From IMG/VR virus record IMGVR_UViG_3300025401_000012: 64,000 nt of DNA. One strand, 5' to 3'. Numbering within the stretch: the stretch's first letter is position 1; the number at the start of each line of letters is the position of its first letter. Of this stretch, positions 1 through 64,000 are shown piece after piece. The translations under genes and the position numbers were made by a program. Source of the stretch: a virus (lineage: Duplodnaviria; Caudoviricetes). The notes beneath the pieces are model-generated. The model saw nothing but the letters and a program-made list of their open reading frames with translations, had not been told where the DNA came from and made no database searches.

Positions 1-7637: not shown

Positions 7638-9911
7638 ATGAGTCTTGATAATCTTTCAGATACAATTGATTCTGCAACAACAGATTTATCTAATTCAATT
7701 AGCTCGGGTGTTAGTTCAATTGTATCTGGAGCAGCTAGTGCATTATCTGCAGTTGGTAATGCTGTTAGCGGACTTTTTAGTAGTCTCGGATCAGCATTTA
7801 AACCGATACCAAACATTCAACTACCTTTGCCAAATCCACTATTTGATTATGCAAGCTATGATTATGTATTGGGACTTGCTTGTTTAACAGACGAGCAACT
7901 GAATAATCCGGATAAAGGGTATATGTCAGGTGCTATCCCTTATCAAATTATAGCTAAAGATGCAAATGCTGATCCTAAAAATCGTGTAACTACTCCATAC
8001 GGACAATTTGATTATTTTATAGACAAATTAGAAATTGACAGCACTATCGGATTAGAAAAAGGCAACAATACTAACGTACATACGTTAAACTTTCAAGTTA
8101 CAGAACCTTACAGTATGGGTACATTCATGATGGCTTTACAACAAGCTGCTTGGAATACCAACCCCGATGACCCTCCTAATTATACACAAGCTCCTTTTTT
8201 ATTAACAATTGAATTTAGGGGTTCTAAAGAAAACGGTGTGATGGCAAATATACCAAACGCTTCACGCAGAATTCCTTTTAGATTTAGAAATGTAACCATG
8301 ACAGTAACCGAAGCAGGTGCTGTTTATAAATGTGAAGGGTTTCCTTGGAATAGTACAGCACTAAGCGGGCATACTAGTGCTATAAAAAATGATGCCAGTG
8401 TCAAAGGAATCACTGTACAAGAAGTATTACAAACTGGAGAAAAAAGTTTACAAGCCGCTTTAAATAAAAGATTACAACAACTACAAACAGATAAAATTGT
8501 TAAAAAACCAGATCAGATTGTTATATTGTTTCCAACAGATGTTAGTTCTGCAGGTGTTAATAAAACAGGCGGCGATACTGAAGACAGCACTGGAGCAACT
8601 ACACAAACTGATGCATCTAGTGTAGATGCAGTAGCAAAAAAGTTGGGATTAACACAAAGTTCAGTTCCAGGCAACGGTACATTAGTTCAAGATCCTGCTA
8701 ATGTAAACGGCATTGGCAAAGCTAAAATGGGATTTAGCGATACCAGAAAAGGCGATGCTCCTATTGGTAAAGATAATAAAACATATGATGATAAAGGTAA
8801 TAATATACGTAGCAACAATACTGTAGATCCTAAAGTAGGTGATTTAAGATTTAGTCAAGATACGGATATTACTACGGCCATTGATACAGTGTTGCTAAAC
8901 AGTGATTATGCTACTACACAATTAGATGAAACTAATATAGATGATAAAGGTCAACGTAAATGGTGGCGTATTGACACACAAGTTTATAACATTACTGATA
9001 ACGATAGTAATGCTGGTTCAACAAATGATAAACCTAAAATAATAGTTTATAGAATAGTACCCTACGGAGTACATACATCTAAAACTGTAACTCCTGGTGG
9101 AAAAGCTCCGGGACTTGAAAATCTTAAAAAAGAATGTGTTAAACAATACAACTATATCTATACAGGCAAAAACATAGATGTTATGAGTTTTAATATTGAA
9201 GTTAAAACTGGATTTGCAACATACATGGGAGCATCTGCTACCAAACGTACTATTGATAATCAAGTGCAAGAATCTGCTAGCGGTGCAGATAGTGCAGCAG
9301 ATAAAAACAATACAGCTCCAATGCCAGACGGAAAGAAGACAGAAAAGAAATTAGGAATACAGCCGGTTAAAGTAAATTATTCTGCAACTAGTACTGGCAG
9401 CGATAATCGTGGCGGTGGTGGTATTGGTAATGAAAAGACTCGTATTGCTCAACAATTCCACGATGCCATCACTAGCGCTGCAAGTATGGTACAGCTTGAC
9501 ATGAAAATTATCGGGGATCCTTATTGGATTGCACACAGCGGTATGGGAAATTATACATCTGTTCCTAGTCAATATCAAAATTTAAATAATGATGGAACTG
9601 TAAACTATCAAAACGGCGAAGTTCATGTGTCTGTAGATTTTAGAAGCCCTGTTGATATAAATCAAAGTACCGGATTATATGATTTTGGAAAGAGTGCAGG
9701 AAATAGCGTTCCTCTATTACAATGGAGCGGTATATATCAAGTAATTAAAGTTATTAGTAACTTTGACGGCGGATCTTTTACACAAAAACTATCCGGCCCA
9801 CGCATAAATGGCCAAGAAAATACAGGCGCTGGAGCTTCTTCAGACGTACTAAATGTTTCAAATGAAAAGAAAGACCCTGATCCAGTAACAGAACCCAATA
9901 GCAACGGATAA
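7638..9911 (+). CDS. Baseplate hub protein (gp27/gpD-like)
   Basis: Sits between gp53 and gp5. C-terminal ..IIGDPYW and ..GIYQVIKV...F..G.FTQ.L motifs of hub proteins. Confidence 0.6.
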   Translation: MSLDNLSDTIDSATTDLSNSISSGVSSIVSGAASALSAVGNAVSGLFSSLGSAFKPIPNIQLPLPNPLFDYASYDYVLGLACLTDEQLNNPDKGYMSGAIPYQIIAKDANADPKNRVTTPYGQFDYFIDKLEIDSTIGLEKGNNTNVHTLNFQVTEPYSMGTFMMALQQAAWNTNPDDPPNYTQAPFLLTIEFRGSKENGVMANIPNASRRIPFRFRNVTMTVTEAGAVYKCEGFPWNSTALSGHTSAIKNDASVKGITVQEVLQTGEKSLQAALNKRLQQLQTDKIVKKPDQIVILFPTDVSSAGVNKTGGDTEDSTGATTQTDASSVDAVAKKLGLTQSSVPGNGTLVQDPANVNGIGKAKMGFSDTRKGDAPIGKDNKTYDDKGNNIRSNNTVDPKVGDLRFSQDTDITTAIDTVLLNSDYATTQLDETNIDDKGQRKWWRIDTQVYNITDNDSNAGSTNDKPKIIVYRIVPYGVHTSKTVTPGGKAPGLENLKKECVKQYNYIYTGKNIDVMSFNIEVKTGFATYMGASATKRTIDNQVQESASGADSAADKNNTAPMPDGKKTEKKLGIQPVKVNYSATSTGSDNRGGGGIGNEKTRIAQQFHDAITSAASMVQLDMKIIGDPYWIAHSGMGNYTSVPSQYQNLNNDGTVNYQNGEVHVSVDFRSPVDINQSTGLYDFGKSAGNSVPLLQWSGIYQVIKVISNFDGGSFTQKLSGPRINGQENTGAGASSDVLNVSNEKKDPDPVTEPNSNG

Positions 9912-9914
9912 TAA

Positions 9915-11558
9915 ATGTCAAATTTAGATAATCAAAGAGAAGACTATACAAATACACCTAAAGAACCTAAGCCAGGTCCGTTCCTGGCTAAGGTAGTTAG
10001 TAATCTCGATCCGTCTTATATGGGTATTTTAGAAGTTGAAATTTTAAGACCATCGGGTGGTGGATCGAGTGAAAGTCAACTACACCAAGTAAAATACATG
10101 AGCCCGTTTTATGGAGTTACTAATGTAAATTACAACGGTAAAAATAATGATTACGGGGATACACAAAAGTCATATGGTATGTGGATGGTGCCTCCGGATC
10201 TTGGCGTTACAGTTGTTGTAATTTTTATCGACGGCGATCCCAAACGCGGTTATTGGATAGGTTGTGTTCAAGACGATAATATGAATTTTATGGTTCCAGG
10301 TCTTGCAGCTACGCAGTCATTAGAAAATCCTTCGACTGACGATATGGCAGGGAATACCGGCCGTGCACCAGCAGCAGAATATAATAAATCTATAGAAGCA
10401 AATAATACTTCAAAAGATCCAGAAAAATTAAAAAAACCTACGCATCCTTCTGTAAATTATCTAAAACATCAAGGTTTATTATTAGACGACATTCGAGGAA
10501 TTACAACTAGTAGTGCTAGGAGAGAAAGTCCTAGTAATGTATTTGGAATAAGTACTCCAGGCCCAATTGATAAAAATCCAGGAGCCAAAAAGTCTAAAAT
10601 AGGTAAAGCAGAATGGCTTGCTGACACATTTGTCAGCAGATTAGGCGGTAGTTCTTTTGTCATGGATGACGGCGATGCCAACTGGCTACGAAAAAAATCT
10701 GCTCATACAGCACCGCCTGAGTATGCTAGTATAGATGCCGGTGACACTGACGGTAATGTAAATTTACCGGCTAATGAATTAATTAGACTTCGCACACGTA
10801 CTGGCCATCAAATTTTATTACACAACACTGAAGATTTGATTTACATTACTAATAGCCGTGGCACAGCATGGATAGAACTAACTAGTAATGGCAAAATAGA
10901 CATTTATGCAGAAGATAGTATTAGTATTCATACCGGCAATGATTTAAATTTATATGCTGACCGTGACATTAATATGGAAGCTGGTAGAAATTTTAATCTT
11001 AAAGTAGCAGAGCGCCATCAAACAGAAGTTGGAAAAGATAAAATTACTATTGTTAACGGTAAAGTTGCTATACAAGTTGACGGAACACAAGACGAAACCA
11101 TTGCAGGTGCAGTTACAGAATCATACGGAGCTACACTTGATTTAACAACAGGCGCGGCTGTAAATATTACAACAGGCGATGCGCTAAATTTAAATATTGG
11201 CGGTGCTAGTGTAGTTTCTAGTTCAGGCGACTTTACAATTAAAGCTTCTAACACAGCAATCGACGGTGGAAATATCCATTTTAATTCAGGAATAGCTGGA
11301 GATGCAGGGTCAGCTTCCCCGGCAACTCCACCAACTCCTTTAACTACATTTGATAATCCTGCAGATGATGGTAGTACTATTAACAGTATAATGTTGAGAG
11401 TTCCTACCACAGAGCCTTACCCTGGCCATGAAAATTTAGATCCATCGAGTTTTACTCACAGTAAAACAGATAGAGAAACTGGTAGTGCAATAGATCCTCC
11501 AAATGCTTGGAAAACTTATAGTCTGTCTCAGGACACGTTTTTAAAAGGAAATAATTAA
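9915..11558 (+). CDS. gp5: Central spike, gp5/VgrG-like (OB-fold + beta-helix, no lysozyme)
   Basis: GPFLAKV..N.DP..MG.L.V OB-fold, YGMW.VPPD.G..V.V.F..GD...GYW.GC, SR.GG.SFVMDDG, RTRTGHQILLH repeats. Confidence 0.8.
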   Translation: MSNLDNQREDYTNTPKEPKPGPFLAKVVSNLDPSYMGILEVEILRPSGGGSSESQLHQVKYMSPFYGVTNVNYNGKNNDYGDTQKSYGMWMVPPDLGVTVVVIFIDGDPKRGYWIGCVQDDNMNFMVPGLAATQSLENPSTDDMAGNTGRAPAAEYNKSIEANNTSKDPEKLKKPTHPSVNYLKHQGLLLDDIRGITTSSARRESPSNVFGISTPGPIDKNPGAKKSKIGKAEWLADTFVSRLGGSSFVMDDGDANWLRKKSAHTAPPEYASIDAGDTDGNVNLPANELIRLRTRTGHQILLHNTEDLIYITNSRGTAWIELTSNGKIDIYAEDSISIHTGNDLNLYADRDINMEAGRNFNLKVAERHQTEVGKDKITIVNGKVAIQVDGTQDETIAGAVTESYGATLDLTTGAAVNITTGDALNLNIGGASVVSSSGDFTIKASNTAIDGGNIHFNSGIAGDAGSASPATPPTPLTTFDNPADDGSTINSIMLRVPTTEPYPGHENLDPSSFTHSKTDRETGSAIDPPNAWKTYSLSQDTFLKGNN

Positions 11559-11560
11559 TT

Positions 11561-11995
11561 ATGGCTAATTTATATACTAAAACAGTAATACCACAGAAAC
11601 ATAATAATGCGCAGTCTAGAGTTCAGCGTTACAAAGGATTTAGTACAGTTAACCACAAAACTAAAAATTTTGCTTTGTATGATTTTGAATTAATCAAGCA
11701 AGATTTATTGAATCATTTTTACATACGTCAAGGTGAAAGATTGATGCAACCGGCATTTGGCACAATCATATGGGATCTATTGTTTGAACCGTTAACACCT
11801 GAAATACAAAATTTAATTTTGCAAAATGTAAATCAGATTTTTAACAGTGACCCGCGTATTCAAGCTGGCAATATCGTTATTACGCCATATGATACTGGAT
11901 TAGAAATTAAGTGTGATTTAAAATATCTGCTTTATAACATTCAGGAAAGCATGAAATTACAATTCGATCAAGCCAACGGTTTATTAACATACTAG
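11561..11995 (+). CDS. gp25: Baseplate wedge subunit
   Basis: LIKQDLLNHF..RQGER.M.P.FGT.IW.LLFEP...DPRI motif. Confidence 0.9.
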   Translation: MANLYTKTVIPQKHNNAQSRVQRYKGFSTVNHKTKNFALYDFELIKQDLLNHFYIRQGERLMQPAFGTIIWDLLFEPLTPEIQNLILQNVNQIFNSDPRIQAGNIVITPYDTGLEIKCDLKYLLYNIQESMKLQFDQANGLLTY

Positions 11996-12026
11996 TACAT
12001 AATAAACTACCCACTTAATTTAATCT

Positions 12027-12034
12027 AATAAATA
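12027..12034 (+). promoter_or_regulatory. Late promoter upstream of gp6
   Basis: AATAAATA 18 nt before the ATG at 12053, followed by an AGGA SD. Confidence 0.6.
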
Positions 12035-12052
12035 TACTTATTAGGACATATC

Positions 12053-15000
12053 ATGAGCTCAACGGATCGACAAAATAATTTGCTAATCGCTGAAGATTGG
12101 CATAAAATTTATCAGTCATTTAAGAACGCAAACTTTCAAAGTTACGATTTTGATAACTTGCGTCGTACAATGATTGATTATATCCGTACAAATTTTCCTG
12201 AAGATTTCAACGATTATATTGAGTCAAGCGAGTACTTGGCCCTTATCGACCTTATTGCATATATTGGTCAAAGCATAGCTTTCCGTGTTGATTTAAACGC
12301 TCGTGAAAACTTTTTAGAGCTAGCAGAACGTCGTGATAGTGTTCTACGCCTGGCACGTATGGTCAGTTATAATGCTAGCAGAACAGTTTCTGCTAGAGGG
12401 TTATTAAAATTTAATACTGTACAAACTACTGAATCTGTTTTAGACAGTAACGGCAGAAATTTAGCGAGCCAGTTTATAACTTGGAACGATCCTAGTAATG
12501 TTAACTGGTATGATCAATTTATTAAAGTGGTTAACGCTGCACTGCCCCAAACACAGCAATTTGGAAATCCTGTCGATCAAGCTACTATCTATAATATTCC
12601 TACAGCTCAGTATAGATTTAATGCCAATAATAACGATGTGCCAATTTACTTTTTTAGTAAAACTATTGCAGGTCGTAGTATGAACTTTGAAATTACAAGC
12701 ACTACTTTCAAAGGAAAAAGCTATGTTTACGAAGAGGCACCAAAAATTGCAAATCAAATAGCCTGCATTTATAGTGATGATGGATATGGTGCTAGTAGTC
12801 CAGGTACTGGTTTCTTTTTTAATTTTACCCAAGGTACACTAAATCAAGGTACATTCACTGTTTCTCAACCTACAACAAATCAAACAATAGATATTAATAC
12901 ACAAAATATTAACAATACTGATGTTTGGTTGTATGGATTAAATCAAAGTACAGGGTTAGAAAGTACATTATGGTCACAAGTACCTTCTACTACCGGCAAT
13001 AATATTATCTATAATAGTTTAAATTCTAATATTAAAGACATTTATAGTGTTATTACCCGAGCTAGTGATGCTATTACATTATCATTCAGCGACGGCACTT
13101 TTGGTAATTTGCCAATAGGCGATTTTAGAGTTTATTATAGAGTAAGTAATGGATTGAGTTATACAATCAATCCTGCAGATATTATCAACGTAGTTGTTAA
13201 TATTCCGTATATTAGTGCATCTGGTAAACAAGAAACGTTAAGTATTGGTCTTAATCTTGCAACAAGTGTAACCAATGCATCGACATCAGAATCTAATGCT
13301 AGTGTTAAAACAAATGCTCCACAAACATACTATACACAAAATCGTATGGTTACCGGAGAAGATTATAACATCAGCCCATTAAGTGCTAATTTACAAATTG
13401 CCAAAGTAAAATCTATTAATAGAACCAGTAGTGGTATAAGCCGATATTTTGATCTTATTGATCCTACTGGAAAATATAGTTCTACAACTTTATATGCAAA
13501 TGACGGATTAGTTTATCAAGACATTTATACATCATCTGTTAATTTTACATATGTGACCCAAACTGATATCGAAGGTGTCATCTATAATACATTGTATGAT
13601 ATTTTGAATAGTGCGGATTTAAAGAATTTTTATTATTCAAACTTTTTAGATTATTTAAGTGTCAGTCTTAATGTTGCATGGTATACTGTAACAACAGATA
13701 GTAATTCTGTTAGTGGATACATCGGTAGTATTTTAGATAGAACACCTTACAAGGTCGGTTCTTATACTTCTACAGATTTACAATATGTTACTCCTGGCGC
13801 ATTAATTAAATTTACAGCCCCAACAGGATATTATTTTAATCCTAATGCAACACCAACAACATTGGCTGCTATTCCTACTTCTGGAATACCATATGGTGGG
13901 ACAACTTACTTATGGGCATCTGTGGTAAGTGTAGTGAATGATGGAACTGGAAACGGTCTAGGAACAGTTACAATTAATAATGTTACTAGCGGTGCTATTG
14001 TATTAGATAAAGTTATACCTGATGTAACAATAAATGGTATAGTACATGCACCCACAGCTACGCAGATTATTCCTAAATTTGTAACAACACTAACACCATC
14101 TGTTATAACTACAATGATTGATTTGGTGTTTGCTAATGATAATTTTGGATTAAGATACGATATTGCTACACAAAGTTGGCAAATTATTTTTACAACTAAT
14201 TTAAATACAACTAATGTTTTTAATTTAGCAAATCAAGGAAGCCAGGCAAATTTACAATTAGATTCTAGTTGGTTAATTTTGTTTACCACTAATACAGAAA
14301 CATATACAATTACTTCACGCAAATTGCGATATGTATTTGAAAGTGATCAAGAAGTAACATTTTATTTTGATAGTAGTTCAAATATATATGATTCAGTATC
14401 ATCGCAGACTATTGTTGATACAATTAGTGTTTTAAGCATAAATCAACAACCTTATCCTGCGTCCACTCCGTTTACACAAGATTTAGTTTGGCAAATATCA
14501 TCAGAATATTTTGGTCAAGATGGCTATATCGATCCTAAAAAATTAGTAATTACATTCTTAGATTCAAACGGGACTGGTATTGCTGATAATCCACAATTAT
14601 TTTTAGATATTGTTAATCCTAGTAGTTCGACTTATATTGTTGAACAACTTTATAAAATATCTGAAGGACAAGAGGATTACAAATATGTTGCTAACGATCC
14701 TGTAACTGGACCTGTAATAATTGTTGCAAATCAAGCAGCAATTGGTTCATTATCAAATTATGCAAACGGATCTTATTTCTATGTTATTGATACAGATACT
14801 GTTTATCAATCAGATTTAACAATAGGACAATTACTTCCTAGTTTAAATTACAAAGTTTATATTGGTAGATCTAATTTAAAATTTCAATACAAACATAGTG
14901 CAGATTACGATTCAAGAATAGATCCAGGTACAAGTAATATTATTGACATTTATGTCTTAACAACTAGTTACGATACTGCATATCGTACTTGGGTTACATC

Positions 15001-15550
15001 TGGCGGAACAGAACCACTTCCTCCTAGTAGTACTGAATTGACCACTTTACTATCTTCTAATTTAAATTTAATAAAAACAGTTTCTGATGAAATTGTTTAT
15101 CATCCAGTTAGTTACACACTATTGTTTGGAGCACAAGCTGATCCAAATTTACAAGCTACATTCAATGTAATGATTAATCCAAATAGTGCAGTTTCAACAG
15201 CGGATGTCCAAGCACGAATACTAATAGCTATTAATACATTTTTCAATTTAGAAAATTGGAATTTTGGAGATACCTTTTATTTTACAGAATTGAGTACTTA
15301 CGTTATGAATGAATTGTCACCCGACATTATAAATTTTGCAATAGTTCCTAAACAACCAGGTTTATATTTTGGTAGTTTATTTGAAATACAATGTCCTGGA
15401 GACCGTATATTATTAAGTTGTGCTACTACAGCCGACATTGCAATTGTTAGTGGATTTACAAGTAGTAATTTAAAAACAATTACAGCTACAACCACAAGTG
15501 TTACTACTAATCAGGTAATAACAAGTTCAGTATTTGGAGGTAAAGCCTAA
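12053..15550 (+). CDS. gp6: Baseplate wedge subunit (gp6/gpJ-like)
   Basis: DFD.LR..MI.YI..N.PE.FND...SS...ALID..AY, ENFL..A.RR.SV..LA, FGDG/FSDG, ES..S.K..AP..Y..QNR.VT.EDY. Confidence 0.9.
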   Translation: MSSTDRQNNLLIAEDWHKIYQSFKNANFQSYDFDNLRRTMIDYIRTNFPEDFNDYIESSEYLALIDLIAYIGQSIAFRVDLNARENFLELAERRDSVLRLARMVSYNASRTVSARGLLKFNTVQTTESVLDSNGRNLASQFITWNDPSNVNWYDQFIKVVNAALPQTQQFGNPVDQATIYNIPTAQYRFNANNNDVPIYFFSKTIAGRSMNFEITSTTFKGKSYVYEEAPKIANQIACIYSDDGYGASSPGTGFFFNFTQGTLNQGTFTVSQPTTNQTIDINTQNINNTDVWLYGLNQSTGLESTLWSQVPSTTGNNIIYNSLNSNIKDIYSVITRASDAITLSFSDGTFGNLPIGDFRVYYRVSNGLSYTINPADIINVVVNIPYISASGKQETLSIGLNLATSVTNASTSESNASVKTNAPQTYYTQNRMVTGEDYNISPLSANLQIAKVKSINRTSSGISRYFDLIDPTGKYSSTTLYANDGLVYQDIYTSSVNFTYVTQTDIEGVIYNTLYDILNSADLKNFYYSNFLDYLSVSLNVAWYTVTTDSNSVSGYIGSILDRTPYKVGSYTSTDLQYVTPGALIKFTAPTGYYFNPNATPTTLAAIPTSGIPYGGTTYLWASVVSVVNDGTGNGLGTVTINNVTSGAIVLDKVIPDVTINGIVHAPTATQIIPKFVTTLTPSVITTMIDLVFANDNFGLRYDIATQSWQIIFTTNLNTTNVFNLANQGSQANLQLDSSWLILFTTNTETYTITSRKLRYVFESDQEVTFYFDSSSNIYDSVSSQTIVDTISVLSINQQPYPASTPFTQDLVWQISSEYFGQDGYIDPKKLVITFLDSNGTGIADNPQLFLDIVNPSSSTYIVEQLYKISEGQEDYKYVANDPVTGPVIIVANQAAIGSLSNYANGSYFYVIDTDTVYQSDLTIGQLLPSLNYKVYIGRSNLKFQYKHSADYDSRIDPGTSNIIDIYVLTTSYDTAYRTWVTSGGTEPLPPSSTELTTLLSSNLNLIKTVSDEIVYHPVSYTLLFGAQADPNLQATFNVMINPNSAVSTADVQARILIAINTFFNLENWNFGDTFYFTELSTYVMNELSPDIINFAIVPKQPGLYFGSLFEIQCPGDRILLSCATTADIAIVSGFTSSNLKTITATTTSVTTNQVITSSVFGGKA

Positions 15551-18500
15551 TGGCTAATAGTAATGATGCTAACGCTGTTAATGGAAATAAAGGTCTTAGT
15601 GCAAATCTTTTACCAAAATTTTATCAAACTTCTGCTAACAAAAAGTTTTTACAGTCGACAATTGATCAATTATTCCAATCGGGATCGTTAACAAAAATTA
15701 GCGGTCTTATTGGAAGAGAAAATGCAAAAGCATCTACAGGTGCAGATGTGTATGTTGAAGCAGCAGATCAAGTAAGACAAAATTATCAACTAGAGCCTGG
15801 AATTACAATTAAGGATGCATTGGGCAATGTAACTTTTTATAAAGACTACATTGATTATATCAATCAGATAGGAGTATTTGGAGGGAATACTGACAATCAC
15901 CCTCGGTTAAACAAAGAAGAATTTTATAGTTGGAATCCACATATAGATTGGGATAAATTTGTTAATTTTCAGAATTATTATTGGTTGCCTTACGGGCCAG
16001 ACGCAATAACTGTTTACGGTTCTCAACAGGCAATCAACAGTACATATACTGTAGAATTGCAAGCAGAAGGATCAAATAATCAATATGTGTTCACACCTAA
16101 TGGGTTCACACCTAACCCAGTTCTAAGATTATACAGAGGACAAACATACACATTTATTATTAATAGTCCAGGCAATCCTTTTAGTTTCATGACTCAAAGA
16201 TCTACAGGTTCTTTGAACAGATATAAAACTACAGGTATTGATAATTACGGAGTTACATCGGGTACAATAACATTTACAGTTCCAACAACAGCACCTAGTA
16301 TAATATATTATCAAAGCGAAACAGATTTAAATCTAGGCGGTGCAATTGAAATATTTAATATAACAACTGATACATTAATTGATGTTGAAAAAGTTATCTT
16401 AGGTAAAAAATCTGTTACTTTAGATAATGGTGTTACACTAAGCAATGGAATGAAATTACAATTTGGTGGCACTGTTATTCCTGCAGAATATGCTAAAGGA
16501 CAGTATTACGTTGAAGGTGTAGGATCTTCGATTAAATTAGTATTAACTTCTATTCTTGAAGTAGTAAGTCCTTATACTACAGAGCAATCTATCGAATTTG
16601 ATAATTTACCTTGGGATTCAGAGCCATTTGATGATGCAGTTGGTTATGCAGGATCTCTGGATTATATTACGATTAATCGAGCCAGTGCAGACCATAATCC
16701 ATGGTCTAGATATAATCGTTGGTTCCATAAAGATGTTATTAACACTAGTGCTGCATTTAATAAAAATACAGCAAATCTTGATCAAAAAACTAGAGCTAAT
16801 AGACCTATCATAGAATTTAACAGGGATATCAAATTATATAATTTTGGCAATAAAGCTATTTTTGACGTTGATTTAATTGATACTTTCACAACCGATGTGT
16901 TCTCGACAATTGAAGGTAGTATTGGATACAATATAGATGGTATAAATCTAGTACCTGGTATGCTTGTATTATTCACAGCAGATCTAGATCCTCTAGTAAA
17001 AAATAAAATTTATCGAGTAGAGTATGTCGATGTTAAACACTTAACTGGCGGAAGTAATCAACTGCATTTAGTTGAAGTAGCATCTCCTTTGTTAAATGAA
17101 GTTACATTAGTAAAACAAGGTGTAGCATATCAGAGTCAGATGTTTTGGTATGACGGTACAACATGGATACAAGGACAACAAAAAACTAAAGTTAATCAGA
17201 ATCCTTTGTTTGATGTAGTTGATAATAATGGTATAAGTTTTGGCAACAAGTCAGTTTATACCGGTAGTACTTTTGCCGGTACTAGTATTTTTTCTTATGC
17301 AATAGGTACCGGTGTAGCAGATTCTGTTTTAGGATTTCCATTATCTTATCAAAATGTAAACAATATAGGTGATATTGTCTTTAATTTTAATCTAGTAACA
17401 GACAGTTTTCAATATAAAAAATTAGATTTTGTTGAATCTTCTAATATAAATGTCGGATACTTGTCTACTTTAGATTATGCAGGAAACATTGTGTATGTAA
17501 ATGGTTGGAAAGTTAGCGAAGTTACTAATGCTCAGGCCGCAGTACGAATCTACAAAAATTCAGGTCTTACTAATAATTTTCCACTTGATATATTTGACAA
17601 TATTAAGAATTTAAACGATTTAGTTGTTAAAATTTATGTTAATGGAATTAGATTAGATCCAAGTTTATGGAAACTAGTGACCAAACCGATTTACTATCAA
17701 ATTCGATTAAAAACTCCGATTGCTAGTACAGATGTATTAACTATTAGAGCGTTTGCATCACAACCAATTAATGCAAATGGCTACTATGAAATACCTTTAA
17801 ATTTACAAAACAATCCATTAAATGACACAATGAAAGATTTCACATTAGGTGAAGTAATCGATCATGTAACTAGTATTGTTGATAATTTGACAACATTTAA
17901 AGGATCATTTCCAGGATCAAGTAATCTAAGGGATCTAGGAGAAATCGCACAGTACGGAACTAAATTTATTCAACATAGTGGTCCATTAAGTCTTGGAATT
18001 TATCATATCACATCAGAAGTTAATAATGTGATTAAGGCTGTAGAACAAGCTAAAACTGATTATAATAATTTTAAACAAAATTTTATAAATGTTGCTAATT
18101 CTCTAGGAGTTGACGGTGATACGATTACTATTGTTAACAAAGTATTAGCAAAAATTAATGAAAATAAACCAACAGTTGCACCTTATTACCTTAGTGATAT
18201 GGTACCATATGGTGCTTGTACAATAACTAATCTTACAGTTGTAGACTATAGAATTAAAAATTATCCATTAACTTCTGTGTTTACATTGGAAGCATTGAGT
18301 AATAAAGCTGTAGGAGTTTACCATAACAATGAACAATTAATTTATGGTCAAGATTATACTTTTAGCAACCAAGGATTTGTAATAATAGATCCAAGTGTTG
18401 CTTTGGCAAACGGCGATATTATCAGTACCTACGAGTATGAAAATACAGATGGGTCTTTTATTCCAGCAACTCCTACTAAGTTAGGTATGTGGCCTGCATT

Positions 18501-21500
18501 TGCACCAAAAAAATATTTAGATACTACATTAGTAAATCCAGTGAATGTAATTCAAGGACACGATGGTAGTATTATTGCTGCTTACAATGATTATCGAGAC
18601 GATTTAATTTTAGAACTTGAAAAAAGAATTTTTAATAACATAAAAGTAAAATATAATACTAACATATTTGATATAGCAAAAATAATTCCTAGTTATAATA
18701 GATCTAACGACTATTCTTTAAATGAATTTAATAAAGTTATAGCTCCTAGTTTTTATTCTTGGATTGGATTTGTTGGAAAAGATCTAACAACTCCGTTAAA
18801 TTATGATAGAACTAATAGTTTTACATACAATTATTCTTTAAATGCTGCGCCTAATAATACACCGTTGCCAGGTTATTGGAGAGGAATATATCGTTATATT
18901 TTAGATACTGATCGACCTAACTTATGTCCTTGGGAAATGTTAGGATTTAGCCAACAGCCTAGTTGGTGGACAACGGTATATGGCCCAGCACCATATACTA
19001 GTGATAATTTAATAATGTGGCAAGATATTACCGACGGTATGATCCGTGAGCCAGGCATGCCTGCAATTTATGCAGAAGAATATGCTAAACCATTTTTAAT
19101 GCAACACATCCCTGTCGATGAATCAGGAAATTTAATTAGTCCATTGAATTCTGGATTGGCTTCTGGAACAGTACAGCCTAGTATCAATAATAACTTTGTG
19201 TTTGGCGACGGTAGTCCTGTAGAAACCGCATGGGTTAGAAGTAGTTATTATTCATTTAGTGTAATTGCTGCTAGTTTAATTCTTACACCTGGACAAACTT
19301 TTGGTATCTTATTAGATAGATCAAGAATAACTCGAAACATTGCAAATCAGTTAATTTATACTGAAACCGGATTGTGTATTAGACCTAAAGATATTATTTT
19401 ACCCAGCACATTCTCTAGTACCAATCGTGTGCAGACCGCAGGCTTAGTCAATTGGATTGTTGATTTAATTTTTAATTATATCTTTAGTAATAATGTTGCT
19501 GGGTATAATTCTTATCTAAATGATTTGTCCACGATGACACCTCAATTAGCATATAGGGTTGGATCATTTACAAATCAATCGCAATTTAATTTATTATTAG
19601 AGTCAAAGACACCTGCAAGTTCTGGAAATGTTTTTGTTCCAACCGACGATTATAAAGTTTTTTTAAACAAGTCAACAACTGTAAAAAAATTAGTATATAG
19701 TGGTGTAATTATTACAAAATTATCAACTGGATTTGAAATTAAAGGTTATAGCAAAACACAACCTTATTTTAATTACTATTTTCCACAAGGTACAGGCAGT
19801 AAAATTAATGTTGGGGGAATCTCAGAAAACTACTCAACTTGGACCTCAGGACAATTATACGTGGTTGGTAGTGTAATTCAATATAACGGGGTATTCTACA
19901 GAGCTACAACAACTTCTACATCTACCGATTCATTTGATGCAAATAATTTTGCAAAGTTAAGTGGACTTCCGATGACTGGAGGAGCCACAGCATACTTAAA
20001 AAATAAATGGGATAAGTCTAAAGTATTATCAGTTCCATACGGAACATTGTTTAATACAATACAAAGTGTAGTAGATTTCTTACAAGGATACGGAGAGTAT
20101 TTAAAAGATCAAGGATTTACATTTGACAATTATAATACGTTGTATAGTTCTGTTAATAATTGGGATACTAGTGTAAACGAGTTTTTATTTTGGACTACGC
20201 AAAATTGGAGTACTGGACAAGAAAAATGGAGTGACTGGGTCGTAAATCAACCATATACATACGGTACTGTTGTAAGATATGATGGTGATTACTATAGTTC
20301 ACTTTACAATTTGCCAGCCGTTGATCATTTTGATAGTACTAAATGGCAATTGTTGCCGGGTTTAAGTAATGTTGGTGCTAGTGTTATTAGTTTAAGTCCA
20401 AGTGCAAATGGTATTAATTTTACTACCAACTTAACAGTTGTTGATGATATTACTAATAATTTTAATGCTTATGAAATTTTTAAAGTAGATGGCACTCCTA
20501 TTGATTTAAATCATCTACATAGCTATAGACAAGGCAACGAAATAACTTATATACCTACGACCCTGCAGGGAATTTATGGTGCAAGTTTTTATCTAGTTCA
20601 AAATGAACATATAATTGTAATCAATAATACTACAATTTTTAATGATATTATCTATAACCCTACTAGCGGTTATCGAAGAGAAAGATTAAAAGTAAGCGGA
20701 TATATTACTACAGGTTGGTACGGTGGCTTAGACATTCCAGGATTTATCTATGATGCTGCGGCAGTACAATCTTGGCAACCATGGCAAGATTATAATGTAG
20801 GTGACATTGTTAAATATGGCCCTTATTATCTACAAGCTGACCCTACAAGCGGAAATTTAATTGCAGGGTCTGCTGTACTCGATCATACCCAGTGGACACG
20901 ATTGTCTGCTAAACCAACTGACAAAATATTACCAAATTGGACTAATATTGCAACTCAATTTACAGATTTTTATAGCACAGAAGTAGATAGTTTTGATAAC
21001 GGCCAACAAAAAATGGCACAACACTTAATAGGGTATCAGAAACGTCAGTACCTTGAAAACATTATTCAAGATGATGTAAGTGAATTTAAATTCTATCAAG
21101 GTATGATCCGTGAGAAAGGAACACAAAACGTATTGAACAAGTTGTTTAATGTTTTAAGTTCGGATGCACAAGAAAGTTTAACATTTTACGAAGAGTGGGC
21201 AGTACGTGTTGGACGTTATGGTGCGACATCTGCATTTGACGAAATAGAAATTGTATTAAATCAGAATTCATTTAAAAATAATCCTCAAGGATTTGTATTA
21301 GTTAATAAACTAGACTCTACAATAAGTCCTTTTATTATTCAACAAACTCCTAACGACATTTATGTAGCACCATTAGGCTATGACAGTAATCCTTTCTTAC
21401 CGCTTGCGGCAACTAATCAATTTTTAAGAAGTTCTGGGTATGTTAATTCTAACGATGTAACTATAAGCATTTATTCTTTAGATGCATTGAAATCTCAACC

Positions 21501-24500
21501 AGCTATTAATTTAACCCCAGGAGTTGGTTACACAATTTTAACACTTGGAACGACTGATTTTACCCTTGCAGGCGCATTGAGCAATACGGTAGGCACTTCG
21601 TTTGTGGCAACGGCTACGGGCAATGGTACGGGCACTGTAAAAGTTGACATAACAACTTTCAAAGAAGGTTCGTATGTCTGGTGTTCTTTTGATAGCTTTA
21701 AAGGATGGGATGTTTATAGATTTACAAATTTACATGTAAGATTTAAATCAGCCTCAATATCAAACAACATATTGACAATTACTTCTTATGATCTTATAAC
21801 TTTTAAAGCTGGATCATATATTGGTATACTACAGTCTACATTATTAAATGGATTTTATCAAGTAGAAACTGTTAATTTAAATACATTCACAGTGTCTACA
21901 AGCCTGGCAAGCCTGCCGTCAGATTTTACTGAATTATTAATTTATGGACTTGTTAGTCAACGAGCTAGTTCTATTGATAATATCACAGGTATGCTGTCAT
22001 CTAATTTAAAAAATAAAGATCTTATTTGGACAGATGATGCTGGTACAGGAACTCCGGCAGCTTGGATTTATAATTCTGTCTTTACACAAAGCATAGTTAA
22101 TAACAATATTCAATCGACTAATTTACAATTTGGTAGATCGGTAGCTATTAACACACAAGGAAATATTGCAGCTGTTGGAATGACATCTGGTCAAATAAGT
22201 ACCTACGATAAAGTTGGATCTGCTGTATCTTGGATACAGCGACAATTGGTCCCAACACCATTTACTGCTCAAAGTTCAGCAAATCCTATTAGTTCTATAG
22301 CTACTACTATTGCTATTAGTCCCGACGGCACATATATGGCATCTGGATCTCCAGCAGCAACTTATGCATCGACTTTGTATGTTGGTGCGTATAACGTGGG
22401 CAATACTTATACAGTTAATCAAATAGTATCTTATATGAATAATTTCTATAAGGCTATCGTTGCTGTTCCTTCAGGAGCTATACCTAGTCTAACTTCAAGT
22501 TATTGGAACAGTATTTCTTATATTCCTATAAGTTTAGCAGGATCTAATATTGCTGTTTCTGGGTTAGTATCATTGTACAAGAAAGATTCTAATAACATAT
22601 ATCAGTTAATAGATACAATTATTAGTCCATCGGCTACATTGTCAGTGGCATCAACTGAAAATTTTGGTTCTTCTTTAGTATTTGATAGCAACAATAATCT
22701 TTATATTTCTGCTCCCGGGTATGACTCTGCAAAAGGTCGAGTATACTCGTTGAGTTATGCATCTAGCACACCAATAATTTCATATTATGATAGTGTGGGA
22801 AGTTCTGGAGCATTATTAAATTTAAATTCAACATTTGGTATTCAATCTGGAATGTCAGTATCGGGAATTGGCTTTGCAACAAATCAAACAGTAGCGGCTG
22901 TATTAACACAAATTACATTCAACTCTGTTGCTAATGTTCCAAATTATATTTTAAATTCTTTAGGTGTTGCAGTAAGTCTTTCAAATATTACAGCTGGATT
23001 GAATGTTTCTGGTTCTCAGGTATTGCCAGGAGTAACAGTATATTCAACAGGAACAAACCCGATAATTATTAATGTATTATCGGTAACACCAAGTAGTCCT
23101 AGCATTGGATTTGTTACTATAAACTTTACCCAACAATCCGCTGCTCCTTTCTTAGTTGGAGATCAGATATCGATATCTGGAGTTTCAATATCTGGGTACA
23201 ATGGATCTTATACAGTAACTGATGTTGGCAAAAATTATGTAACATACGCAAATATTACAACAGGAGTAGCCACAGCAAATACTGGTTCTGTACAATCAAC
23301 TGTAAATTATGTATTAGTTGCAGGGCCTGAAGATTCTATTTCGACAATTTCTTCAGTATCATTTATTATTAGTATAACTGGAGTATTCCCTTCAGTACCA
23401 GGTGCAGGGCTTGTTACAATAACATTTAATAAATTACCTGCGGTTCCTTTTAAAACTGGAAATCAAATTATAGTTTCAGGTGTATCAGTTGCAGGGTTTA
23501 ATGGTACATTTACCGTAGTTACATCTACAACAACATCTGTAACTTTTTATAATAATACAACAACAACATCTGCAACTGGCGGAACAATAGCAGATCCAAC
23601 ATTACAATTCAATGTTAGAACAATTTCAAGTCCGAGTATTGTATTGCTATCAGCGGCTCCTGATTCCACTCCTGCTGGCCCGATACAGTTTACAACTATT
23701 AGTTGGAGATATAGTTCTTTAATTACTTCTCCTGCATTATCTTCTAATAATGCGTTTGGTAATACAATAACAGTAAGCCGTGACGGATCTACATTTTTAG
23801 CATCTTCTAAAAATAATGTATATGTTTATAAAAACACAGGCTTGGGCTCACAATTACTATCTACTATACCAGTAACTAGTACATCTCTTACTGTTTCCGA
23901 TACTGGAACTTATTTTGCAATTGGAAGTTTTAAAACAATTACTGAAAAAACATCTCCTTCTGCAACAATTAATGTTATGTCAAATATTGGACAAGTGAAT
24001 CTTTATCAATATAATGACATTACTAATCAATATTCAGTAATACAAACAATAACAGATACCGCTTCTAGTTCTAACGGCTCTAATTTTGCAAATAAACTAG
24101 CATTTATGAATGATACTAGTACTTTGGTAATTTATAGTCAAACAGGTTCTCCAGTAACCCAAACAACAATAGATGCTGAATCTGGTTTTGAAACAACATT
24201 TGACGAAAGAGCTACAAGATTTATTTCACAAGACATCAGCGGCGGCAAAGTTGATATATACGACAACTATAATACTCAATGGGTATTGAGCGAATCACTA
24301 TTAAATTCTGAAAATGTGTGGGATGGTTACGGTATAGGATTTGCAGTTGGATCTAATAATGTTTTTGTAAGTTCTCCTTATTACGCTATCAATAATAATT
24401 TAACTGGACAAGTATATGTTTATACTAAACCACCTAAGTCATATAGTTGGACACCTTATAGAACACAAATTCCAGTAGTAGATATTAAAAAATTAAAGAA

Positions 24501-27500
24501 AGCATTTTTATATAATAAAACTACTAGTAAGTTATTGACTTATCTAGATGTTATTGATCCAATACAAGGAAAAATTGCCGGGCCAGCTGACGAAGAAATA
24601 AAATATAAATCATTTTATGATCCAGCGATATATTCTTATTCAACTAATGTTGATACCGTAAATGTTGATGATGGTGTGTGTTGGTCTACTAACCAAGTTG
24701 GTCAATTATGGTGGGATTTACGAACATCTAAATTTTATGACCCTTATTTTTCAGATGTAACTTACAGAAACAATTTATGGAATACACTTGCACCTGGCGC
24801 AAGTGTAGATATCTATGAATGGGTATCTAGTTCATTATTACCAGCAGCTTGGGATGCATTGGCTGATACAGTATCGGGAATTGCACAAGGTATCAGCGGA
24901 ACATCTCTTTACGGCAATAATGCATACAGCGTTAGAAAACGTTATGATACTAATACTAAAACATTTAAAAATACATATTATTACTGGGTTAAAAATAAAT
25001 CTATAACACCGGATATAATAGGAAGAAACATTTCAGCTCAAGCTGTTTCAAGTTTAATTTCTTCTCCAAGAAATCAAGCATATACATATCTAGCATTGAC
25101 AGGAACCAATTCTTTTAGTTTAGTAAACGCTGCACCGTATTTGTCAGATTCTAATGTAGTGTTAGTTATTGAATACTGGACTGTAGATAATATTGAACAA
25201 AATATTCACTCTCAATGGAAATTAATTAGTAACGATACTATTGTTGATATTCCTGCGGTAATAGAACAAAAATGGATTGATAGTTTATGCGGAACTGATG
25301 CATCAGGCAGATCTGTACCTGATACATCGTTAGCTCCTAAATTGCGTTATGGTATTGAAAATCGTCCACGTCAAAGTATGTTTGTTAACCGTGTAGAAGC
25401 ACTAAAAGAATTTGTAGAACAAGTTAATATTAGTTTGTTGGCAAATCAAATAGTTAACAACTATAATATTAGTTCTTTAGAATCTTACGATAAAGAACCT
25501 ACACTAATATCAGCACTATATGATATTGTGCTAGATACAGATACTGAATTACCATATGCTAATATAAATTTATTCCAAAGTCCTAGTGCAACACCTATAA
25601 TAACTAACGGAAAAGTAACAGGAATTAAAATATTATCAACAGGCAGAGGATATAGTGTAGCACCTTATATTGAAATTGTTGGCACTGGTAAAGGTGCTAT
25701 TGCAAAAGCAATTCTTAACTCTGCGGGAAGTATAGTCTCGGCACAAGTAATAAGTGCAGGAGAAGGTTATGACCCAAATACTACTACCTGCTCTATTAGA
25801 AACTATTCAGTATTAGTGCATAGTGATAGCCAAGCAAGTAATAGTTGGAGTATATATTCGTACGATCCTGTTAATATTATGTGGTCTAGGACATTAACAC
25901 AGTCTTACGATGTAAGAAATTATTGGAGTTACGCTGACTGGTATGCTAGCGGATACAATCAATTTAGTTCCCCTGATTTTTCAGTTCAAACATTTTTTGA
26001 TTTAAACTCAATAACTGTTTTAAAAGGCCAATTGGTAAAAATTCTTAAGGTAAATTCAGGTGGTTGGTTATTGATAGAAAAATATGCTGATAGTACTAGT
26101 ACAGATTGGACACAAAGTTATAATGTAGTTGGTATACAGAACGGAACTATACAATTGAGTAATAGTTTATATCGTACTGAATTTACTGCTGTAGGATACG
26201 ATGCTAGTACATTTGATAACGGATCTTTTGATGTTAAAGCTAGTACCGAATTAAGAATAATTCTTAACACATTAAAAAATAATATTTTTATTGGTCCTGA
26301 TCTTAAACAAACATATTTAGATTTATTTTTTAGTAGTATAAGATATGCGCATAGTGAACAGTTATATATTGATTGGATCTTTAAGACAAGTTTTGTTAGG
26401 GCAACACACAATGTTGGATCTTTAAGCCAACCAGTATACTATCCAGTAGATAATCTAAGTAATTTCCAAGATTATATTGCAGAAGTTAAGCCTTATAGAA
26501 CTAAAATAAGAGAGTATATTAGTCAGTATGTTAGCACAGATTTAGGCCCAACAGCAGTATCAGATTTTGATTTACCACCAGTTATACAAAATAATCGATC
26601 CACTACTATAAACACGGGTGTTACAAATGGATCTGTAACAGCAGACTTGCCAGCTATCCAATCTTATCCTTGGAAATTTTGGTTAGATAATGTTGGGTTT
26701 AGTATAACTGAATTAATAATTGTGTCTGGCGGTAATAATTATATTACGCAACCGACAGTGATTATCAGTGCGCCAACCGGCCCTAACCCTGTGCAGGCCA
26801 CAGCTGAAGCTTTTTTCACTAATGGCGTTATAAATCGTGTCATATTAACATCCCCAGGTAGTGGGTATTTGTCAGCTCCTACTATAGAAATTGTTGGTGG
26901 ATTGTCTACCACGGGTACAGCTGCATCAGTAGTTGCTATTATAGGTGAAAGTGTAGTACGATCGAGCTTAGTTGGAATTAAATTTGATAGAATTTCTCAA
27001 AAAAATTATATCGTTGATTTGTCTGTTACGGACACGTTTACTGGTTCAGGCTCTCGTTTACAATTTCCGTTGACATGGGCACCTGATATTCGAGTAGGCC
27101 AATCTACAATTTATATAAATGGAATTCCTGAATTAAGAGAAAATTATACATTAGCAATAGCTAAATCGACATTAAAAGGTTATACTCAGTATTCAGGAAC
27201 TATAACTTTTGTATCTGCTCCTCCTATCGGTGCAACTATAGTTGTTAATTATATAAAAGATATTTCAATGTTAAATGCTACAGATAGAATTGATTTTTAT
27301 TATAATCCTACTAGCGGTATGATAGGTAAAGAATTAAATCAATTAATGTCTGGTGTAGATTACGGAGGAAATATTGTTGGTAATTTAGGATTCGCACCTG
27401 GCGGTGGATGGGGTGTATTGCCTTATATGGTAGATACTTGGAGTTCTTACGATAGTACATATACAGATTACATCGTTCAAGTTGCAGCGAATACTCATAG

Positions 27501-30500
27501 TTTCACTTTACCATATACACCTGATGTTGGAACAAATATCAATGTTTATTATAAACAAGGATACTCTATAGCACATCCGTCAGACGGATTTACACTAAAA
27601 TGGAATTATGATTTATTTGTAAACAATCCAGTAGTTACTATCTCAACAGATGTAACAACAACTAGTTCTTCAACAGCAACAGCTACTTTATTGAATTATT
27701 CTACTACTGTAGAATCGACATTAACGGCAATCGGAGGAGTTGTTGGGTCGTCAACAATAATTTTTGAAAATATTTTAAATTTAGTAATTGGTCAATATGT
27801 TTCTGGTGCAGGAGTTCCTTCAAATACTACAGTAACACAAATTATAGACAATGCAGTGGTGCTATCTAATAATTTAACAGTTGATGCTACTGGAAATTAT
27901 TCTTTCTACGTATTAAGTACGGTATTAACAGTATCATCGATTACTGGAATTTCAGCGGGGATGGGCGTTATTGGTAATGGATTTTCAGTTCAGTCAGTAA
28001 CAGAAGTATTAAGTTCGACAGTAAACGGTGTAACAACTTACTATGTTTATATTAATCAACAACCCGATTTCATTCCTACACTAAACGAAACATTAACATT
28101 TGTCACTAATGTTGCTGGAACATTAACTTTAACATTATCTTCTACCGCTAATTTACAAGTTGGTGATATAATTACTAGTGCTATATCAGCTATAAGTTAC
28201 AATATAGTTGTTACAAGTATAGTAAATTCAACTCAAGTAAAATTAAGTAAAATTTTATATAAAACAATTCCTAACGGAACTACAGTTACATTTACTAGAA
28301 CGTTGCATTATACAGTTAGAATTGGCAATAACGGACAAATTACATTGTTTACTCCTATACCAGTTGGAAGTAATATTAATATTACTGGAAGTTACGATCC
28401 TGTGCGTATTGATGCAACTGATTTTGATTCAATATCTTTGACATCTCCTACAAATCCTAATGCTATTATAACAACTCCCATTATGGGAGTAACTCCTGCA
28501 CCAACAGTGACGACAACAGTAAGTGCAAGTGGTGATAGAATATATACAATTAATATTCCAAATACATTCGTTGTACAAACTAACGATACATTTATTTTAC
28601 GTCAAAGCACAAGCGATGGTTCAGAAACACCAACTGAATACGATACAAAATTAGACGGCGGAAATTTAGCTTATACCACAGCAACAGGTATTGCCGCAGA
28701 TGATATTGTGTTAGATGGTGACGGTTTTGTTACACCAACAACAAGCCCAGCATTAGAAGAAGTAGTTCCAGGACAAGTTGTTGATACATTAGCTTTAAAA
28801 GTATATGATAGACCTAATTCTGGCTCTGCTAATATTAAAGTAGACAATTATATTACAGATGGATTTACTAATTCTTTTAAATTAATAACAACACCAAGTA
28901 GTAACGGGGCAATCATTGTAAGAGTTGGATCTACTATTAAAACTATTAATGTGGATTATCAAATTGATTATAAAAACAATTTACTAACATTGGCAGCAAC
29001 TCCATTGACAAACCAAGTAGTAAGTATATTTGTTATAGGATTTTCAGGAACTAATTTATTAGATCTTGATTATTTTGTCGGTGACGGAATAACTACAGAA
29101 TTTGTTACTAAAGCACCTTGGTTAGATGCGTTTACTCCGTTAGTTTATGTCAACGGTACAGCGGTCGATCCAGTGTTTTTCAAAACAGATAATACATATT
29201 CATTAGATAATGCTATAGGTATTAAATTTCCAGCACCAGTTGCTGGCGGAGCATTAATTAACTATATCATAGTTAGTGGGTCTACACAAACATTCTCAGT
29301 AACTAATTCTGAAGTTGTAGCAACTAACGGCGGAACAACATATACACTGAATAACCCAATAGGATCATCATTGCCTAATGAAACTAACATGATTGTTAGA
29401 GTTAATCAGCAAATTTTAAAAGGTCCTGTTAATGTTTATTATACAATTAAAGATAATATTTTAGCATATATACTTGATCCTAATAGAGCACAACCTTATT
29501 CTGTTGCAGCAAACAATATAGTTGTATTAGTTGATGGAAAATTATTATCAGCTGGATCAGATTATAGTGTTGATTTGAGTGGATTAACTATAAACATTGG
29601 TAAGAATATCTATAATAAAAATATTGGAAAAACATTATTAATCAGTATCATAGCTAACGAAGGTTATTTGTATAATCCTAATACTCGACAAATAACATTT
29701 AGTCAACCATATACTAGTAATGACATTGTTGAAGTTACTAGTTCATACAGACATGACACGCTGGACATTCAACGTACTGCAATCACAGTTACATCTGCTA
29801 CAAATTTAGTGCAAGGATCTGTAGAATATTACTATTATAATTTAATCAGCGGCGGATTAATAACTTTAGATCGTTCAGTAATAAACGAAAATTATATTTG
29901 GGTTATTAAGAATACTACCTTATTAGTTCCAGGTATTGATTATATTTTATTAGACAATCATACTAGTATTCAATTAACAAATGTTCCTCAATTAAATGAT
30001 CAAATCACCTTAATGACATTTGGTAGTAATGTTCTAGGGCATGGAATTGCATATATGCAATTTAAAGACATGCTTAACAGAACTTCTTATACACGTTTAA
30101 GTTTAAATAAACAAACTAAACTAGCTACAGATTTACATTGGAATGATACAACCATAACTTTAAAAGATGGTAGCAATTTTCAATCACCAGGTAATACACC
30201 CGGTGTGATTGAAATTCGTGGAGAGCGTATTGAATATTTTGCAAAAACAGGAAATATTCTAAGTAGATTGCGCCGAGGTGTTTTAGGAACAGGTGTACAT
30301 ACTGTAAATTATGCAGGAACATTTGTTCAAGATATTAGTTCAGGTGAAACTATACCATATTCTGATACAATACAAACAACTACGGTAATATCTGACGGTA
30401 CTGATCTTGTAAATTTAAATTTCACTCCTACGATTGGAAATGCAGAAGATACTATTGGAGTTTTAAATTGGTTTAAAGACTATGGGTACGCATATCAAGG

Positions 30501-31674
30501 AATGTTTGATGTTGGGTCTACTTATGTTCTTAATGATGTAGTTGTATATAACAATTCTTATTATTACTGTATAACTCCAGTATTAAATGTATCTAACAGG
30601 GCTTTAATTACAACAACCACCGCGTCTGTTATTACTAGTCAATTAAACAACGTATTAACAGTTATATCAATAATATCAGGCAGTATTGGTATAAATCAAG
30701 TAATAAAAAATACTACTACAAAAATTGTAAATCAATTGACCGGATCATACGGTGGATTAGGAACATACACAGTTAGCACATCGGTATCTAATTTTAATTT
30801 GCCAATAAGTTCAATTACGCAAAATAGCGGATTTGTAACATTAAACTTTGTAACACAATTAACAATACCTTTTACAATAGGCACAGGAATTTATGTTACA
30901 GGAATAACACCTAACGGTTATAATGGGTATTATGTTGTTACTAATGCAACAACATCTTCTGTCACTTATGCAAATAAAACAATAGCAACAGCAACTGGTG
31001 GTAATGTATCCACAACAACATTATCAACAGTAGTAATGGGATATGATTATAGTCCTGATAATACCGCATATTGGTCTGCATATTCTACAACAATTCCAGT
31101 AGGATACGGGCAAAGTGATCAATTAGAAGTTTTTGTAGGCGGATACAACGATACAGCAATTTGGTCATCGGGAGTTAATTATGCTGCAGGCACAATTGTC
31201 AATGTTGGTAACTACACATATAAATGTATAACTACACATACAAGTGGTACAACATTTATTAAAGATTCAGATAACTGGACATTCTTTATAGGAAATATTA
31301 GATTACAAAAACGTCCTTATAGCGTATTCAATATAAACAAAGCTCCTTACAGCCCAGCCGGTGATATAAGATTTGATGCAGATTTCTCAGTTAACGGAAC
31401 TACTAATCAAATTAGATTAACTAATTTGGTAGACGTAGGCACTCAGATTACTGTAATTAAACGTACAGGAATACCTTGGGATAGTAATACAAGTATTTTA
31501 AATGATAATAGTAAAATTGGATCATTTATTAAAGCTAATACTGGTATCTGGTATTCGACTTATAAAAAAATAAGTAATACAGTAACCGCTACAAATCAAC
31601 AAGCAGTTCTAGGAACATTTGATAACGGAACAGCTAGCTTAGATAGCAACACTACAACATTCGATCAAGGATAA
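15550..31674 (+). CDS. Giant (5374 aa) gp7-like baseplate wedge / virion structural protein with adhesin-type modules
   Basis: Follows gp6. LLP.FY.T...KFL N-terminus, FYQG.IREKGT and VKPYRTKIREY wedge-type motifs, six W/Y-x-Y-x-GD/T-x-V-x-Y repeats (CBM5/12-like), FG-GAP-like repeats. Confidence 0.75.
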   Translation: MANSNDANAVNGNKGLSANLLPKFYQTSANKKFLQSTIDQLFQSGSLTKISGLIGRENAKASTGADVYVEAADQVRQNYQLEPGITIKDALGNVTFYKDYIDYINQIGVFGGNTDNHPRLNKEEFYSWNPHIDWDKFVNFQNYYWLPYGPDAITVYGSQQAINSTYTVELQAEGSNNQYVFTPNGFTPNPVLRLYRGQTYTFIINSPGNPFSFMTQRSTGSLNRYKTTGIDNYGVTSGTITFTVPTTAPSIIYYQSETDLNLGGAIEIFNITTDTLIDVEKVILGKKSVTLDNGVTLSNGMKLQFGGTVIPAEYAKGQYYVEGVGSSIKLVLTSILEVVSPYTTEQSIEFDNLPWDSEPFDDAVGYAGSLDYITINRASADHNPWSRYNRWFHKDVINTSAAFNKNTANLDQKTRANRPIIEFNRDIKLYNFGNKAIFDVDLIDTFTTDVFSTIEGSIGYNIDGINLVPGMLVLFTADLDPLVKNKIYRVEYVDVKHLTGGSNQLHLVEVASPLLNEVTLVKQGVAYQSQMFWYDGTTWIQGQQKTKVNQNPLFDVVDNNGISFGNKSVYTGSTFAGTSIFSYAIGTGVADSVLGFPLSYQNVNNIGDIVFNFNLVTDSFQYKKLDFVESSNINVGYLSTLDYAGNIVYVNGWKVSEVTNAQAAVRIYKNSGLTNNFPLDIFDNIKNLNDLVVKIYVNGIRLDPSLWKLVTKPIYYQIRLKTPIASTDVLTIRAFASQPINANGYYEIPLNLQNNPLNDTMKDFTLGEVIDHVTSIVDNLTTFKGSFPGSSNLRDLGEIAQYGTKFIQHSGPLSLGIYHITSEVNNVIKAVEQAKTDYNNFKQNFINVANSLGVDGDTITIVNKVLAKINENKPTVAPYYLSDMVPYGACTITNLTVVDYRIKNYPLTSVFTLEALSNKAVGVYHNNEQLIYGQDYTFSNQGFVIIDPSVALANGDIISTYEYENTDGSFIPATPTKLGMWPAFAPKKYLDTTLVNPVNVIQGHDGSIIAAYNDYRDDLILELEKRIFNNIKVKYNTNIFDIAKIIPSYNRSNDYSLNEFNKVIAPSFYSWIGFVGKDLTTPLNYDRTNSFTYNYSLNAAPNNTPLPGYWRGIYRYILDTDRPNLCPWEMLGFSQQPSWWTTVYGPAPYTSDNLIMWQDITDGMIREPGMPAIYAEEYAKPFLMQHIPVDESGNLISPLNSGLASGTVQPSINNNFVFGDGSPVETAWVRSSYYSFSVIAASLILTPGQTFGILLDRSRITRNIANQLIYTETGLCIRPKDIILPSTFSSTNRVQTAGLVNWIVDLIFNYIFSNNVAGYNSYLNDLSTMTPQLAYRVGSFTNQSQFNLLLESKTPASSGNVFVPTDDYKVFLNKSTTVKKLVYSGVIITKLSTGFEIKGYSKTQPYFNYYFPQGTGSKINVGGISENYSTWTSGQLYVVGSVIQYNGVFYRATTTSTSTDSFDANNFAKLSGLPMTGGATAYLKNKWDKSKVLSVPYGTLFNTIQSVVDFLQGYGEYLKDQGFTFDNYNTLYSSVNNWDTSVNEFLFWTTQNWSTGQEKWSDWVVNQPYTYGTVVRYDGDYYSSLYNLPAVDHFDSTKWQLLPGLSNVGASVISLSPSANGINFTTNLTVVDDITNNFNAYEIFKVDGTPIDLNHLHSYRQGNEITYIPTTLQGIYGASFYLVQNEHIIVINNTTIFNDIIYNPTSGYRRERLKVSGYITTGWYGGLDIPGFIYDAAAVQSWQPWQDYNVGDIVKYGPYYLQADPTSGNLIAGSAVLDHTQWTRLSAKPTDKILPNWTNIATQFTDFYSTEVDSFDNGQQKMAQHLIGYQKRQYLENIIQDDVSEFKFYQGMIREKGTQNVLNKLFNVLSSDAQESLTFYEEWAVRVGRYGATSAFDEIEIVLNQNSFKNNPQGFVLVNKLDSTISPFIIQQTPNDIYVAPLGYDSNPFLPLAATNQFLRSSGYVNSNDVTISIYSLDALKSQPAINLTPGVGYTILTLGTTDFTLAGALSNTVGTSFVATATGNGTGTVKVDITTFKEGSYVWCSFDSFKGWDVYRFTNLHVRFKSASISNNILTITSYDLITFKAGSYIGILQSTLLNGFYQVETVNLNTFTVSTSLASLPSDFTELLIYGLVSQRASSIDNITGMLSSNLKNKDLIWTDDAGTGTPAAWIYNSVFTQSIVNNNIQSTNLQFGRSVAINTQGNIAAVGMTSGQISTYDKVGSAVSWIQRQLVPTPFTAQSSANPISSIATTIAISPDGTYMASGSPAATYASTLYVGAYNVGNTYTVNQIVSYMNNFYKAIVAVPSGAIPSLTSSYWNSISYIPISLAGSNIAVSGLVSLYKKDSNNIYQLIDTIISPSATLSVASTENFGSSLVFDSNNNLYISAPGYDSAKGRVYSLSYASSTPIISYYDSVGSSGALLNLNSTFGIQSGMSVSGIGFATNQTVAAVLTQITFNSVANVPNYILNSLGVAVSLSNITAGLNVSGSQVLPGVTVYSTGTNPIIINVLSVTPSSPSIGFVTINFTQQSAAPFLVGDQISISGVSISGYNGSYTVTDVGKNYVTYANITTGVATANTGSVQSTVNYVLVAGPEDSISTISSVSFIISITGVFPSVPGAGLVTITFNKLPAVPFKTGNQIIVSGVSVAGFNGTFTVVTSTTTSVTFYNNTTTTSATGGTIADPTLQFNVRTISSPSIVLLSAAPDSTPAGPIQFTTISWRYSSLITSPALSSNNAFGNTITVSRDGSTFLASSKNNVYVYKNTGLGSQLLSTIPVTSTSLTVSDTGTYFAIGSFKTITEKTSPSATINVMSNIGQVNLYQYNDITNQYSVIQTITDTASSSNGSNFANKLAFMNDTSTLVIYSQTGSPVTQTTIDAESGFETTFDERATRFISQDISGGKVDIYDNYNTQWVLSESLLNSENVWDGYGIGFAVGSNNVFVSSPYYAINNNLTGQVYVYTKPPKSYSWTPYRTQIPVVDIKKLKKAFLYNKTTSKLLTYLDVIDPIQGKIAGPADEEIKYKSFYDPAIYSYSTNVDTVNVDDGVCWSTNQVGQLWWDLRTSKFYDPYFSDVTYRNNLWNTLAPGASVDIYEWVSSSLLPAAWDALADTVSGIAQGISGTSLYGNNAYSVRKRYDTNTKTFKNTYYYWVKNKSITPDIIGRNISAQAVSSLISSPRNQAYTYLALTGTNSFSLVNAAPYLSDSNVVLVIEYWTVDNIEQNIHSQWKLISNDTIVDIPAVIEQKWIDSLCGTDASGRSVPDTSLAPKLRYGIENRPRQSMFVNRVEALKEFVEQVNISLLANQIVNNYNISSLESYDKEPTLISALYDIVLDTDTELPYANINLFQSPSATPIITNGKVTGIKILSTGRGYSVAPYIEIVGTGKGAIAKAILNSAGSIVSAQVISAGEGYDPNTTTCSIRNYSVLVHSDSQASNSWSIYSYDPVNIMWSRTLTQSYDVRNYWSYADWYASGYNQFSSPDFSVQTFFDLNSITVLKGQLVKILKVNSGGWLLIEKYADSTSTDWTQSYNVVGIQNGTIQLSNSLYRTEFTAVGYDASTFDNGSFDVKASTELRIILNTLKNNIFIGPDLKQTYLDLFFSSIRYAHSEQLYIDWIFKTSFVRATHNVGSLSQPVYYPVDNLSNFQDYIAEVKPYRTKIREYISQYVSTDLGPTAVSDFDLPPVIQNNRSTTINTGVTNGSVTADLPAIQSYPWKFWLDNVGFSITELIIVSGGNNYITQPTVIISAPTGPNPVQATAEAFFTNGVINRVILTSPGSGYLSAPTIEIVGGLSTTGTAASVVAIIGESVVRSSLVGIKFDRISQKNYIVDLSVTDTFTGSGSRLQFPLTWAPDIRVGQSTIYINGIPELRENYTLAIAKSTLKGYTQYSGTITFVSAPPIGATIVVNYIKDISMLNATDRIDFYYNPTSGMIGKELNQLMSGVDYGGNIVGNLGFAPGGGWGVLPYMVDTWSSYDSTYTDYIVQVAANTHSFTLPYTPDVGTNINVYYKQGYSIAHPSDGFTLKWNYDLFVNNPVVTISTDVTTTSSSTATATLLNYSTTVESTLTAIGGVVGSSTIIFENILNLVIGQYVSGAGVPSNTTVTQIIDNAVVLSNNLTVDATGNYSFYVLSTVLTVSSITGISAGMGVIGNGFSVQSVTEVLSSTVNGVTTYYVYINQQPDFIPTLNETLTFVTNVAGTLTLTLSSTANLQVGDIITSAISAISYNIVVTSIVNSTQVKLSKILYKTIPNGTTVTFTRTLHYTVRIGNNGQITLFTPIPVGSNINITGSYDPVRIDATDFDSISLTSPTNPNAIITTPIMGVTPAPTVTTTVSASGDRIYTINIPNTFVVQTNDTFILRQSTSDGSETPTEYDTKLDGGNLAYTTATGIAADDIVLDGDGFVTPTTSPALEEVVPGQVVDTLALKVYDRPNSGSANIKVDNYITDGFTNSFKLITTPSSNGAIIVRVGSTIKTINVDYQIDYKNNLLTLAATPLTNQVVSIFVIGFSGTNLLDLDYFVGDGITTEFVTKAPWLDAFTPLVYVNGTAVDPVFFKTDNTYSLDNAIGIKFPAPVAGGALINYIIVSGSTQTFSVTNSEVVATNGGTTYTLNNPIGSSLPNETNMIVRVNQQILKGPVNVYYTIKDNILAYILDPNRAQPYSVAANNIVVLVDGKLLSAGSDYSVDLSGLTINIGKNIYNKNIGKTLLISIIANEGYLYNPNTRQITFSQPYTSNDIVEVTSSYRHDTLDIQRTAITVTSATNLVQGSVEYYYYNLISGGLITLDRSVINENYIWVIKNTTLLVPGIDYILLDNHTSIQLTNVPQLNDQITLMTFGSNVLGHGIAYMQFKDMLNRTSYTRLSLNKQTKLATDLHWNDTTITLKDGSNFQSPGNTPGVIEIRGERIEYFAKTGNILSRLRRGVLGTGVHTVNYAGTFVQDISSGETIPYSDTIQTTTVISDGTDLVNLNFTPTIGNAEDTIGVLNWFKDYGYAYQGMFDVGSTYVLNDVVVYNNSYYYCITPVLNVSNRALITTTTASVITSQLNNVLTVISIISGSIGINQVIKNTTTKIVNQLTGSYGGLGTYTVSTSVSNFNLPISSITQNSGFVTLNFVTQLTIPFTIGTGIYVTGITPNGYNGYYVVTNATTSSVTYANKTIATATGGNVSTTTLSTVVMGYDYSPDNTAYWSAYSTTIPVGYGQSDQLEVFVGGYNDTAIWSSGVNYAAGTIVNVGNYTYKCITTHTSGTTFIKDSDNWTFFIGNIRLQKRPYSVFNINKAPYSPAGDIRFDADFSVNGTTNQIRLTNLVDVGTQITVIKRTGIPWDSNTSILNDNSKIGSFIKANTGIWYSTYKKISNTVTATNQQAVLGTFDNGTASLDSNTTTFDQG

Positions 31675-31678
31675 TGAA

Positions 31679-34486
31679 ATGACGCAACAGATAATTAATA
31701 CAGGAAATGTAGCCAACGATGGTACAGGTGATACTTTACGAACCGCTGGTATAAAAATTAATCAAAATTTTTCTGAACTGTATTCAGATTTATTCATCCT
31801 TCCTAATCAAGCAAATAATGCTGGTAAAGTATTATCTACTAATGGGCTTGTAGTATCTTGGCAACCGATAGCAGCAACTAACGGGGTTTTGACCACTGGG
31901 AACTACACTGATCCAAGTTGGATTACTAGTTTGTCCTATAGCAAACTATTAAACGCACCTGCATTATCTATTGTAGCAACAAGCGGAAGTTATTTAGATT
32001 TAATAAACAAACCTACTATTCCTGCAGCATATATTTTACCTGCATCTTCATCCAACACACTCGGTGGAGTTATTATTGCTACAAATGGAGGAATTACAAA
32101 TAATACAGGCGGAATTAACGGATCAATTAGTTTAACACAAGCGAGTACTACACAAATTGGCGGAGTATTAGTTGATGGTACTACAATTACTATGAATAGT
32201 AGTACTGGAAAAATAAGCGCAGTTCAATACACATTGCCAACAGCAACCGTTGGAACTAGTTTAACTGGAACACTTGGAGGTGTAAAAGTTGACGGATCAA
32301 CAATTACAATTGGTGCAGGTGTCATATCTGCAGTAGCTCCGACTAATATTACAGGAAATTCTGGTACAACAACTAAATTAATTGTACCTGTTACAATTAA
32401 CGGTGTAAATTTTGATGGTAGTAGCAATATTACTGTACCGGCATCGGCTAGTACACTTACAGGAACAGCATTAAATTCAACAGTTGTTTCTTCAAATTTA
32501 ACTAGTGTTGGTACATTATCATCATTAAATGTCACAGGTAATACTGTAATTGGAGGCAATTTAACAGTAACAGGAACAACTACTACTACAAATACTAGTA
32601 CACTTACTGTAACAAATAAAACAATTATTGTTAGTAGCGGAAGTGCTAGTAGTGCAACAAGCGATGGTAGTGGTCTAGTAGTAAATGGTCCAACTATTCC
32701 GGCAAGTATTTTATATACAGCTGCATCTAGTAGTTTTACTAGTAATATTCCATTTATTGCCAGTACTTTTACAGGAAATTTAGTTGGTAATGTAACTGGT
32801 AATGTAACTGGTAATGTAACTGGTAATGTAAGCGGGACCGCAAATACTATTACAGGAATATATAGTGGTGCAATAACTAGTAGTCAAATTACTACAGGTC
32901 TTGGATATACTCCATTGCAAGCAACTAGTCTTAGCGTTACAACTAATAGTGCAAGCGGCAACGGAAGTTTAGCATATAGCGGAGGGATATTTACATTTAC
33001 ACCGCCTAATTTAAGCAGTTATCTAACTTCAATCACTAGCAATCAAGTAACAACCGCTCTTGGATATACTCCATTGCAAGCAACTAGTCTTAGTGTTACT
33101 ACAAACACTGCTAGTGGAAACGGAAGTTTGAGTTATAGTGGTGGAGTATTTTCGTTTACTCCGCCTAATTTAAGCGGTTATTTAACTTCAATTAACAGTA
33201 GTCAGATAACAACTGCATTAGGATTCACTCCTTACAATGCAACTAATCCTGCAAATTATATTACAAGTAGCAGTCTTAGCGTAGTTACAGCAAATGCAAG
33301 CGGCAATGGAAATTTAACTTATACTAGCGGAACATTTACATTTACTCCGCCAAATTTAAGTAATTATTTAACAGGTATTACAGGAACGCAAGTAACAACC
33401 GCACTAGGATATACTCCGGTACAGTTAACTCAGTTTAGTGTACAAACAAATAGCGCAAATGGATCAGGAAGTTTAAGTTATAGTAACACTACTGGTGTAT
33501 TCACATTTGTGCCTCCAGTTATTCCAGTTATTCCAACTTACACGGTAACTACAGCAAGTGCAAGTGGTAGTGGTTCATTAAATTTAAATGGAACAACATT
33601 TACATTCACTCCACCAGTAATTCCAACTTACACGGTAACTACAGCAAGTGCAAGTGGTAGTGGTTCATTAAGTTTAAGCGGATCAACATTTACGTTTACT
33701 CCGCCAGTCATTCCAACAATTCCAACATATACAATCACAACTAATAGTGCAAGCGGAAACGGATCTTTAACATTAAATGGAACAGTATTTACATATACAC
33801 CTCCTAGTATTACTCCAACATTTAGTGCTCAGAATGCTAATGTAGTACTAGCAGGTCCGAGTACTGGTGCAAATGCAGTTCCAACATTTAGACAATTAGT
33901 TTCTGCTGATTTGCCTACAGCAACAACTAGTACAGCGGGTGCAGTAATTATACCAGCAGTATCTACAAGTGGTATTAATAATACAAGTGGTACAATTGGA
34001 ATTGCCACAGCCTCAACTACTCAATTGGGTGGTGTTAAAATTGATGGCTCAACAATTACAATTAATGGTAGCGGTCAACTAGTTGCATCAGCAAGTGGAG
34101 GTGCACTGAGTAGTAGAACAACAGTTTCAGTTACTACTAGTTCTTTAGCTTCTGGAGGATACACAACATCAACCGTGACAGCTGCAAAAGGATACGCTCT
34201 GTACAGTATTCAAGTTTCAGCAGGGGCATGGGTAACAGTATATACTAGTTCAACAGCTCAAACAAATGATACTAGTAGAAGTATAACAACCGATCCAACA
34301 CCAGGAAGCGGAGTAATTGCAGAAGCAATAACAACTACCGCTACTACAACTTATTTTACTCCAGCAGTATTTGGTTTTAATACTGATGGCACCATTAGTT
34401 CGAACATGTATTTAAAGATTTATAATAATAGCGGATCAACTACAGCTATTACGGTAACAGTGACGTACTTAAAATTAGAAAATTAA
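31679..34486 (+). CDS. Tail fibre / baseplate pin protein with a gp9/gp10-type N-terminus
   Basis: The N-terminus QQIINTGNVANDGTGDTLRTAGIKINQNFSELY closely matches the T4 gp10 start. Ser/Thr/Gly-rich with internal repeats. Confidence 0.8.
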   Translation: MTQQIINTGNVANDGTGDTLRTAGIKINQNFSELYSDLFILPNQANNAGKVLSTNGLVVSWQPIAATNGVLTTGNYTDPSWITSLSYSKLLNAPALSIVATSGSYLDLINKPTIPAAYILPASSSNTLGGVIIATNGGITNNTGGINGSISLTQASTTQIGGVLVDGTTITMNSSTGKISAVQYTLPTATVGTSLTGTLGGVKVDGSTITIGAGVISAVAPTNITGNSGTTTKLIVPVTINGVNFDGSSNITVPASASTLTGTALNSTVVSSNLTSVGTLSSLNVTGNTVIGGNLTVTGTTTTTNTSTLTVTNKTIIVSSGSASSATSDGSGLVVNGPTIPASILYTAASSSFTSNIPFIASTFTGNLVGNVTGNVTGNVTGNVSGTANTITGIYSGAITSSQITTGLGYTPLQATSLSVTTNSASGNGSLAYSGGIFTFTPPNLSSYLTSITSNQVTTALGYTPLQATSLSVTTNTASGNGSLSYSGGVFSFTPPNLSGYLTSINSSQITTALGFTPYNATNPANYITSSSLSVVTANASGNGNLTYTSGTFTFTPPNLSNYLTGITGTQVTTALGYTPVQLTQFSVQTNSANGSGSLSYSNTTGVFTFVPPVIPVIPTYTVTTASASGSGSLNLNGTTFTFTPPVIPTYTVTTASASGSGSLSLSGSTFTFTPPVIPTIPTYTITTNSASGNGSLTLNGTVFTYTPPSITPTFSAQNANVVLAGPSTGANAVPTFRQLVSADLPTATTSTAGAVIIPAVSTSGINNTSGTIGIATASTTQLGGVKIDGSTITINGSGQLVASASGGALSSRTTVSVTTSSLASGGYTTSTVTAAKGYALYSIQVSAGAWVTVYTSSTAQTNDTSRSITTDPTPGSGVIAEAITTTATTTYFTPAVFGFNTDGTISSNMYLKIYNNSGSTTAITVTVTYLKLEN
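32786..32830 (+). repeat. 12-bp tandem repeat (GGTAATGTAACT x3.75) encoding GNVT
   Basis: Units start at 32786, 32798, 32810 and 32822. Confidence 0.95.
32870..33810 (+). repeat. Intragenic tandem modules: four ~53-aa units followed by three ~30-aa units
   Basis: LGYTP anchors at 32900, 33059, 33218 (159-bp period) and 33404. IPTYT anchors at 33530, 33620 (90-bp period, ~52 nt identical) and 33719. Confidence 0.9.
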
Positions 34487-34487
34487 T

Positions 34488-36155
34488 ATGGACTATACAC
34501 AAACATTTCAAATTAGCATTTATCTTAACAATGATATCCATGATAATGGAATGACATTAAAAGAGTATGCTGATGCTGTACTAGCCGGGACACATCCGAT
34601 ATTAGGCCATGACGAATTTAATTATCAGTTTGGTACAACTGATGAAAATATGAAACTAGTAAGCGATTGGGCAATTTCAAATAATTTAAATATTATTTCT
34701 GCAGAATCTGCTATAGCAACTATAAAAGTCCAAGGAACATTAGGTCAGCTTTGCAATTTATTTTCTGTAACGGTTGAAGAAATAGTGGACGACGCCAGAA
34801 CTTATATAAAAAATACAACGCCAGTTGTAGTACCGACAACAATCGCATCGGCAGTCAGAGATTTATTTGGTTTTGATCAAAGTTTTATTGCAATAAATCA
34901 TGCTGTACAGCATGATGGATCTGCTCCTGATTTAGGAAGTTCCTATGGAAGCAGTGCGGTCACTCCTATACAAATGTGTACGGCATACGGAGCACCTACC
35001 GGAGACGGGTATGGAGGCTGTATTGGAATATTTGAATTAACATATAGCGGTAGTCCCGAAGGATGGCAGCAACCTGATGTTACAGCAAGTTTTAGTCGTA
35101 TTGGGTTGTCATCTCCTAGCATAACTACAGTACTAGTCGATGGTGTTACTTTAAATTCTACATCAACAGCTGAAAGTATGTTGGATATTTATTGTGCAGG
35201 TGCAGCAGCACCTAAAGCAAAAATAGTTTATTATATTGGACAAAATGGCGGAAGTTTAACAGACGTTATCAATGCAGCAGTAAATGATACAACTAATAAT
35301 CCGGATGTTTTGAGTATCAGTTGGGGGTTAGGAGATGGTACATCTTTAGACACAGCGTTTCAAGCCTGTGTAGCAAAAGGAATAACAGTTTTTGTTAGTT
35401 CAGGAGACAGTGGCGCTGTTAATCTAAATATGGCAGCAACAGTATGCAGTCAGTACGTAGTGTCGGCTGGCGGAACAAATGTGACACTCAACGGGTCAAA
35501 TCAGCTTACAGCTGAAGTAGGATGGGGAAATTCTGCTGGTACAGGCCAAGGCGGAGGTGGTGGATCAGGTGGTGCAAGTGGCGGCGGAATGAGTGCTAGT
35601 ATTGCAGTTCCTAGTTGGCAAACAGGATTAAAATATACAACTACTACAGGTAGTAATACATCAGGTTTAGGCACCGCGACAGCGTTAACTTATCGGGGTG
35701 TACCCGATATAAGTGCTCCAGCAGATCCATCGACGGGGTATCAATTCTATGTTGGCGGCACTAGTAGTGCTCAAGGATCATTTGTTCAATATGGTGGGAC
35801 TAGTGCGGCTGCTCCATTCTTAGCTGGATTATGGGTAAGATTGATTCGATTATTAGGATATAGGATTCCATTTAATATGGCAACATTTTATTCTAATTCA
35901 GTTTCTCAATCAGGAGTGATACCTTCATTAAATCTATGTAATGATGTAACTACTGGTAATAATAGAGACGGTTATACTACAGGTTATGTTAGCACTACAG
36001 GATGGGATGCAGTTACTGGATTAGGAAGTCCGGCAGCTAGCAACATTTATCGTTATTTTCACACAGGTTCAACATTTCCTAAGAAAAATTTTGGATTTAG
36101 ATCTACAACAGGCCCGGCATATCCACGTATAACTACGGGTGTAAGGGTAGATTAA
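34488..36155 (+). CDS. Peptidase S53 (sedolisin/kumamolisin) with N-terminal prodomain
   Basis: Catalytic E-x3-D (AESMLDIY), SISWG, oxyanion SGDSG, catalytic Ser GGTSAAAP, DVTTGNN and GWDAVTGLGSP Ca-site motifs. Confidence 0.92.
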   Translation: MDYTQTFQISIYLNNDIHDNGMTLKEYADAVLAGTHPILGHDEFNYQFGTTDENMKLVSDWAISNNLNIISAESAIATIKVQGTLGQLCNLFSVTVEEIVDDARTYIKNTTPVVVPTTIASAVRDLFGFDQSFIAINHAVQHDGSAPDLGSSYGSSAVTPIQMCTAYGAPTGDGYGGCIGIFELTYSGSPEGWQQPDVTASFSRIGLSSPSITTVLVDGVTLNSTSTAESMLDIYCAGAAAPKAKIVYYIGQNGGSLTDVINAAVNDTTNNPDVLSISWGLGDGTSLDTAFQACVAKGITVFVSSGDSGAVNLNMAATVCSQYVVSAGGTNVTLNGSNQLTAEVGWGNSAGTGQGGGGGSGGASGGGMSASIAVPSWQTGLKYTTTTGSNTSGLGTATALTYRGVPDISAPADPSTGYQFYVGGTSSAQGSFVQYGGTSAAAPFLAGLWVRLIRLLGYRIPFNMATFYSNSVSQSGVIPSLNLCNDVTTGNNRDGYTTGYVSTTGWDAVTGLGSPAASNIYRYFHTGSTFPKKNFGFRSTTGPAYPRITTGVRVD

Positions 36156-36175
36156 ACTAGCACATTTTAAACATT

Positions 36176-36183
36176 GATAAATA
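36176..36183 (+). promoter_or_regulatory. Late promoter
   Basis: GATAAATA 20 nt upstream of the ATG at 36204. Confidence 0.6.
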
Positions 36184-36203
36184 TTAGATAAAGAGAGTTA
36201 ATT

Positions 36204-36815
36204 ATGCAGACACAAGATCAAACAGGAATCCATATAGAAGGACATATTAAAATATATGATCCGATTTCTCAAGAAGTTTTTATTAATAAACGTAATGCTA
36301 TTCATTATGAAAATATGAGTATTGCACTTGCACAATCGTTATCTAATAACACAACCGGTGGATATGTTTATCAAATGGCTTTTGGTAATGGTGGTACAGC
36401 TATTGATCCTACTGGAATTATTACATATTTGACTCCAAATAGTACAGGAAGTAATGCAAGTTTATATAATCAAACGTATGCTAAAGTAGTTGACGGAAAT
36501 AGTAGTACTAATACAGATCCAACAAGAAATTTTACAGAAACAAGACATACTACTGGATCAAACTACAGTGATATTTTTGTAACTTGTTTACTAGATTACG
36601 GTGAACCTGCTGGACAAACAGCATTTGATACTACGAATAATAATGCTAGTACATTTACATTTGACGAATTAGGATTAGTAAGTTATAGTACTACTGGCCA
36701 AAGTTTATTATTAACCCATGTAGTATTTCATCCTGTATTAAAAAGTTTGAATCGATTAATTCAAATTGATTATACAGTAAGAATTCAAAGTTTAACTGGC
36801 CTAGTGTCAGTTTAA
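36204..36815 (+). CDS. Virion structural protein (baseplate / tail-fibre adaptor candidate)
   Basis: Late promoter, position before the fibres, G.I.I.D..N.I N-terminus and HPV.KSLNR..QI.YT.RI C-terminus. Confidence 0.6.
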   Translation: MQTQDQTGIHIEGHIKIYDPISQEVFINKRNAIHYENMSIALAQSLSNNTTGGYVYQMAFGNGGTAIDPTGIITYLTPNSTGSNASLYNQTYAKVVDGNSSTNTDPTRNFTETRHTTGSNYSDIFVTCLLDYGEPAGQTAFDTTNNNASTFTFDELGLVSYSTTGQSLLLTHVVFHPVLKSLNRLIQIDYTVRIQSLTGLVSV

Positions 36816-36824
36816 GGAGTAATT

Positions 36825-39032
36825 ATGCCATATTCTATTCCTTATACTGATACTACTAATCCAAATAAAGTACCAATTTTAGTTGCTGACGGTACAATTA
36901 ATACTACAACTAGTTTAAAATTTGTAGGGCAAGCATACCCTAGTTACGGTGAACCTATTGCAGAAGATCTACTGCACTTATTAGAAAATTTTGCAGCACC
37001 TACCAGTCCATCGAACCCAGTTCAAGGTCAACTGTGGTACGATACCAGCTCTAATATTTTAAAAGTATATGATGGAGTTAATTGGACAACAGCTGGAAGT
37101 TTAAAGAAAAGTGCTACAGCGCCTGCTGTAGCAAATAGTATTGCCGGCGATTTGTGGGCTAATACTAATACTAATCAATTATTTTTATTCACAGGTAGCA
37201 GTTGGGTTTTAGTTGGTCCTCAATATAGTGCTGGAACACAAACAGGACCGATTGTTGAAACAATAGTTGATACTAGTAATATTACTCATAATGTTGTGTC
37301 AATGTATGCTAATAATTATAGAATAGTTATTATTAGTAAAGAACAATTTATTCCTAAATCTACAATAACAGGATTTAGCACAATCTATCAAGGTATAAAT
37401 TTAAGTACAGTCGATTCTGCAACAACAACAAGTCTTAGTCGCTTTTGGGGAACAGCTAGTTCTGCAGATTCATTATTAATTAGTAATAAATCCATAGCTG
37501 CATCAAACTTCTTGAGATCAGACACGATCAGCACAACTAATTATTCAGTCAATATTAGAACAGATTCTGGTATAAACATTGGTTCTAATTTAGGATTAAC
37601 ATTAGGTATAGCCAGTGGATCTGCTGCATTGTATTCTAGTAATACCGGTGGGAATTTTAATATTAAATTAACTAATCTTGCAGGAGCATTGAATACTATT
37701 ATTCACGTAGATCCGTCAGGATTGGTAGGAATAGGTACTAACAATGTGTCTCCGGCTTCGGAATTAGATGTAGCTGGTACAGTGACAGTAGCAACTGGTA
37801 TTAATATAAAAGGAACAGCAGACGCATCGTATACTGTAGGCACATTATTTACAACATCTTCCGGCAGTATAACAACTCAAGGTGGTGCAGTTATTGCAAT
37901 GAGTGCAATAGTTGGTGATGATTTGACAGTTTATGGACAAGCTATTTTGAATAACCTTGATGGAACTAATACTCCAAGTGCAGGTGCAGTAATTGTTCCA
38001 AATTATTCAACAGATTCTACAGAAGCATCAACATTGAATATTCCACTAGTTACATCTGGACTATATGATATAGGTACAAGCACTAGACCTTTTAGGAATA
38101 TGTATGCTAATAATTTTTCAGGAAATTTTTCAGGAACATTTACTGGAATTTTAGAAGGAAGTGCTAGCGGTTCTGCAGCTTTTTTAACTAGCCCAACAGT
38201 TTTTAGTTTGACGGGAGATGTTTCAAGTAATTCTGTTAGTTTTAATGGACAATCGAGCACAGGAACAGCTGTCTTTACAACAACATTAGATCCTAATTTT
38301 ATTGCTAATAAACCAGCAGCAACTGATTCTTATACAACTGATACACTATTAGTTTATAGACCAGGGGTAGGTCTAGTAAGCATGGCGAAATCTGTATTGC
38401 ATAATCATTTGGCTGTAATTCCAATTGGAACAATACTGCCATTTGCAGGAATTTCTATACCATCTGGATATTTATTATGCGACGGATCGGAGATACTAAT
38501 CTCTACATATTCTCAATTGTACAGTGTTATTGGATATTCTTATAAAAATCCAAGTTATTTGCTAGGACAAGGCACATTTGCATTACCTGACCTACGTGGG
38601 CGTTTTCCGTTAGGTGCAGATAACATGAATAATTATAATACGGTTCCTAGTAAAACTGGAGGAACATCTATTACAACAACAACTGATTTAAATGGAAATC
38701 CTAGTACAGCAGCTCACCGTGTAAATGATGTATCGGCTACTAGCGTTGGTGCGGGAAATACTAGTGCAACTGGGTTTGTAACATTAGCATCTACGAATTT
38801 ACCACAGCATACTCATACTTTACAAAGTAATGCCGGTATTCAATACTATGCATCGAGTCCTCCAGGCAGTGCTGCAGATGGACAAGCTGTTAGTGGTTAT
38901 GGTATTACAGCCGGTAGTACTGGTGAAGGACTTCCTAACAGTGGTGGAGTAACTGGTGCAACCGGTGTAGCTGTTAATGTAATGAATCCTTATCAAACTA
39001 TCAATTACATAATCTTTACTGGTGCTATATAA
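36825..39032 (+). CDS. Tail fibre with C-terminal tail-collar domain (gp12-like)
   Basis: Shared fibre N-terminus (LLENFA...P..P..GQLWYD). Collar motif PIGTILPFAG..IPSGYLLCDG...LY.VIG..Y...FALPDLRGRFPLG. Confidence 0.85.
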   Translation: MPYSIPYTDTTNPNKVPILVADGTINTTTSLKFVGQAYPSYGEPIAEDLLHLLENFAAPTSPSNPVQGQLWYDTSSNILKVYDGVNWTTAGSLKKSATAPAVANSIAGDLWANTNTNQLFLFTGSSWVLVGPQYSAGTQTGPIVETIVDTSNITHNVVSMYANNYRIVIISKEQFIPKSTITGFSTIYQGINLSTVDSATTTSLSRFWGTASSADSLLISNKSIAASNFLRSDTISTTNYSVNIRTDSGINIGSNLGLTLGIASGSAALYSSNTGGNFNIKLTNLAGALNTIIHVDPSGLVGIGTNNVSPASELDVAGTVTVATGINIKGTADASYTVGTLFTTSSGSITTQGGAVIAMSAIVGDDLTVYGQAILNNLDGTNTPSAGAVIVPNYSTDSTEASTLNIPLVTSGLYDIGTSTRPFRNMYANNFSGNFSGTFTGILEGSASGSAAFLTSPTVFSLTGDVSSNSVSFNGQSSTGTAVFTTTLDPNFIANKPAATDSYTTDTLLVYRPGVGLVSMAKSVLHNHLAVIPIGTILPFAGISIPSGYLLCDGSEILISTYSQLYSVIGYSYKNPSYLLGQGTFALPDLRGRFPLGADNMNNYNTVPSKTGGTSITTTTDLNGNPSTAAHRVNDVSATSVGAGNTSATGFVTLASTNLPQHTHTLQSNAGIQYYASSPPGSAADGQAVSGYGITAGSTGEGLPNSGGVTGATGVAVNVMNPYQTINYIIFTGAI

Positions 39033-40930
39033 TGAGCTATACTATCAAACTTACCAATGGAAATACGTTAACAACTATTAATGATGGAACTGTTAACCAA
39101 ACATCTACTGATTTAACTTTAATCGGTAAAAATACTACTAGTTACGGTGCATTTTTTAATGATAATTTTGTTTGGTTATTAGAAAATTTTGCCAGCACTA
39201 GTCAGCCGAACTATCCATTAATTGGGCAACTATGGTACGACACAAATGAAAATCGTTTAAAAGTATATAACGGAAATAATTTTACTACAACTAGCGGAAC
39301 AATTGTATCATCGGTAGTACCTAGTAGTATCAGCAGTGGTGATTTGTGGATTAATAATTCAACAGGCCAGTTATATTTTAATGACGGATTGAACACTATT
39401 TTAACAGGTCCTGCATATACTACTACTCAAGGAACTAGCGGATTTGTAGTAGAGGATGTTATTGATATTGCCGGTGTAACCCATACAGTTGTAGTTTTAT
39501 ATGTTGCTCGTACTATTATTGGAATTTTTAGTAAAGATACATTTACTCCGGCAACAGCTATTCCAGGATTTACAAGTTCTGCACAAATTACAGCTAGCCA
39601 ATCTGGAAATATTTTAACGGTTACGGCAATATCTAACGGTAGTTTAAGTGTAGGACAGACTATTTCAGGTATTGGAGTAGTTCCAGGAACTACAATTACT
39701 AGTCAGCTTACGGGCAGTACAGGTAGTACAGGTACTTATACACTAAGTAATGCGTCAACTGTAGCATCGACTACAATGACAGCATCTAGTAATACTGTTA
39801 ATATTGGTTTTAATACTGGAACATATCCGGGAGTATTGTTTAATGCTGTGGCAACACAGGCACAATCGCTACTAGCAGCTGATGGAAGTTTAAAAACAGC
39901 TTCTAGTTTCCTATCAACAATATCAAATTCCACTACATCTGGACAAATTAGTATTCAAAATAACACACCTTTGATACTAGGTACCGGATCTAATATTAAA
40001 TTTAATATTGACAATAATAGTAATACTTTCCAGATTAACTCTAATACTACAAATTTAAATTTTGGTATTAATTTACAAACTGGTGGTACATTACAAAATA
40101 GTTTATATATAAATGCACAAAATCAATTTGTGGGAATTTATACATCAAGCCCAACTGCAACATTAGACGTTAATGGAAATACCGTAATTAGAGGTAATTT
40201 AACAGTTCAAGGTAACACTGAAACTATTAATAGTACTACAATTAATATTGCTGATAAAAATATTACACTTGGTGCTACATCGGTACCGACAGATATCACA
40301 GCTAGCGGCGGTGGAATAACATTATCTGGCACAACTACTAAATTTATAGATTGGGCAGCTACTGCTAGTTCAAGTTCTACAGCAAATAGCGGTTATTGGA
40401 ATTTATCGGATTTCGTTAATATTTCTACTTCCAATGGCGGTGCCGGATATTATATTAATGGCACTAGCGTATTGAGTACAACAGCACTGGGCACTGGCAT
40501 TACATCGGCTCCTGGGCTAACTAGTATTGGAGCATTAACAGGACTGCAAGCCGCGTATTTAAATATTGCAAATAGTACAGTATCGTATGTAAACTCTGGA
40601 TCAGCTAATGGTACAATATATTTGGTTGCTAAGGGATCTGGCACTGTCGATGTTGGTAGTACTAGGATTACAAATGTATCAACACCTTCCAACGCCACCG
40701 ATGCATCTAACAAAAGCTATGTAGATACAGCAGTATCTAGTATAAATTTAGGGTTAAGTTTGACTACAACAGGGTTAACTACAGCGCAAATTGCTACAAA
40801 TTTAATTAATAAGATTTTTCCAGTATCAGAGCACCAAAACGGCACAATACTTAGAATACAATGTAGCGATAGTACTATAAAACAGTACCAACTATTGGGC
40901 GGAGTTTGGACTTATCAAACTAATTTATAA
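39032..40930 (+). CDS. Tail fibre protein
   Basis: Same N-terminal module (TDLTLIGKN...WLLENFA...GQLWYD); Thr/Ser/Gly-rich shaft. Confidence 0.8.
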   Translation: MSYTIKLTNGNTLTTINDGTVNQTSTDLTLIGKNTTSYGAFFNDNFVWLLENFASTSQPNYPLIGQLWYDTNENRLKVYNGNNFTTTSGTIVSSVVPSSISSGDLWINNSTGQLYFNDGLNTILTGPAYTTTQGTSGFVVEDVIDIAGVTHTVVVLYVARTIIGIFSKDTFTPATAIPGFTSSAQITASQSGNILTVTAISNGSLSVGQTISGIGVVPGTTITSQLTGSTGSTGTYTLSNASTVASTTMTASSNTVNIGFNTGTYPGVLFNAVATQAQSLLAADGSLKTASSFLSTISNSTTSGQISIQNNTPLILGTGSNIKFNIDNNSNTFQINSNTTNLNFGINLQTGGTLQNSLYINAQNQFVGIYTSSPTATLDVNGNTVIRGNLTVQGNTETINSTTINIADKNITLGATSVPTDITASGGGITLSGTTTKFIDWAATASSSSTANSGYWNLSDFVNISTSNGGAGYYINGTSVLSTTALGTGITSAPGLTSIGALTGLQAAYLNIANSTVSYVNSGSANGTIYLVAKGSGTVDVGSTRITNVSTPSNATDASNKSYVDTAVSSINLGLSLTTTGLTTAQIATNLINKIFPVSEHQNGTILRIQCSDSTIKQYQLLGGVWTYQTNL

Positions 40931-40940
40931 GTTAAAATAG

Positions 40941-40948
40941 CATAAATA
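40941..40948 (+). promoter_or_regulatory. Late promoter
   Basis: CATAAATA 22 nt upstream of the ATG at 40971. Confidence 0.6.
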
Positions 40949-40970
40949 CTAGGAATAAGGAACGAGCGAG

Positions 40971-42473
40971 ATGTCATATACGATTAATCACTACAATGGT
41001 ACACTATTAACTACAGTTGCAGACGGTACTGTTGATACGTCTACGGATCTTACCTTAATTGGTAAGAATTATGCTGGATACGGACAGTCACAAAACGATA
41101 ATTTTGTATGGCTACTAGAAAATTTTGCAAATACAACACAACCGCCTAACCCGCTAAAAGGTCAAATTTGGTTTGATAGTGGAAATAGTAAATTAAAATT
41201 CTGGGATGGCAGTAAATTTAGAACAACCGGCGGTGCCGAAGTAGGATCAGTACAGCCGAGCGGATTAACTCAAGGCGATTTCTGGTTTGATACAGCAACT
41301 AATCAGTTGTTTGCGTATACTGGGTCAACATTCCAACTAATTGGACCACAGGGTGTTGCTGGCCAAGGTTTAACACAGATGCAATCTATCAGTGTTAAAG
41401 ATTTAGAAAACGGAGCAAACCACGCTGTTATACAAGCTGTTAATAATGGAAATGTAGTTTTTATTATTAGTTCAGATGGAGCATTTACATTAGACCCTTC
41501 GGTTAATGCTATTACAGGATTTGATAAGATTCAACAAGGTGTTACACTAGCTTATACAAAAAATGCCGATAACGGTGTTACAGAAAATAATGTTAACTAC
41601 AGATTTTGGGGCACAGCAACAAACTCAGATCGTTTAGGTGGTATACCTGCTTCTAATTTTTTACAAGCTGGTAATGCAACATTTTCACAAACTGTAAATT
41701 TTGCTGATGTAGGATATACAGTAGGTAGTCCAGTTAAATTACAGGTATTTAATAATTCGAATACTAGCTATCCAACTATTCAAAACATTTATAATGATAC
41801 AATTATTTTCCAAACATCTGTATCATCGATTACAAAAACTCCAATGACGTTAAAGGGTACCGATGTACTTCCAGGTGCAACTTTAACTAGTAATTTAGGA
41901 AGTTCTAGCTTGGTATGGAATAATGTTTATGCTACTAATTTTGTAGGTACTGCTACAAATGCAAATTATTTAAATTTAGGCGGACAGTTTGTAAGTGCAA
42001 CTACAGCAAGTTCAGCAACTAGTATTGTTGCTAGAGATAGCAATCAAAATATATATGCTAATACATTCTATGGAACAGCAACAAGTGCCAATTATGCCGA
42101 TTTAGCAGAAAAATATCTTCCTCCTCCAAACACAACTTTAGATGAAGGTACTGTTGTAAAAATAGGCGGTCCTGCAGAAATTTGTACAGCTACATATGGT
42201 GATAAAGCAATTGGTGCAATTAGTACTAACCCTGCTTTTAAAATGAATGAAAGTTTAAAAAATGGCGTGTATGTTGCGTTAAAAGGCCGCGTTCCAGTTA
42301 AAGTAATTGGCGGATGCTCAAAAGGAGATACGATGGCTCCATATGGCGACGGCTTGGCAGCTAGTATAAATGTCATGTTTAGTCCTGACGATAATCAGCC
42401 AATTTGCTTTGCTGTAGCTCTTGCAGATTGCACAAGTACAGATATCACTTTAGTAGAATGTGTAATTTTGTAA
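40971..42473 (+). CDS. Tail fibre with C-terminal YADLAE-type (chaperone/autoprocessing-like) domain
   Basis: Same N-terminal module; C-terminus YADLAEKY...GTVV.IGG..EI...VAL.GRVPVKV.G...KGD. Confidence 0.8.
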   Translation: MSYTINHYNGTLLTTVADGTVDTSTDLTLIGKNYAGYGQSQNDNFVWLLENFANTTQPPNPLKGQIWFDSGNSKLKFWDGSKFRTTGGAEVGSVQPSGLTQGDFWFDTATNQLFAYTGSTFQLIGPQGVAGQGLTQMQSISVKDLENGANHAVIQAVNNGNVVFIISSDGAFTLDPSVNAITGFDKIQQGVTLAYTKNADNGVTENNVNYRFWGTATNSDRLGGIPASNFLQAGNATFSQTVNFADVGYTVGSPVKLQVFNNSNTSYPTIQNIYNDTIIFQTSVSSITKTPMTLKGTDVLPGATLTSNLGSSSLVWNNVYATNFVGTATNANYLNLGGQFVSATTASSATSIVARDSNQNIYANTFYGTATSANYADLAEKYLPPPNTTLDEGTVVKIGGPAEICTATYGDKAIGAISTNPAFKMNESLKNGVYVALKGRVPVKVIGGCSKGDTMAPYGDGLAASINVMFSPDDNQPICFAVALADCTSTDITLVECVIL

Positions 42474-42511
42474 AACTAAATAAAGTTCAATAAAGTTTAA
42501 AAGGTTAAAAG

Positions 42512-43468
42512 ATGGCAAGTCAGGGATCAAAAATTTATGCAACTGATTATAATATTATTCAATCAGCAATCGCATCTGTGCTAGGTGTTGGTTCTGGCAC
42601 ATCTGGGTATGGGTTAACTAGCTCAACAACACCTGCTCTTAACAGTTCACAAATTATTGGAAATCCTACGATTACTACTACTCAATGGAGTAATTTACGA
42701 CAAGATTTAATTAACGCATATACACATCAAGGATCTCCAGGGTCTTTGACAATACCATCTGTTCCTACTAGATCAAATAAAGTTACAGCTAGCGATTATG
42801 CATTATATCTGGCTCTTAGTAATGCCTGCACATCTAATAAATTGGCAATTCCGCCAAGTCCACAAGCATCGGCAGTTACATTTTCGACTGGTACTAGAAC
42901 TACAGCATGGAATGGAACAATTACTCATACAGTTGTAATGACATTCTCTGATGCAAATCATGCTAGATACTATTTTAATGCCGGCGGATATATCACATTC
43001 CAAGCTAGTTTAATAAATTATCCAGGATATCCAGGATACGGCACTGCAGACGGCAGCTATACAAAAAATAGTGACTGGAACATGTTATTAAGTAACATGG
43101 GAACTACTACGTTTGGCTACAATAGTACTACCAATAGTGGAAACGGAACCGGCCAGACAATTTTGTCTAATGTAGGATATTATCAATTAACTACTAGCAG
43201 TCAAAATATCTATAGAAAAGTTACAAGTAGTTCGACATATACGCCAAACCAATATGACATTTATGCTTATGTCGATGGTACTGGTGCGGTATTGACATTT
43301 AGTATACAATTTCAAGATCTATCAACAGCCCATTCTGGAAATCCTTATTCCACTGATTGGAATGTAGAAGGTACTTTGACTAGCCTTGTCAAAGGATATT
43401 ATGCATCTGGATCATATGTGTCTGTAACTCCTCCTTCAATTAATAGTGCTAATCCTACAATAGGATAA
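42512..43468 (+). CDS. Virion structural protein (fibre-associated)
   Basis: Last gene of the late block, Ser/Thr/Gly-rich, F...AR.YFNAGG.I motif seen in phage structural proteins. Confidence 0.55.
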   Translation: MASQGSKIYATDYNIIQSAIASVLGVGSGTSGYGLTSSTTPALNSSQIIGNPTITTTQWSNLRQDLINAYTHQGSPGSLTIPSVPTRSNKVTASDYALYLALSNACTSNKLAIPPSPQASAVTFSTGTRTTAWNGTITHTVVMTFSDANHARYYFNAGGYITFQASLINYPGYPGYGTADGSYTKNSDWNMLLSNMGTTTFGYNSTTNSGNGTGQTILSNVGYYQLTTSSQNIYRKVTSSSTYTPNQYDIYAYVDGTGAVLTFSIQFQDLSTAHSGNPYSTDWNVEGTLTSLVKGYYASGSYVSVTPPSINSANPTIG

Positions 43469-43492
43469 TCAGGTTCTATATAACCTAAATCA

Positions 43493-43521
43493 TTGACAAG
43501 CTAACTACTGTACTGTATTAT
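43493..43521 (+). promoter_or_regulatory. Sigma70 promoter of the glycosyltransferase cassette
   Basis: TTGACA (43493-43498), 17 bp, TATTAT (43516-43521). Preceded by the small hairpin AGGTT-CTATAT-AACCT (43471-43486). Confidence 0.75.
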
Positions 43522-43541
43522 TGTACACTACGGAGTTTGTT

Positions 43542-43892
43542 ATGGATGAAAGAATAGAAAAAGCATTTGGTGTGGCTAACTTCATGGCCACACTATCAAA
43601 TCAAAAACGCATAATTTTAGAAGAATATAATCAACAATTGATACATTATATTAATGGTGCAACATTTCAAATTAGCACTGATCTTATAAGTTTTATTAAA
43701 ACATTAATCGATTTAGGAAATACAACAGATATTGTCCTAGTAGACAGTAATAATTTTCCTGTGCTAATAGAAGATTTAAATGTTTTTCTAAAAGACATAG
43801 TTGATGTGTACGTTTCAGCTACTAACACTTACGCTATACGTTTTAATGAAATTAAAACTAAGCGAAAAATTGCAGATATTGTTGATCTATGA
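43542..43892 (+). CDS. Hypothetical protein
   Basis: ATG at 43542 with a GGAG SD; translationally coupled to the next gene. Confidence 0.7.
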   Translation: MDERIEKAFGVANFMATLSNQKRIILEEYNQQLIHYINGATFQISTDLISFIKTLIDLGNTTDIVLVDSNNFPVLIEDLNVFLKDIVDVYVSATNTYAIRFNEIKTKRKIADIVDL

Positions 43893-44737
43893 GCTCTGGA
43901 ATTTTAATTTTTGCTCAAAATAATTCAGAAGTTGACTACATTAAACTAGCAGTGTTTTCTGCCAAACAAGCTCAAAAATATTTGAATTTACCTGTAAGTA
44001 TTGTTACAGATGGTCGTACATGGTTAGAAAGTAATTATCCAACACATCCGTTTGATCAAATAATTGAAGTTGACTATACTCCTATAGTACAGCGTAGGCG
44101 ATTTAATGACGGCTCTTTAAGTTCTAAAGATCTTGATTGGAGGAACTATGCTAGAAATCAAGCATATGATCTTACACCGTATGATCGCACATTGGTCATA
44201 GATAGTGATTATATCATAAACAGTAGTGTGTTAGCACCAGCATTTCAATTAGATTATGGTTTACAAATTTACTCATCGAGTATGGATCTAGCTAGTTGGA
44301 GATCGACTACTGAATTTGAAAGAATAAATCCTTATAGTATTCCGTTTTATTGGGCAACTGCATTTATCTTTGAAAAAAATCAATCAATGCAAAGTTTTTT
44401 TGATATAGTGGCTTATATTAAATCTAATTGGAATTATTTTAGAGTGTTATACAATATAGATACTTCTTTATATCGAAACGATTTTGCTTTCAGTATAGCT
44501 ATTCATATAATGAATGGCAACACAGACGGAAAATTTGCTATAGAACTACCGGGAAGTATGATCTATACAAAAGATAAAGATATACTTGTTGACATGCAAG
44601 ATGATGTTATGCATTTTTTATTAGAAAAAAAAGATTATCAAGGCGAATATATAGTTGCTAAGACACAAGGATTGGATGTACATGTTATGAACAAATTTAG
44701 TTTAAGTCGTTTTATCGATGGGGGTTCGGGTGTCTAA
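43889..44737 (+). CDS. GT-A glycosyltransferase (GT8-like)
   Basis: GILIFA.N...DY...A, then R..AYDLTPYDRTLVIDSDY (DxD motif) and RNDFAFSIA. Confidence 0.7.
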   Translation: MSSGILIFAQNNSEVDYIKLAVFSAKQAQKYLNLPVSIVTDGRTWLESNYPTHPFDQIIEVDYTPIVQRRRFNDGSLSSKDLDWRNYARNQAYDLTPYDRTLVIDSDYIINSSVLAPAFQLDYGLQIYSSSMDLASWRSTTEFERINPYSIPFYWATAFIFEKNQSMQSFFDIVAYIKSNWNYFRVLYNIDTSLYRNDFAFSIAIHIMNGNTDGKFAIELPGSMIYTKDKDILVDMQDDVMHFLLEKKDYQGEYIVAKTQGLDVHVMNKFSLSRFIDGGSGV

Positions 44738-45563
44738 AGGATTTCTTTTATTAGCACAAAATACTGACGATGTAGATTATATACGTCAAGCCTATGCATT
44801 AGCACTAAGTATTAAATCAACTCAGCGGATTACAACCAATGTTTCATTAGTTACCGATGACAATGTTCCTAAAGAATATATACATGCATTTGATAAAATT
44901 ATTCCTATACCGTTCGGGTCTGATACAACTTTATCTAAATACAGAACAGAAAATCGCTGGAAGGTATATTATGCAACTCCCTACGATGAAACTATTGTAC
45001 TAGATACCGATATGCTAGTGTTAGAAGACATTACTAGTTGGTGGAACTATTGTAGCAATTATGATATTAAATTTTGTAATAGTATTCAAAATTATAAAAT
45101 GGAAACTGTAGTTGATACAATACATCGTCGAGCATTTATAAGCAATAATCTTACCAGTCCATATTGTGCATTATATTATTTTAAAAAAAGCCAATACACT
45201 TATGAATTCTTTAAAGTATTAGAATTTGTTGTTAAAAATTGGGAATGGTGTTGGACTAAATTTGCCTCTGAAAATTATCAAAATTGGCTCAGCATGGATT
45301 TAGCTGTTGCTGTAACAATTGAAATAATGTGTGCTCAAGAACAAGTATTAGATAGTAATAATCCAATGAAATTTGTGCATATGAAAACACCATTGCAAAA
45401 TTGGAATGTGTCCACAGAAAGCTGGCAATCGAATGTCCTTAGTAATTTCAATGGAATACTTACTGTTGGTAATATTCGTCAACACAAAATATTTCACTAT
45501 ATAGAAAAAGATTTTTTATCTGACTACATAGTTGATAAATTGCAGGAGTTAAGTCGTGGCTAA
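44718..45563 (+). CDS. GT-A glycosyltransferase (GT8-like), paralog of the preceding gene
   Basis: GFLLLAQN..DVDY...A, ENRWKVYYATPYDETIVLDTDM (DxD), MDLA.AV, FVHMK. Confidence 0.7.
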   Translation: MGVRVSKGFLLLAQNTDDVDYIRQAYALALSIKSTQRITTNVSLVTDDNVPKEYIHAFDKIIPIPFGSDTTLSKYRTENRWKVYYATPYDETIVLDTDMLVLEDITSWWNYCSNYDIKFCNSIQNYKMETVVDTIHRRAFISNNLTSPYCALYYFKKSQYTYEFFKVLEFVVKNWEWCWTKFASENYQNWLSMDLAVAVTIEIMCAQEQVLDSNNPMKFVHMKTPLQNWNVSTESWQSNVLSNFNGILTVGNIRQHKIFHYIEKDFLSDYIVDKLQELSRG

Positions 45564-46170
45564 ACGTCAAAAAAAAATACAAAATAATTCTTTTCCTGAA
45601 CATAAATTTTATGTACACTATAATGATGATGGAACTATACTTTCTGTAAATAATTTTCGAAATGATGCATATAGTCTTGCAATTGAAATTACATTAGAAC
45701 AACATCATAGATTAGTTGCTGGATTAGAACAATTTACAGATTTTAGAGTTGGAACTATTATAGATGATAAAGGTAATCCGTCGATTGGACTTATACCGAC
45801 ACGTATTATAGAAGAACATAATTTTAAAAATCGATTATTAAAATGGATTGATAAAGATTGTCATGACTCAGATATAGATATTCATTGGGATGAGTTTAAT
45901 GATAGATGGATATTTGTAGCATCGGATGTATTTAGACAAAAATATTATGACAATAAATTGCCTATATCCGATTTAACATTGTTTTTAACATTGGGAAAAG
46001 ACCCTAACTTTTTAATTAAAACATTTAGTATAGATTTAAAAAAAATTACCTACGATAAAATTATAGTGCCATTTGAAACAAAATGGGAAAAAAATATAGA
46101 TGAAATTGCTATTACAACTAATCTAGCTAGTATTAATTACGCATTAAAAATTTGGAGAATACATGAGTAA
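45556..46170 (+). CDS. Hypothetical protein
   Basis: 204-aa ORF overlapping both neighbours in the operon. Confidence 0.7.
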   Translation: MAKRQKKIQNNSFPEHKFYVHYNDDGTILSVNNFRNDAYSLAIEITLEQHHRLVAGLEQFTDFRVGTIIDDKGNPSIGLIPTRIIEEHNFKNRLLKWIDKDCHDSDIDIHWDEFNDRWIFVASDVFRQKYYDNKLPISDLTLFLTLGKDPNFLIKTFSIDLKKITYDKIIVPFETKWEKNIDEIAITTNLASINYALKIWRIHE

Positions 46171-47068
46171 AATTAAGGTAATTGAACAGGACATTATATT
46201 TCTCAGTTATGATGAACCTAACGCCGAAAAAAATTATGCAGATCTATTAAGTAAAGTACCATGGGCAAAACGTGTGCATGGTGTTAAAGGCTCAGATGCA
46301 GCACATAAAGCCTGTGCAGCAAAATGCGAAACAGAATATTTTGTTACAGTTGATGGCGATAATATTATCGACCCTGCATTTTTAGAAGTTGAAATTGACT
46401 TAGATGAGCTTGGCTTGACTAAAGATTATGTTTTTAGTTGGTGCGGAAAAGTTCATGTTAATCATTTAATGTACGGTAATGGAGGCCTTAAAATGTGGAC
46501 GCCTGAGTTTGTTAATAACATGCGTACACATGAAAATTCAGATCCTAATGATACTAAGGGGCTTGTTGAATTTTGTTTTGATGAAAAATACTATCAGTTC
46601 AATGAAAATTATAGTGAAAGTTTTACCAACGCTAGTCCATTCCAAGCATGGCGTGCCGGCTTTAGAGAAGGTGTAAAGATGTCATTGGATCAAGGCGCTA
46701 AAGTAAAAGACCTTAAAAAAGTTTGGTGGCAAAATTACCATAGATTATTAGTATGGTGTAATATTGGAGCAGATGTTACAAATGGATTATGGAGTATATA
46801 CGGTGCCAGAGAAGGAGCTTATTTGACCAACTGTACTGATTGGGATTATAGCAATGTGCGCGATTTTGATTGGTTAACTGACCAGTGGGAGAACAAATAC
46901 AGCAAAGTTACAGATGACATGTTAAGACATGAAATATCTGGATTAGGAGAAACACTTAAACATGAATGTGGTTTGGAACTTTTTGATCCATGCAAAGACT
47001 CTAGTAGTTTTTTTAAAACTGTGTTTAACAATAGCCCTAGAATTGTAAGGAAAAAATATAATGTATGA
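46163..47068 (+). CDS. GT-A glycosyltransferase-like protein (GT2-like)
   Basis: IIFLSYDEP, VHGVKG..AAH.A.A....T.YF.TVDGDN (DxD), YGNGGLK.W, AWR.GFREGVK. Confidence 0.65.
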   Translation: MSKIKVIEQDIIFLSYDEPNAEKNYADLLSKVPWAKRVHGVKGSDAAHKACAAKCETEYFVTVDGDNIIDPAFLEVEIDLDELGLTKDYVFSWCGKVHVNHLMYGNGGLKMWTPEFVNNMRTHENSDPNDTKGLVEFCFDEKYYQFNENYSESFTNASPFQAWRAGFREGVKMSLDQGAKVKDLKKVWWQNYHRLLVWCNIGADVTNGLWSIYGAREGAYLTNCTDWDYSNVRDFDWLTDQWENKYSKVTDDMLRHEISGLGETLKHECGLELFDPCKDSSSFFKTVFNNSPRIVRKKYNV

Positions 47069-47774
47069 TATTGCATTTATAAGTTATAATGAATCACACG
47101 CTACTGATAGATATATTGAACTATTAAAAGCCTATCCTTATAATAAATTTTATAGAATTCAAAATATTAAAGGAATACATAATGCACATATTGAAGCTGC
47201 TAAAAAGGCAAACTCTAATATGTTTTATGTTGTTGATGCAGATGCAGAAATATTACCTAGTTTTAAATTTAATATTAAGTTAGATCCAAGCGAAGAAGAT
47301 ATTGTACATGTATGGCGTAGCATAAATCCTATCAATGGATTAGAATATGGGTACGGTGGAGTTAAATTATTACCCAAAAATTTAACCATTAATATGAATA
47401 TTTCTAATCCTGATATGACCACTAGTATCAGTCCTCGATTTAAAATTATAAATGAACTTAGTAATATAACTCGATTTAACACTGATCCATTAAGTACGTG
47501 GCGTAGTAGTTTTAGAGAGTGTGTTAAATTATCTAGTAAAATTATCGTCGGTCAGTTAGACGAAGAAACACAGCATAGATTAGATGTGTGGAGATTTAAT
47601 GGGAGTCAGGCGCCCTTTGCAGAATATTCAAGAGGTGGTGCAAGTGCAGGAGAATGGTACGGAACAACATATAAAGATGATCCAGTATCGCTTGCAAAAA
47701 TTAATGATTTTGATTGGCTAGAGGAACAATTTAATGCACACACTGAATTGTTCCCTCCAGAAACTTTTAAATAA
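47061..47774 (+). CDS. GT-A glycosyltransferase-like protein, paralog of the preceding gene
   Basis: IAFISYNE, IKGIHNAH..AA....MFYVVDADA (DxD), YGYGGVKL, WRSSFRECVKL. Confidence 0.65.
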   Translation: MYDIAFISYNESHATDRYIELLKAYPYNKFYRIQNIKGIHNAHIEAAKKANSNMFYVVDADAEILPSFKFNIKLDPSEEDIVHVWRSINPINGLEYGYGGVKLLPKNLTINMNISNPDMTTSISPRFKIINELSNITRFNTDPLSTWRSSFRECVKLSSKIIVGQLDEETQHRLDVWRFNGSQAPFAEYSRGGASAGEWYGTTYKDDPVSLAKINDFDWLEEQFNAHTELFPPETFK

Positions 47775-48447
47775 GATCTGTAGTCATCGGGAAGATTTTA
47801 GCAATAACTTTAGCACAAGCTATTGCAACTTCCTGATGCTCTTTTTGTGTACCATTTGAGCTACGTAATTCAATAAAGTGAATCCAACTACGTAACGTAC
47901 CATTCATATATAACCGACTTTCAATAAGTCCTTCTGGTAATACAGCACGTGCTTGTTCTTTGGCTATTCCTTTACTAATAGCCCATTCGTATGCATCACG
48001 ACTTTGTTTAATAACAAGCTCCTGCATACGCTCCCATTGATACGCTAAAAACCGATCTTCATCATTATTATGAGGATCTAGTTCTATGCTATTTTGTCTA
48101 TTTTTGGTATCTTGCTTGCGAGCATCTCTAAGTACAAAGTTGAGATCCTTTGTTGGGTCAGCATAACGTTGGCTGAACTCTTGAAAACTGAAGCTTCTAT
48201 GTCTAAGGATTTGTCTTGCGATATCTCTTGTAGTAGTAATCTCGATGCAGGCGGACACCATTTCGAGAGGACTCCAGTGTTGGTGCTTAATAAGATATCT
48301 AATGAGCTTTTCTGAGGTTTCTGTATTAAGCTGATTGCTCGGGTTACTGACTCTTGCACAGTAGGCAATGAGTTCTTGTGCATCCGAGATTCCCATGCTA
48401 GCAAATTCTTCAGTTGGCTGGCTGTAACTAAGCAATTTAACATTCAT
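47767..48447 (-). CDS. thyX: Flavin-dependent thymidylate synthase
   Basis: ThyX signature RHRSFSFQEFSQRY, HWSPLE, EQARAVLP, LRSW.HF..LR. Confidence 0.95.
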   Translation of the reverse strand: MNVKLLSYSQPTEEFASMGISDAQELIAYCARVSNPSNQLNTETSEKLIRYLIKHQHWSPLEMVSACIEITTTRDIARQILRHRSFSFQEFSQRYADPTKDLNFVLRDARKQDTKNRQNSIELDPHNNDEDRFLAYQWERMQELVIKQSRDAYEWAISKGIAKEQARAVLPEGLIESRLYMNGTLRSWIHFIELRSSNGTQKEHQEVAIACAKVIAKIFPMTTDLI

Positions 48448-48768
48448 TTATAACTTCTTTTTCTTTAAAAATTGTTGAGTAGTTCTTTCGATATCTTTTC
48501 GTACTCGAGCCGAATCCAATTTAAAATCTACGTTATCGATCGAATCTTCATAGTTCTTACATAACTCGCTGAGGCTACTTTCAAACACCGGCCAACCTTC
48601 TCGTTTTGCCTTTGCTGTTACTTTTATTTCCCAAGTTTTGCCGTCTTTAAAATTAATCAAAACTGTACTAAGATACTTAATGGGTAAAACATTAAGTTGA
48701 ACATCTTCGAATACTTCTGGCCAATGTGCTACGACATCTTTGGGAAGGATCTTCCCAGATTTTGTCAC
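48448..48768 (-). CDS. Hypothetical protein
   Basis: Tightly packed ORF in the - strand operon. Confidence 0.75.
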   Translation of the reverse strand: MTKSGKILPKDVVAHWPEVFEDVQLNVLPIKYLSTVLINFKDGKTWEIKVTAKAKREGWPVFESSLSELCKNYEDSIDNVDFKLDSARVRKDIERTTQQFLKKKKL

Positions 48769-49364
48769 TGCACTTTCTTCTTGGTCGGAACCAATTCCTC
48801 TGCTTTTCGACGCATCTCAGCTGCTTGTTTAGCTAGTTTATCTGCTTGACTACGATACTCTTTAGCTTGGGCTTCAGGAGTTAATGCTACTGATGAAATT
48901 GGTGCAGGTATTTCGGCAACTTTTTCTTCTGTAACTGTTGCTGTTGCTTTTTCGGTATTAGTTTCTCCAGTAGTCGGTTTAATAGATAATTCGTCTACAG
49001 CAACACCGCGTTGTTCAGCAATAATTTGATTTAATTCAGATAATTGAATACTTACACCGGCTCTCGGAGTCATTTCAATTGCGCTTGTTGGTGCTTTAAT
49101 TAATCTGTTATTGACATGCAACCAAGGCAACATGCGTGAACCGTCTGGAAATTGAGTGCGATCTAATACTTCGGCAAACTCATACGAGTCCTGACCAGCA
49201 CCACTTTCTACTAAATTAATAATAGCATCGTGATAGATATCAGGCATATTCTCGGTTGGAACAATTAAGCAATTATATGCATCACCGGGTAATGTACGAT
49301 ATGCCACTATACATTTTTTGTTAGTGGCAATGACACGCCCTACGTGTTTAAGTTCTTGAGCCAT
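48765..49364 (-). CDS. Conserved-type phage hypothetical protein
   Basis: LKHVGR...V.YR.LPGD...CL.V N-terminus with a charged coiled-coil tail; coupled to its neighbours. Confidence 0.75.
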   Translation of the reverse strand: MAQELKHVGRVIATNKKCIVAYRTLPGDAYNCLIVPTENMPDIYHDAIINLVESGAGQDSYEFAEVLDRTQFPDGSRMLPWLHVNNRLIKAPTSAIEMTPRAGVSIQLSELNQIIAEQRGVAVDELSIKPTTGETNTEKATATVTEEKVAEIPAPISSVALTPEAQAKEYRSQADKLAKQAAEMRRKAEELVPTKKKVQ

Positions 49365-49365
49365 A

Positions 49366-49641
49366 TTAAGCTCCTGCTACAGCTGATGAAAGAGCGTCAG
49401 TTGCTGGTTGTTGTGTTGCAGGTTGAGCAGCATTTGCCTTCTCTGCTGCTGCTTGTTGTGCTGATACAGCATCTAAAAATGTTGTTAATTTTGTATATGT
49501 TTGACCTACAGCTACCATTTCATTTGGTTTAAATGCACCACGTGAACTAGCAATATCAATAATGACTTTCATTGCATTTAGGTCATTAATTGTAAGGTCG
49601 TTTGACGGAGCACCGTCGTTTGTATTTTGTACGTCAGCCAT
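49366..49641 (-). CDS. Small phage protein (LTINDL...IIDIAS.RGAFK..E type)
   Basis: Motif resembles small proteins of T4-like phages; AGGAG SD. Confidence 0.75.
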   Translation of the reverse strand: MADVQNTNDGAPSNDLTINDLNAMKVIIDIASSRGAFKPNEMVAVGQTYTKLTTFLDAVSAQQAAAEKANAAQPATQQPATDALSSAVAGA

Positions 49642-49669
49642 AATATCTCCTTATTGAGTACGTAATTAG

Positions 49670-49957
49670 TTATCTCGTCTGTAAAAGAGGACAGGCAATT
49701 GTGAAAAAACTTAATTCTTTTTCGCTTTCAAAGCCAATACGTGTATTATAAACAATTGTATTGGTATTATCTAGCGTAATTCCTTGTCCTACATAATACC
49801 TATTATTTAAATTCTTTTTGATCCAAGAGTCTATAGATTTGACTAAACTAGGATTGTATCTATCTATACTAGTATATTTGAAATGTGGACAGGCAAACTC
49901 AACCCTTCTTAAATCATAATAATTTAAAGGATTAGGTTTGCCATTTTTTAATGCCAT
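49670..49957 (-). CDS. Hypothetical protein
   Basis: Start overlaps the stop of the VWA gene (TAATG coupling). Confidence 0.7.
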   Translation of the reverse strand: MALKNGKPNPLNYYDLRRVEFACPHFKYTSIDRYNPSLVKSIDSWIKKNLNNRYYVGQGITLDNTNTIVYNTRIGFESEKELSFFTIACPLLQTR

Positions 49958-51180
49958 TATGCTGTTTCCTTAGCAAACTGATAATACGCATATTCTCCAA
50001 AAGGAGGAACAATGGTATCATTACCGTGAATAATGAATACTGTATCGCAGTAATTTTCATCACCCCAACTACCCCAAGGATACCCATCAGTGAACATGAT
50101 AAACTTTTTAGGTTGAATATCATTTTCTTTCATGTAATTCCAGTTGGCATCGAACTCAGTTCCACCACCGCCCATTGGCTCGTAGTAATCAAATTCGTCG
50201 ATATTATATCCGTCAAAGTCTGCTTCGTTATAAACTCGAGTATCAAAACACCATACTTTAATTTTAAAGTCTTTATACTCTTGCATAATACCTTTAATTT
50301 CTGTTAAGAAATCTTTTGCCTGTTCGTCGCCGATCGAACCTGACATATCGATTGCTACACAGATATCAATTGTTTCTTGAAATTGTGTTCCGGGTAGCAC
50401 CGCACTCATGTGCCAACCTTTACGATTAGGACGCATAAACGAATAATCGTTTTTAATAGTGCTTTGAATTTGTTGACGCAGGATTTCACGCCAATTCATT
50501 TTAGGTTCTGTCAATTCCTTAATCATACGCTGTACACTTGCAGGTGTGTTACCAGCACCTGCGGCTTGTGCAGCCTGCATTGTAGCTTCGCGGATCTCAT
50601 CACGAATTTCTTTTAATTGATCTTTAGTATATTTTGGCTGGCCTTCTTTACCGTTTTCACCCCAGTCAATATGTTCATCCAATAATTGACCTAATTGGTT
50701 AAGTTCTTCCTCATCCATTTCGTCAAAGATTTTGTCGTATACTTCTTCTGCACCCATGCCATAGTATTTAGGATCATGGAAAATTTTAATATCACCTACG
50801 TTGTGATCGCCAATACGATCACGAACTAATTGTCCGTTTACACAGTAGTCGGCAGCAATATTAAAAATACGTGCATTGCGATTTTCGCGACGAGCCATGT
50901 GATCAAACACATTATGTAGAATTTCATGTGCAATCACGAATTCGACTTGTTTAACTGTCAACGGTTCAAAAAATTTACGATTAAAAAAGATTGTACGACC
51001 ATCGGTTGCTGCAGTAGGCAACCAATCGTCTGCTTCTTGAATTTTTAAACGTGTTGCCATATTGCCAAAAAACGGATGTTTAAGCAATAAGCTAACTCGA
51101 GCTATAATAATTTTATCAACGATTGGGTCTAAACTAGACATCTTTGCTCCTAAGTTTTTACTATGTATATAGTATAACAC
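49957..51180 (-). CDS. Metallopeptidase-like/VWA protein (DUF2201 type)
   Basis: TAATDG, HEILH (HExxH), N.A.D, C-terminal MIDAS DMSGS, GGGT.F, FTDG. True start is probably the ATG at ~51141. Confidence 0.85.
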   Translation of the reverse strand: MLYYIHSKNLGAKMSSLDPIVDKIIIARVSLLLKHPFFGNMATRLKIQEADDWLPTAATDGRTIFFNRKFFEPLTVKQVEFVIAHEILHNVFDHMARRENRNARIFNIAADYCVNGQLVRDRIGDHNVGDIKIFHDPKYYGMGAEEVYDKIFDEMDEEELNQLGQLLDEHIDWGENGKEGQPKYTKDQLKEIRDEIREATMQAAQAAGAGNTPASVQRMIKELTEPKMNWREILRQQIQSTIKNDYSFMRPNRKGWHMSAVLPGTQFQETIDICVAIDMSGSIGDEQAKDFLTEIKGIMQEYKDFKIKVWCFDTRVYNEADFDGYNIDEFDYYEPMGGGGTEFDANWNYMKENDIQPKKFIMFTDGYPWGSWGDENYCDTVFIIHGNDTIVPPFGEYAYYQFAKETA

Positions 51181-51199
51181 CTCCCTAAGGAGGTGTCAA
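51171..51199 (-). promoter_or_regulatory. Sigma70 promoter whose spacer forms a hairpin
   Basis: TTGACA (51194-51199), 17 bp, TATACT (51171-51176). ACACCTCC-TTAG-GGAGGTGT inverted repeat spans the spacer. Confidence 0.75.
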
Positions 51200-51215
51200 C
51201 TGATGCTAAACCAAT

Positions 51216-52304
51216 TTACTTTTCGGTTGCTTGACTAATGTACTTACCAAACTTGGAGTGGAATTCGTCAAAACATTTGATTTCATCTGGATCTAATGGC
51301 AACTTGTAAGTTGACAATGCTAATTTAGTACCCATAATAACCAATTCTGTTTCAAAGTTATTCATAATAAACTCAAAGAAACAGTTAACTTGTTCGTTCC
51401 AGTTTTTAGCTTTCTTGTCACATGCATCTTTCAATTCGTAACACAGTGACACAGTTAATGAGTACATAGCACTAATTTCTTTAGAATCCATTTTCTTAAC
51501 TTTGCCATTCAAAATATCTGTAGGATTAGGCATTTTGCTAGCATGTTTACGGTGAGCCATAAAGCTAATTGCCAAACCTTCTCCTACAGAACCACTCACT
51601 AAGTCAGTAAGTGTTTCAGCATCGGTATCGTCATCGTGCAACAACTCGGAAACAAACGACCAAGAGCGTGGAGTGGCAAACGCACGTGAGCTAGATTTTG
51701 GATCAAAATCATACAGACTCTTTTTACTGAAGCTCAAAAATCCAACTACGTCTTTATGGATCTTATTTTCAACAGCCCATTCAAAATAGTCATCCCAATT
51801 AACTTGCATTTCTAAGTGTACAAAACGGTTGGCCAAAGGAGCAGGCATACGGAATGTAACACCTTTATCTGTTTCACGATTGCCAGCAGCAACTAGCACA
51901 ACATTATCTGGCAATTTATAAGTACCTACACGACGATTCAAAATCAATTGATAAGCAGCAGCTTGTACGCTAGGAGCCGCAGAGTTCATTTCGTCTAAAA
52001 ACAACACAATAGTTTTATGTTGTTTAGCCAATTCAGCACTAGGCAATTCGCTAGGAGGAGCCCAACGCATTGTTCCATCGTTAGAATCAAAATATGGAAT
52101 GCCTTTAATGTCAGTGGGTTCCCACAAGCTCAAACGAACATCGATTACATGAGCATCAAGCTCATCACCGAGTTGTTTAATGATATCCGATTTACCAATT
52201 CCTGGAGGACCCCATAGAAAAATTGGACGTTGATTTTTAAATGCTTTACGCAAGGATTTTTTAGCGCCGCTTGGACCAACGGTGCGACTGACGATTTCTG
52301 CCAT
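51216..52304 (-). CDS. MoxR-family AAA+ ATPase
   Basis: Walker A GPPGIGKS, Walker B LFLDE, AAGNR sensor, PLANRF, TPRSW. Confidence 0.9.
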   Translation of the reverse strand: MAEIVSRTVGPSGAKKSLRKAFKNQRPIFLWGPPGIGKSDIIKQLGDELDAHVIDVRLSLWEPTDIKGIPYFDSNDGTMRWAPPSELPSAELAKQHKTIVLFLDEMNSAAPSVQAAAYQLILNRRVGTYKLPDNVVLVAAGNRETDKGVTFRMPAPLANRFVHLEMQVNWDDYFEWAVENKIHKDVVGFLSFSKKSLYDFDPKSSSRAFATPRSWSFVSELLHDDDTDAETLTDLVSGSVGEGLAISFMAHRKHASKMPNPTDILNGKVKKMDSKEISAMYSLTVSLCYELKDACDKKAKNWNEQVNCFFEFIMNNFETELVIMGTKLALSTYKLPLDPDEIKCFDEFHSKFGKYISQATEK

Positions 52305-52359
52305 TTTGCTTCCTATCTTAGTTAAAAAAGTGTTGTTGAATAACGCTGTCTATGTGTAT

Positions 52360-52388
52360 ATTATAATGTCATAGACATTCTTAGTCAA
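52360..52388 (-). promoter_or_regulatory. Sigma70 promoter of the AAA+ gene
   Basis: TTGACT (52383-52388), 17 bp, TATAAT (52360-52365). Short inverted repeat AATGTC-TAT-GACATT in the spacer. Confidence 0.8.
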
Positions 52389-52403
52389 CTGTTTTTTAAT
52401 ATT

Positions 52404-52805
52404 TTAGGATGTTTTGGCTAAATCTTTTTCACGTTCATTCATAGCTTTTATCAAACCAAACTTACGTATATCGTCACTAAACAACATTAGCTCAAAACTC
52501 TTGCGTTCAGAAAATAATGTAATACTATGATTGGTTAAGTAATATGGGCTATCCACATATCTTTCCAAAAAGATAATAGTTTGCGGACTTAATTCAATTG
52601 GTTCGGTAAATGGAACTTCATATTCTTTTAATTCCAATTCTTTAACCAAAAATTCATAACCTTCTTCGGTTAATCTAAATGCACTATCTTTACCTACTCT
52701 TGTACTTTTCCACCATTTACGTGAAAATAGTTGTACATTTGCATCGTCTATACTTTTCCCCCATTGCTCTAAAAATATTTTAGTCAATGTGTTACGACTT
52801 GTCAT
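52404..52805 (-). CDS. Hypothetical protein
   Basis: 133-aa ORF, 4-nt overlap with the upstream gene. Confidence 0.75.
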   Translation of the reverse strand: MTSRNTLTKIFLEQWGKSIDDANVQLFSRKWWKSTRVGKDSAFRLTEEGYEFLVKELELKEYEVPFTEPIELSPQTIIFLERYVDSPYYLTNHSITLFSERKSFELMLFSDDIRKFGLIKAMNEREKDLAKTS

Positions 52806-53086
52806 TTCACAATAGTACCTTGTGTTAACTTGATTACTTGAAAATCTTCACAACCAAATGTAAGATTTAATTTTTTAGCTAAATTATGTGCATGTCCGGG
52901 ATTACTAAAAGATACTTTTTTATACTTCGGTCCAGGGTAAGACGTAAGGCTGTTAAAACTCTTTAAGTTGAAAGGCTCGTTTTTATAGAATACGGCCCAA
53001 ATGGCTTCTGATTCGAGAATTTGTTCAGCTTTGTAATTTTTCTTGTTTATGTATTCAAGTAATATCTTTGGCTTTGGTCTGCTCAT
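52802..53086 (-). CDS. Conserved-type phage hypothetical protein (MSRPKP...)
   Basis: Clean ORF behind a GATAAATA box and an AGGA SD. Confidence 0.75.
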   Translation of the reverse strand: MSRPKPKILLEYINKKNYKAEQILESEAIWAVFYKNEPFNLKSFNSLTSYPGPKYKKVSFSNPGHAHNLAKKLNLTFGCEDFQVIKLTQGTIVK

Positions 53087-53124
53087 ATACGTATCCTAAT
53101 AATATACGTATATATTTATCCAAT

Positions 53125-53367
53125 TTAGCTTTTAAAATCACCACCGTCTAACATAACACTAACTACTTCGTTATCTGTACTAGTTTTAAGACTATTATAC
53201 AAATTTTCATAATCTTGTACTAACTTGTCTTGAATTTCGTTTAATGCTAGACTAAGTAGTCGTGCTTGTTGTATTGGTATCTTAACTTCTTTACTTTGGC
53301 TTAATTCAGCAGCACGTAGCTGCTGAATAAATTGAGTAATAGGTGATAAATTAATCTGATTTGACAT
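53125..53367 (-). CDS. Hypothetical protein
   Basis: 80-aa helical ORF overlapping the upstream gene. Confidence 0.7.
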   Translation of the reverse strand: MSNQINLSPITQFIQQLRAAELSQSKEVKIPIQQARLLSLALNEIQDKLVQDYENLYNSLKTSTDNEVVSVMLDGGDFKS

Positions 53368-53830
53368 TACTTAGTACCTGTTTCATTTCAAATTCTGTTT
53401 TAAACGGACCTTTGTAAGGATTGCGTTCTAGTGTAATTAGTTTAGGACACCAACTTTTAACCCAACCTTTGTTAAATTGAATTGTATAATATCCTGCACA
53501 ATACAAACTTTTACTTTGCAGACTTTTAGTAAACAATGGTAATTTATTTCTTACATCGTACATAGTATTATACGGTGTAACACTAGTAGGAAACCCGTGA
53601 CATTCATTGGGCTCTGCTTGTGTAATTTTAACTTTTGGACTAGTTAGGAAAAATCTTTCTCCAAACTGTTTAGTTAAGTCTTGTTTTTTGTTAAACATAA
53701 CTTCGCCGTTAGTGCTACTTAAGACGAATTTATTATTTTCTTTTTTGTGTAGTGTTGCAATCTTAGTACCGTCCTGTTCTACGATCCAAAACTTACCATC
53801 CACTATAGGCTTGGCGTGTATTTCTGTCAT
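53351..53830 (-). CDS. Conserved-type phage hypothetical protein
   Basis: AKP....KFWIVE..G.K.ATL, LPLFTKS..SKS.YCAGYY.I.F..GW..S.CPKLITL.R..Y.GPFKT; AAGGAG SD. Confidence 0.8.
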   Translation of the reverse strand: MTEIHAKPIVDGKFWIVEQDGTKIATLHKKENNKFVLSSTNGEVMFNKKQDLTKQFGERFFLTSPKVKITQAEPNECHGFPTSVTPYNTMYDVRNKLPLFTKSLQSKSLYCAGYYTIQFNKGWVKSWCPKLITLERNPYKGPFKTEFEMKQVLSNVKSD

Positions 53831-53891
53831 TTTGTTCTCCTTAGTATTACAAAGGCCCTGACGGCACCCGAGTAATATACGTATTTATCTC

Positions 53892-54395
53892 TCATTCTTC
53901 TTTGAAATCTACAACATTGCCGTCAGCATCTGCGCAGATAATACGGACAGTATCGCCGCCTTCGTTTTTAATTTCAATAGGACCCCAGATCCACCATTCC
54001 GTATCGCCTTGACTCCACGGATCGTCTTCACGTTCTTCCAATTCATATGGGCTGTTATCATCAAGAAATTCTTGAATTTCTTCTTCCTCTTCTTCAGACA
54101 GCCCTTCAAATTCTACATTGTACCAGCATCCGCCGTCGAACATTTCGACAAGATCAACGCTTTCAATATTGTTGACTTCGCAGTCTAGCATATTAATACT
54201 GTCTCGTTTACCATCCCCGCCAGGTACTTCTACAAATTCAAATTCGGGAGGATTATCGTCTGTAGTTTCTACGGTCCATTCGCCATAACGGAAACCGTTA
54301 GTGACAGTAACTTTTCCATCACCGTTACGCTGATGGTATGTTTCGACTTCTTGACAAGATTTTTTATAATATGTGCTAACGGTCCACTGTGTCAT
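53892..54395 (-). CDS. Acidic hypothetical protein
   Basis: Probable ATG at 54395 directly after the rnh stop. Confidence 0.75.
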   Translation of the reverse strand: MTQWTVSTYYKKSCQEVETYHQRNGDGKVTVTNGFRYGEWTVETTDDNPPEFEFVEVPGGDGKRDSINMLDCEVNNIESVDLVEMFDGGCWYNVEFEGLSEEEEEEIQEFLDDNSPYELEEREDDPWSQGDTEWWIWGPIEIKNEGGDTVRIICADADGNVVDFKEE

Positions 54396-54396
54396 T

Positions 54397-55383
54397 TTAT
54401 TCTTCCTTATATTTTGCTTGAAAAGGCTCTGCGTATTGCTGAATATTTTCAGCAATTTTCTTCATATCCCATGCGTTACAGAATTTAAGCATACGGATAC
54501 CAACTTGGCTAACATCTTTAGGTTTAGCATTAGCTTCGATTGTTTCTTTAATTTTAACCTTAATATCTTCGGGTTGCGCTGTTAAGTCGCATAATTGCAC
54601 GTTACGCTGATAGTCTTCTAAAACTCTGTGTTCGACTCCATTATGGTCAACCCATCTCTGAAGCATGAGATTGTTCCACGCAAATCCTTTGGCTTTACGA
54701 TCTTCGAACGCTTCTGTAAGACCAACTTTGTTTTTAGAACCTTTAGTACGCACACCCGGATACGCCGAGAAGACATTATCACTGGTATCACCACGCATGC
54801 ATTTTTCGAATAGCATCCATTCTGGGTCTTGCGCTGGCTTTGGCTCGCCTGTCTTTTTGTCTTTAACTGGTTTACCTTTTGCATCAAAGATACCTTCGTG
54901 TGTAATATGCAAGTCTCCTACACCGTTATATTGACTTACATTCGGACTGACTAATTGTGCAAAATCTCCGTCTGTTGAGATAATAACATGTTTTGCAGAC
55001 GGATGAGCTTGTATCCAACCTGCAATCAAATCATCAGCTTCTAAATTAGGATGTTGCATTACAGTAGCATTGGTCTTTTCTGTAATAAAATTCTTAAATT
55101 CGTCAAATGCTTCCCAGAACAATTTATCTTCATCTTGTTCTTTTTGTGTCATAGCCGCACGAGTTTCTTGTCTATTAGCTTTGTAAGGCTTGTAATAGTC
55201 CTTACGCCAGCTTCGACCTTCGAGACAGAATACTACATGACCGCCACCGAAATCTTGCCAAGCCTTTTTAATACTGTTAAGCGTGATATGAAACGCCATA
55301 CCAAGTTTAATATCGGCAGAGCCTTGCACTACATGCCGAGCACGAAAAAATGTATTAGCGGTATCAACAATTATATATGTCAT
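54397..55383 (-). CDS. rnh: T4-type RNase H / 5'-3' exonuclease (FEN-1 family)
   Basis: IIVD..N.FFR, SWRK.YY..YKANR, EADD, STDGDF.QL, GD.SDN. Confidence 0.92.
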   Translation of the reverse strand: MTYIIVDTANTFFRARHVVQGSADIKLGMAFHITLNSIKKAWQDFGGGHVVFCLEGRSWRKDYYKPYKANRQETRAAMTQKEQDEDKLFWEAFDEFKNFITEKTNATVMQHPNLEADDLIAGWIQAHPSAKHVIISTDGDFAQLVSPNVSQYNGVGDLHITHEGIFDAKGKPVKDKKTGEPKPAQDPEWMLFEKCMRGDTSDNVFSAYPGVRTKGSKNKVGLTEAFEDRKAKGFAWNNLMLQRWVDHNGVEHRVLEDYQRNVQLCDLTAQPEDIKVKIKETIEANAKPKDVSQVGIRMLKFCNAWDMKKIAENIQQYAEPFQAKYKEE

Positions 55384-55814
55384 TCTACGACGGATTTACC
55401 GTTTCCTAGTTTACTCACATTAATAAAACCAGCACTAGATCTACCTGGATCTTGTCCTGCCTCGGCTAGCATATTTGATGCCAAATCTCTAAACCAGCGA
55501 TCTACAATCTCTTCATCAGGATCGCCATCAAATCCATATCCAGCTTGCTTCAATTGTACTATAAATTCCGCATTCCAGTCAAGTTCAAAAAAGCCATTTC
55601 GTATATTATCTTTGTTTACATGTGTATCCAAAACAGCTACATACGGCTCTCCTCTGGCTGTAGCACGAGATTTTGGATCCATTTTTGCTTCTTGTTCGGC
55701 AACTTGAGCTTCGGCAGTTGCAGCAACTGCTTTAGCTTCCATTTCTTTAAGAGTTTTTAAATTTTCTTCCAGTTGATCGATGCCGAACCATTTTTTAATT
55801 AAATTTTTAATCAT
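55380..55814 (-). CDS. Hypothetical protein
   Basis: 144-aa ORF coupled to rnh. Confidence 0.75.
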   Translation of the reverse strand: MIKNLIKKWFGIDQLEENLKTLKEMEAKAVAATAEAQVAEQEAKMDPKSRATARGEPYVAVLDTHVNKDNIRNGFFELDWNAEFIVQLKQAGYGFDGDPDEEIVDRWFRDLASNMLAEAGQDPGRSSAGFINVSKLGNGKSVVE

Positions 55815-55998
55815 TTTTCTTTTCCATACAATTACAATCTCTGCCTTGTCTACAATTGCCAGTACAAGAACTATTAATATTTTTAGTCCATCTTAATAAT
55901 AAACAAATTATTATTACCCAACCAATTATAAAACAAAACATAAAGAACATATTAAGTACCCCACTCATTTTTAAATAATGGCACTTGTAGTCTATCAC
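55807..55998 (-). CDS. Small membrane protein with C-terminal CxxxCxxGxxC
   Basis: One hydrophobic helix followed by CTGNCRQGRDCNC; true start is probably near 55948. Confidence 0.5.
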   Translation of the reverse strand: MIDYKCHYLKMSGVLNMFFMFCFIIGWVIIICLLLRWTKNINSSCTGNCRQGRDCNCMEKKND

Positions 55999-56803
55999 TA
56001 TAACGTAAACCTGCCTTCATAGCTAGTTCTGCTACACGTCGATTATTCAATGCATATACACTTTCTACTCCGCCTACTGGCATAAAATAAACAGCACCTT
56101 CAAATCCTAATGCACGATAAATGTCCATTACTTCTAGTGCTTCGTATGCATCATCTTCTGTGGCAATAACAAATTTTAAATAAGTCGGTCCTACTTCTTG
56201 ATACTCTAAAACAACATCTGGTTTAATAGCATCTTCACGTTTTTCTCCGCTACAGCTTAATTTTGGACTTACACTAAATGTTACAGCACGTGGATAATTA
56301 TTTCTAATAGACCATTCACTTAGATAGTCTTTAAATTCTTGTGTTAAATTTTGAGTACCATTAGTTTCAAATGTAATTTCTTTTAAATTACGCATGTCAG
56401 TATGATCGAGCAAGTCTGGATAGGCTTTCTGCCAACCTAACAAAGGTTCACCGCCTGTAATTACAAGATGCTCATCTAACCATGTTTTGTAAGGAAGAAT
56501 TTCCATAATACGATTTACAATAGCATCACTGGTAAGCATTGGACTGAGATCTTTAAAGCTAGGATGCCAACTAGCATAACTGTCACATCCTGTACTAACT
56601 AAAGGTAGTTCTTCGTACTTATTAAAGTGGAACGCCACTTGTGCAATATCGTCGGCTTCGGTACTAAGTTCGCCTCGAGGCATACCAAAGCCTGCACATT
56701 TAAAGTTACAACCAAATGTGCGCAAGAAAACAGACGGTACTCCCATGTATCGTCCTTCACCTTGAATACTATAAAATAATTCTGCTATTTTTAATTTACT
56801 CAT
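55952..56803 (-). CDS. queE: 7-carboxy-7-deazaguanine synthase (radical SAM)
   Basis: ELFYSIQGEG..G.PSVFLR..GCNF.C...CD, VITGGEP, ETNGT, SPKL. Confidence 0.92.
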   Translation of the reverse strand: MSKLKIAELFYSIQGEGRYMGVPSVFLRTFGCNFKCAGFGMPRGELSTEADDIAQVAFHFNKYEELPLVSTGCDSYASWHPSFKDLSPMLTSDAIVNRIMEILPYKTWLDEHLVITGGEPLLGWQKAYPDLLDHTDMRNLKEITFETNGTQNLTQEFKDYLSEWSIRNNYPRAVTFSVSPKLSCSGEKREDAIKPDVVLEYQEVGPTYLKFVIATEDDAYEALEVMDIYRALGFEGAVYFMPVGGVESVYALNNRRVAELAMKAGLRYSDRLQVPLFKNEWGT

Positions 56804-57050
56804 CTTCGTCTCTTTCTAAATATTGACTTACTTGATCTTCTGCATCTTGTATACTTTCGGCCCATACTGTAAATGTAGCAATACCTTTACTAGCACTGAT
56901 ATTAAAAGGAACAGTACCATTGGGCAACCAATTGGGACCAACTTCACGTTTAATCTCAAACTTATTTAGGTCTGTAGTTTTCATACGATAAATTAATTCG
57001 TCGGTTAATTGTTTTGCGTTAGTCATTATTTTTTGTCCTCCCATTTCCAC
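56796..57050 (-). CDS. Hypothetical protein
   Basis: Short ORF coupled to queE. Confidence 0.65.
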   Translation of the reverse strand: MEMGGQKIMTNAKQLTDELIYRMKTTDLNKFEIKREVGPNWLPNGTVPFNISASKGIATFTVWAESIQDAEDQVSQYLERDEDE

Positions 57051-57217
57051 GGCTTGTCATTTCCTGCCCAATCTTGGACATCACAACTCCAACACATTAA
57101 ACGATTATAGGTTGGATACAACCAACCTAAATCAAACCAGTGCATTGGAAAACTAATCCAATGCCCTAAGTAGTATAACACTTCACTTAGTATTCTTGCA
57201 AATACTTTTTTAATCAT
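57026..57217 (-). CDS. Small Trp-rich hypothetical protein
   Basis: ATGA overlap with the folE stop. Confidence 0.6.
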   Translation of the reverse strand: MIKKVFARILSEVLYYLGHWISFPMHWFDLGWLYPTYNRLMCWSCDVQDWAGNDKPWKWEDKK

Positions 57218-57984
57218 TTTGAAGCATACTCTTGTTGCATTTTGATATTGTCAAAGAATTCTTTCTTTGTACCCATATCGTCTTTAAACGCACCTTTTAA
57301 TACTGTAGTCTGTGTTAAACTACTCTTAGCCATAATACCACGATTCTCACAGCAACCATGTGTCATTTGAATATAAACACCTAAGTCTGTTGCTCCGGTA
57401 GCTTTACCAATCTCGCGGGCAATGTCATTACAAAGTTCCTCCTGGAGAGTTCCACGTCGGGCACACCACTGTGCAATCCTGGTATACTTGCTAAGTCCGA
57501 TGAGTTTCTGCGCCGCAATAATACCAATATAAGCAACACCAACAACGGGTTGGTGATGATGGCTACACATACTGCGGAGCTCACTACGAACAACCAACAT
57601 ACCTTCGTAACGATCCACCGAATCATTTGGAAATGCTGTTGCGTCTGGTGCTGTGTCATATCTTCCTGCCATTATTTCATTAAAGTACATTTTAGCAAGA
57701 CGCTTTGCTGTACCTTTAGAGTTTGGATCTGTTTCTCGATCAATAAGCAACCGATCTAATACAGTTTCAAATGCCTCAGTTGCTTCTTCAATTAGTTTTG
57801 CTTTGTCTTCTTCGCTAACATAGTCGCTGATATTATCGCCAGCCCAAAAGCGTTTGCCTTCGCGTTTCATTTTAAATCGAAGATGATCTCCAAGATATGC
57901 TTCTTTATATTCTTTATTGTCATCGTCTTGCTGGTTAGCACCAGCTAACACATTTTTTAAATCTTCTGTTGTAAATGTAGTCAA
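57214..57984 (-). CDS. folE: GTP cyclohydrolase I
   Basis: RSMCSHHHQP..G.AYIG, IGLSKY.RI....ARR..LQE, HGC...RG. TTG start with a GGAG SD. Confidence 0.95.
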   Translation of the reverse strand: MTTFTTEDLKNVLAGANQQDDDNKEYKEAYLGDHLRFKMKREGKRFWAGDNISDYVSEEDKAKLIEEATEAFETVLDRLLIDRETDPNSKGTAKRLAKMYFNEIMAGRYDTAPDATAFPNDSVDRYEGMLVVRSELRSMCSHHHQPVVGVAYIGIIAAQKLIGLSKYTRIAQWCARRGTLQEELCNDIAREIGKATGATDLGVYIQMTHGCCENRGIMAKSSLTQTTVLKGAFKDDMGTKKEFFDNIKMQQEYASK

Positions 57985-58004
57985 TTGATTCTCCTATCTG
58001 TTAT

Positions 58005-58033
58005 ATTATATAGGTTTATTTAGGTTTATTCAA
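58005..58033 (-). promoter_or_regulatory. Sigma70-type promoter of folE with a nested late-type box
   Basis: TTGAAT (58028-58033), 17 bp, TATAAT (58005-58010). The spacer lies in a 10-bp direct repeat (TAGGTTTATT x2) that contains CTAAATA on -. Confidence 0.6.
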
Positions 58034-58234
58034 GATATTTTCTGCTCGAAGTTTGCGACAAGCTTCTTTAACTGGTATAGGATAATCTGGACTTATTTCT
58101 GCTATTGAACAATCATACTTAACAACCACATGTGGATGTGTATAATTGTAGTAAACGGCAAATACTACTAGTAGTATTCCTAGTAGTAATACACTATAAA
58201 AGTCTAAATTCTGTCTGAAAGTAGAATCTTGCAT
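58016..58234 (-). CDS. Small membrane protein
   Basis: One TM helix, then C-SIAEISPD.P..VKEACR. Confidence 0.6.
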   Translation of the reverse strand: MQDSTFRQNLDFYSVLLLGILLVVFAVYYNYTHPHVVVKYDCSIAEISPDYPIPVKEACRKLRAENILNKPK

Positions 58235-58407
58235 AATTCATAATCCTTTTTAGAATTAAAATAAAACGCCATATCTTCATATCTTGGATGATATGTATAA
58301 CGTTCTCCGGGTAAACCAAACACTTCTACTACATCAGCACAGGTGTCATTCCACCAATTATTATCTTGATTATGCCATGGTATTGTAATTTTAAAGTTTT
58401 CTTTCAT
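58204..58407 (-). CDS. Hypothetical protein
   Basis: Probable start MKENF at 58407. Confidence 0.6.
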   Translation of the reverse strand: MKENFKITIPWHNQDNNWWNDTCADVVEVFGLPGERYTYHPRYEDMAFYFNSKKDYELCKILLSDRI

Positions 58408-58549
58408 TACGTTTGGCTTCTGCAAGTTGCTCTTCTAAATATTCTTTGTAAAAATTTAAAGTATCTATTGCTTTGATATCGTTAATTTTTTTTAAATCCT
58501 CATTAACAGATGCAATTTTTTCTTCTAATTCTTTAACAGATAATGTCAT
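58391..58549 (-). CDS. 52-aa coiled-coil protein (below the ORF-track cutoff)
   Basis: Translated by hand: MTLSVKELEEKIASVNEDLKKINDIKAIDTLNFYKEYLEEQLAEAKRNERKL. ATGA overlap with the upstream stop; fills the gap exactly. Confidence 0.65.
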   Translation of the reverse strand: MTLSVKELEEKIASVNEDLKKINDIKAIDTLNFYKEYLEEQLAEAKRNERKL

Positions 58550-58776
58550 TTTCTAAATTTTCCTGCAACACTACTACCGAATAATATATTAAAGGCCAAC
58601 CAAGTTTGCCAAGTTAACGGAATATTTAAATACTGAGGGAACAGGGTATTCAAACTCCAAATTCCGATAATTGGACCAATAGCAAGAGCAATGATAATAA
58701 ATGCAATGCCAATTAATAATTTTATTAATGCTGAAGTCATAACCAAAAATTCTCCCAAGGATAAACTAACCAACAA
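58546..58776 (-). CDS. Small two-TM membrane protein
   Basis: Hydrophobic ORF, IWSLNTLFP...IP..W.TW.A; real start is probably at MTSAL. Confidence 0.65.
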   Translation of the reverse strand: MLVSLSLGEFLVMTSALIKLLIGIAFIIIALAIGPIIGIWSLNTLFPQYLNIPLTWQTWLAFNILFGSSVAGKFRK

Positions 58777-59231
58777 TCTTCATCTCTTTTGTCTACAGTC
58801 CAAACATAATAGTCTGGATCTTTAAATTCACTGCCTAAGTTATGAGTCAATACTGCAAATCGAACATTGTCGCCCCATACATGATCCCATATACTAGTAT
58901 TGCCGGGCAAGCAACTCGCTTGCCAGTCTTTTTTGATCCAGGCTACTGTAGAGCCTTGATCATTGATATCATCTACTACTAATATCTTAGTACCTTCGTA
59001 AGCATCCTCTGCCATGCTACAATTACTAACGCAATCACCACCGTCACGAAGGCTAACGTCTAGGCTTGACATTTTAATGCCAGTATATTGACTAAGCAAA
59101 TTAGCTGGTACAAGTCCACCACGGGTTATACCCACAATATAGTCAGGCTTCCAATCGTGTGCTGACATTTGGCGAGCAATATCCAATACCGCTCCTTCGA
59201 CTTGTTGCCAGGTATAATATACTTTCTTCAT
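58737..59231 (-). CDS. Purine phosphoribosyltransferase (Gpt-like, type I PRTase)
   Basis: IVGITRGGLVPA and the PRPP-binding loop ILVVDDINDQGST; C-terminal W.VYPWE. Confidence 0.88.
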   Translation of the reverse strand: MKKVYYTWQQVEGAVLDIARQMSAHDWKPDYIVGITRGGLVPANLLSQYTGIKMSSLDVSLRDGGDCVSNCSMAEDAYEGTKILVVDDINDQGSTVAWIKKDWQASCLPGNTSIWDHVWGDNVRFAVLTHNLGSEFKDPDYYVWTVDKRDEDCWLVYPWENFWL

Positions 59232-59506
59232 GCAGTTAACCCGTACGCCAGTGCCTGTAATTCTTCTGTAGTCATGAAATAATTATACGTAGCCGTATCA
59301 GTTATTTCACCATCCTTTAGAGTTTGTTGTTCTAAATTAATACTAAACAACCCTTTTGGGGCAAGTACTTCGTGCTTTTTCAACACAAGACGAAATCCTT
59401 CGTGTTCCTTGATAATCATTTCTTTATAAGTATCTTTAACTGATTCATGTAGTTCCATCGTCATCTCCTTTAATTGCTTCAAATGTTCTGTATTTGCCCA
59501 AAGCAT
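59228..59506 (-). CDS. Hypothetical protein
   Basis: Probable start MELHE; coupled to the PRTase gene. Confidence 0.6.
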   Translation of the reverse strand: MLWANTEHLKQLKEMTMELHESVKDTYKEMIIKEHEGFRLVLKKHEVLAPKGLFSINLEQQTLKDGEITDTATYNYFMTTEELQALAYGLTA

Positions 59507-59813
59507 TTATGTACTGATCGTACAATTCTTTGAGCTTTGGATGTTTATGTTCTAGTTTAACATCTCTTTCAGGGATTTGCAATACTGTTTCGATTGTCTT
59601 TAACCGTTCTTCTAAATCAACTCCGTTAATAACCATGTTACCTTTAACTTCTATGGTAGGCGGATTGGTTTGATTAATTATCATTACTTCACTGTTTGGA
59701 ACACTTGTACCAGTAGTCCAAACAGTATTTGTACCAGTTGATGTTAGGTAAGCACCGTTTGGTATAGCGGTCGTATTAGTTGTGGTTGGGAAGTAGGCCA
59801 TTCTTTCTATCAC
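59445..59813 (-). CDS. Hypothetical protein (Thr-rich N-terminus, helical C-terminus)
   Basis: ORF track; C-terminal HPKLKELYDQY resembles the end of 60236..60652. Confidence 0.65.
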   Translation of the reverse strand: MIERMAYFPTTTNTTAIPNGAYLTSTGTNTVWTTGTSVPNSEVMIINQTNPPTIEVKGNMVINGVDLEERLKTIETVLQIPERDVKLEHKHPKLKELYDQYINALGKYRTFEAIKGDDDGTT

Positions 59814-60270
59814 TTAGATATTTTTCAAAGTGGATCCATTTATTTTCAACAATAAATCCCCACTCACGTTGACGTTTGCCTACAAAGAACAATGTCCAAG
59901 GAGTAACGCCTTCTTTTAATTCAATACGATGGAAGGTATGTGTGTTACCAAAACGGAAACTACCTGGGCCACGCCACACTCTTACTTCGCAATTCTTTGT
60001 ACCGTCTTCGTTAAACTGTGCGATCCACTCATAGTAGCCACCAGCAAGAATAATAGTAAAGTAATTCCATGGATGATCATGAACGTCATCTGGATCTGAC
60101 TTTAAGAACTTGTGTAAAAATACATTATAAGGAAATGTTACACGTTCTTTAAAAAGAACATAGTAACGTTCCAAGTATGGCTCGTTTTCTGTACGATCCA
60201 TAATAATGCGTTTACGGTCATGGCGTTCAAGCCAATTAAGGAATTGGTCTTTGATCTTCTGGAGTATCAT
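59776..60270 (-). CDS. Cupin-fold metalloprotein
   Basis: H..HDHPW...T.IL.GGY.E and H.FHRIEL...WTLF..G...R.WGF cupin motifs. Confidence 0.75.
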   Translation of the reverse strand: MILQKIKDQFLNWLERHDRKRIIMDRTENEPYLERYYVLFKERVTFPYNVFLHKFLKSDPDDVHDHPWNYFTIILAGGYYEWIAQFNEDGTKNCEVRVWRGPGSFRFGNTHTFHRIELKEGVTPWTLFFVGKRQREWGFIVENKWIHFEKYLSDRKNGLLPNHN

Positions 60271-60652
60271 AGTGGTCTTTCACTAGTTTATATGTTGTCT
60301 TAAATTTTTCAAATGCTATTTTTAATCCGGGATATTCTTCACACATCTTTTGTACTTTATTCCAATCAGGAAATTGATCCTTCCATTCTTCAGGTAACTG
60401 AAAACTATATGCTTTTATGTCGTCTGTCGATAACGAACTAATGCTAATAGTACCGCTACTGGTAAGACCTGAACCGATATTATACCCGCCACCAGCTATT
60501 GTATTATAGTAATAATTAGAACTAGAAGTACCTATTGTTACATTATTGATACCGCCACTTGCTACTGATATATTAGCAAATGTGCTAGTATCGATAGTTA
60601 TTGTATCAGTTGAGGTTATTGAGTAACTCTGTGGCACTGAAGAAGTTGTCAT
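60236..60652 (-). CDS. Hypothetical protein (Ser/Thr/Gly-rich N-terminus)
   Basis: ORF track; C-terminal MCEEYPGLKIAFEKF. Confidence 0.65.
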   Translation of the reverse strand: MTTSSVPQSYSITSTDTITIDTSTFANISVASGGINNVTIGTSSSNYYYNTIAGGGYNIGSGLTSSGTISISSLSTDDIKAYSFQLPEEWKDQFPDWNKVQKMCEEYPGLKIAFEKFKTTYKLVKDHYDTPEDQRPIP

Positions 60653-61697
60653 GTAAGTCCTTTGATTGTTTTCGGATCACAGGAATTCTTGTTGCATAAT
60701 TATCCATATGTTCCATTATCTTGCGACACAAATCCGGCCTGTAAACAGTATAAGCATCAAAACTTTCAGTCCATTTACTTGGATATTTAAATGTGTCGTA
60801 ATACATTTCTGTATAACTTAAACGATCCGGAACCATAGGAATAGCATCAACTACTGCACCTTCATAGCAACTAATGCCTAGTGTTTCTTGTAAGTTAGCA
60901 CTAAACACCATCTTCGCTTCGCCTAACAAGTTATGATATTCATTTTTTGTTAGTTGTTGATCCTGACACACTACAAATTCATACTGCGGTAAGTGTGTAG
61001 CTAAGTCTCGAAAAATCTCAACTTGCTTCTCGGGTGCAATACGATGCGGAAAAAGAATTAGGTCACGCTTGGGCATGTTCTTATATACAGTTAATGTATC
61101 TTCCATATACTCCATCGGCCAACCTGTGCGTACATATTTGCCAGACTCTAGCATATCTGCCTTGTCCTCTTCTTCCCATGGATTTTCAACCATTCCATCA
61201 TTTAATAAATTATGATGAAACATGTCAATATGGAATTGAGTAGCAAAGTAATTGTGATCAAATGCCGCAAAGAAACTTTTTTCAGCATGTCTAACCCAAG
61301 GCTTATTGCCAACAAGACGTCCAAGAAAATCTTGAGGATCATAACTGCCAGCATGCCAAAGTCCGTGTGTAACTACTGGAATGTTCAGCAGTTCGCTCAT
61401 GTATTTTAAGTTTATGATACCAGGATGCCAAGCATCAGTAAACAAGAAATGATCGCCAGGCTGAACTGATCCGGAGCAAAATAAACGCCCCATTTGTTCC
61501 ACTTGACTAGACTTATAGATATTGGTACCACCAAAATTAAGGAAAGCACCAGGAGTAGTGGCTGTAGGAATATCCGTAGGGCCAGATAGAATTTGAACAT
61601 TGTGTCCTGCCTTTCGTAAGAGATTAGGTACATGAGTCTTCCATTGACCCGTGTACCTAGTTTCTACCGCTTCTAGATCAATTAGAAAAACGTTCAT
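60606..61697 (-). CDS. GT-B-fold glycosyltransferase-like protein in the deazaguanine cluster
   Basis: Two Rossmann-like halves; ILFPHRIAPEKQ and VFSA.LQETLGIS.YEG...AIP.VPDRLSY.E resemble the GT4-type E-x7-E nucleotide-sugar loop. Confidence 0.7.
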   Translation of the reverse strand: MNVFLIDLEAVETRYTGQWKTHVPNLLRKAGHNVQILSGPTDIPTATTPGAFLNFGGTNIYKSSQVEQMGRLFCSGSVQPGDHFLFTDAWHPGIINLKYMSELLNIPVVTHGLWHAGSYDPQDFLGRLVGNKPWVRHAEKSFFAAFDHNYFATQFHIDMFHHNLLNDGMVENPWEEEDKADMLESGKYVRTGWPMEYMEDTLTVYKNMPKRDLILFPHRIAPEKQVEIFRDLATHLPQYEFVVCQDQQLTKNEYHNLLGEAKMVFSANLQETLGISCYEGAVVDAIPMVPDRLSYTEMYYDTFKYPSKWTESFDAYTVYRPDLCRKIMEHMDNYATRIPVIRKQSKDLHDNFFSATELLNNLN

Positions 61698-61938
61698 TGT
61701 TATTATAACGTGGATTTTTACCTAAATAAGGTTTACGTTCGCCTGTGTAAGGCTTTTTAGGGCGACGTGTTTTATCAAAATTACGCCATTGCCAGCTTTC
61801 TCTGTTATAAAGATGAGCCTCATCGAACGGTGCCCCCTCCATCTTACACCAATCTAAAAATGCTTCGAGATCTTCAAAGATTTTAACGATATCGGGGCGG
61901 GCTTCGAAATAACTAAAGTCCTTGTAGTTTGTAGCCAT
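61678..61938 (-). CDS. Hypothetical protein
   Basis: 86-aa ORF with a basic C-terminus, between the QueD-like gene and the GT gene. Confidence 0.7.
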   Translation of the reverse strand: MATNYKDFSYFEARPDIVKIFEDLEAFLDWCKMEGAPFDEAHLYNRESWQWRNFDKTRRPKKPYTGERKPYLGKNPRYNNNERFSN

Positions 61939-61949
61939 TATAGCTTTCC

Positions 61950-62339
61950 TTAATATTTAATAAATGAACCATTTTCTCCATCTTCGGAGACCTCAATCCA
62001 AACCTCGCGGTTGGGATACTTTTGTGAAATCATGTCATATAAATCATCTGACATCATCTCGCAACTTTTATAATCTAGTTTTAGTATACTGTCTTTGTAT
62101 AAATTTTCCAACCAGCGTTTAAACTGGATGAATTCGACATCACGGTCGTTGTGGGTAACTGAAAGCCAAACGCGAAAATGGAATATATGACGATGAGGAG
62201 TAGCCAAAAACGATACATCATATTCATCTCCTGTTGCTAGGTTAGGATCTGTTGCGGCTGCTGGATAAGCGTGAATGCCTTCCTTTTGAAAAGTAACCCA
62301 GATCATTTTGTTTGGTCTAATATCTTGTTTAATGTTCAT
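61950..62339 (-). CDS. QueD-like T-fold protein with LxxxHRHxF motif (DpdL-type, predicted CDG decarboxylase)
   Basis: FLATPHRHIFHF, HNDRDVEFIQFK and SCEMM..DL. It lacks the CxxxHGH of canonical QueD. The DpdL assignment is from memory of the motif. Confidence 0.7.
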   Translation of the reverse strand: MNIKQDIRPNKMIWVTFQKEGIHAYPAAATDPNLATGDEYDVSFLATPHRHIFHFRVWLSVTHNDRDVEFIQFKRWLENLYKDSILKLDYKSCEMMSDDLYDMISQKYPNREVWIEVSEDGENGSFIKY

Positions 62340-62916
62340 TATAATTCTTTTTTAATTGTTCAAATGTGATATCTGTAATCTTATACATAAGAGTATATCT
62401 TATACCGTTATAAAATCGAGACATCGGCTTAACCATGTGTAATTGATTACTTGGAAATATTAATGTTTTATTATACGCTGGTATAATTGCAGTGTCAATG
62501 GTAATTGGTTTATTAAAATGATTTGGAATATGTTCGTCATTGCCTAAATCATTATAATAAAAATTATAAAGTATTGTTTCACCCCCCCAAGTAATGTTCC
62601 ATGTATCAGTGATAAAATTTATTACAGTAACACCGTCGTCTGTTTCGGTATCAAAATGAGCACCAGGTTCTAGTCCAAATGTTTGTGCATTAATATACGT
62701 GTTGCCACGTTTGCCGGCATACGAAAATTTATTACTAAATTGATCCCACATAGTTTCAATTAATGAATTTAATTGGGTATCTGGATTACTTTGATTCCAA
62801 TAATATGAACCTACAATATCTCTCCAAAAATATTTAAATGGGCTATCTTTAAGAATTTGATAAAATTTCTTATAAGTACTTGCCTCGTAAGTATTTTCTA
62901 AAATAAGATAACTCAT
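62329..62916 (-). CDS. 2OG-Fe(II) oxygenase
   Basis: HxD (AHFD), W...WGGET, P..N...IFPS..LH.V, RYTL. Confidence 0.85.
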   Translation of the reverse strand: MSYLILENTYEASTYKKFYQILKDSPFKYFWRDIVGSYYWNQSNPDTQLNSLIETMWDQFSNKFSYAGKRGNTYINAQTFGLEPGAHFDTETDDGVTVINFITDTWNITWGGETILYNFYYNDLGNDEHIPNHFNKPITIDTAIIPAYNKTLIFPSNQLHMVKPMSRFYNGIRYTLMYKITDITFEQLKKNYNEH

Positions 62917-63593
62917 AATTTTTTTAAACGTTGAATAGGATAATTATTAACTTGGAGTCTATCAATAAAAATTACTAAAGTCAATCTTTCATCAGTTGCA
63001 TCAAAATTATTTGCACCGTGAAACATTTGCGAGTCAAATGCAATAAGCCTGTTGAATTTATTTTTAATTACTATTGATTCTTTAAACTGCGCATTATGCT
63101 CCAACCTAAATTCTTCCATACTTTCTATAAGGTCGGTATTATCGAATGATTCTTTCTTTTTATCGGTATGCATAGCTACTGCAATTTCTGTTTTTTTCTC
63201 GTATAGTGTTGTTCCTGATGTAGGATCAGCATCATCATTTAAAAAAATAATAACTGTTATTAGCTCTGCATCAGTATGAATCCACCCGTCTTTGTATAGT
63301 TTATTAGTTTTTTGAAAACTACCATTAGCATGCCAAACAATATTAGTATTTGAATGATCGTAATATAAACTTAAAAATTTATTTACAATATAACCTAGCA
63401 TATCTTTATTAATTACATCTAATAATTCTGATCTTTCACCGGGCCACTGGTTTTGTGTATCCTTGGCATAAGATAAACTTAGTGCATAATTTTTAACCCA
63501 CAGTGGATCGTCAAAGAAATCGTCTAGTACAGTAATAGTAGGTAAAATATAATGCGAGGTCATACTTCTTTGTCTTGAGTATATTGATCCCAA
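62913..63593 (-). CDS. 2OG-Fe(II) oxygenase (prolyl-hydroxylase-like)
   Basis: V.DDFFDDP, WPG.RS, GWIHTD, GTTLY, N.FNRL..FD...FHG, RLT.V.F. Confidence 0.82.
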   Translation of the reverse strand: MGSIYSRQRSMTSHYILPTITVLDDFFDDPLWVKNYALSLSYAKDTQNQWPGERSELLDVINKDMLGYIVNKFLSLYYDHSNTNIVWHANGSFQKTNKLYKDGWIHTDAELITVIIFLNDDADPTSGTTLYEKKTEIAVAMHTDKKKESFDNTDLIESMEEFRLEHNAQFKESIVIKNKFNRLIAFDSQMFHGANNFDATDERLTLVIFIDRLQVNNYPIQRLKKL

Positions 63594-64000
63594 TACGTGT
63601 ACTTGTCCATCTTTAATAAATCATTTAACTGATGTGTCCATACACCGGGATTAGTAGCGCCCCAAGTTCTGTCATCTAATTTAACTGTTGTATTGTAGTT
63701 GAATTGATTAATATAAGGCAATTTAACACTGATCATGCTTACAAATTTTGGGTTTTCATTATAACCTGATTCAAGAACTCCTTCAGCATGAGCAACATCA
63801 AAATCTAAGGTAACCCAGTAACCTGCTTCTAAACATCCGTTAATAACAATATCCCAAGGTTTATATTCTGACACGCTAATGCTTTTAGGGTTAAAACTTT
63901 GACTAGTGCCAAAATATATATGTTTAATACGTTTTGTTTCGTCAATCATTGCTTGGCTATCGTTTGCAATACGTAGAATATCTTCAAGCGGAGGAGTACC
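63560..64000 (-). CDS. Hypothetical protein, C-terminal part (starts beyond the right edge)
   Basis: The frame is open to position 64000 (GTPPLEDILRIANDSQAMIDE...); HIYFG..QSF, VKLPY...NYN..VKLDD....ATNPGVW. Confidence 0.75.
   Translation of the reverse strand, partial: GTPPLEDILRIANDSQAMIDETKRIKHIYFGTSQSFNPKSISVSEYKPWDIVINGCLEAGYWVTLDFDVAHAEGVLESGYNENPKFVSMISVKLPYINQFNYNTTVKLDDRTWGATNPGVWTHQLNDLLKMDKYTYWDQYTQDKEV

Follow-up and report, generated by a model that had tools for sequence, protein, structure and literature searches.

A gene in the 64,000-nucleotide stretch of DNA analysed here as a whole (the window; IMG/VR virus record IMGVR_UViG_3300025401_000012) encodes a predicted glycosyltransferase (GT) of a virus-only family, which is best explained as a dedicated part of the DpdA/DpdL-type 7-deazaguanine DNA-modification module. 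A phage 7-deazaguanine DNA-modification system with a built-in GT is a new variant. To our knowledge, the 7-deazaguanine bases of phage DNA (preQ0, preQ1, ADG, G+, CDG, DG, and methyl- and formyl-preQ1) are all sugar-free, and glycosylation of DNA is known on hydroxylated pyrimidines alone. Every relative examined has the GT together with deazaguanine genes, so a deazaguanine with a sugar on it may be present in the DNA of these phages. If so, two strategies, the deazapurine and the sugar, would be joined in a new class of DNA hypermodification, with a bearing on restriction, CRISPR and glycosylase-based defence, on the sequencing of such DNA, and on enzyme tools. Sugar transfer to deazaguanine is our best reading of the role of the GT, and we give that choice of acceptor about an even chance. 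The genes of the locus, listed from the window end downstream, are as follows.

63560..64000, minus strand: C-terminal part of an 'h176' family protein, cut by the window end; homologous to ACP17 ASD50402
62913..63593, minus strand: 2OG-Fe(II) oxygenase-like protein (DUF6445, phrog_1644)
62329..62916, minus strand: 2OG-Fe(II) oxygenase-like protein (sub-threshold Pfam matches)
61950..62339, minus strand: DpdL-type QueD paralogue (T-fold); LATPHRHIF fits LxxxHRHxF; 33% identity, E 4e-8 to phiST DpdL
61678..61938, minus strand: small 86-aa ORF between DpdL and GT, kept in most related loci
60606..61697, minus strand: predicted GT-B (GT4-like, retaining-type) glycosyltransferase, 363 aa, ATG start; EX7E, R219/K224, H115-A-G117
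60236..60652, minus strand: low-complexity protein of 138 aa, rich in Ser/Thr/Gly and overlapping the 3' end of the GT, in some relatives only
59776..60270, minus strand: cupin-like protein (phrog_4786); HDHPW...H residues invariant
58737..59231, minus strand: type-I phosphoribosyltransferase (PRTase; PF00156, E 7.6e-13)
57214..57984, minus strand: GTP cyclohydrolase I (FolE; PF01227, E 1.6e-36)
55952..56803, minus strand: radical-SAM QueE-like 7-carboxy-7-deazaguanine synthase (sub-threshold PF04055; 31.6% identity, E 2e-31 to annotated PA5oct QueE)
54397..55383, minus strand: 5'-3' exonuclease / RNase H (FEN), a replication-module gene at the end of the conserved block

The ORF at 60606-61697 is a real gene, because it has thousands of homologues (best E-values to 1e-253) and its family forms 1107 clusters at 50% identity; close relatives alone make up more than 8000 clusters at 90% identity and are very abundant in freshwater viromes. 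The stretch itself is present in 24 freshwater metagenome runs of 2017, with no RNA run among those listed. On the minus strand the locus runs from the DpdL-type QueD paralogue through the small ORF to the GT, the first 20 nt of which lie within the small ORF, and PRTase, FolE and QueE lie further down the same overlapping run. This confirms the gene order given in the earlier note, which had placed a GT-B enzyme two genes downstream of a QueD-like gene and in a coupled run with PRTase, folE and queE. That note had also set the GT far from a GT-A cassette; the distance holds (about 13 kb, with the cassette at 43.9-47.8 kb), while the GT-A nature of the cassette comes from a single sub-threshold Pfam GT2 match. 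Among the neighbors, the DpdL signature LxxxHRHxF is that of a proposed 7-carboxy-7-deazaguanine decarboxylase (PMC10516641). The cupin-like protein occurs in about half to most related loci, with weak cupin hints. In relatives, h176 is a conserved protein located between DpdA and DpdL; the family has no match in Pfam or among PDB sequences, and the best VIA-align score of its AF2 model (pLDDT 81) was Z 6.8, no better than noise.

The window GT protein gave no match in Pfam (E <= 0.01) or PHROGs and did not reach the gathering score of Glycos_transf_1 (PF00534), against which its ACP17 and PA5oct homologues were also sub-threshold (21.1 and 19 bits, respectively; cut-off 26.4). Judged by its sequence, the GT forms a separate, divergent family. 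The AF2 model (pLDDT 95, pTM 0.91) consists of two Rossmann-like domains separated by a cleft, and its C-terminal helix returns to the N-domain. Foldseek of the model against the PDB returned GT-B enzymes exclusively (E 6e-10), and VIA-align scored sucrose-phosphate synthase 6kih at Z 25.4 (rmsd 3.2, 316 aligned residues) and BshA 6n1x at Z 24.5. The GT family profile matched GT4 enzymes alone among PDB sequences (8xsg, E 4e-4); in this search the EX7E motif (E271-x7-E279) aligned to that of 8xsg and 2f9f, and FPHR219xxPEK224 aligned with FIGRLDHNKNP of WlaC 6eji. Across 42 diverse members E279 is invariant, E271 is present in at least 90%, and R219 and K224 are nearly invariant. The N-domain also has conserved aromatic and acidic residues (Y15, W19, D88, W90, H115, D120, D123, W134), which might line a pocket for the base. 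In GT4 enzymes such an Arg/Lys pair (GRxxxxKG-like) binds the NDP diphosphate. Model, structure searches and profile motifs bear out the GT-B enzyme that had been claimed and establish the predicted fold as GT-B of the retaining GT4 type; the product that best explains the gene is predicted to be an active GT-B glycosyltransferase that depends on an NDP-sugar.

Genomic co-occurrence of the GT with deazaguanine genes was examined in a GT-centred set of 240 uncultured phage loci (GT identity 41-94%). A putative DpdA-type transglycosylase lies within 7 kb of the GT in 181 of 181 loci and DpdL lies within 2 kb in 202 of 211, and the GT is present in 53 of 55 DpdL-centred loci. Many of these loci are from related jumbo phages, in roughly four distinct lineages, so the counts are not independent events. 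The GT also adjoins DpdL, a DpdA-like gene, or both in the cultured phages PA5oct, Phosso, ACP17, BUDD and BCSR5, and is linked to base-modifying enzymes and replisome genes. Across the 240 and 55 viral loci, two MAG contigs and five lineages of cultured phages, no GT was found outside a DpdA/DpdL/FolE/QueE module. The association expected by the earlier note is thus present, and independence from deazaguanine genes, named there as contrary evidence, was seen solely for a distant GT paralogue (27% identity, 66% of length), which Xanthomonas phage PhiXhv-12 and related phages encode next to GlmS and a deacetylase. Atlas clusters of the GT family are 95-98% viral, and 185,579 species genomes yielded two matches, both MAG contigs with the same phage module. 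DpdL modules that have no GT occur in phiST, RHph_I1_18, L273 and L280. The GT is accompanied by UGDH (UDP-sugar dehydrogenase), Gfo and MDR oxidoreductases in the lineage of the window, by a short epimerase in PA5oct and by a PIG-L deacetylase in BCSR5; such sugar-tailoring neighbors that differ by lineage are the pattern expected of a diversifying glycan.

No DpdA was found within the window by tblastn with phiST DpdA3, the ACP17 424-aa protein or the PA5oct 540-aa protein; in relatives, the position of the DpdA-type gene corresponds to beyond the window end. There the DpdA-type protein is 424-569 aa long, is always encoded nearby the GT and has an invariant DSGGxQ, which we take to be the TGT motif. 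It has no BLAST similarity to phiST DpdA3 (259 aa) and is of a different subtype. The BCSR5 protein has a weak Pfam TGT match (E 0.041), the BUDD protein beside the GT, annotated by its depositors as a queuine tRNA-ribosyltransferase, has no Pfam match, and the family profile matched no TGT among PDB sequences. The GT ORF was itself considered as the missing DpdA3 and rejected, as it has no BLASTP similarity to phiST DpdA3 and its predicted fold is GT-B, not a TIM barrel.

We infer the acceptor, donor, attachment site and timing of GT action as follows. FolE, QueD activity and QueE would together produce 7-carboxy-7-deazaguanine; no canonical QueD (CxxxHGH) was found in the window and few related loci have one, and this activity is presumably host-supplied or encoded elsewhere in the genome. 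DpdL, in a role that is itself a prediction, would strip the carboxyl group to give 7-deazaguanine, and the DpdA transglycosylase, presumably encoded just past the window end, would exchange guanine in the phage DNA for it. The GT would then attach a sugar to the deazaguanine, most likely on DNA after insertion, by analogy with T4 glucosylation and RB69/HY126 arabinosylation; addition to the free base prior to insertion would be less likely. Donor sugars would be set by the genes of each lineage (UGDH with Gfo/MDR here, the epimerase in PA5oct, the PIG-L deacetylase in BCSR5), so that the sugar would be uronic or otherwise oxidised in lineages with UGDH, Gfo and MDR, and glucosamine in those with the PIG-L deacetylase. 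The resulting sugar-bearing 7-deazaguanine would protect the DNA against host nucleases.

Because the GT pairs with DpdL, which leaves C7 unsubstituted, the sugar may sit directly on the deazapurine ring or its exocyclic amine and not on a side-chain hydroxyl. Unsubstituted 7-deazaguanine has no hydroxyl, and an O-glycoside therefore requires an additional step or an unusual N2, O6 or ring-carbon linkage; we know of no precedent for C-glycosylation among retaining GT4 enzymes. Literature searches for glycosylated deazaguanine in DNA returned nothing. We tentatively propose, at somewhat short of an even chance, that the DNA contains a glycosylated 7-deazaguanine, perhaps ring- or exocyclic-amine-linked and with a sugar that varies by lineage; if so, it would be the first purine analogue with a sugar to be described in any genome.

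The phiST DpdA/DpdL system (Cui et al., 2023; PMC10516641) resembles the window in having FolE, QueE and a DpdL with LxxxHRHxF, in having no QueC, and in adjoining a DNA polymerase, and a putative DpdA-type transglycosylase is near in all GT-bearing relatives. However, phiST has no GT-B enzyme and its DNA carries plain dDG, as measured by mass spectrometry, whereas here the predicted GT-B enzyme is built in, often with sugar-nucleotide-tailoring enzymes. It could be that 7-deazaguanine is not made or inserted unless the GT is there, for example to scaffold DpdL/DpdA or to carry out an activation step on which they depend, and that the final base is sugar-free. Tight pairing of the GT with DpdL fits such a role, and a GT requirement may account for the failure of ACP17 dpdL and dpdA, when these two were put alone into E. 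coli, to yield dDG (PMC10516641). Yet phiST makes dDG with no GT, and the invariant or nearly invariant EX7E and R/K residues, together with the sugar-tailoring genes alongside, indicate real sugar transfer; we consider such a supporting role very unlikely.

Sugar transfer to deazaguanine would share its presumed logic, a modified base masked by a sugar, with the T4 alpha/beta-glucosyltransferases and the HY126/RB69 arabinosyltransferases, which are also phage-encoded and of GT-B fold. T4 b-gt directly neighbors gene 42 (dCMP hydroxymethylase) and is close to gene 43 (polymerase), and the window GT gene likewise adjoins a non-canonical-base enzyme near a polymerase. The likeness in fold appears generic, however, with no specific kinship to T4 AGT/BGT evident. 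AGT 1y6f (Z 18.2) ranks 36th in VIA-align, under many small-molecule GT4 enzymes, and HY126 GT 9iqz (Z 19.4) ranks 29th, under many non-DNA GT4 enzymes; a 'DNA alpha-GT' first appears at rank 47 in a BFVD structure search, and there is no Pfam AGT/BGT match. Nor is there a sign of basic DNA-binding character, the pI of the GT family being 5.4-6.0 against 9.05 for T4 BGT, and we read this acidity as a weak negative hint on activity toward DNA. The clamp-type C-terminal motif (SLF/LFE-type) common to PolB and DpdA is absent from the GT. The earlier note had proposed that the GT may hypermodify a deazaguanine; the GT-B fold and the association with deazaguanine genes stand, while the likeness to AGT/BGT and the basic DNA-binding groove that it suggested looking for found no support.

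The presumed acceptor here is a deazapurine with no known hydroxyl, in contrast to the hydroxylated pyrimidines of T4 and HY126. Were the GT merely co-located with the DNA-modification genes, it might glycosylate another base, a 5-hydroxy- or 5-hydroxymethyl-pyrimidine, as the GT-B enzymes of T-even and RB69-like phages do (PMC13326640). PA5oct and Phosso have one ThyA-family gene each, but these match at 258 and 419 bits, far over the cut-off, as ordinary thymidylate synthases would. No ThyA-family gene was found in ACP17, BUDD or BCSR5, so a ThyA-type hydroxy-/hydroxymethyl-pyrimidine acceptor is unavailable there; the ThyA family thus offers these three no genome-encoded route to a hydroxyl-bearing acceptor base, and the window encodes ThyX. 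The association of the GT specifically with DpdL also argues against a pyrimidine acceptor. The hydroxylated base that the earlier note had allowed as an alternative is weak because the two 2OG oxygenases next to the GT in the window are found in only 1 of 84 related loci (each with at least 7 kb of flank on each side) and, in another comparison of relatives, in a handful of loci; both are sporadic inserts. A pyrimidine acceptor is, in our view, most improbable.

The top structural neighbors of the GT act on small soluble acceptors (SPS, BshA at Z 24.5, GlgM, LmbT and the pterin enzyme BGluT, 5zer, at Z 20.8) and thus raise the possibility that the acceptor of the GT is a soluble small molecule that stays outside DNA, such as an intermediate or by-product of the pterin or deazapurine pathway. 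Parallels are cyanobacterial BGluT, whose acceptor is tetrahydrobiopterin, to which it adds glucose, and BshA/MshA, which produce thiol cofactors. The acidic protein would suit such an acceptor, FolE and a PTPS/QueD-like T-fold enzyme also open pterin pathways, and a PIG-L/BshB-like deacetylase accompanies the GT homologue in BCSR5 and PhiXhv-12, a pairing also found in the synthesis of bacillithiol and mycothiol. BshA/MshA (with the PIG-L deacetylases BshB/MshB) and BGluT share the EX7E and R/K motifs with the window GT, but at 10-13% identity, and BGluT is no nearer than twenty other GT4 enzymes. Unlike theirs, the context of the GT is solely a phage deazaguanine and replisome block, with no thiol-cofactor or pterin-glycoside pathway genes; it stays strictly inside this DpdA/DpdL/QueE block (DpdA in all 181 loci), where QueE commits the pathway to deazapurines and a pterin glycoside would have no evident role in a lytic phage replication module. 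We judge a small-molecule acceptor unlikely.

Many phage GT4 enzymes act on virion proteins or host polysaccharides, and the GT could in principle target a protein (of the replisome or virion), a host envelope glycan or a lipid, as in receptor masking. The acidic protein with no evident DNA-binding features and the Ser/Thr/Gly-rich ORF directly downstream in the window would agree with this, but that ORF is missing from most relatives. The GT lacks membrane segments and is not associated with genes for structure or lysis, and its fixed place between DpdA and FolE/QueE in lineages with very different hosts is hard to reconcile with a target on the host surface. We regard such a target as distinctly unlikely.

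For a sugar on deazaguanine, the eukaryotic GT4-type enzymes QTMAN/GTDC1 provide a GT-B precedent, as they transfer a sugar onto a 7-deazaguanine derivative within a nucleic acid. They act on the cyclopentenediol hydroxyl of tRNA queuosine, a side chain that the genes seen here cannot build, and no sequence relationship to the GT was detected, with no DUF3524 match in Pfam searches. Among GT carriers, PA5oct is cultivable and a therapeutic candidate, and its DNA resists five restriction enzymes with G-containing sites.

The open reading frame that an earlier note had read as a GT-B-like glycosyltransferase (GT) is a real gene, with at least 8000 matches in a word-indexed search (best E 2e-253; >120 clusters at 83-99% identity) and 1107 clusters at E <= 1e-3 when representatives at 50% identity were searched exhaustively with HMMER. 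The fold needed testing because neither Pfam nor PHROGs recognises the window protein. An AlphaFold2 model built from 42 diverse homologues (pLDDT 95, pTM 0.91) retrieved only GT-B enzymes from the PDB with Foldseek, and VIA-align against 48,161 representative chains matched it to sucrose-phosphate synthase (6kih; Z 25.4, rmsd 3.2, 316 residues), BshA (6n1x; Z 24.5), and PglA, GlgM, PimB' and LmbT (Z 22). The family profile matched only GT4 enzymes among PDB sequences (8xsg, E 4e-4), aligning E271...E279 to the EX7E motif of GT4 enzymes and R219/K224 to the GRxxxxKG diphosphate-binding motif of WlaC; across the 42 homologues E279 never varies, while E271, R219 and K224 hardly do. Model, structure matches and aligned conserved residues all agree with the GT-B call, and the protein looks like a soluble, retaining-type GT-B that is apparently catalytically intact.

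The gene order first described around the GT also holds, running from a T-fold protein through a small ORF to the GT and then PRTase, FolE and QueE on the same strand:

63560-64000, minus strand: h176 family protein, cut by the window end
61950-62339, minus strand: T-fold protein with the DpdL signature, carrying LATPHRHIF
61678-61938, minus strand: small ORF between DpdL and GT
60606-61697, minus strand: GT, ATG start, 363 aa
downstream of GT, same strand: cupin-like protein, PRTase, FolE, radical-SAM QueE
47767-48447, minus strand: ThyX, flavin-dependent thymidylate synthase (PF02511, E 5e-46)

LATPHRHIF fits exactly the motif LxxxHRHxF, which separates DpdL, the proposed 7-carboxy-7-deazaguanine decarboxylase, from QueD (Cui et al., PMC10516641), and the T-fold protein is 33% identical to phiST DpdL (E 4e-8). 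The GT start overlaps the small ORF by 20 nt.

We compared 240 IMG/VR loci, retrieved with the family alignment and with three proteins from other clades as queries; their GT shares 41-94% identity with the window protein. Across the uncultured loci the block from PolB to FEN is nearly constant (optional members in brackets):

PolB, (UGDH), clamp-like h247, DpdA, (Gfo and MDR dehydrogenase), h176, DpdL, small ORF, GT, (cupin), PRTase, FolE, QueE, w144, FEN

Among IMG/VR loci with sufficient flank, the co-occurrence with deazaguanine genes, a test named in the earlier note, is nearly complete, with DpdA within 7 kb of the GT in 181/181, DpdL within 2 kb in 202/211, FolE in 118/129 and QueE in 115/129, counts that are not independent because many loci are related jumbo phages. 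In reverse, a search with DpdL of the GT-less phage RHph_I1_18 found the GT in 53 of the 55 DpdL loci that had two flanks of 3 kb or more. The h176 family (~176 aa, 22 invariant residues; L010:8809-9339 in a compared locus) lies between DpdA and DpdL in 78 of the 84 loci whose flanks each reach 7 kb or more, and also occurs in ACP17; neither Pfam nor the PDB gave a match to it, and its best structural alignment (Z 6.8) pointed to no clear fold. For the GT, the closest ESM Atlas clusters are 95-98% viral, and a scan of 185,579 prokaryote species genomes matched just two contigs, each from a MAG and carrying this phage block. Only a distant paralogue (27% identity across 66% of the length), from Xanthomonas phage PhiXhv-12 and its relatives, breaks the association with deazaguanine genes: none lies close to it, and it adjoins GlmS and a BshB-like deacetylase.

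No close DNA relative of the window was found among 50,697 deposited phage genomes. By tblastn the GT occurs in Sinorhizobium phage Phosso (50% identity), eleven PA5oct-like Pseudomonas jumbo phage records (44%), Acidovorax phage ACP17 (34.5%), and Xanthomonas phages BUDD and X1 and Burkholderia phage BCSR5 (24-25%), in every case within the deazaguanine cluster:

Phosso: DpdL-GT-...-FolE-...-QueE
PA5oct: 540-aa protein, GT-DpdL-...-QueE
ACP17: QueD-FolE-h176, 424-aa protein, GT-DpdL-QueE
BUDD: FolE-...-GT, annotated 'queuine tRNA-ribosyltransferase', DpdL-QueE
BCSR5: DpdL-...-GT, 446-aa protein, ...-QueE-...-FolE

PolB identity is ~50% to PA5oct and Phosso and ~27% to ACP17 and BUDD; judged by PolB identity and DpdA subtype, the carriers fall into four or more distinct lineages. 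The clusters of BUDD (L087:5377-5871) and BCSR5 (L086:5155-5802) also contain PAPS-reductase-family (PP-loop) proteins, which may perform a QueC-like ATP-dependent step, so that a different C7 substituent is possible there.

The long proteins adjoining the GT are mutually related (ACP17 vs BUDD, E 1e-54; PA5oct vs the uncultured 569-aa form, E 2e-82; ACP17 vs PA5oct, E 0.002) and share an invariant DSGGxQ, the hallmark motif of tRNA-guanine transglycosylases (TGT). The BCSR5 copy has a weak Pfam TGT match. They are likely, rather than proven, to be DpdA, because a profile search of PDB sequences with the family did not retrieve TGT. PolB and the DpdA-like protein end, or nearly end, in the same short motif, FNSLFEF / SLFDE (SLDDLFE / TLDELFE in ACP17), which fits a common clamp-docking peptide:

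L010:551-3217 and L010:5113-6822: PolB and DpdA-like protein
L003:788-3352 and L003:6718-7992: PolB and DpdA-like protein
L002: same pair

We put at about even the odds that the product is a deazaguanine that bears a sugar and is destined for DNA. Counted for a deazaguanine target are how strictly the gene is linked to DpdA and DpdL, its confinement to viruses, the resistance of PA5oct DNA to restriction at G-containing sites (PMC12191111), and the failure of ACP17 dpdL and dpdA alone to give 7-deazaguanine nucleoside (dDG) in E. coli (PMC10516641). In the structural comparison, T4 AGT (1y6f, Z 18.2) and the HY126 DNA glycosyltransferase (9iqz, Z 19.4) ranked under many small-molecule GT4 enzymes. 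This ranking, the low pI of the GT family (5.4-6.0 vs 9.05 for T4 BGT) and the lack in the GT of the C-terminal motif common to PolB and DpdA count against a T4-type DNA-acting enzyme. A soluble small molecule as acceptor, the kind of substrate used by the higher-ranked enzymes, is unlikely; a protein or envelope target is less likely still. DpdL modules without the GT exist in phiST, whose DNA was measured as plain dDG, in RHph_I1_18 (L088) and in two further loci (L273, L280), so the GT is an add-on that dDG synthesis does not require; that it serves this synthesis, the final base carrying no sugar, is improbable. The gene after DpdL in L088, L273 and L280 encodes an unrelated protein of 274-289 aa, which in RHph_I1_18 is annotated as macro-domain 'Appr-1-p processing' yet has no Pfam match.

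The suggestion of a hydroxylated base fared poorly, as the two 2OG-Fe(II) oxygenases flanking DpdL in the window are rare inserts among relatives and hence not a general source of acceptor hydroxyl. The phage makes dTMP via ThyX, with no ThyA-type enzyme within the window, and no ThyA-family gene was found in ACP17, BUDD or BCSR5; several carriers thus have no ThyA-type route to a hydroxy- or hydroxymethyl-pyrimidine acceptor, and modification of another DNA base is the least probable reading. For the sugar-bearing deazaguanine, because plain 7-deazaguanine has no hydroxyl for a sugar, linkage would have to run via N2, O6 or a ring carbon, or else an unrecognised step, with h176 and the cupin as candidates, would create an attachment handle.

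Sugar-nucleotide-tailoring genes accompany the GT, their kind varying by lineage. The window lineage has a short UDP-glucose/GDP-mannose-dehydrogenase-family protein (UGDH; 25/30 close relatives) and a Gfo/Idh/MocA oxidoreductase with an MDR dehydrogenase (about half). The UGDH of one relative (L010:3219-3989, 256 aa) is covered by Pfam over the N-terminal NAD-binding and central domains only. Short versions of this kind turn up in 101 phage records, among them 15 from Campylobacter phages and others from Microbacterium phages in which the gene adjoins a glycosyltransferase. The PA5oct cluster has a short NAD-epimerase/dehydratase. A PIG-L/BshB-type de-N-acetylase beside the GT homologue of BCSR5 (L086:5815-6522) or the paralogue of PhiXhv-12 (L085:6189-6797) suggests that the donor there carries GlcNAc, which is later deacetylated to glucosamine. 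Glycodiverse DNA modifications (PMC13326640) keep one transferase while the sugar chemistry varies, a pattern that the GT and its neighbours resemble.

Here a phage deazaguanine module of the Dpd type has been extended by a GT-B dedicated to it. T4 b-gt directly adjoins the dCMP hydroxymethylase gene 42, with polymerase gene 43 near, an arrangement of the same logic; the module would act in the manner of T4-type or RB69-type sugar masking, although the enzyme is not placed in those families. Searches of the available literature found no description of glycosylated deazaguanine in DNA.

Elsewhere in the window, the 'GT-A cassette' of the earlier note (43889-47774, plus strand) has a single sub-threshold Pfam GT2 match (47061-47774, E 0.007), its remaining four ORFs having no Pfam match. 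The large plus-strand ORFs include one of 5374 aa (15550-31674), presumed to encode a giant fibre or other structural protein, and a DUF2201 metallopeptidase/VWA-like gene (49957-51180, minus strand) adjoins a MoxR-type AAA ATPase (51216-52304, minus strand) as a MoxR-VWA pair. Of the 24 freshwater metagenome runs listed, all from 2017, 22 contain positions 58000-64000 nearly complete (word share 0.5-0.96), and the phage lineage is thus recurrent in fresh water.
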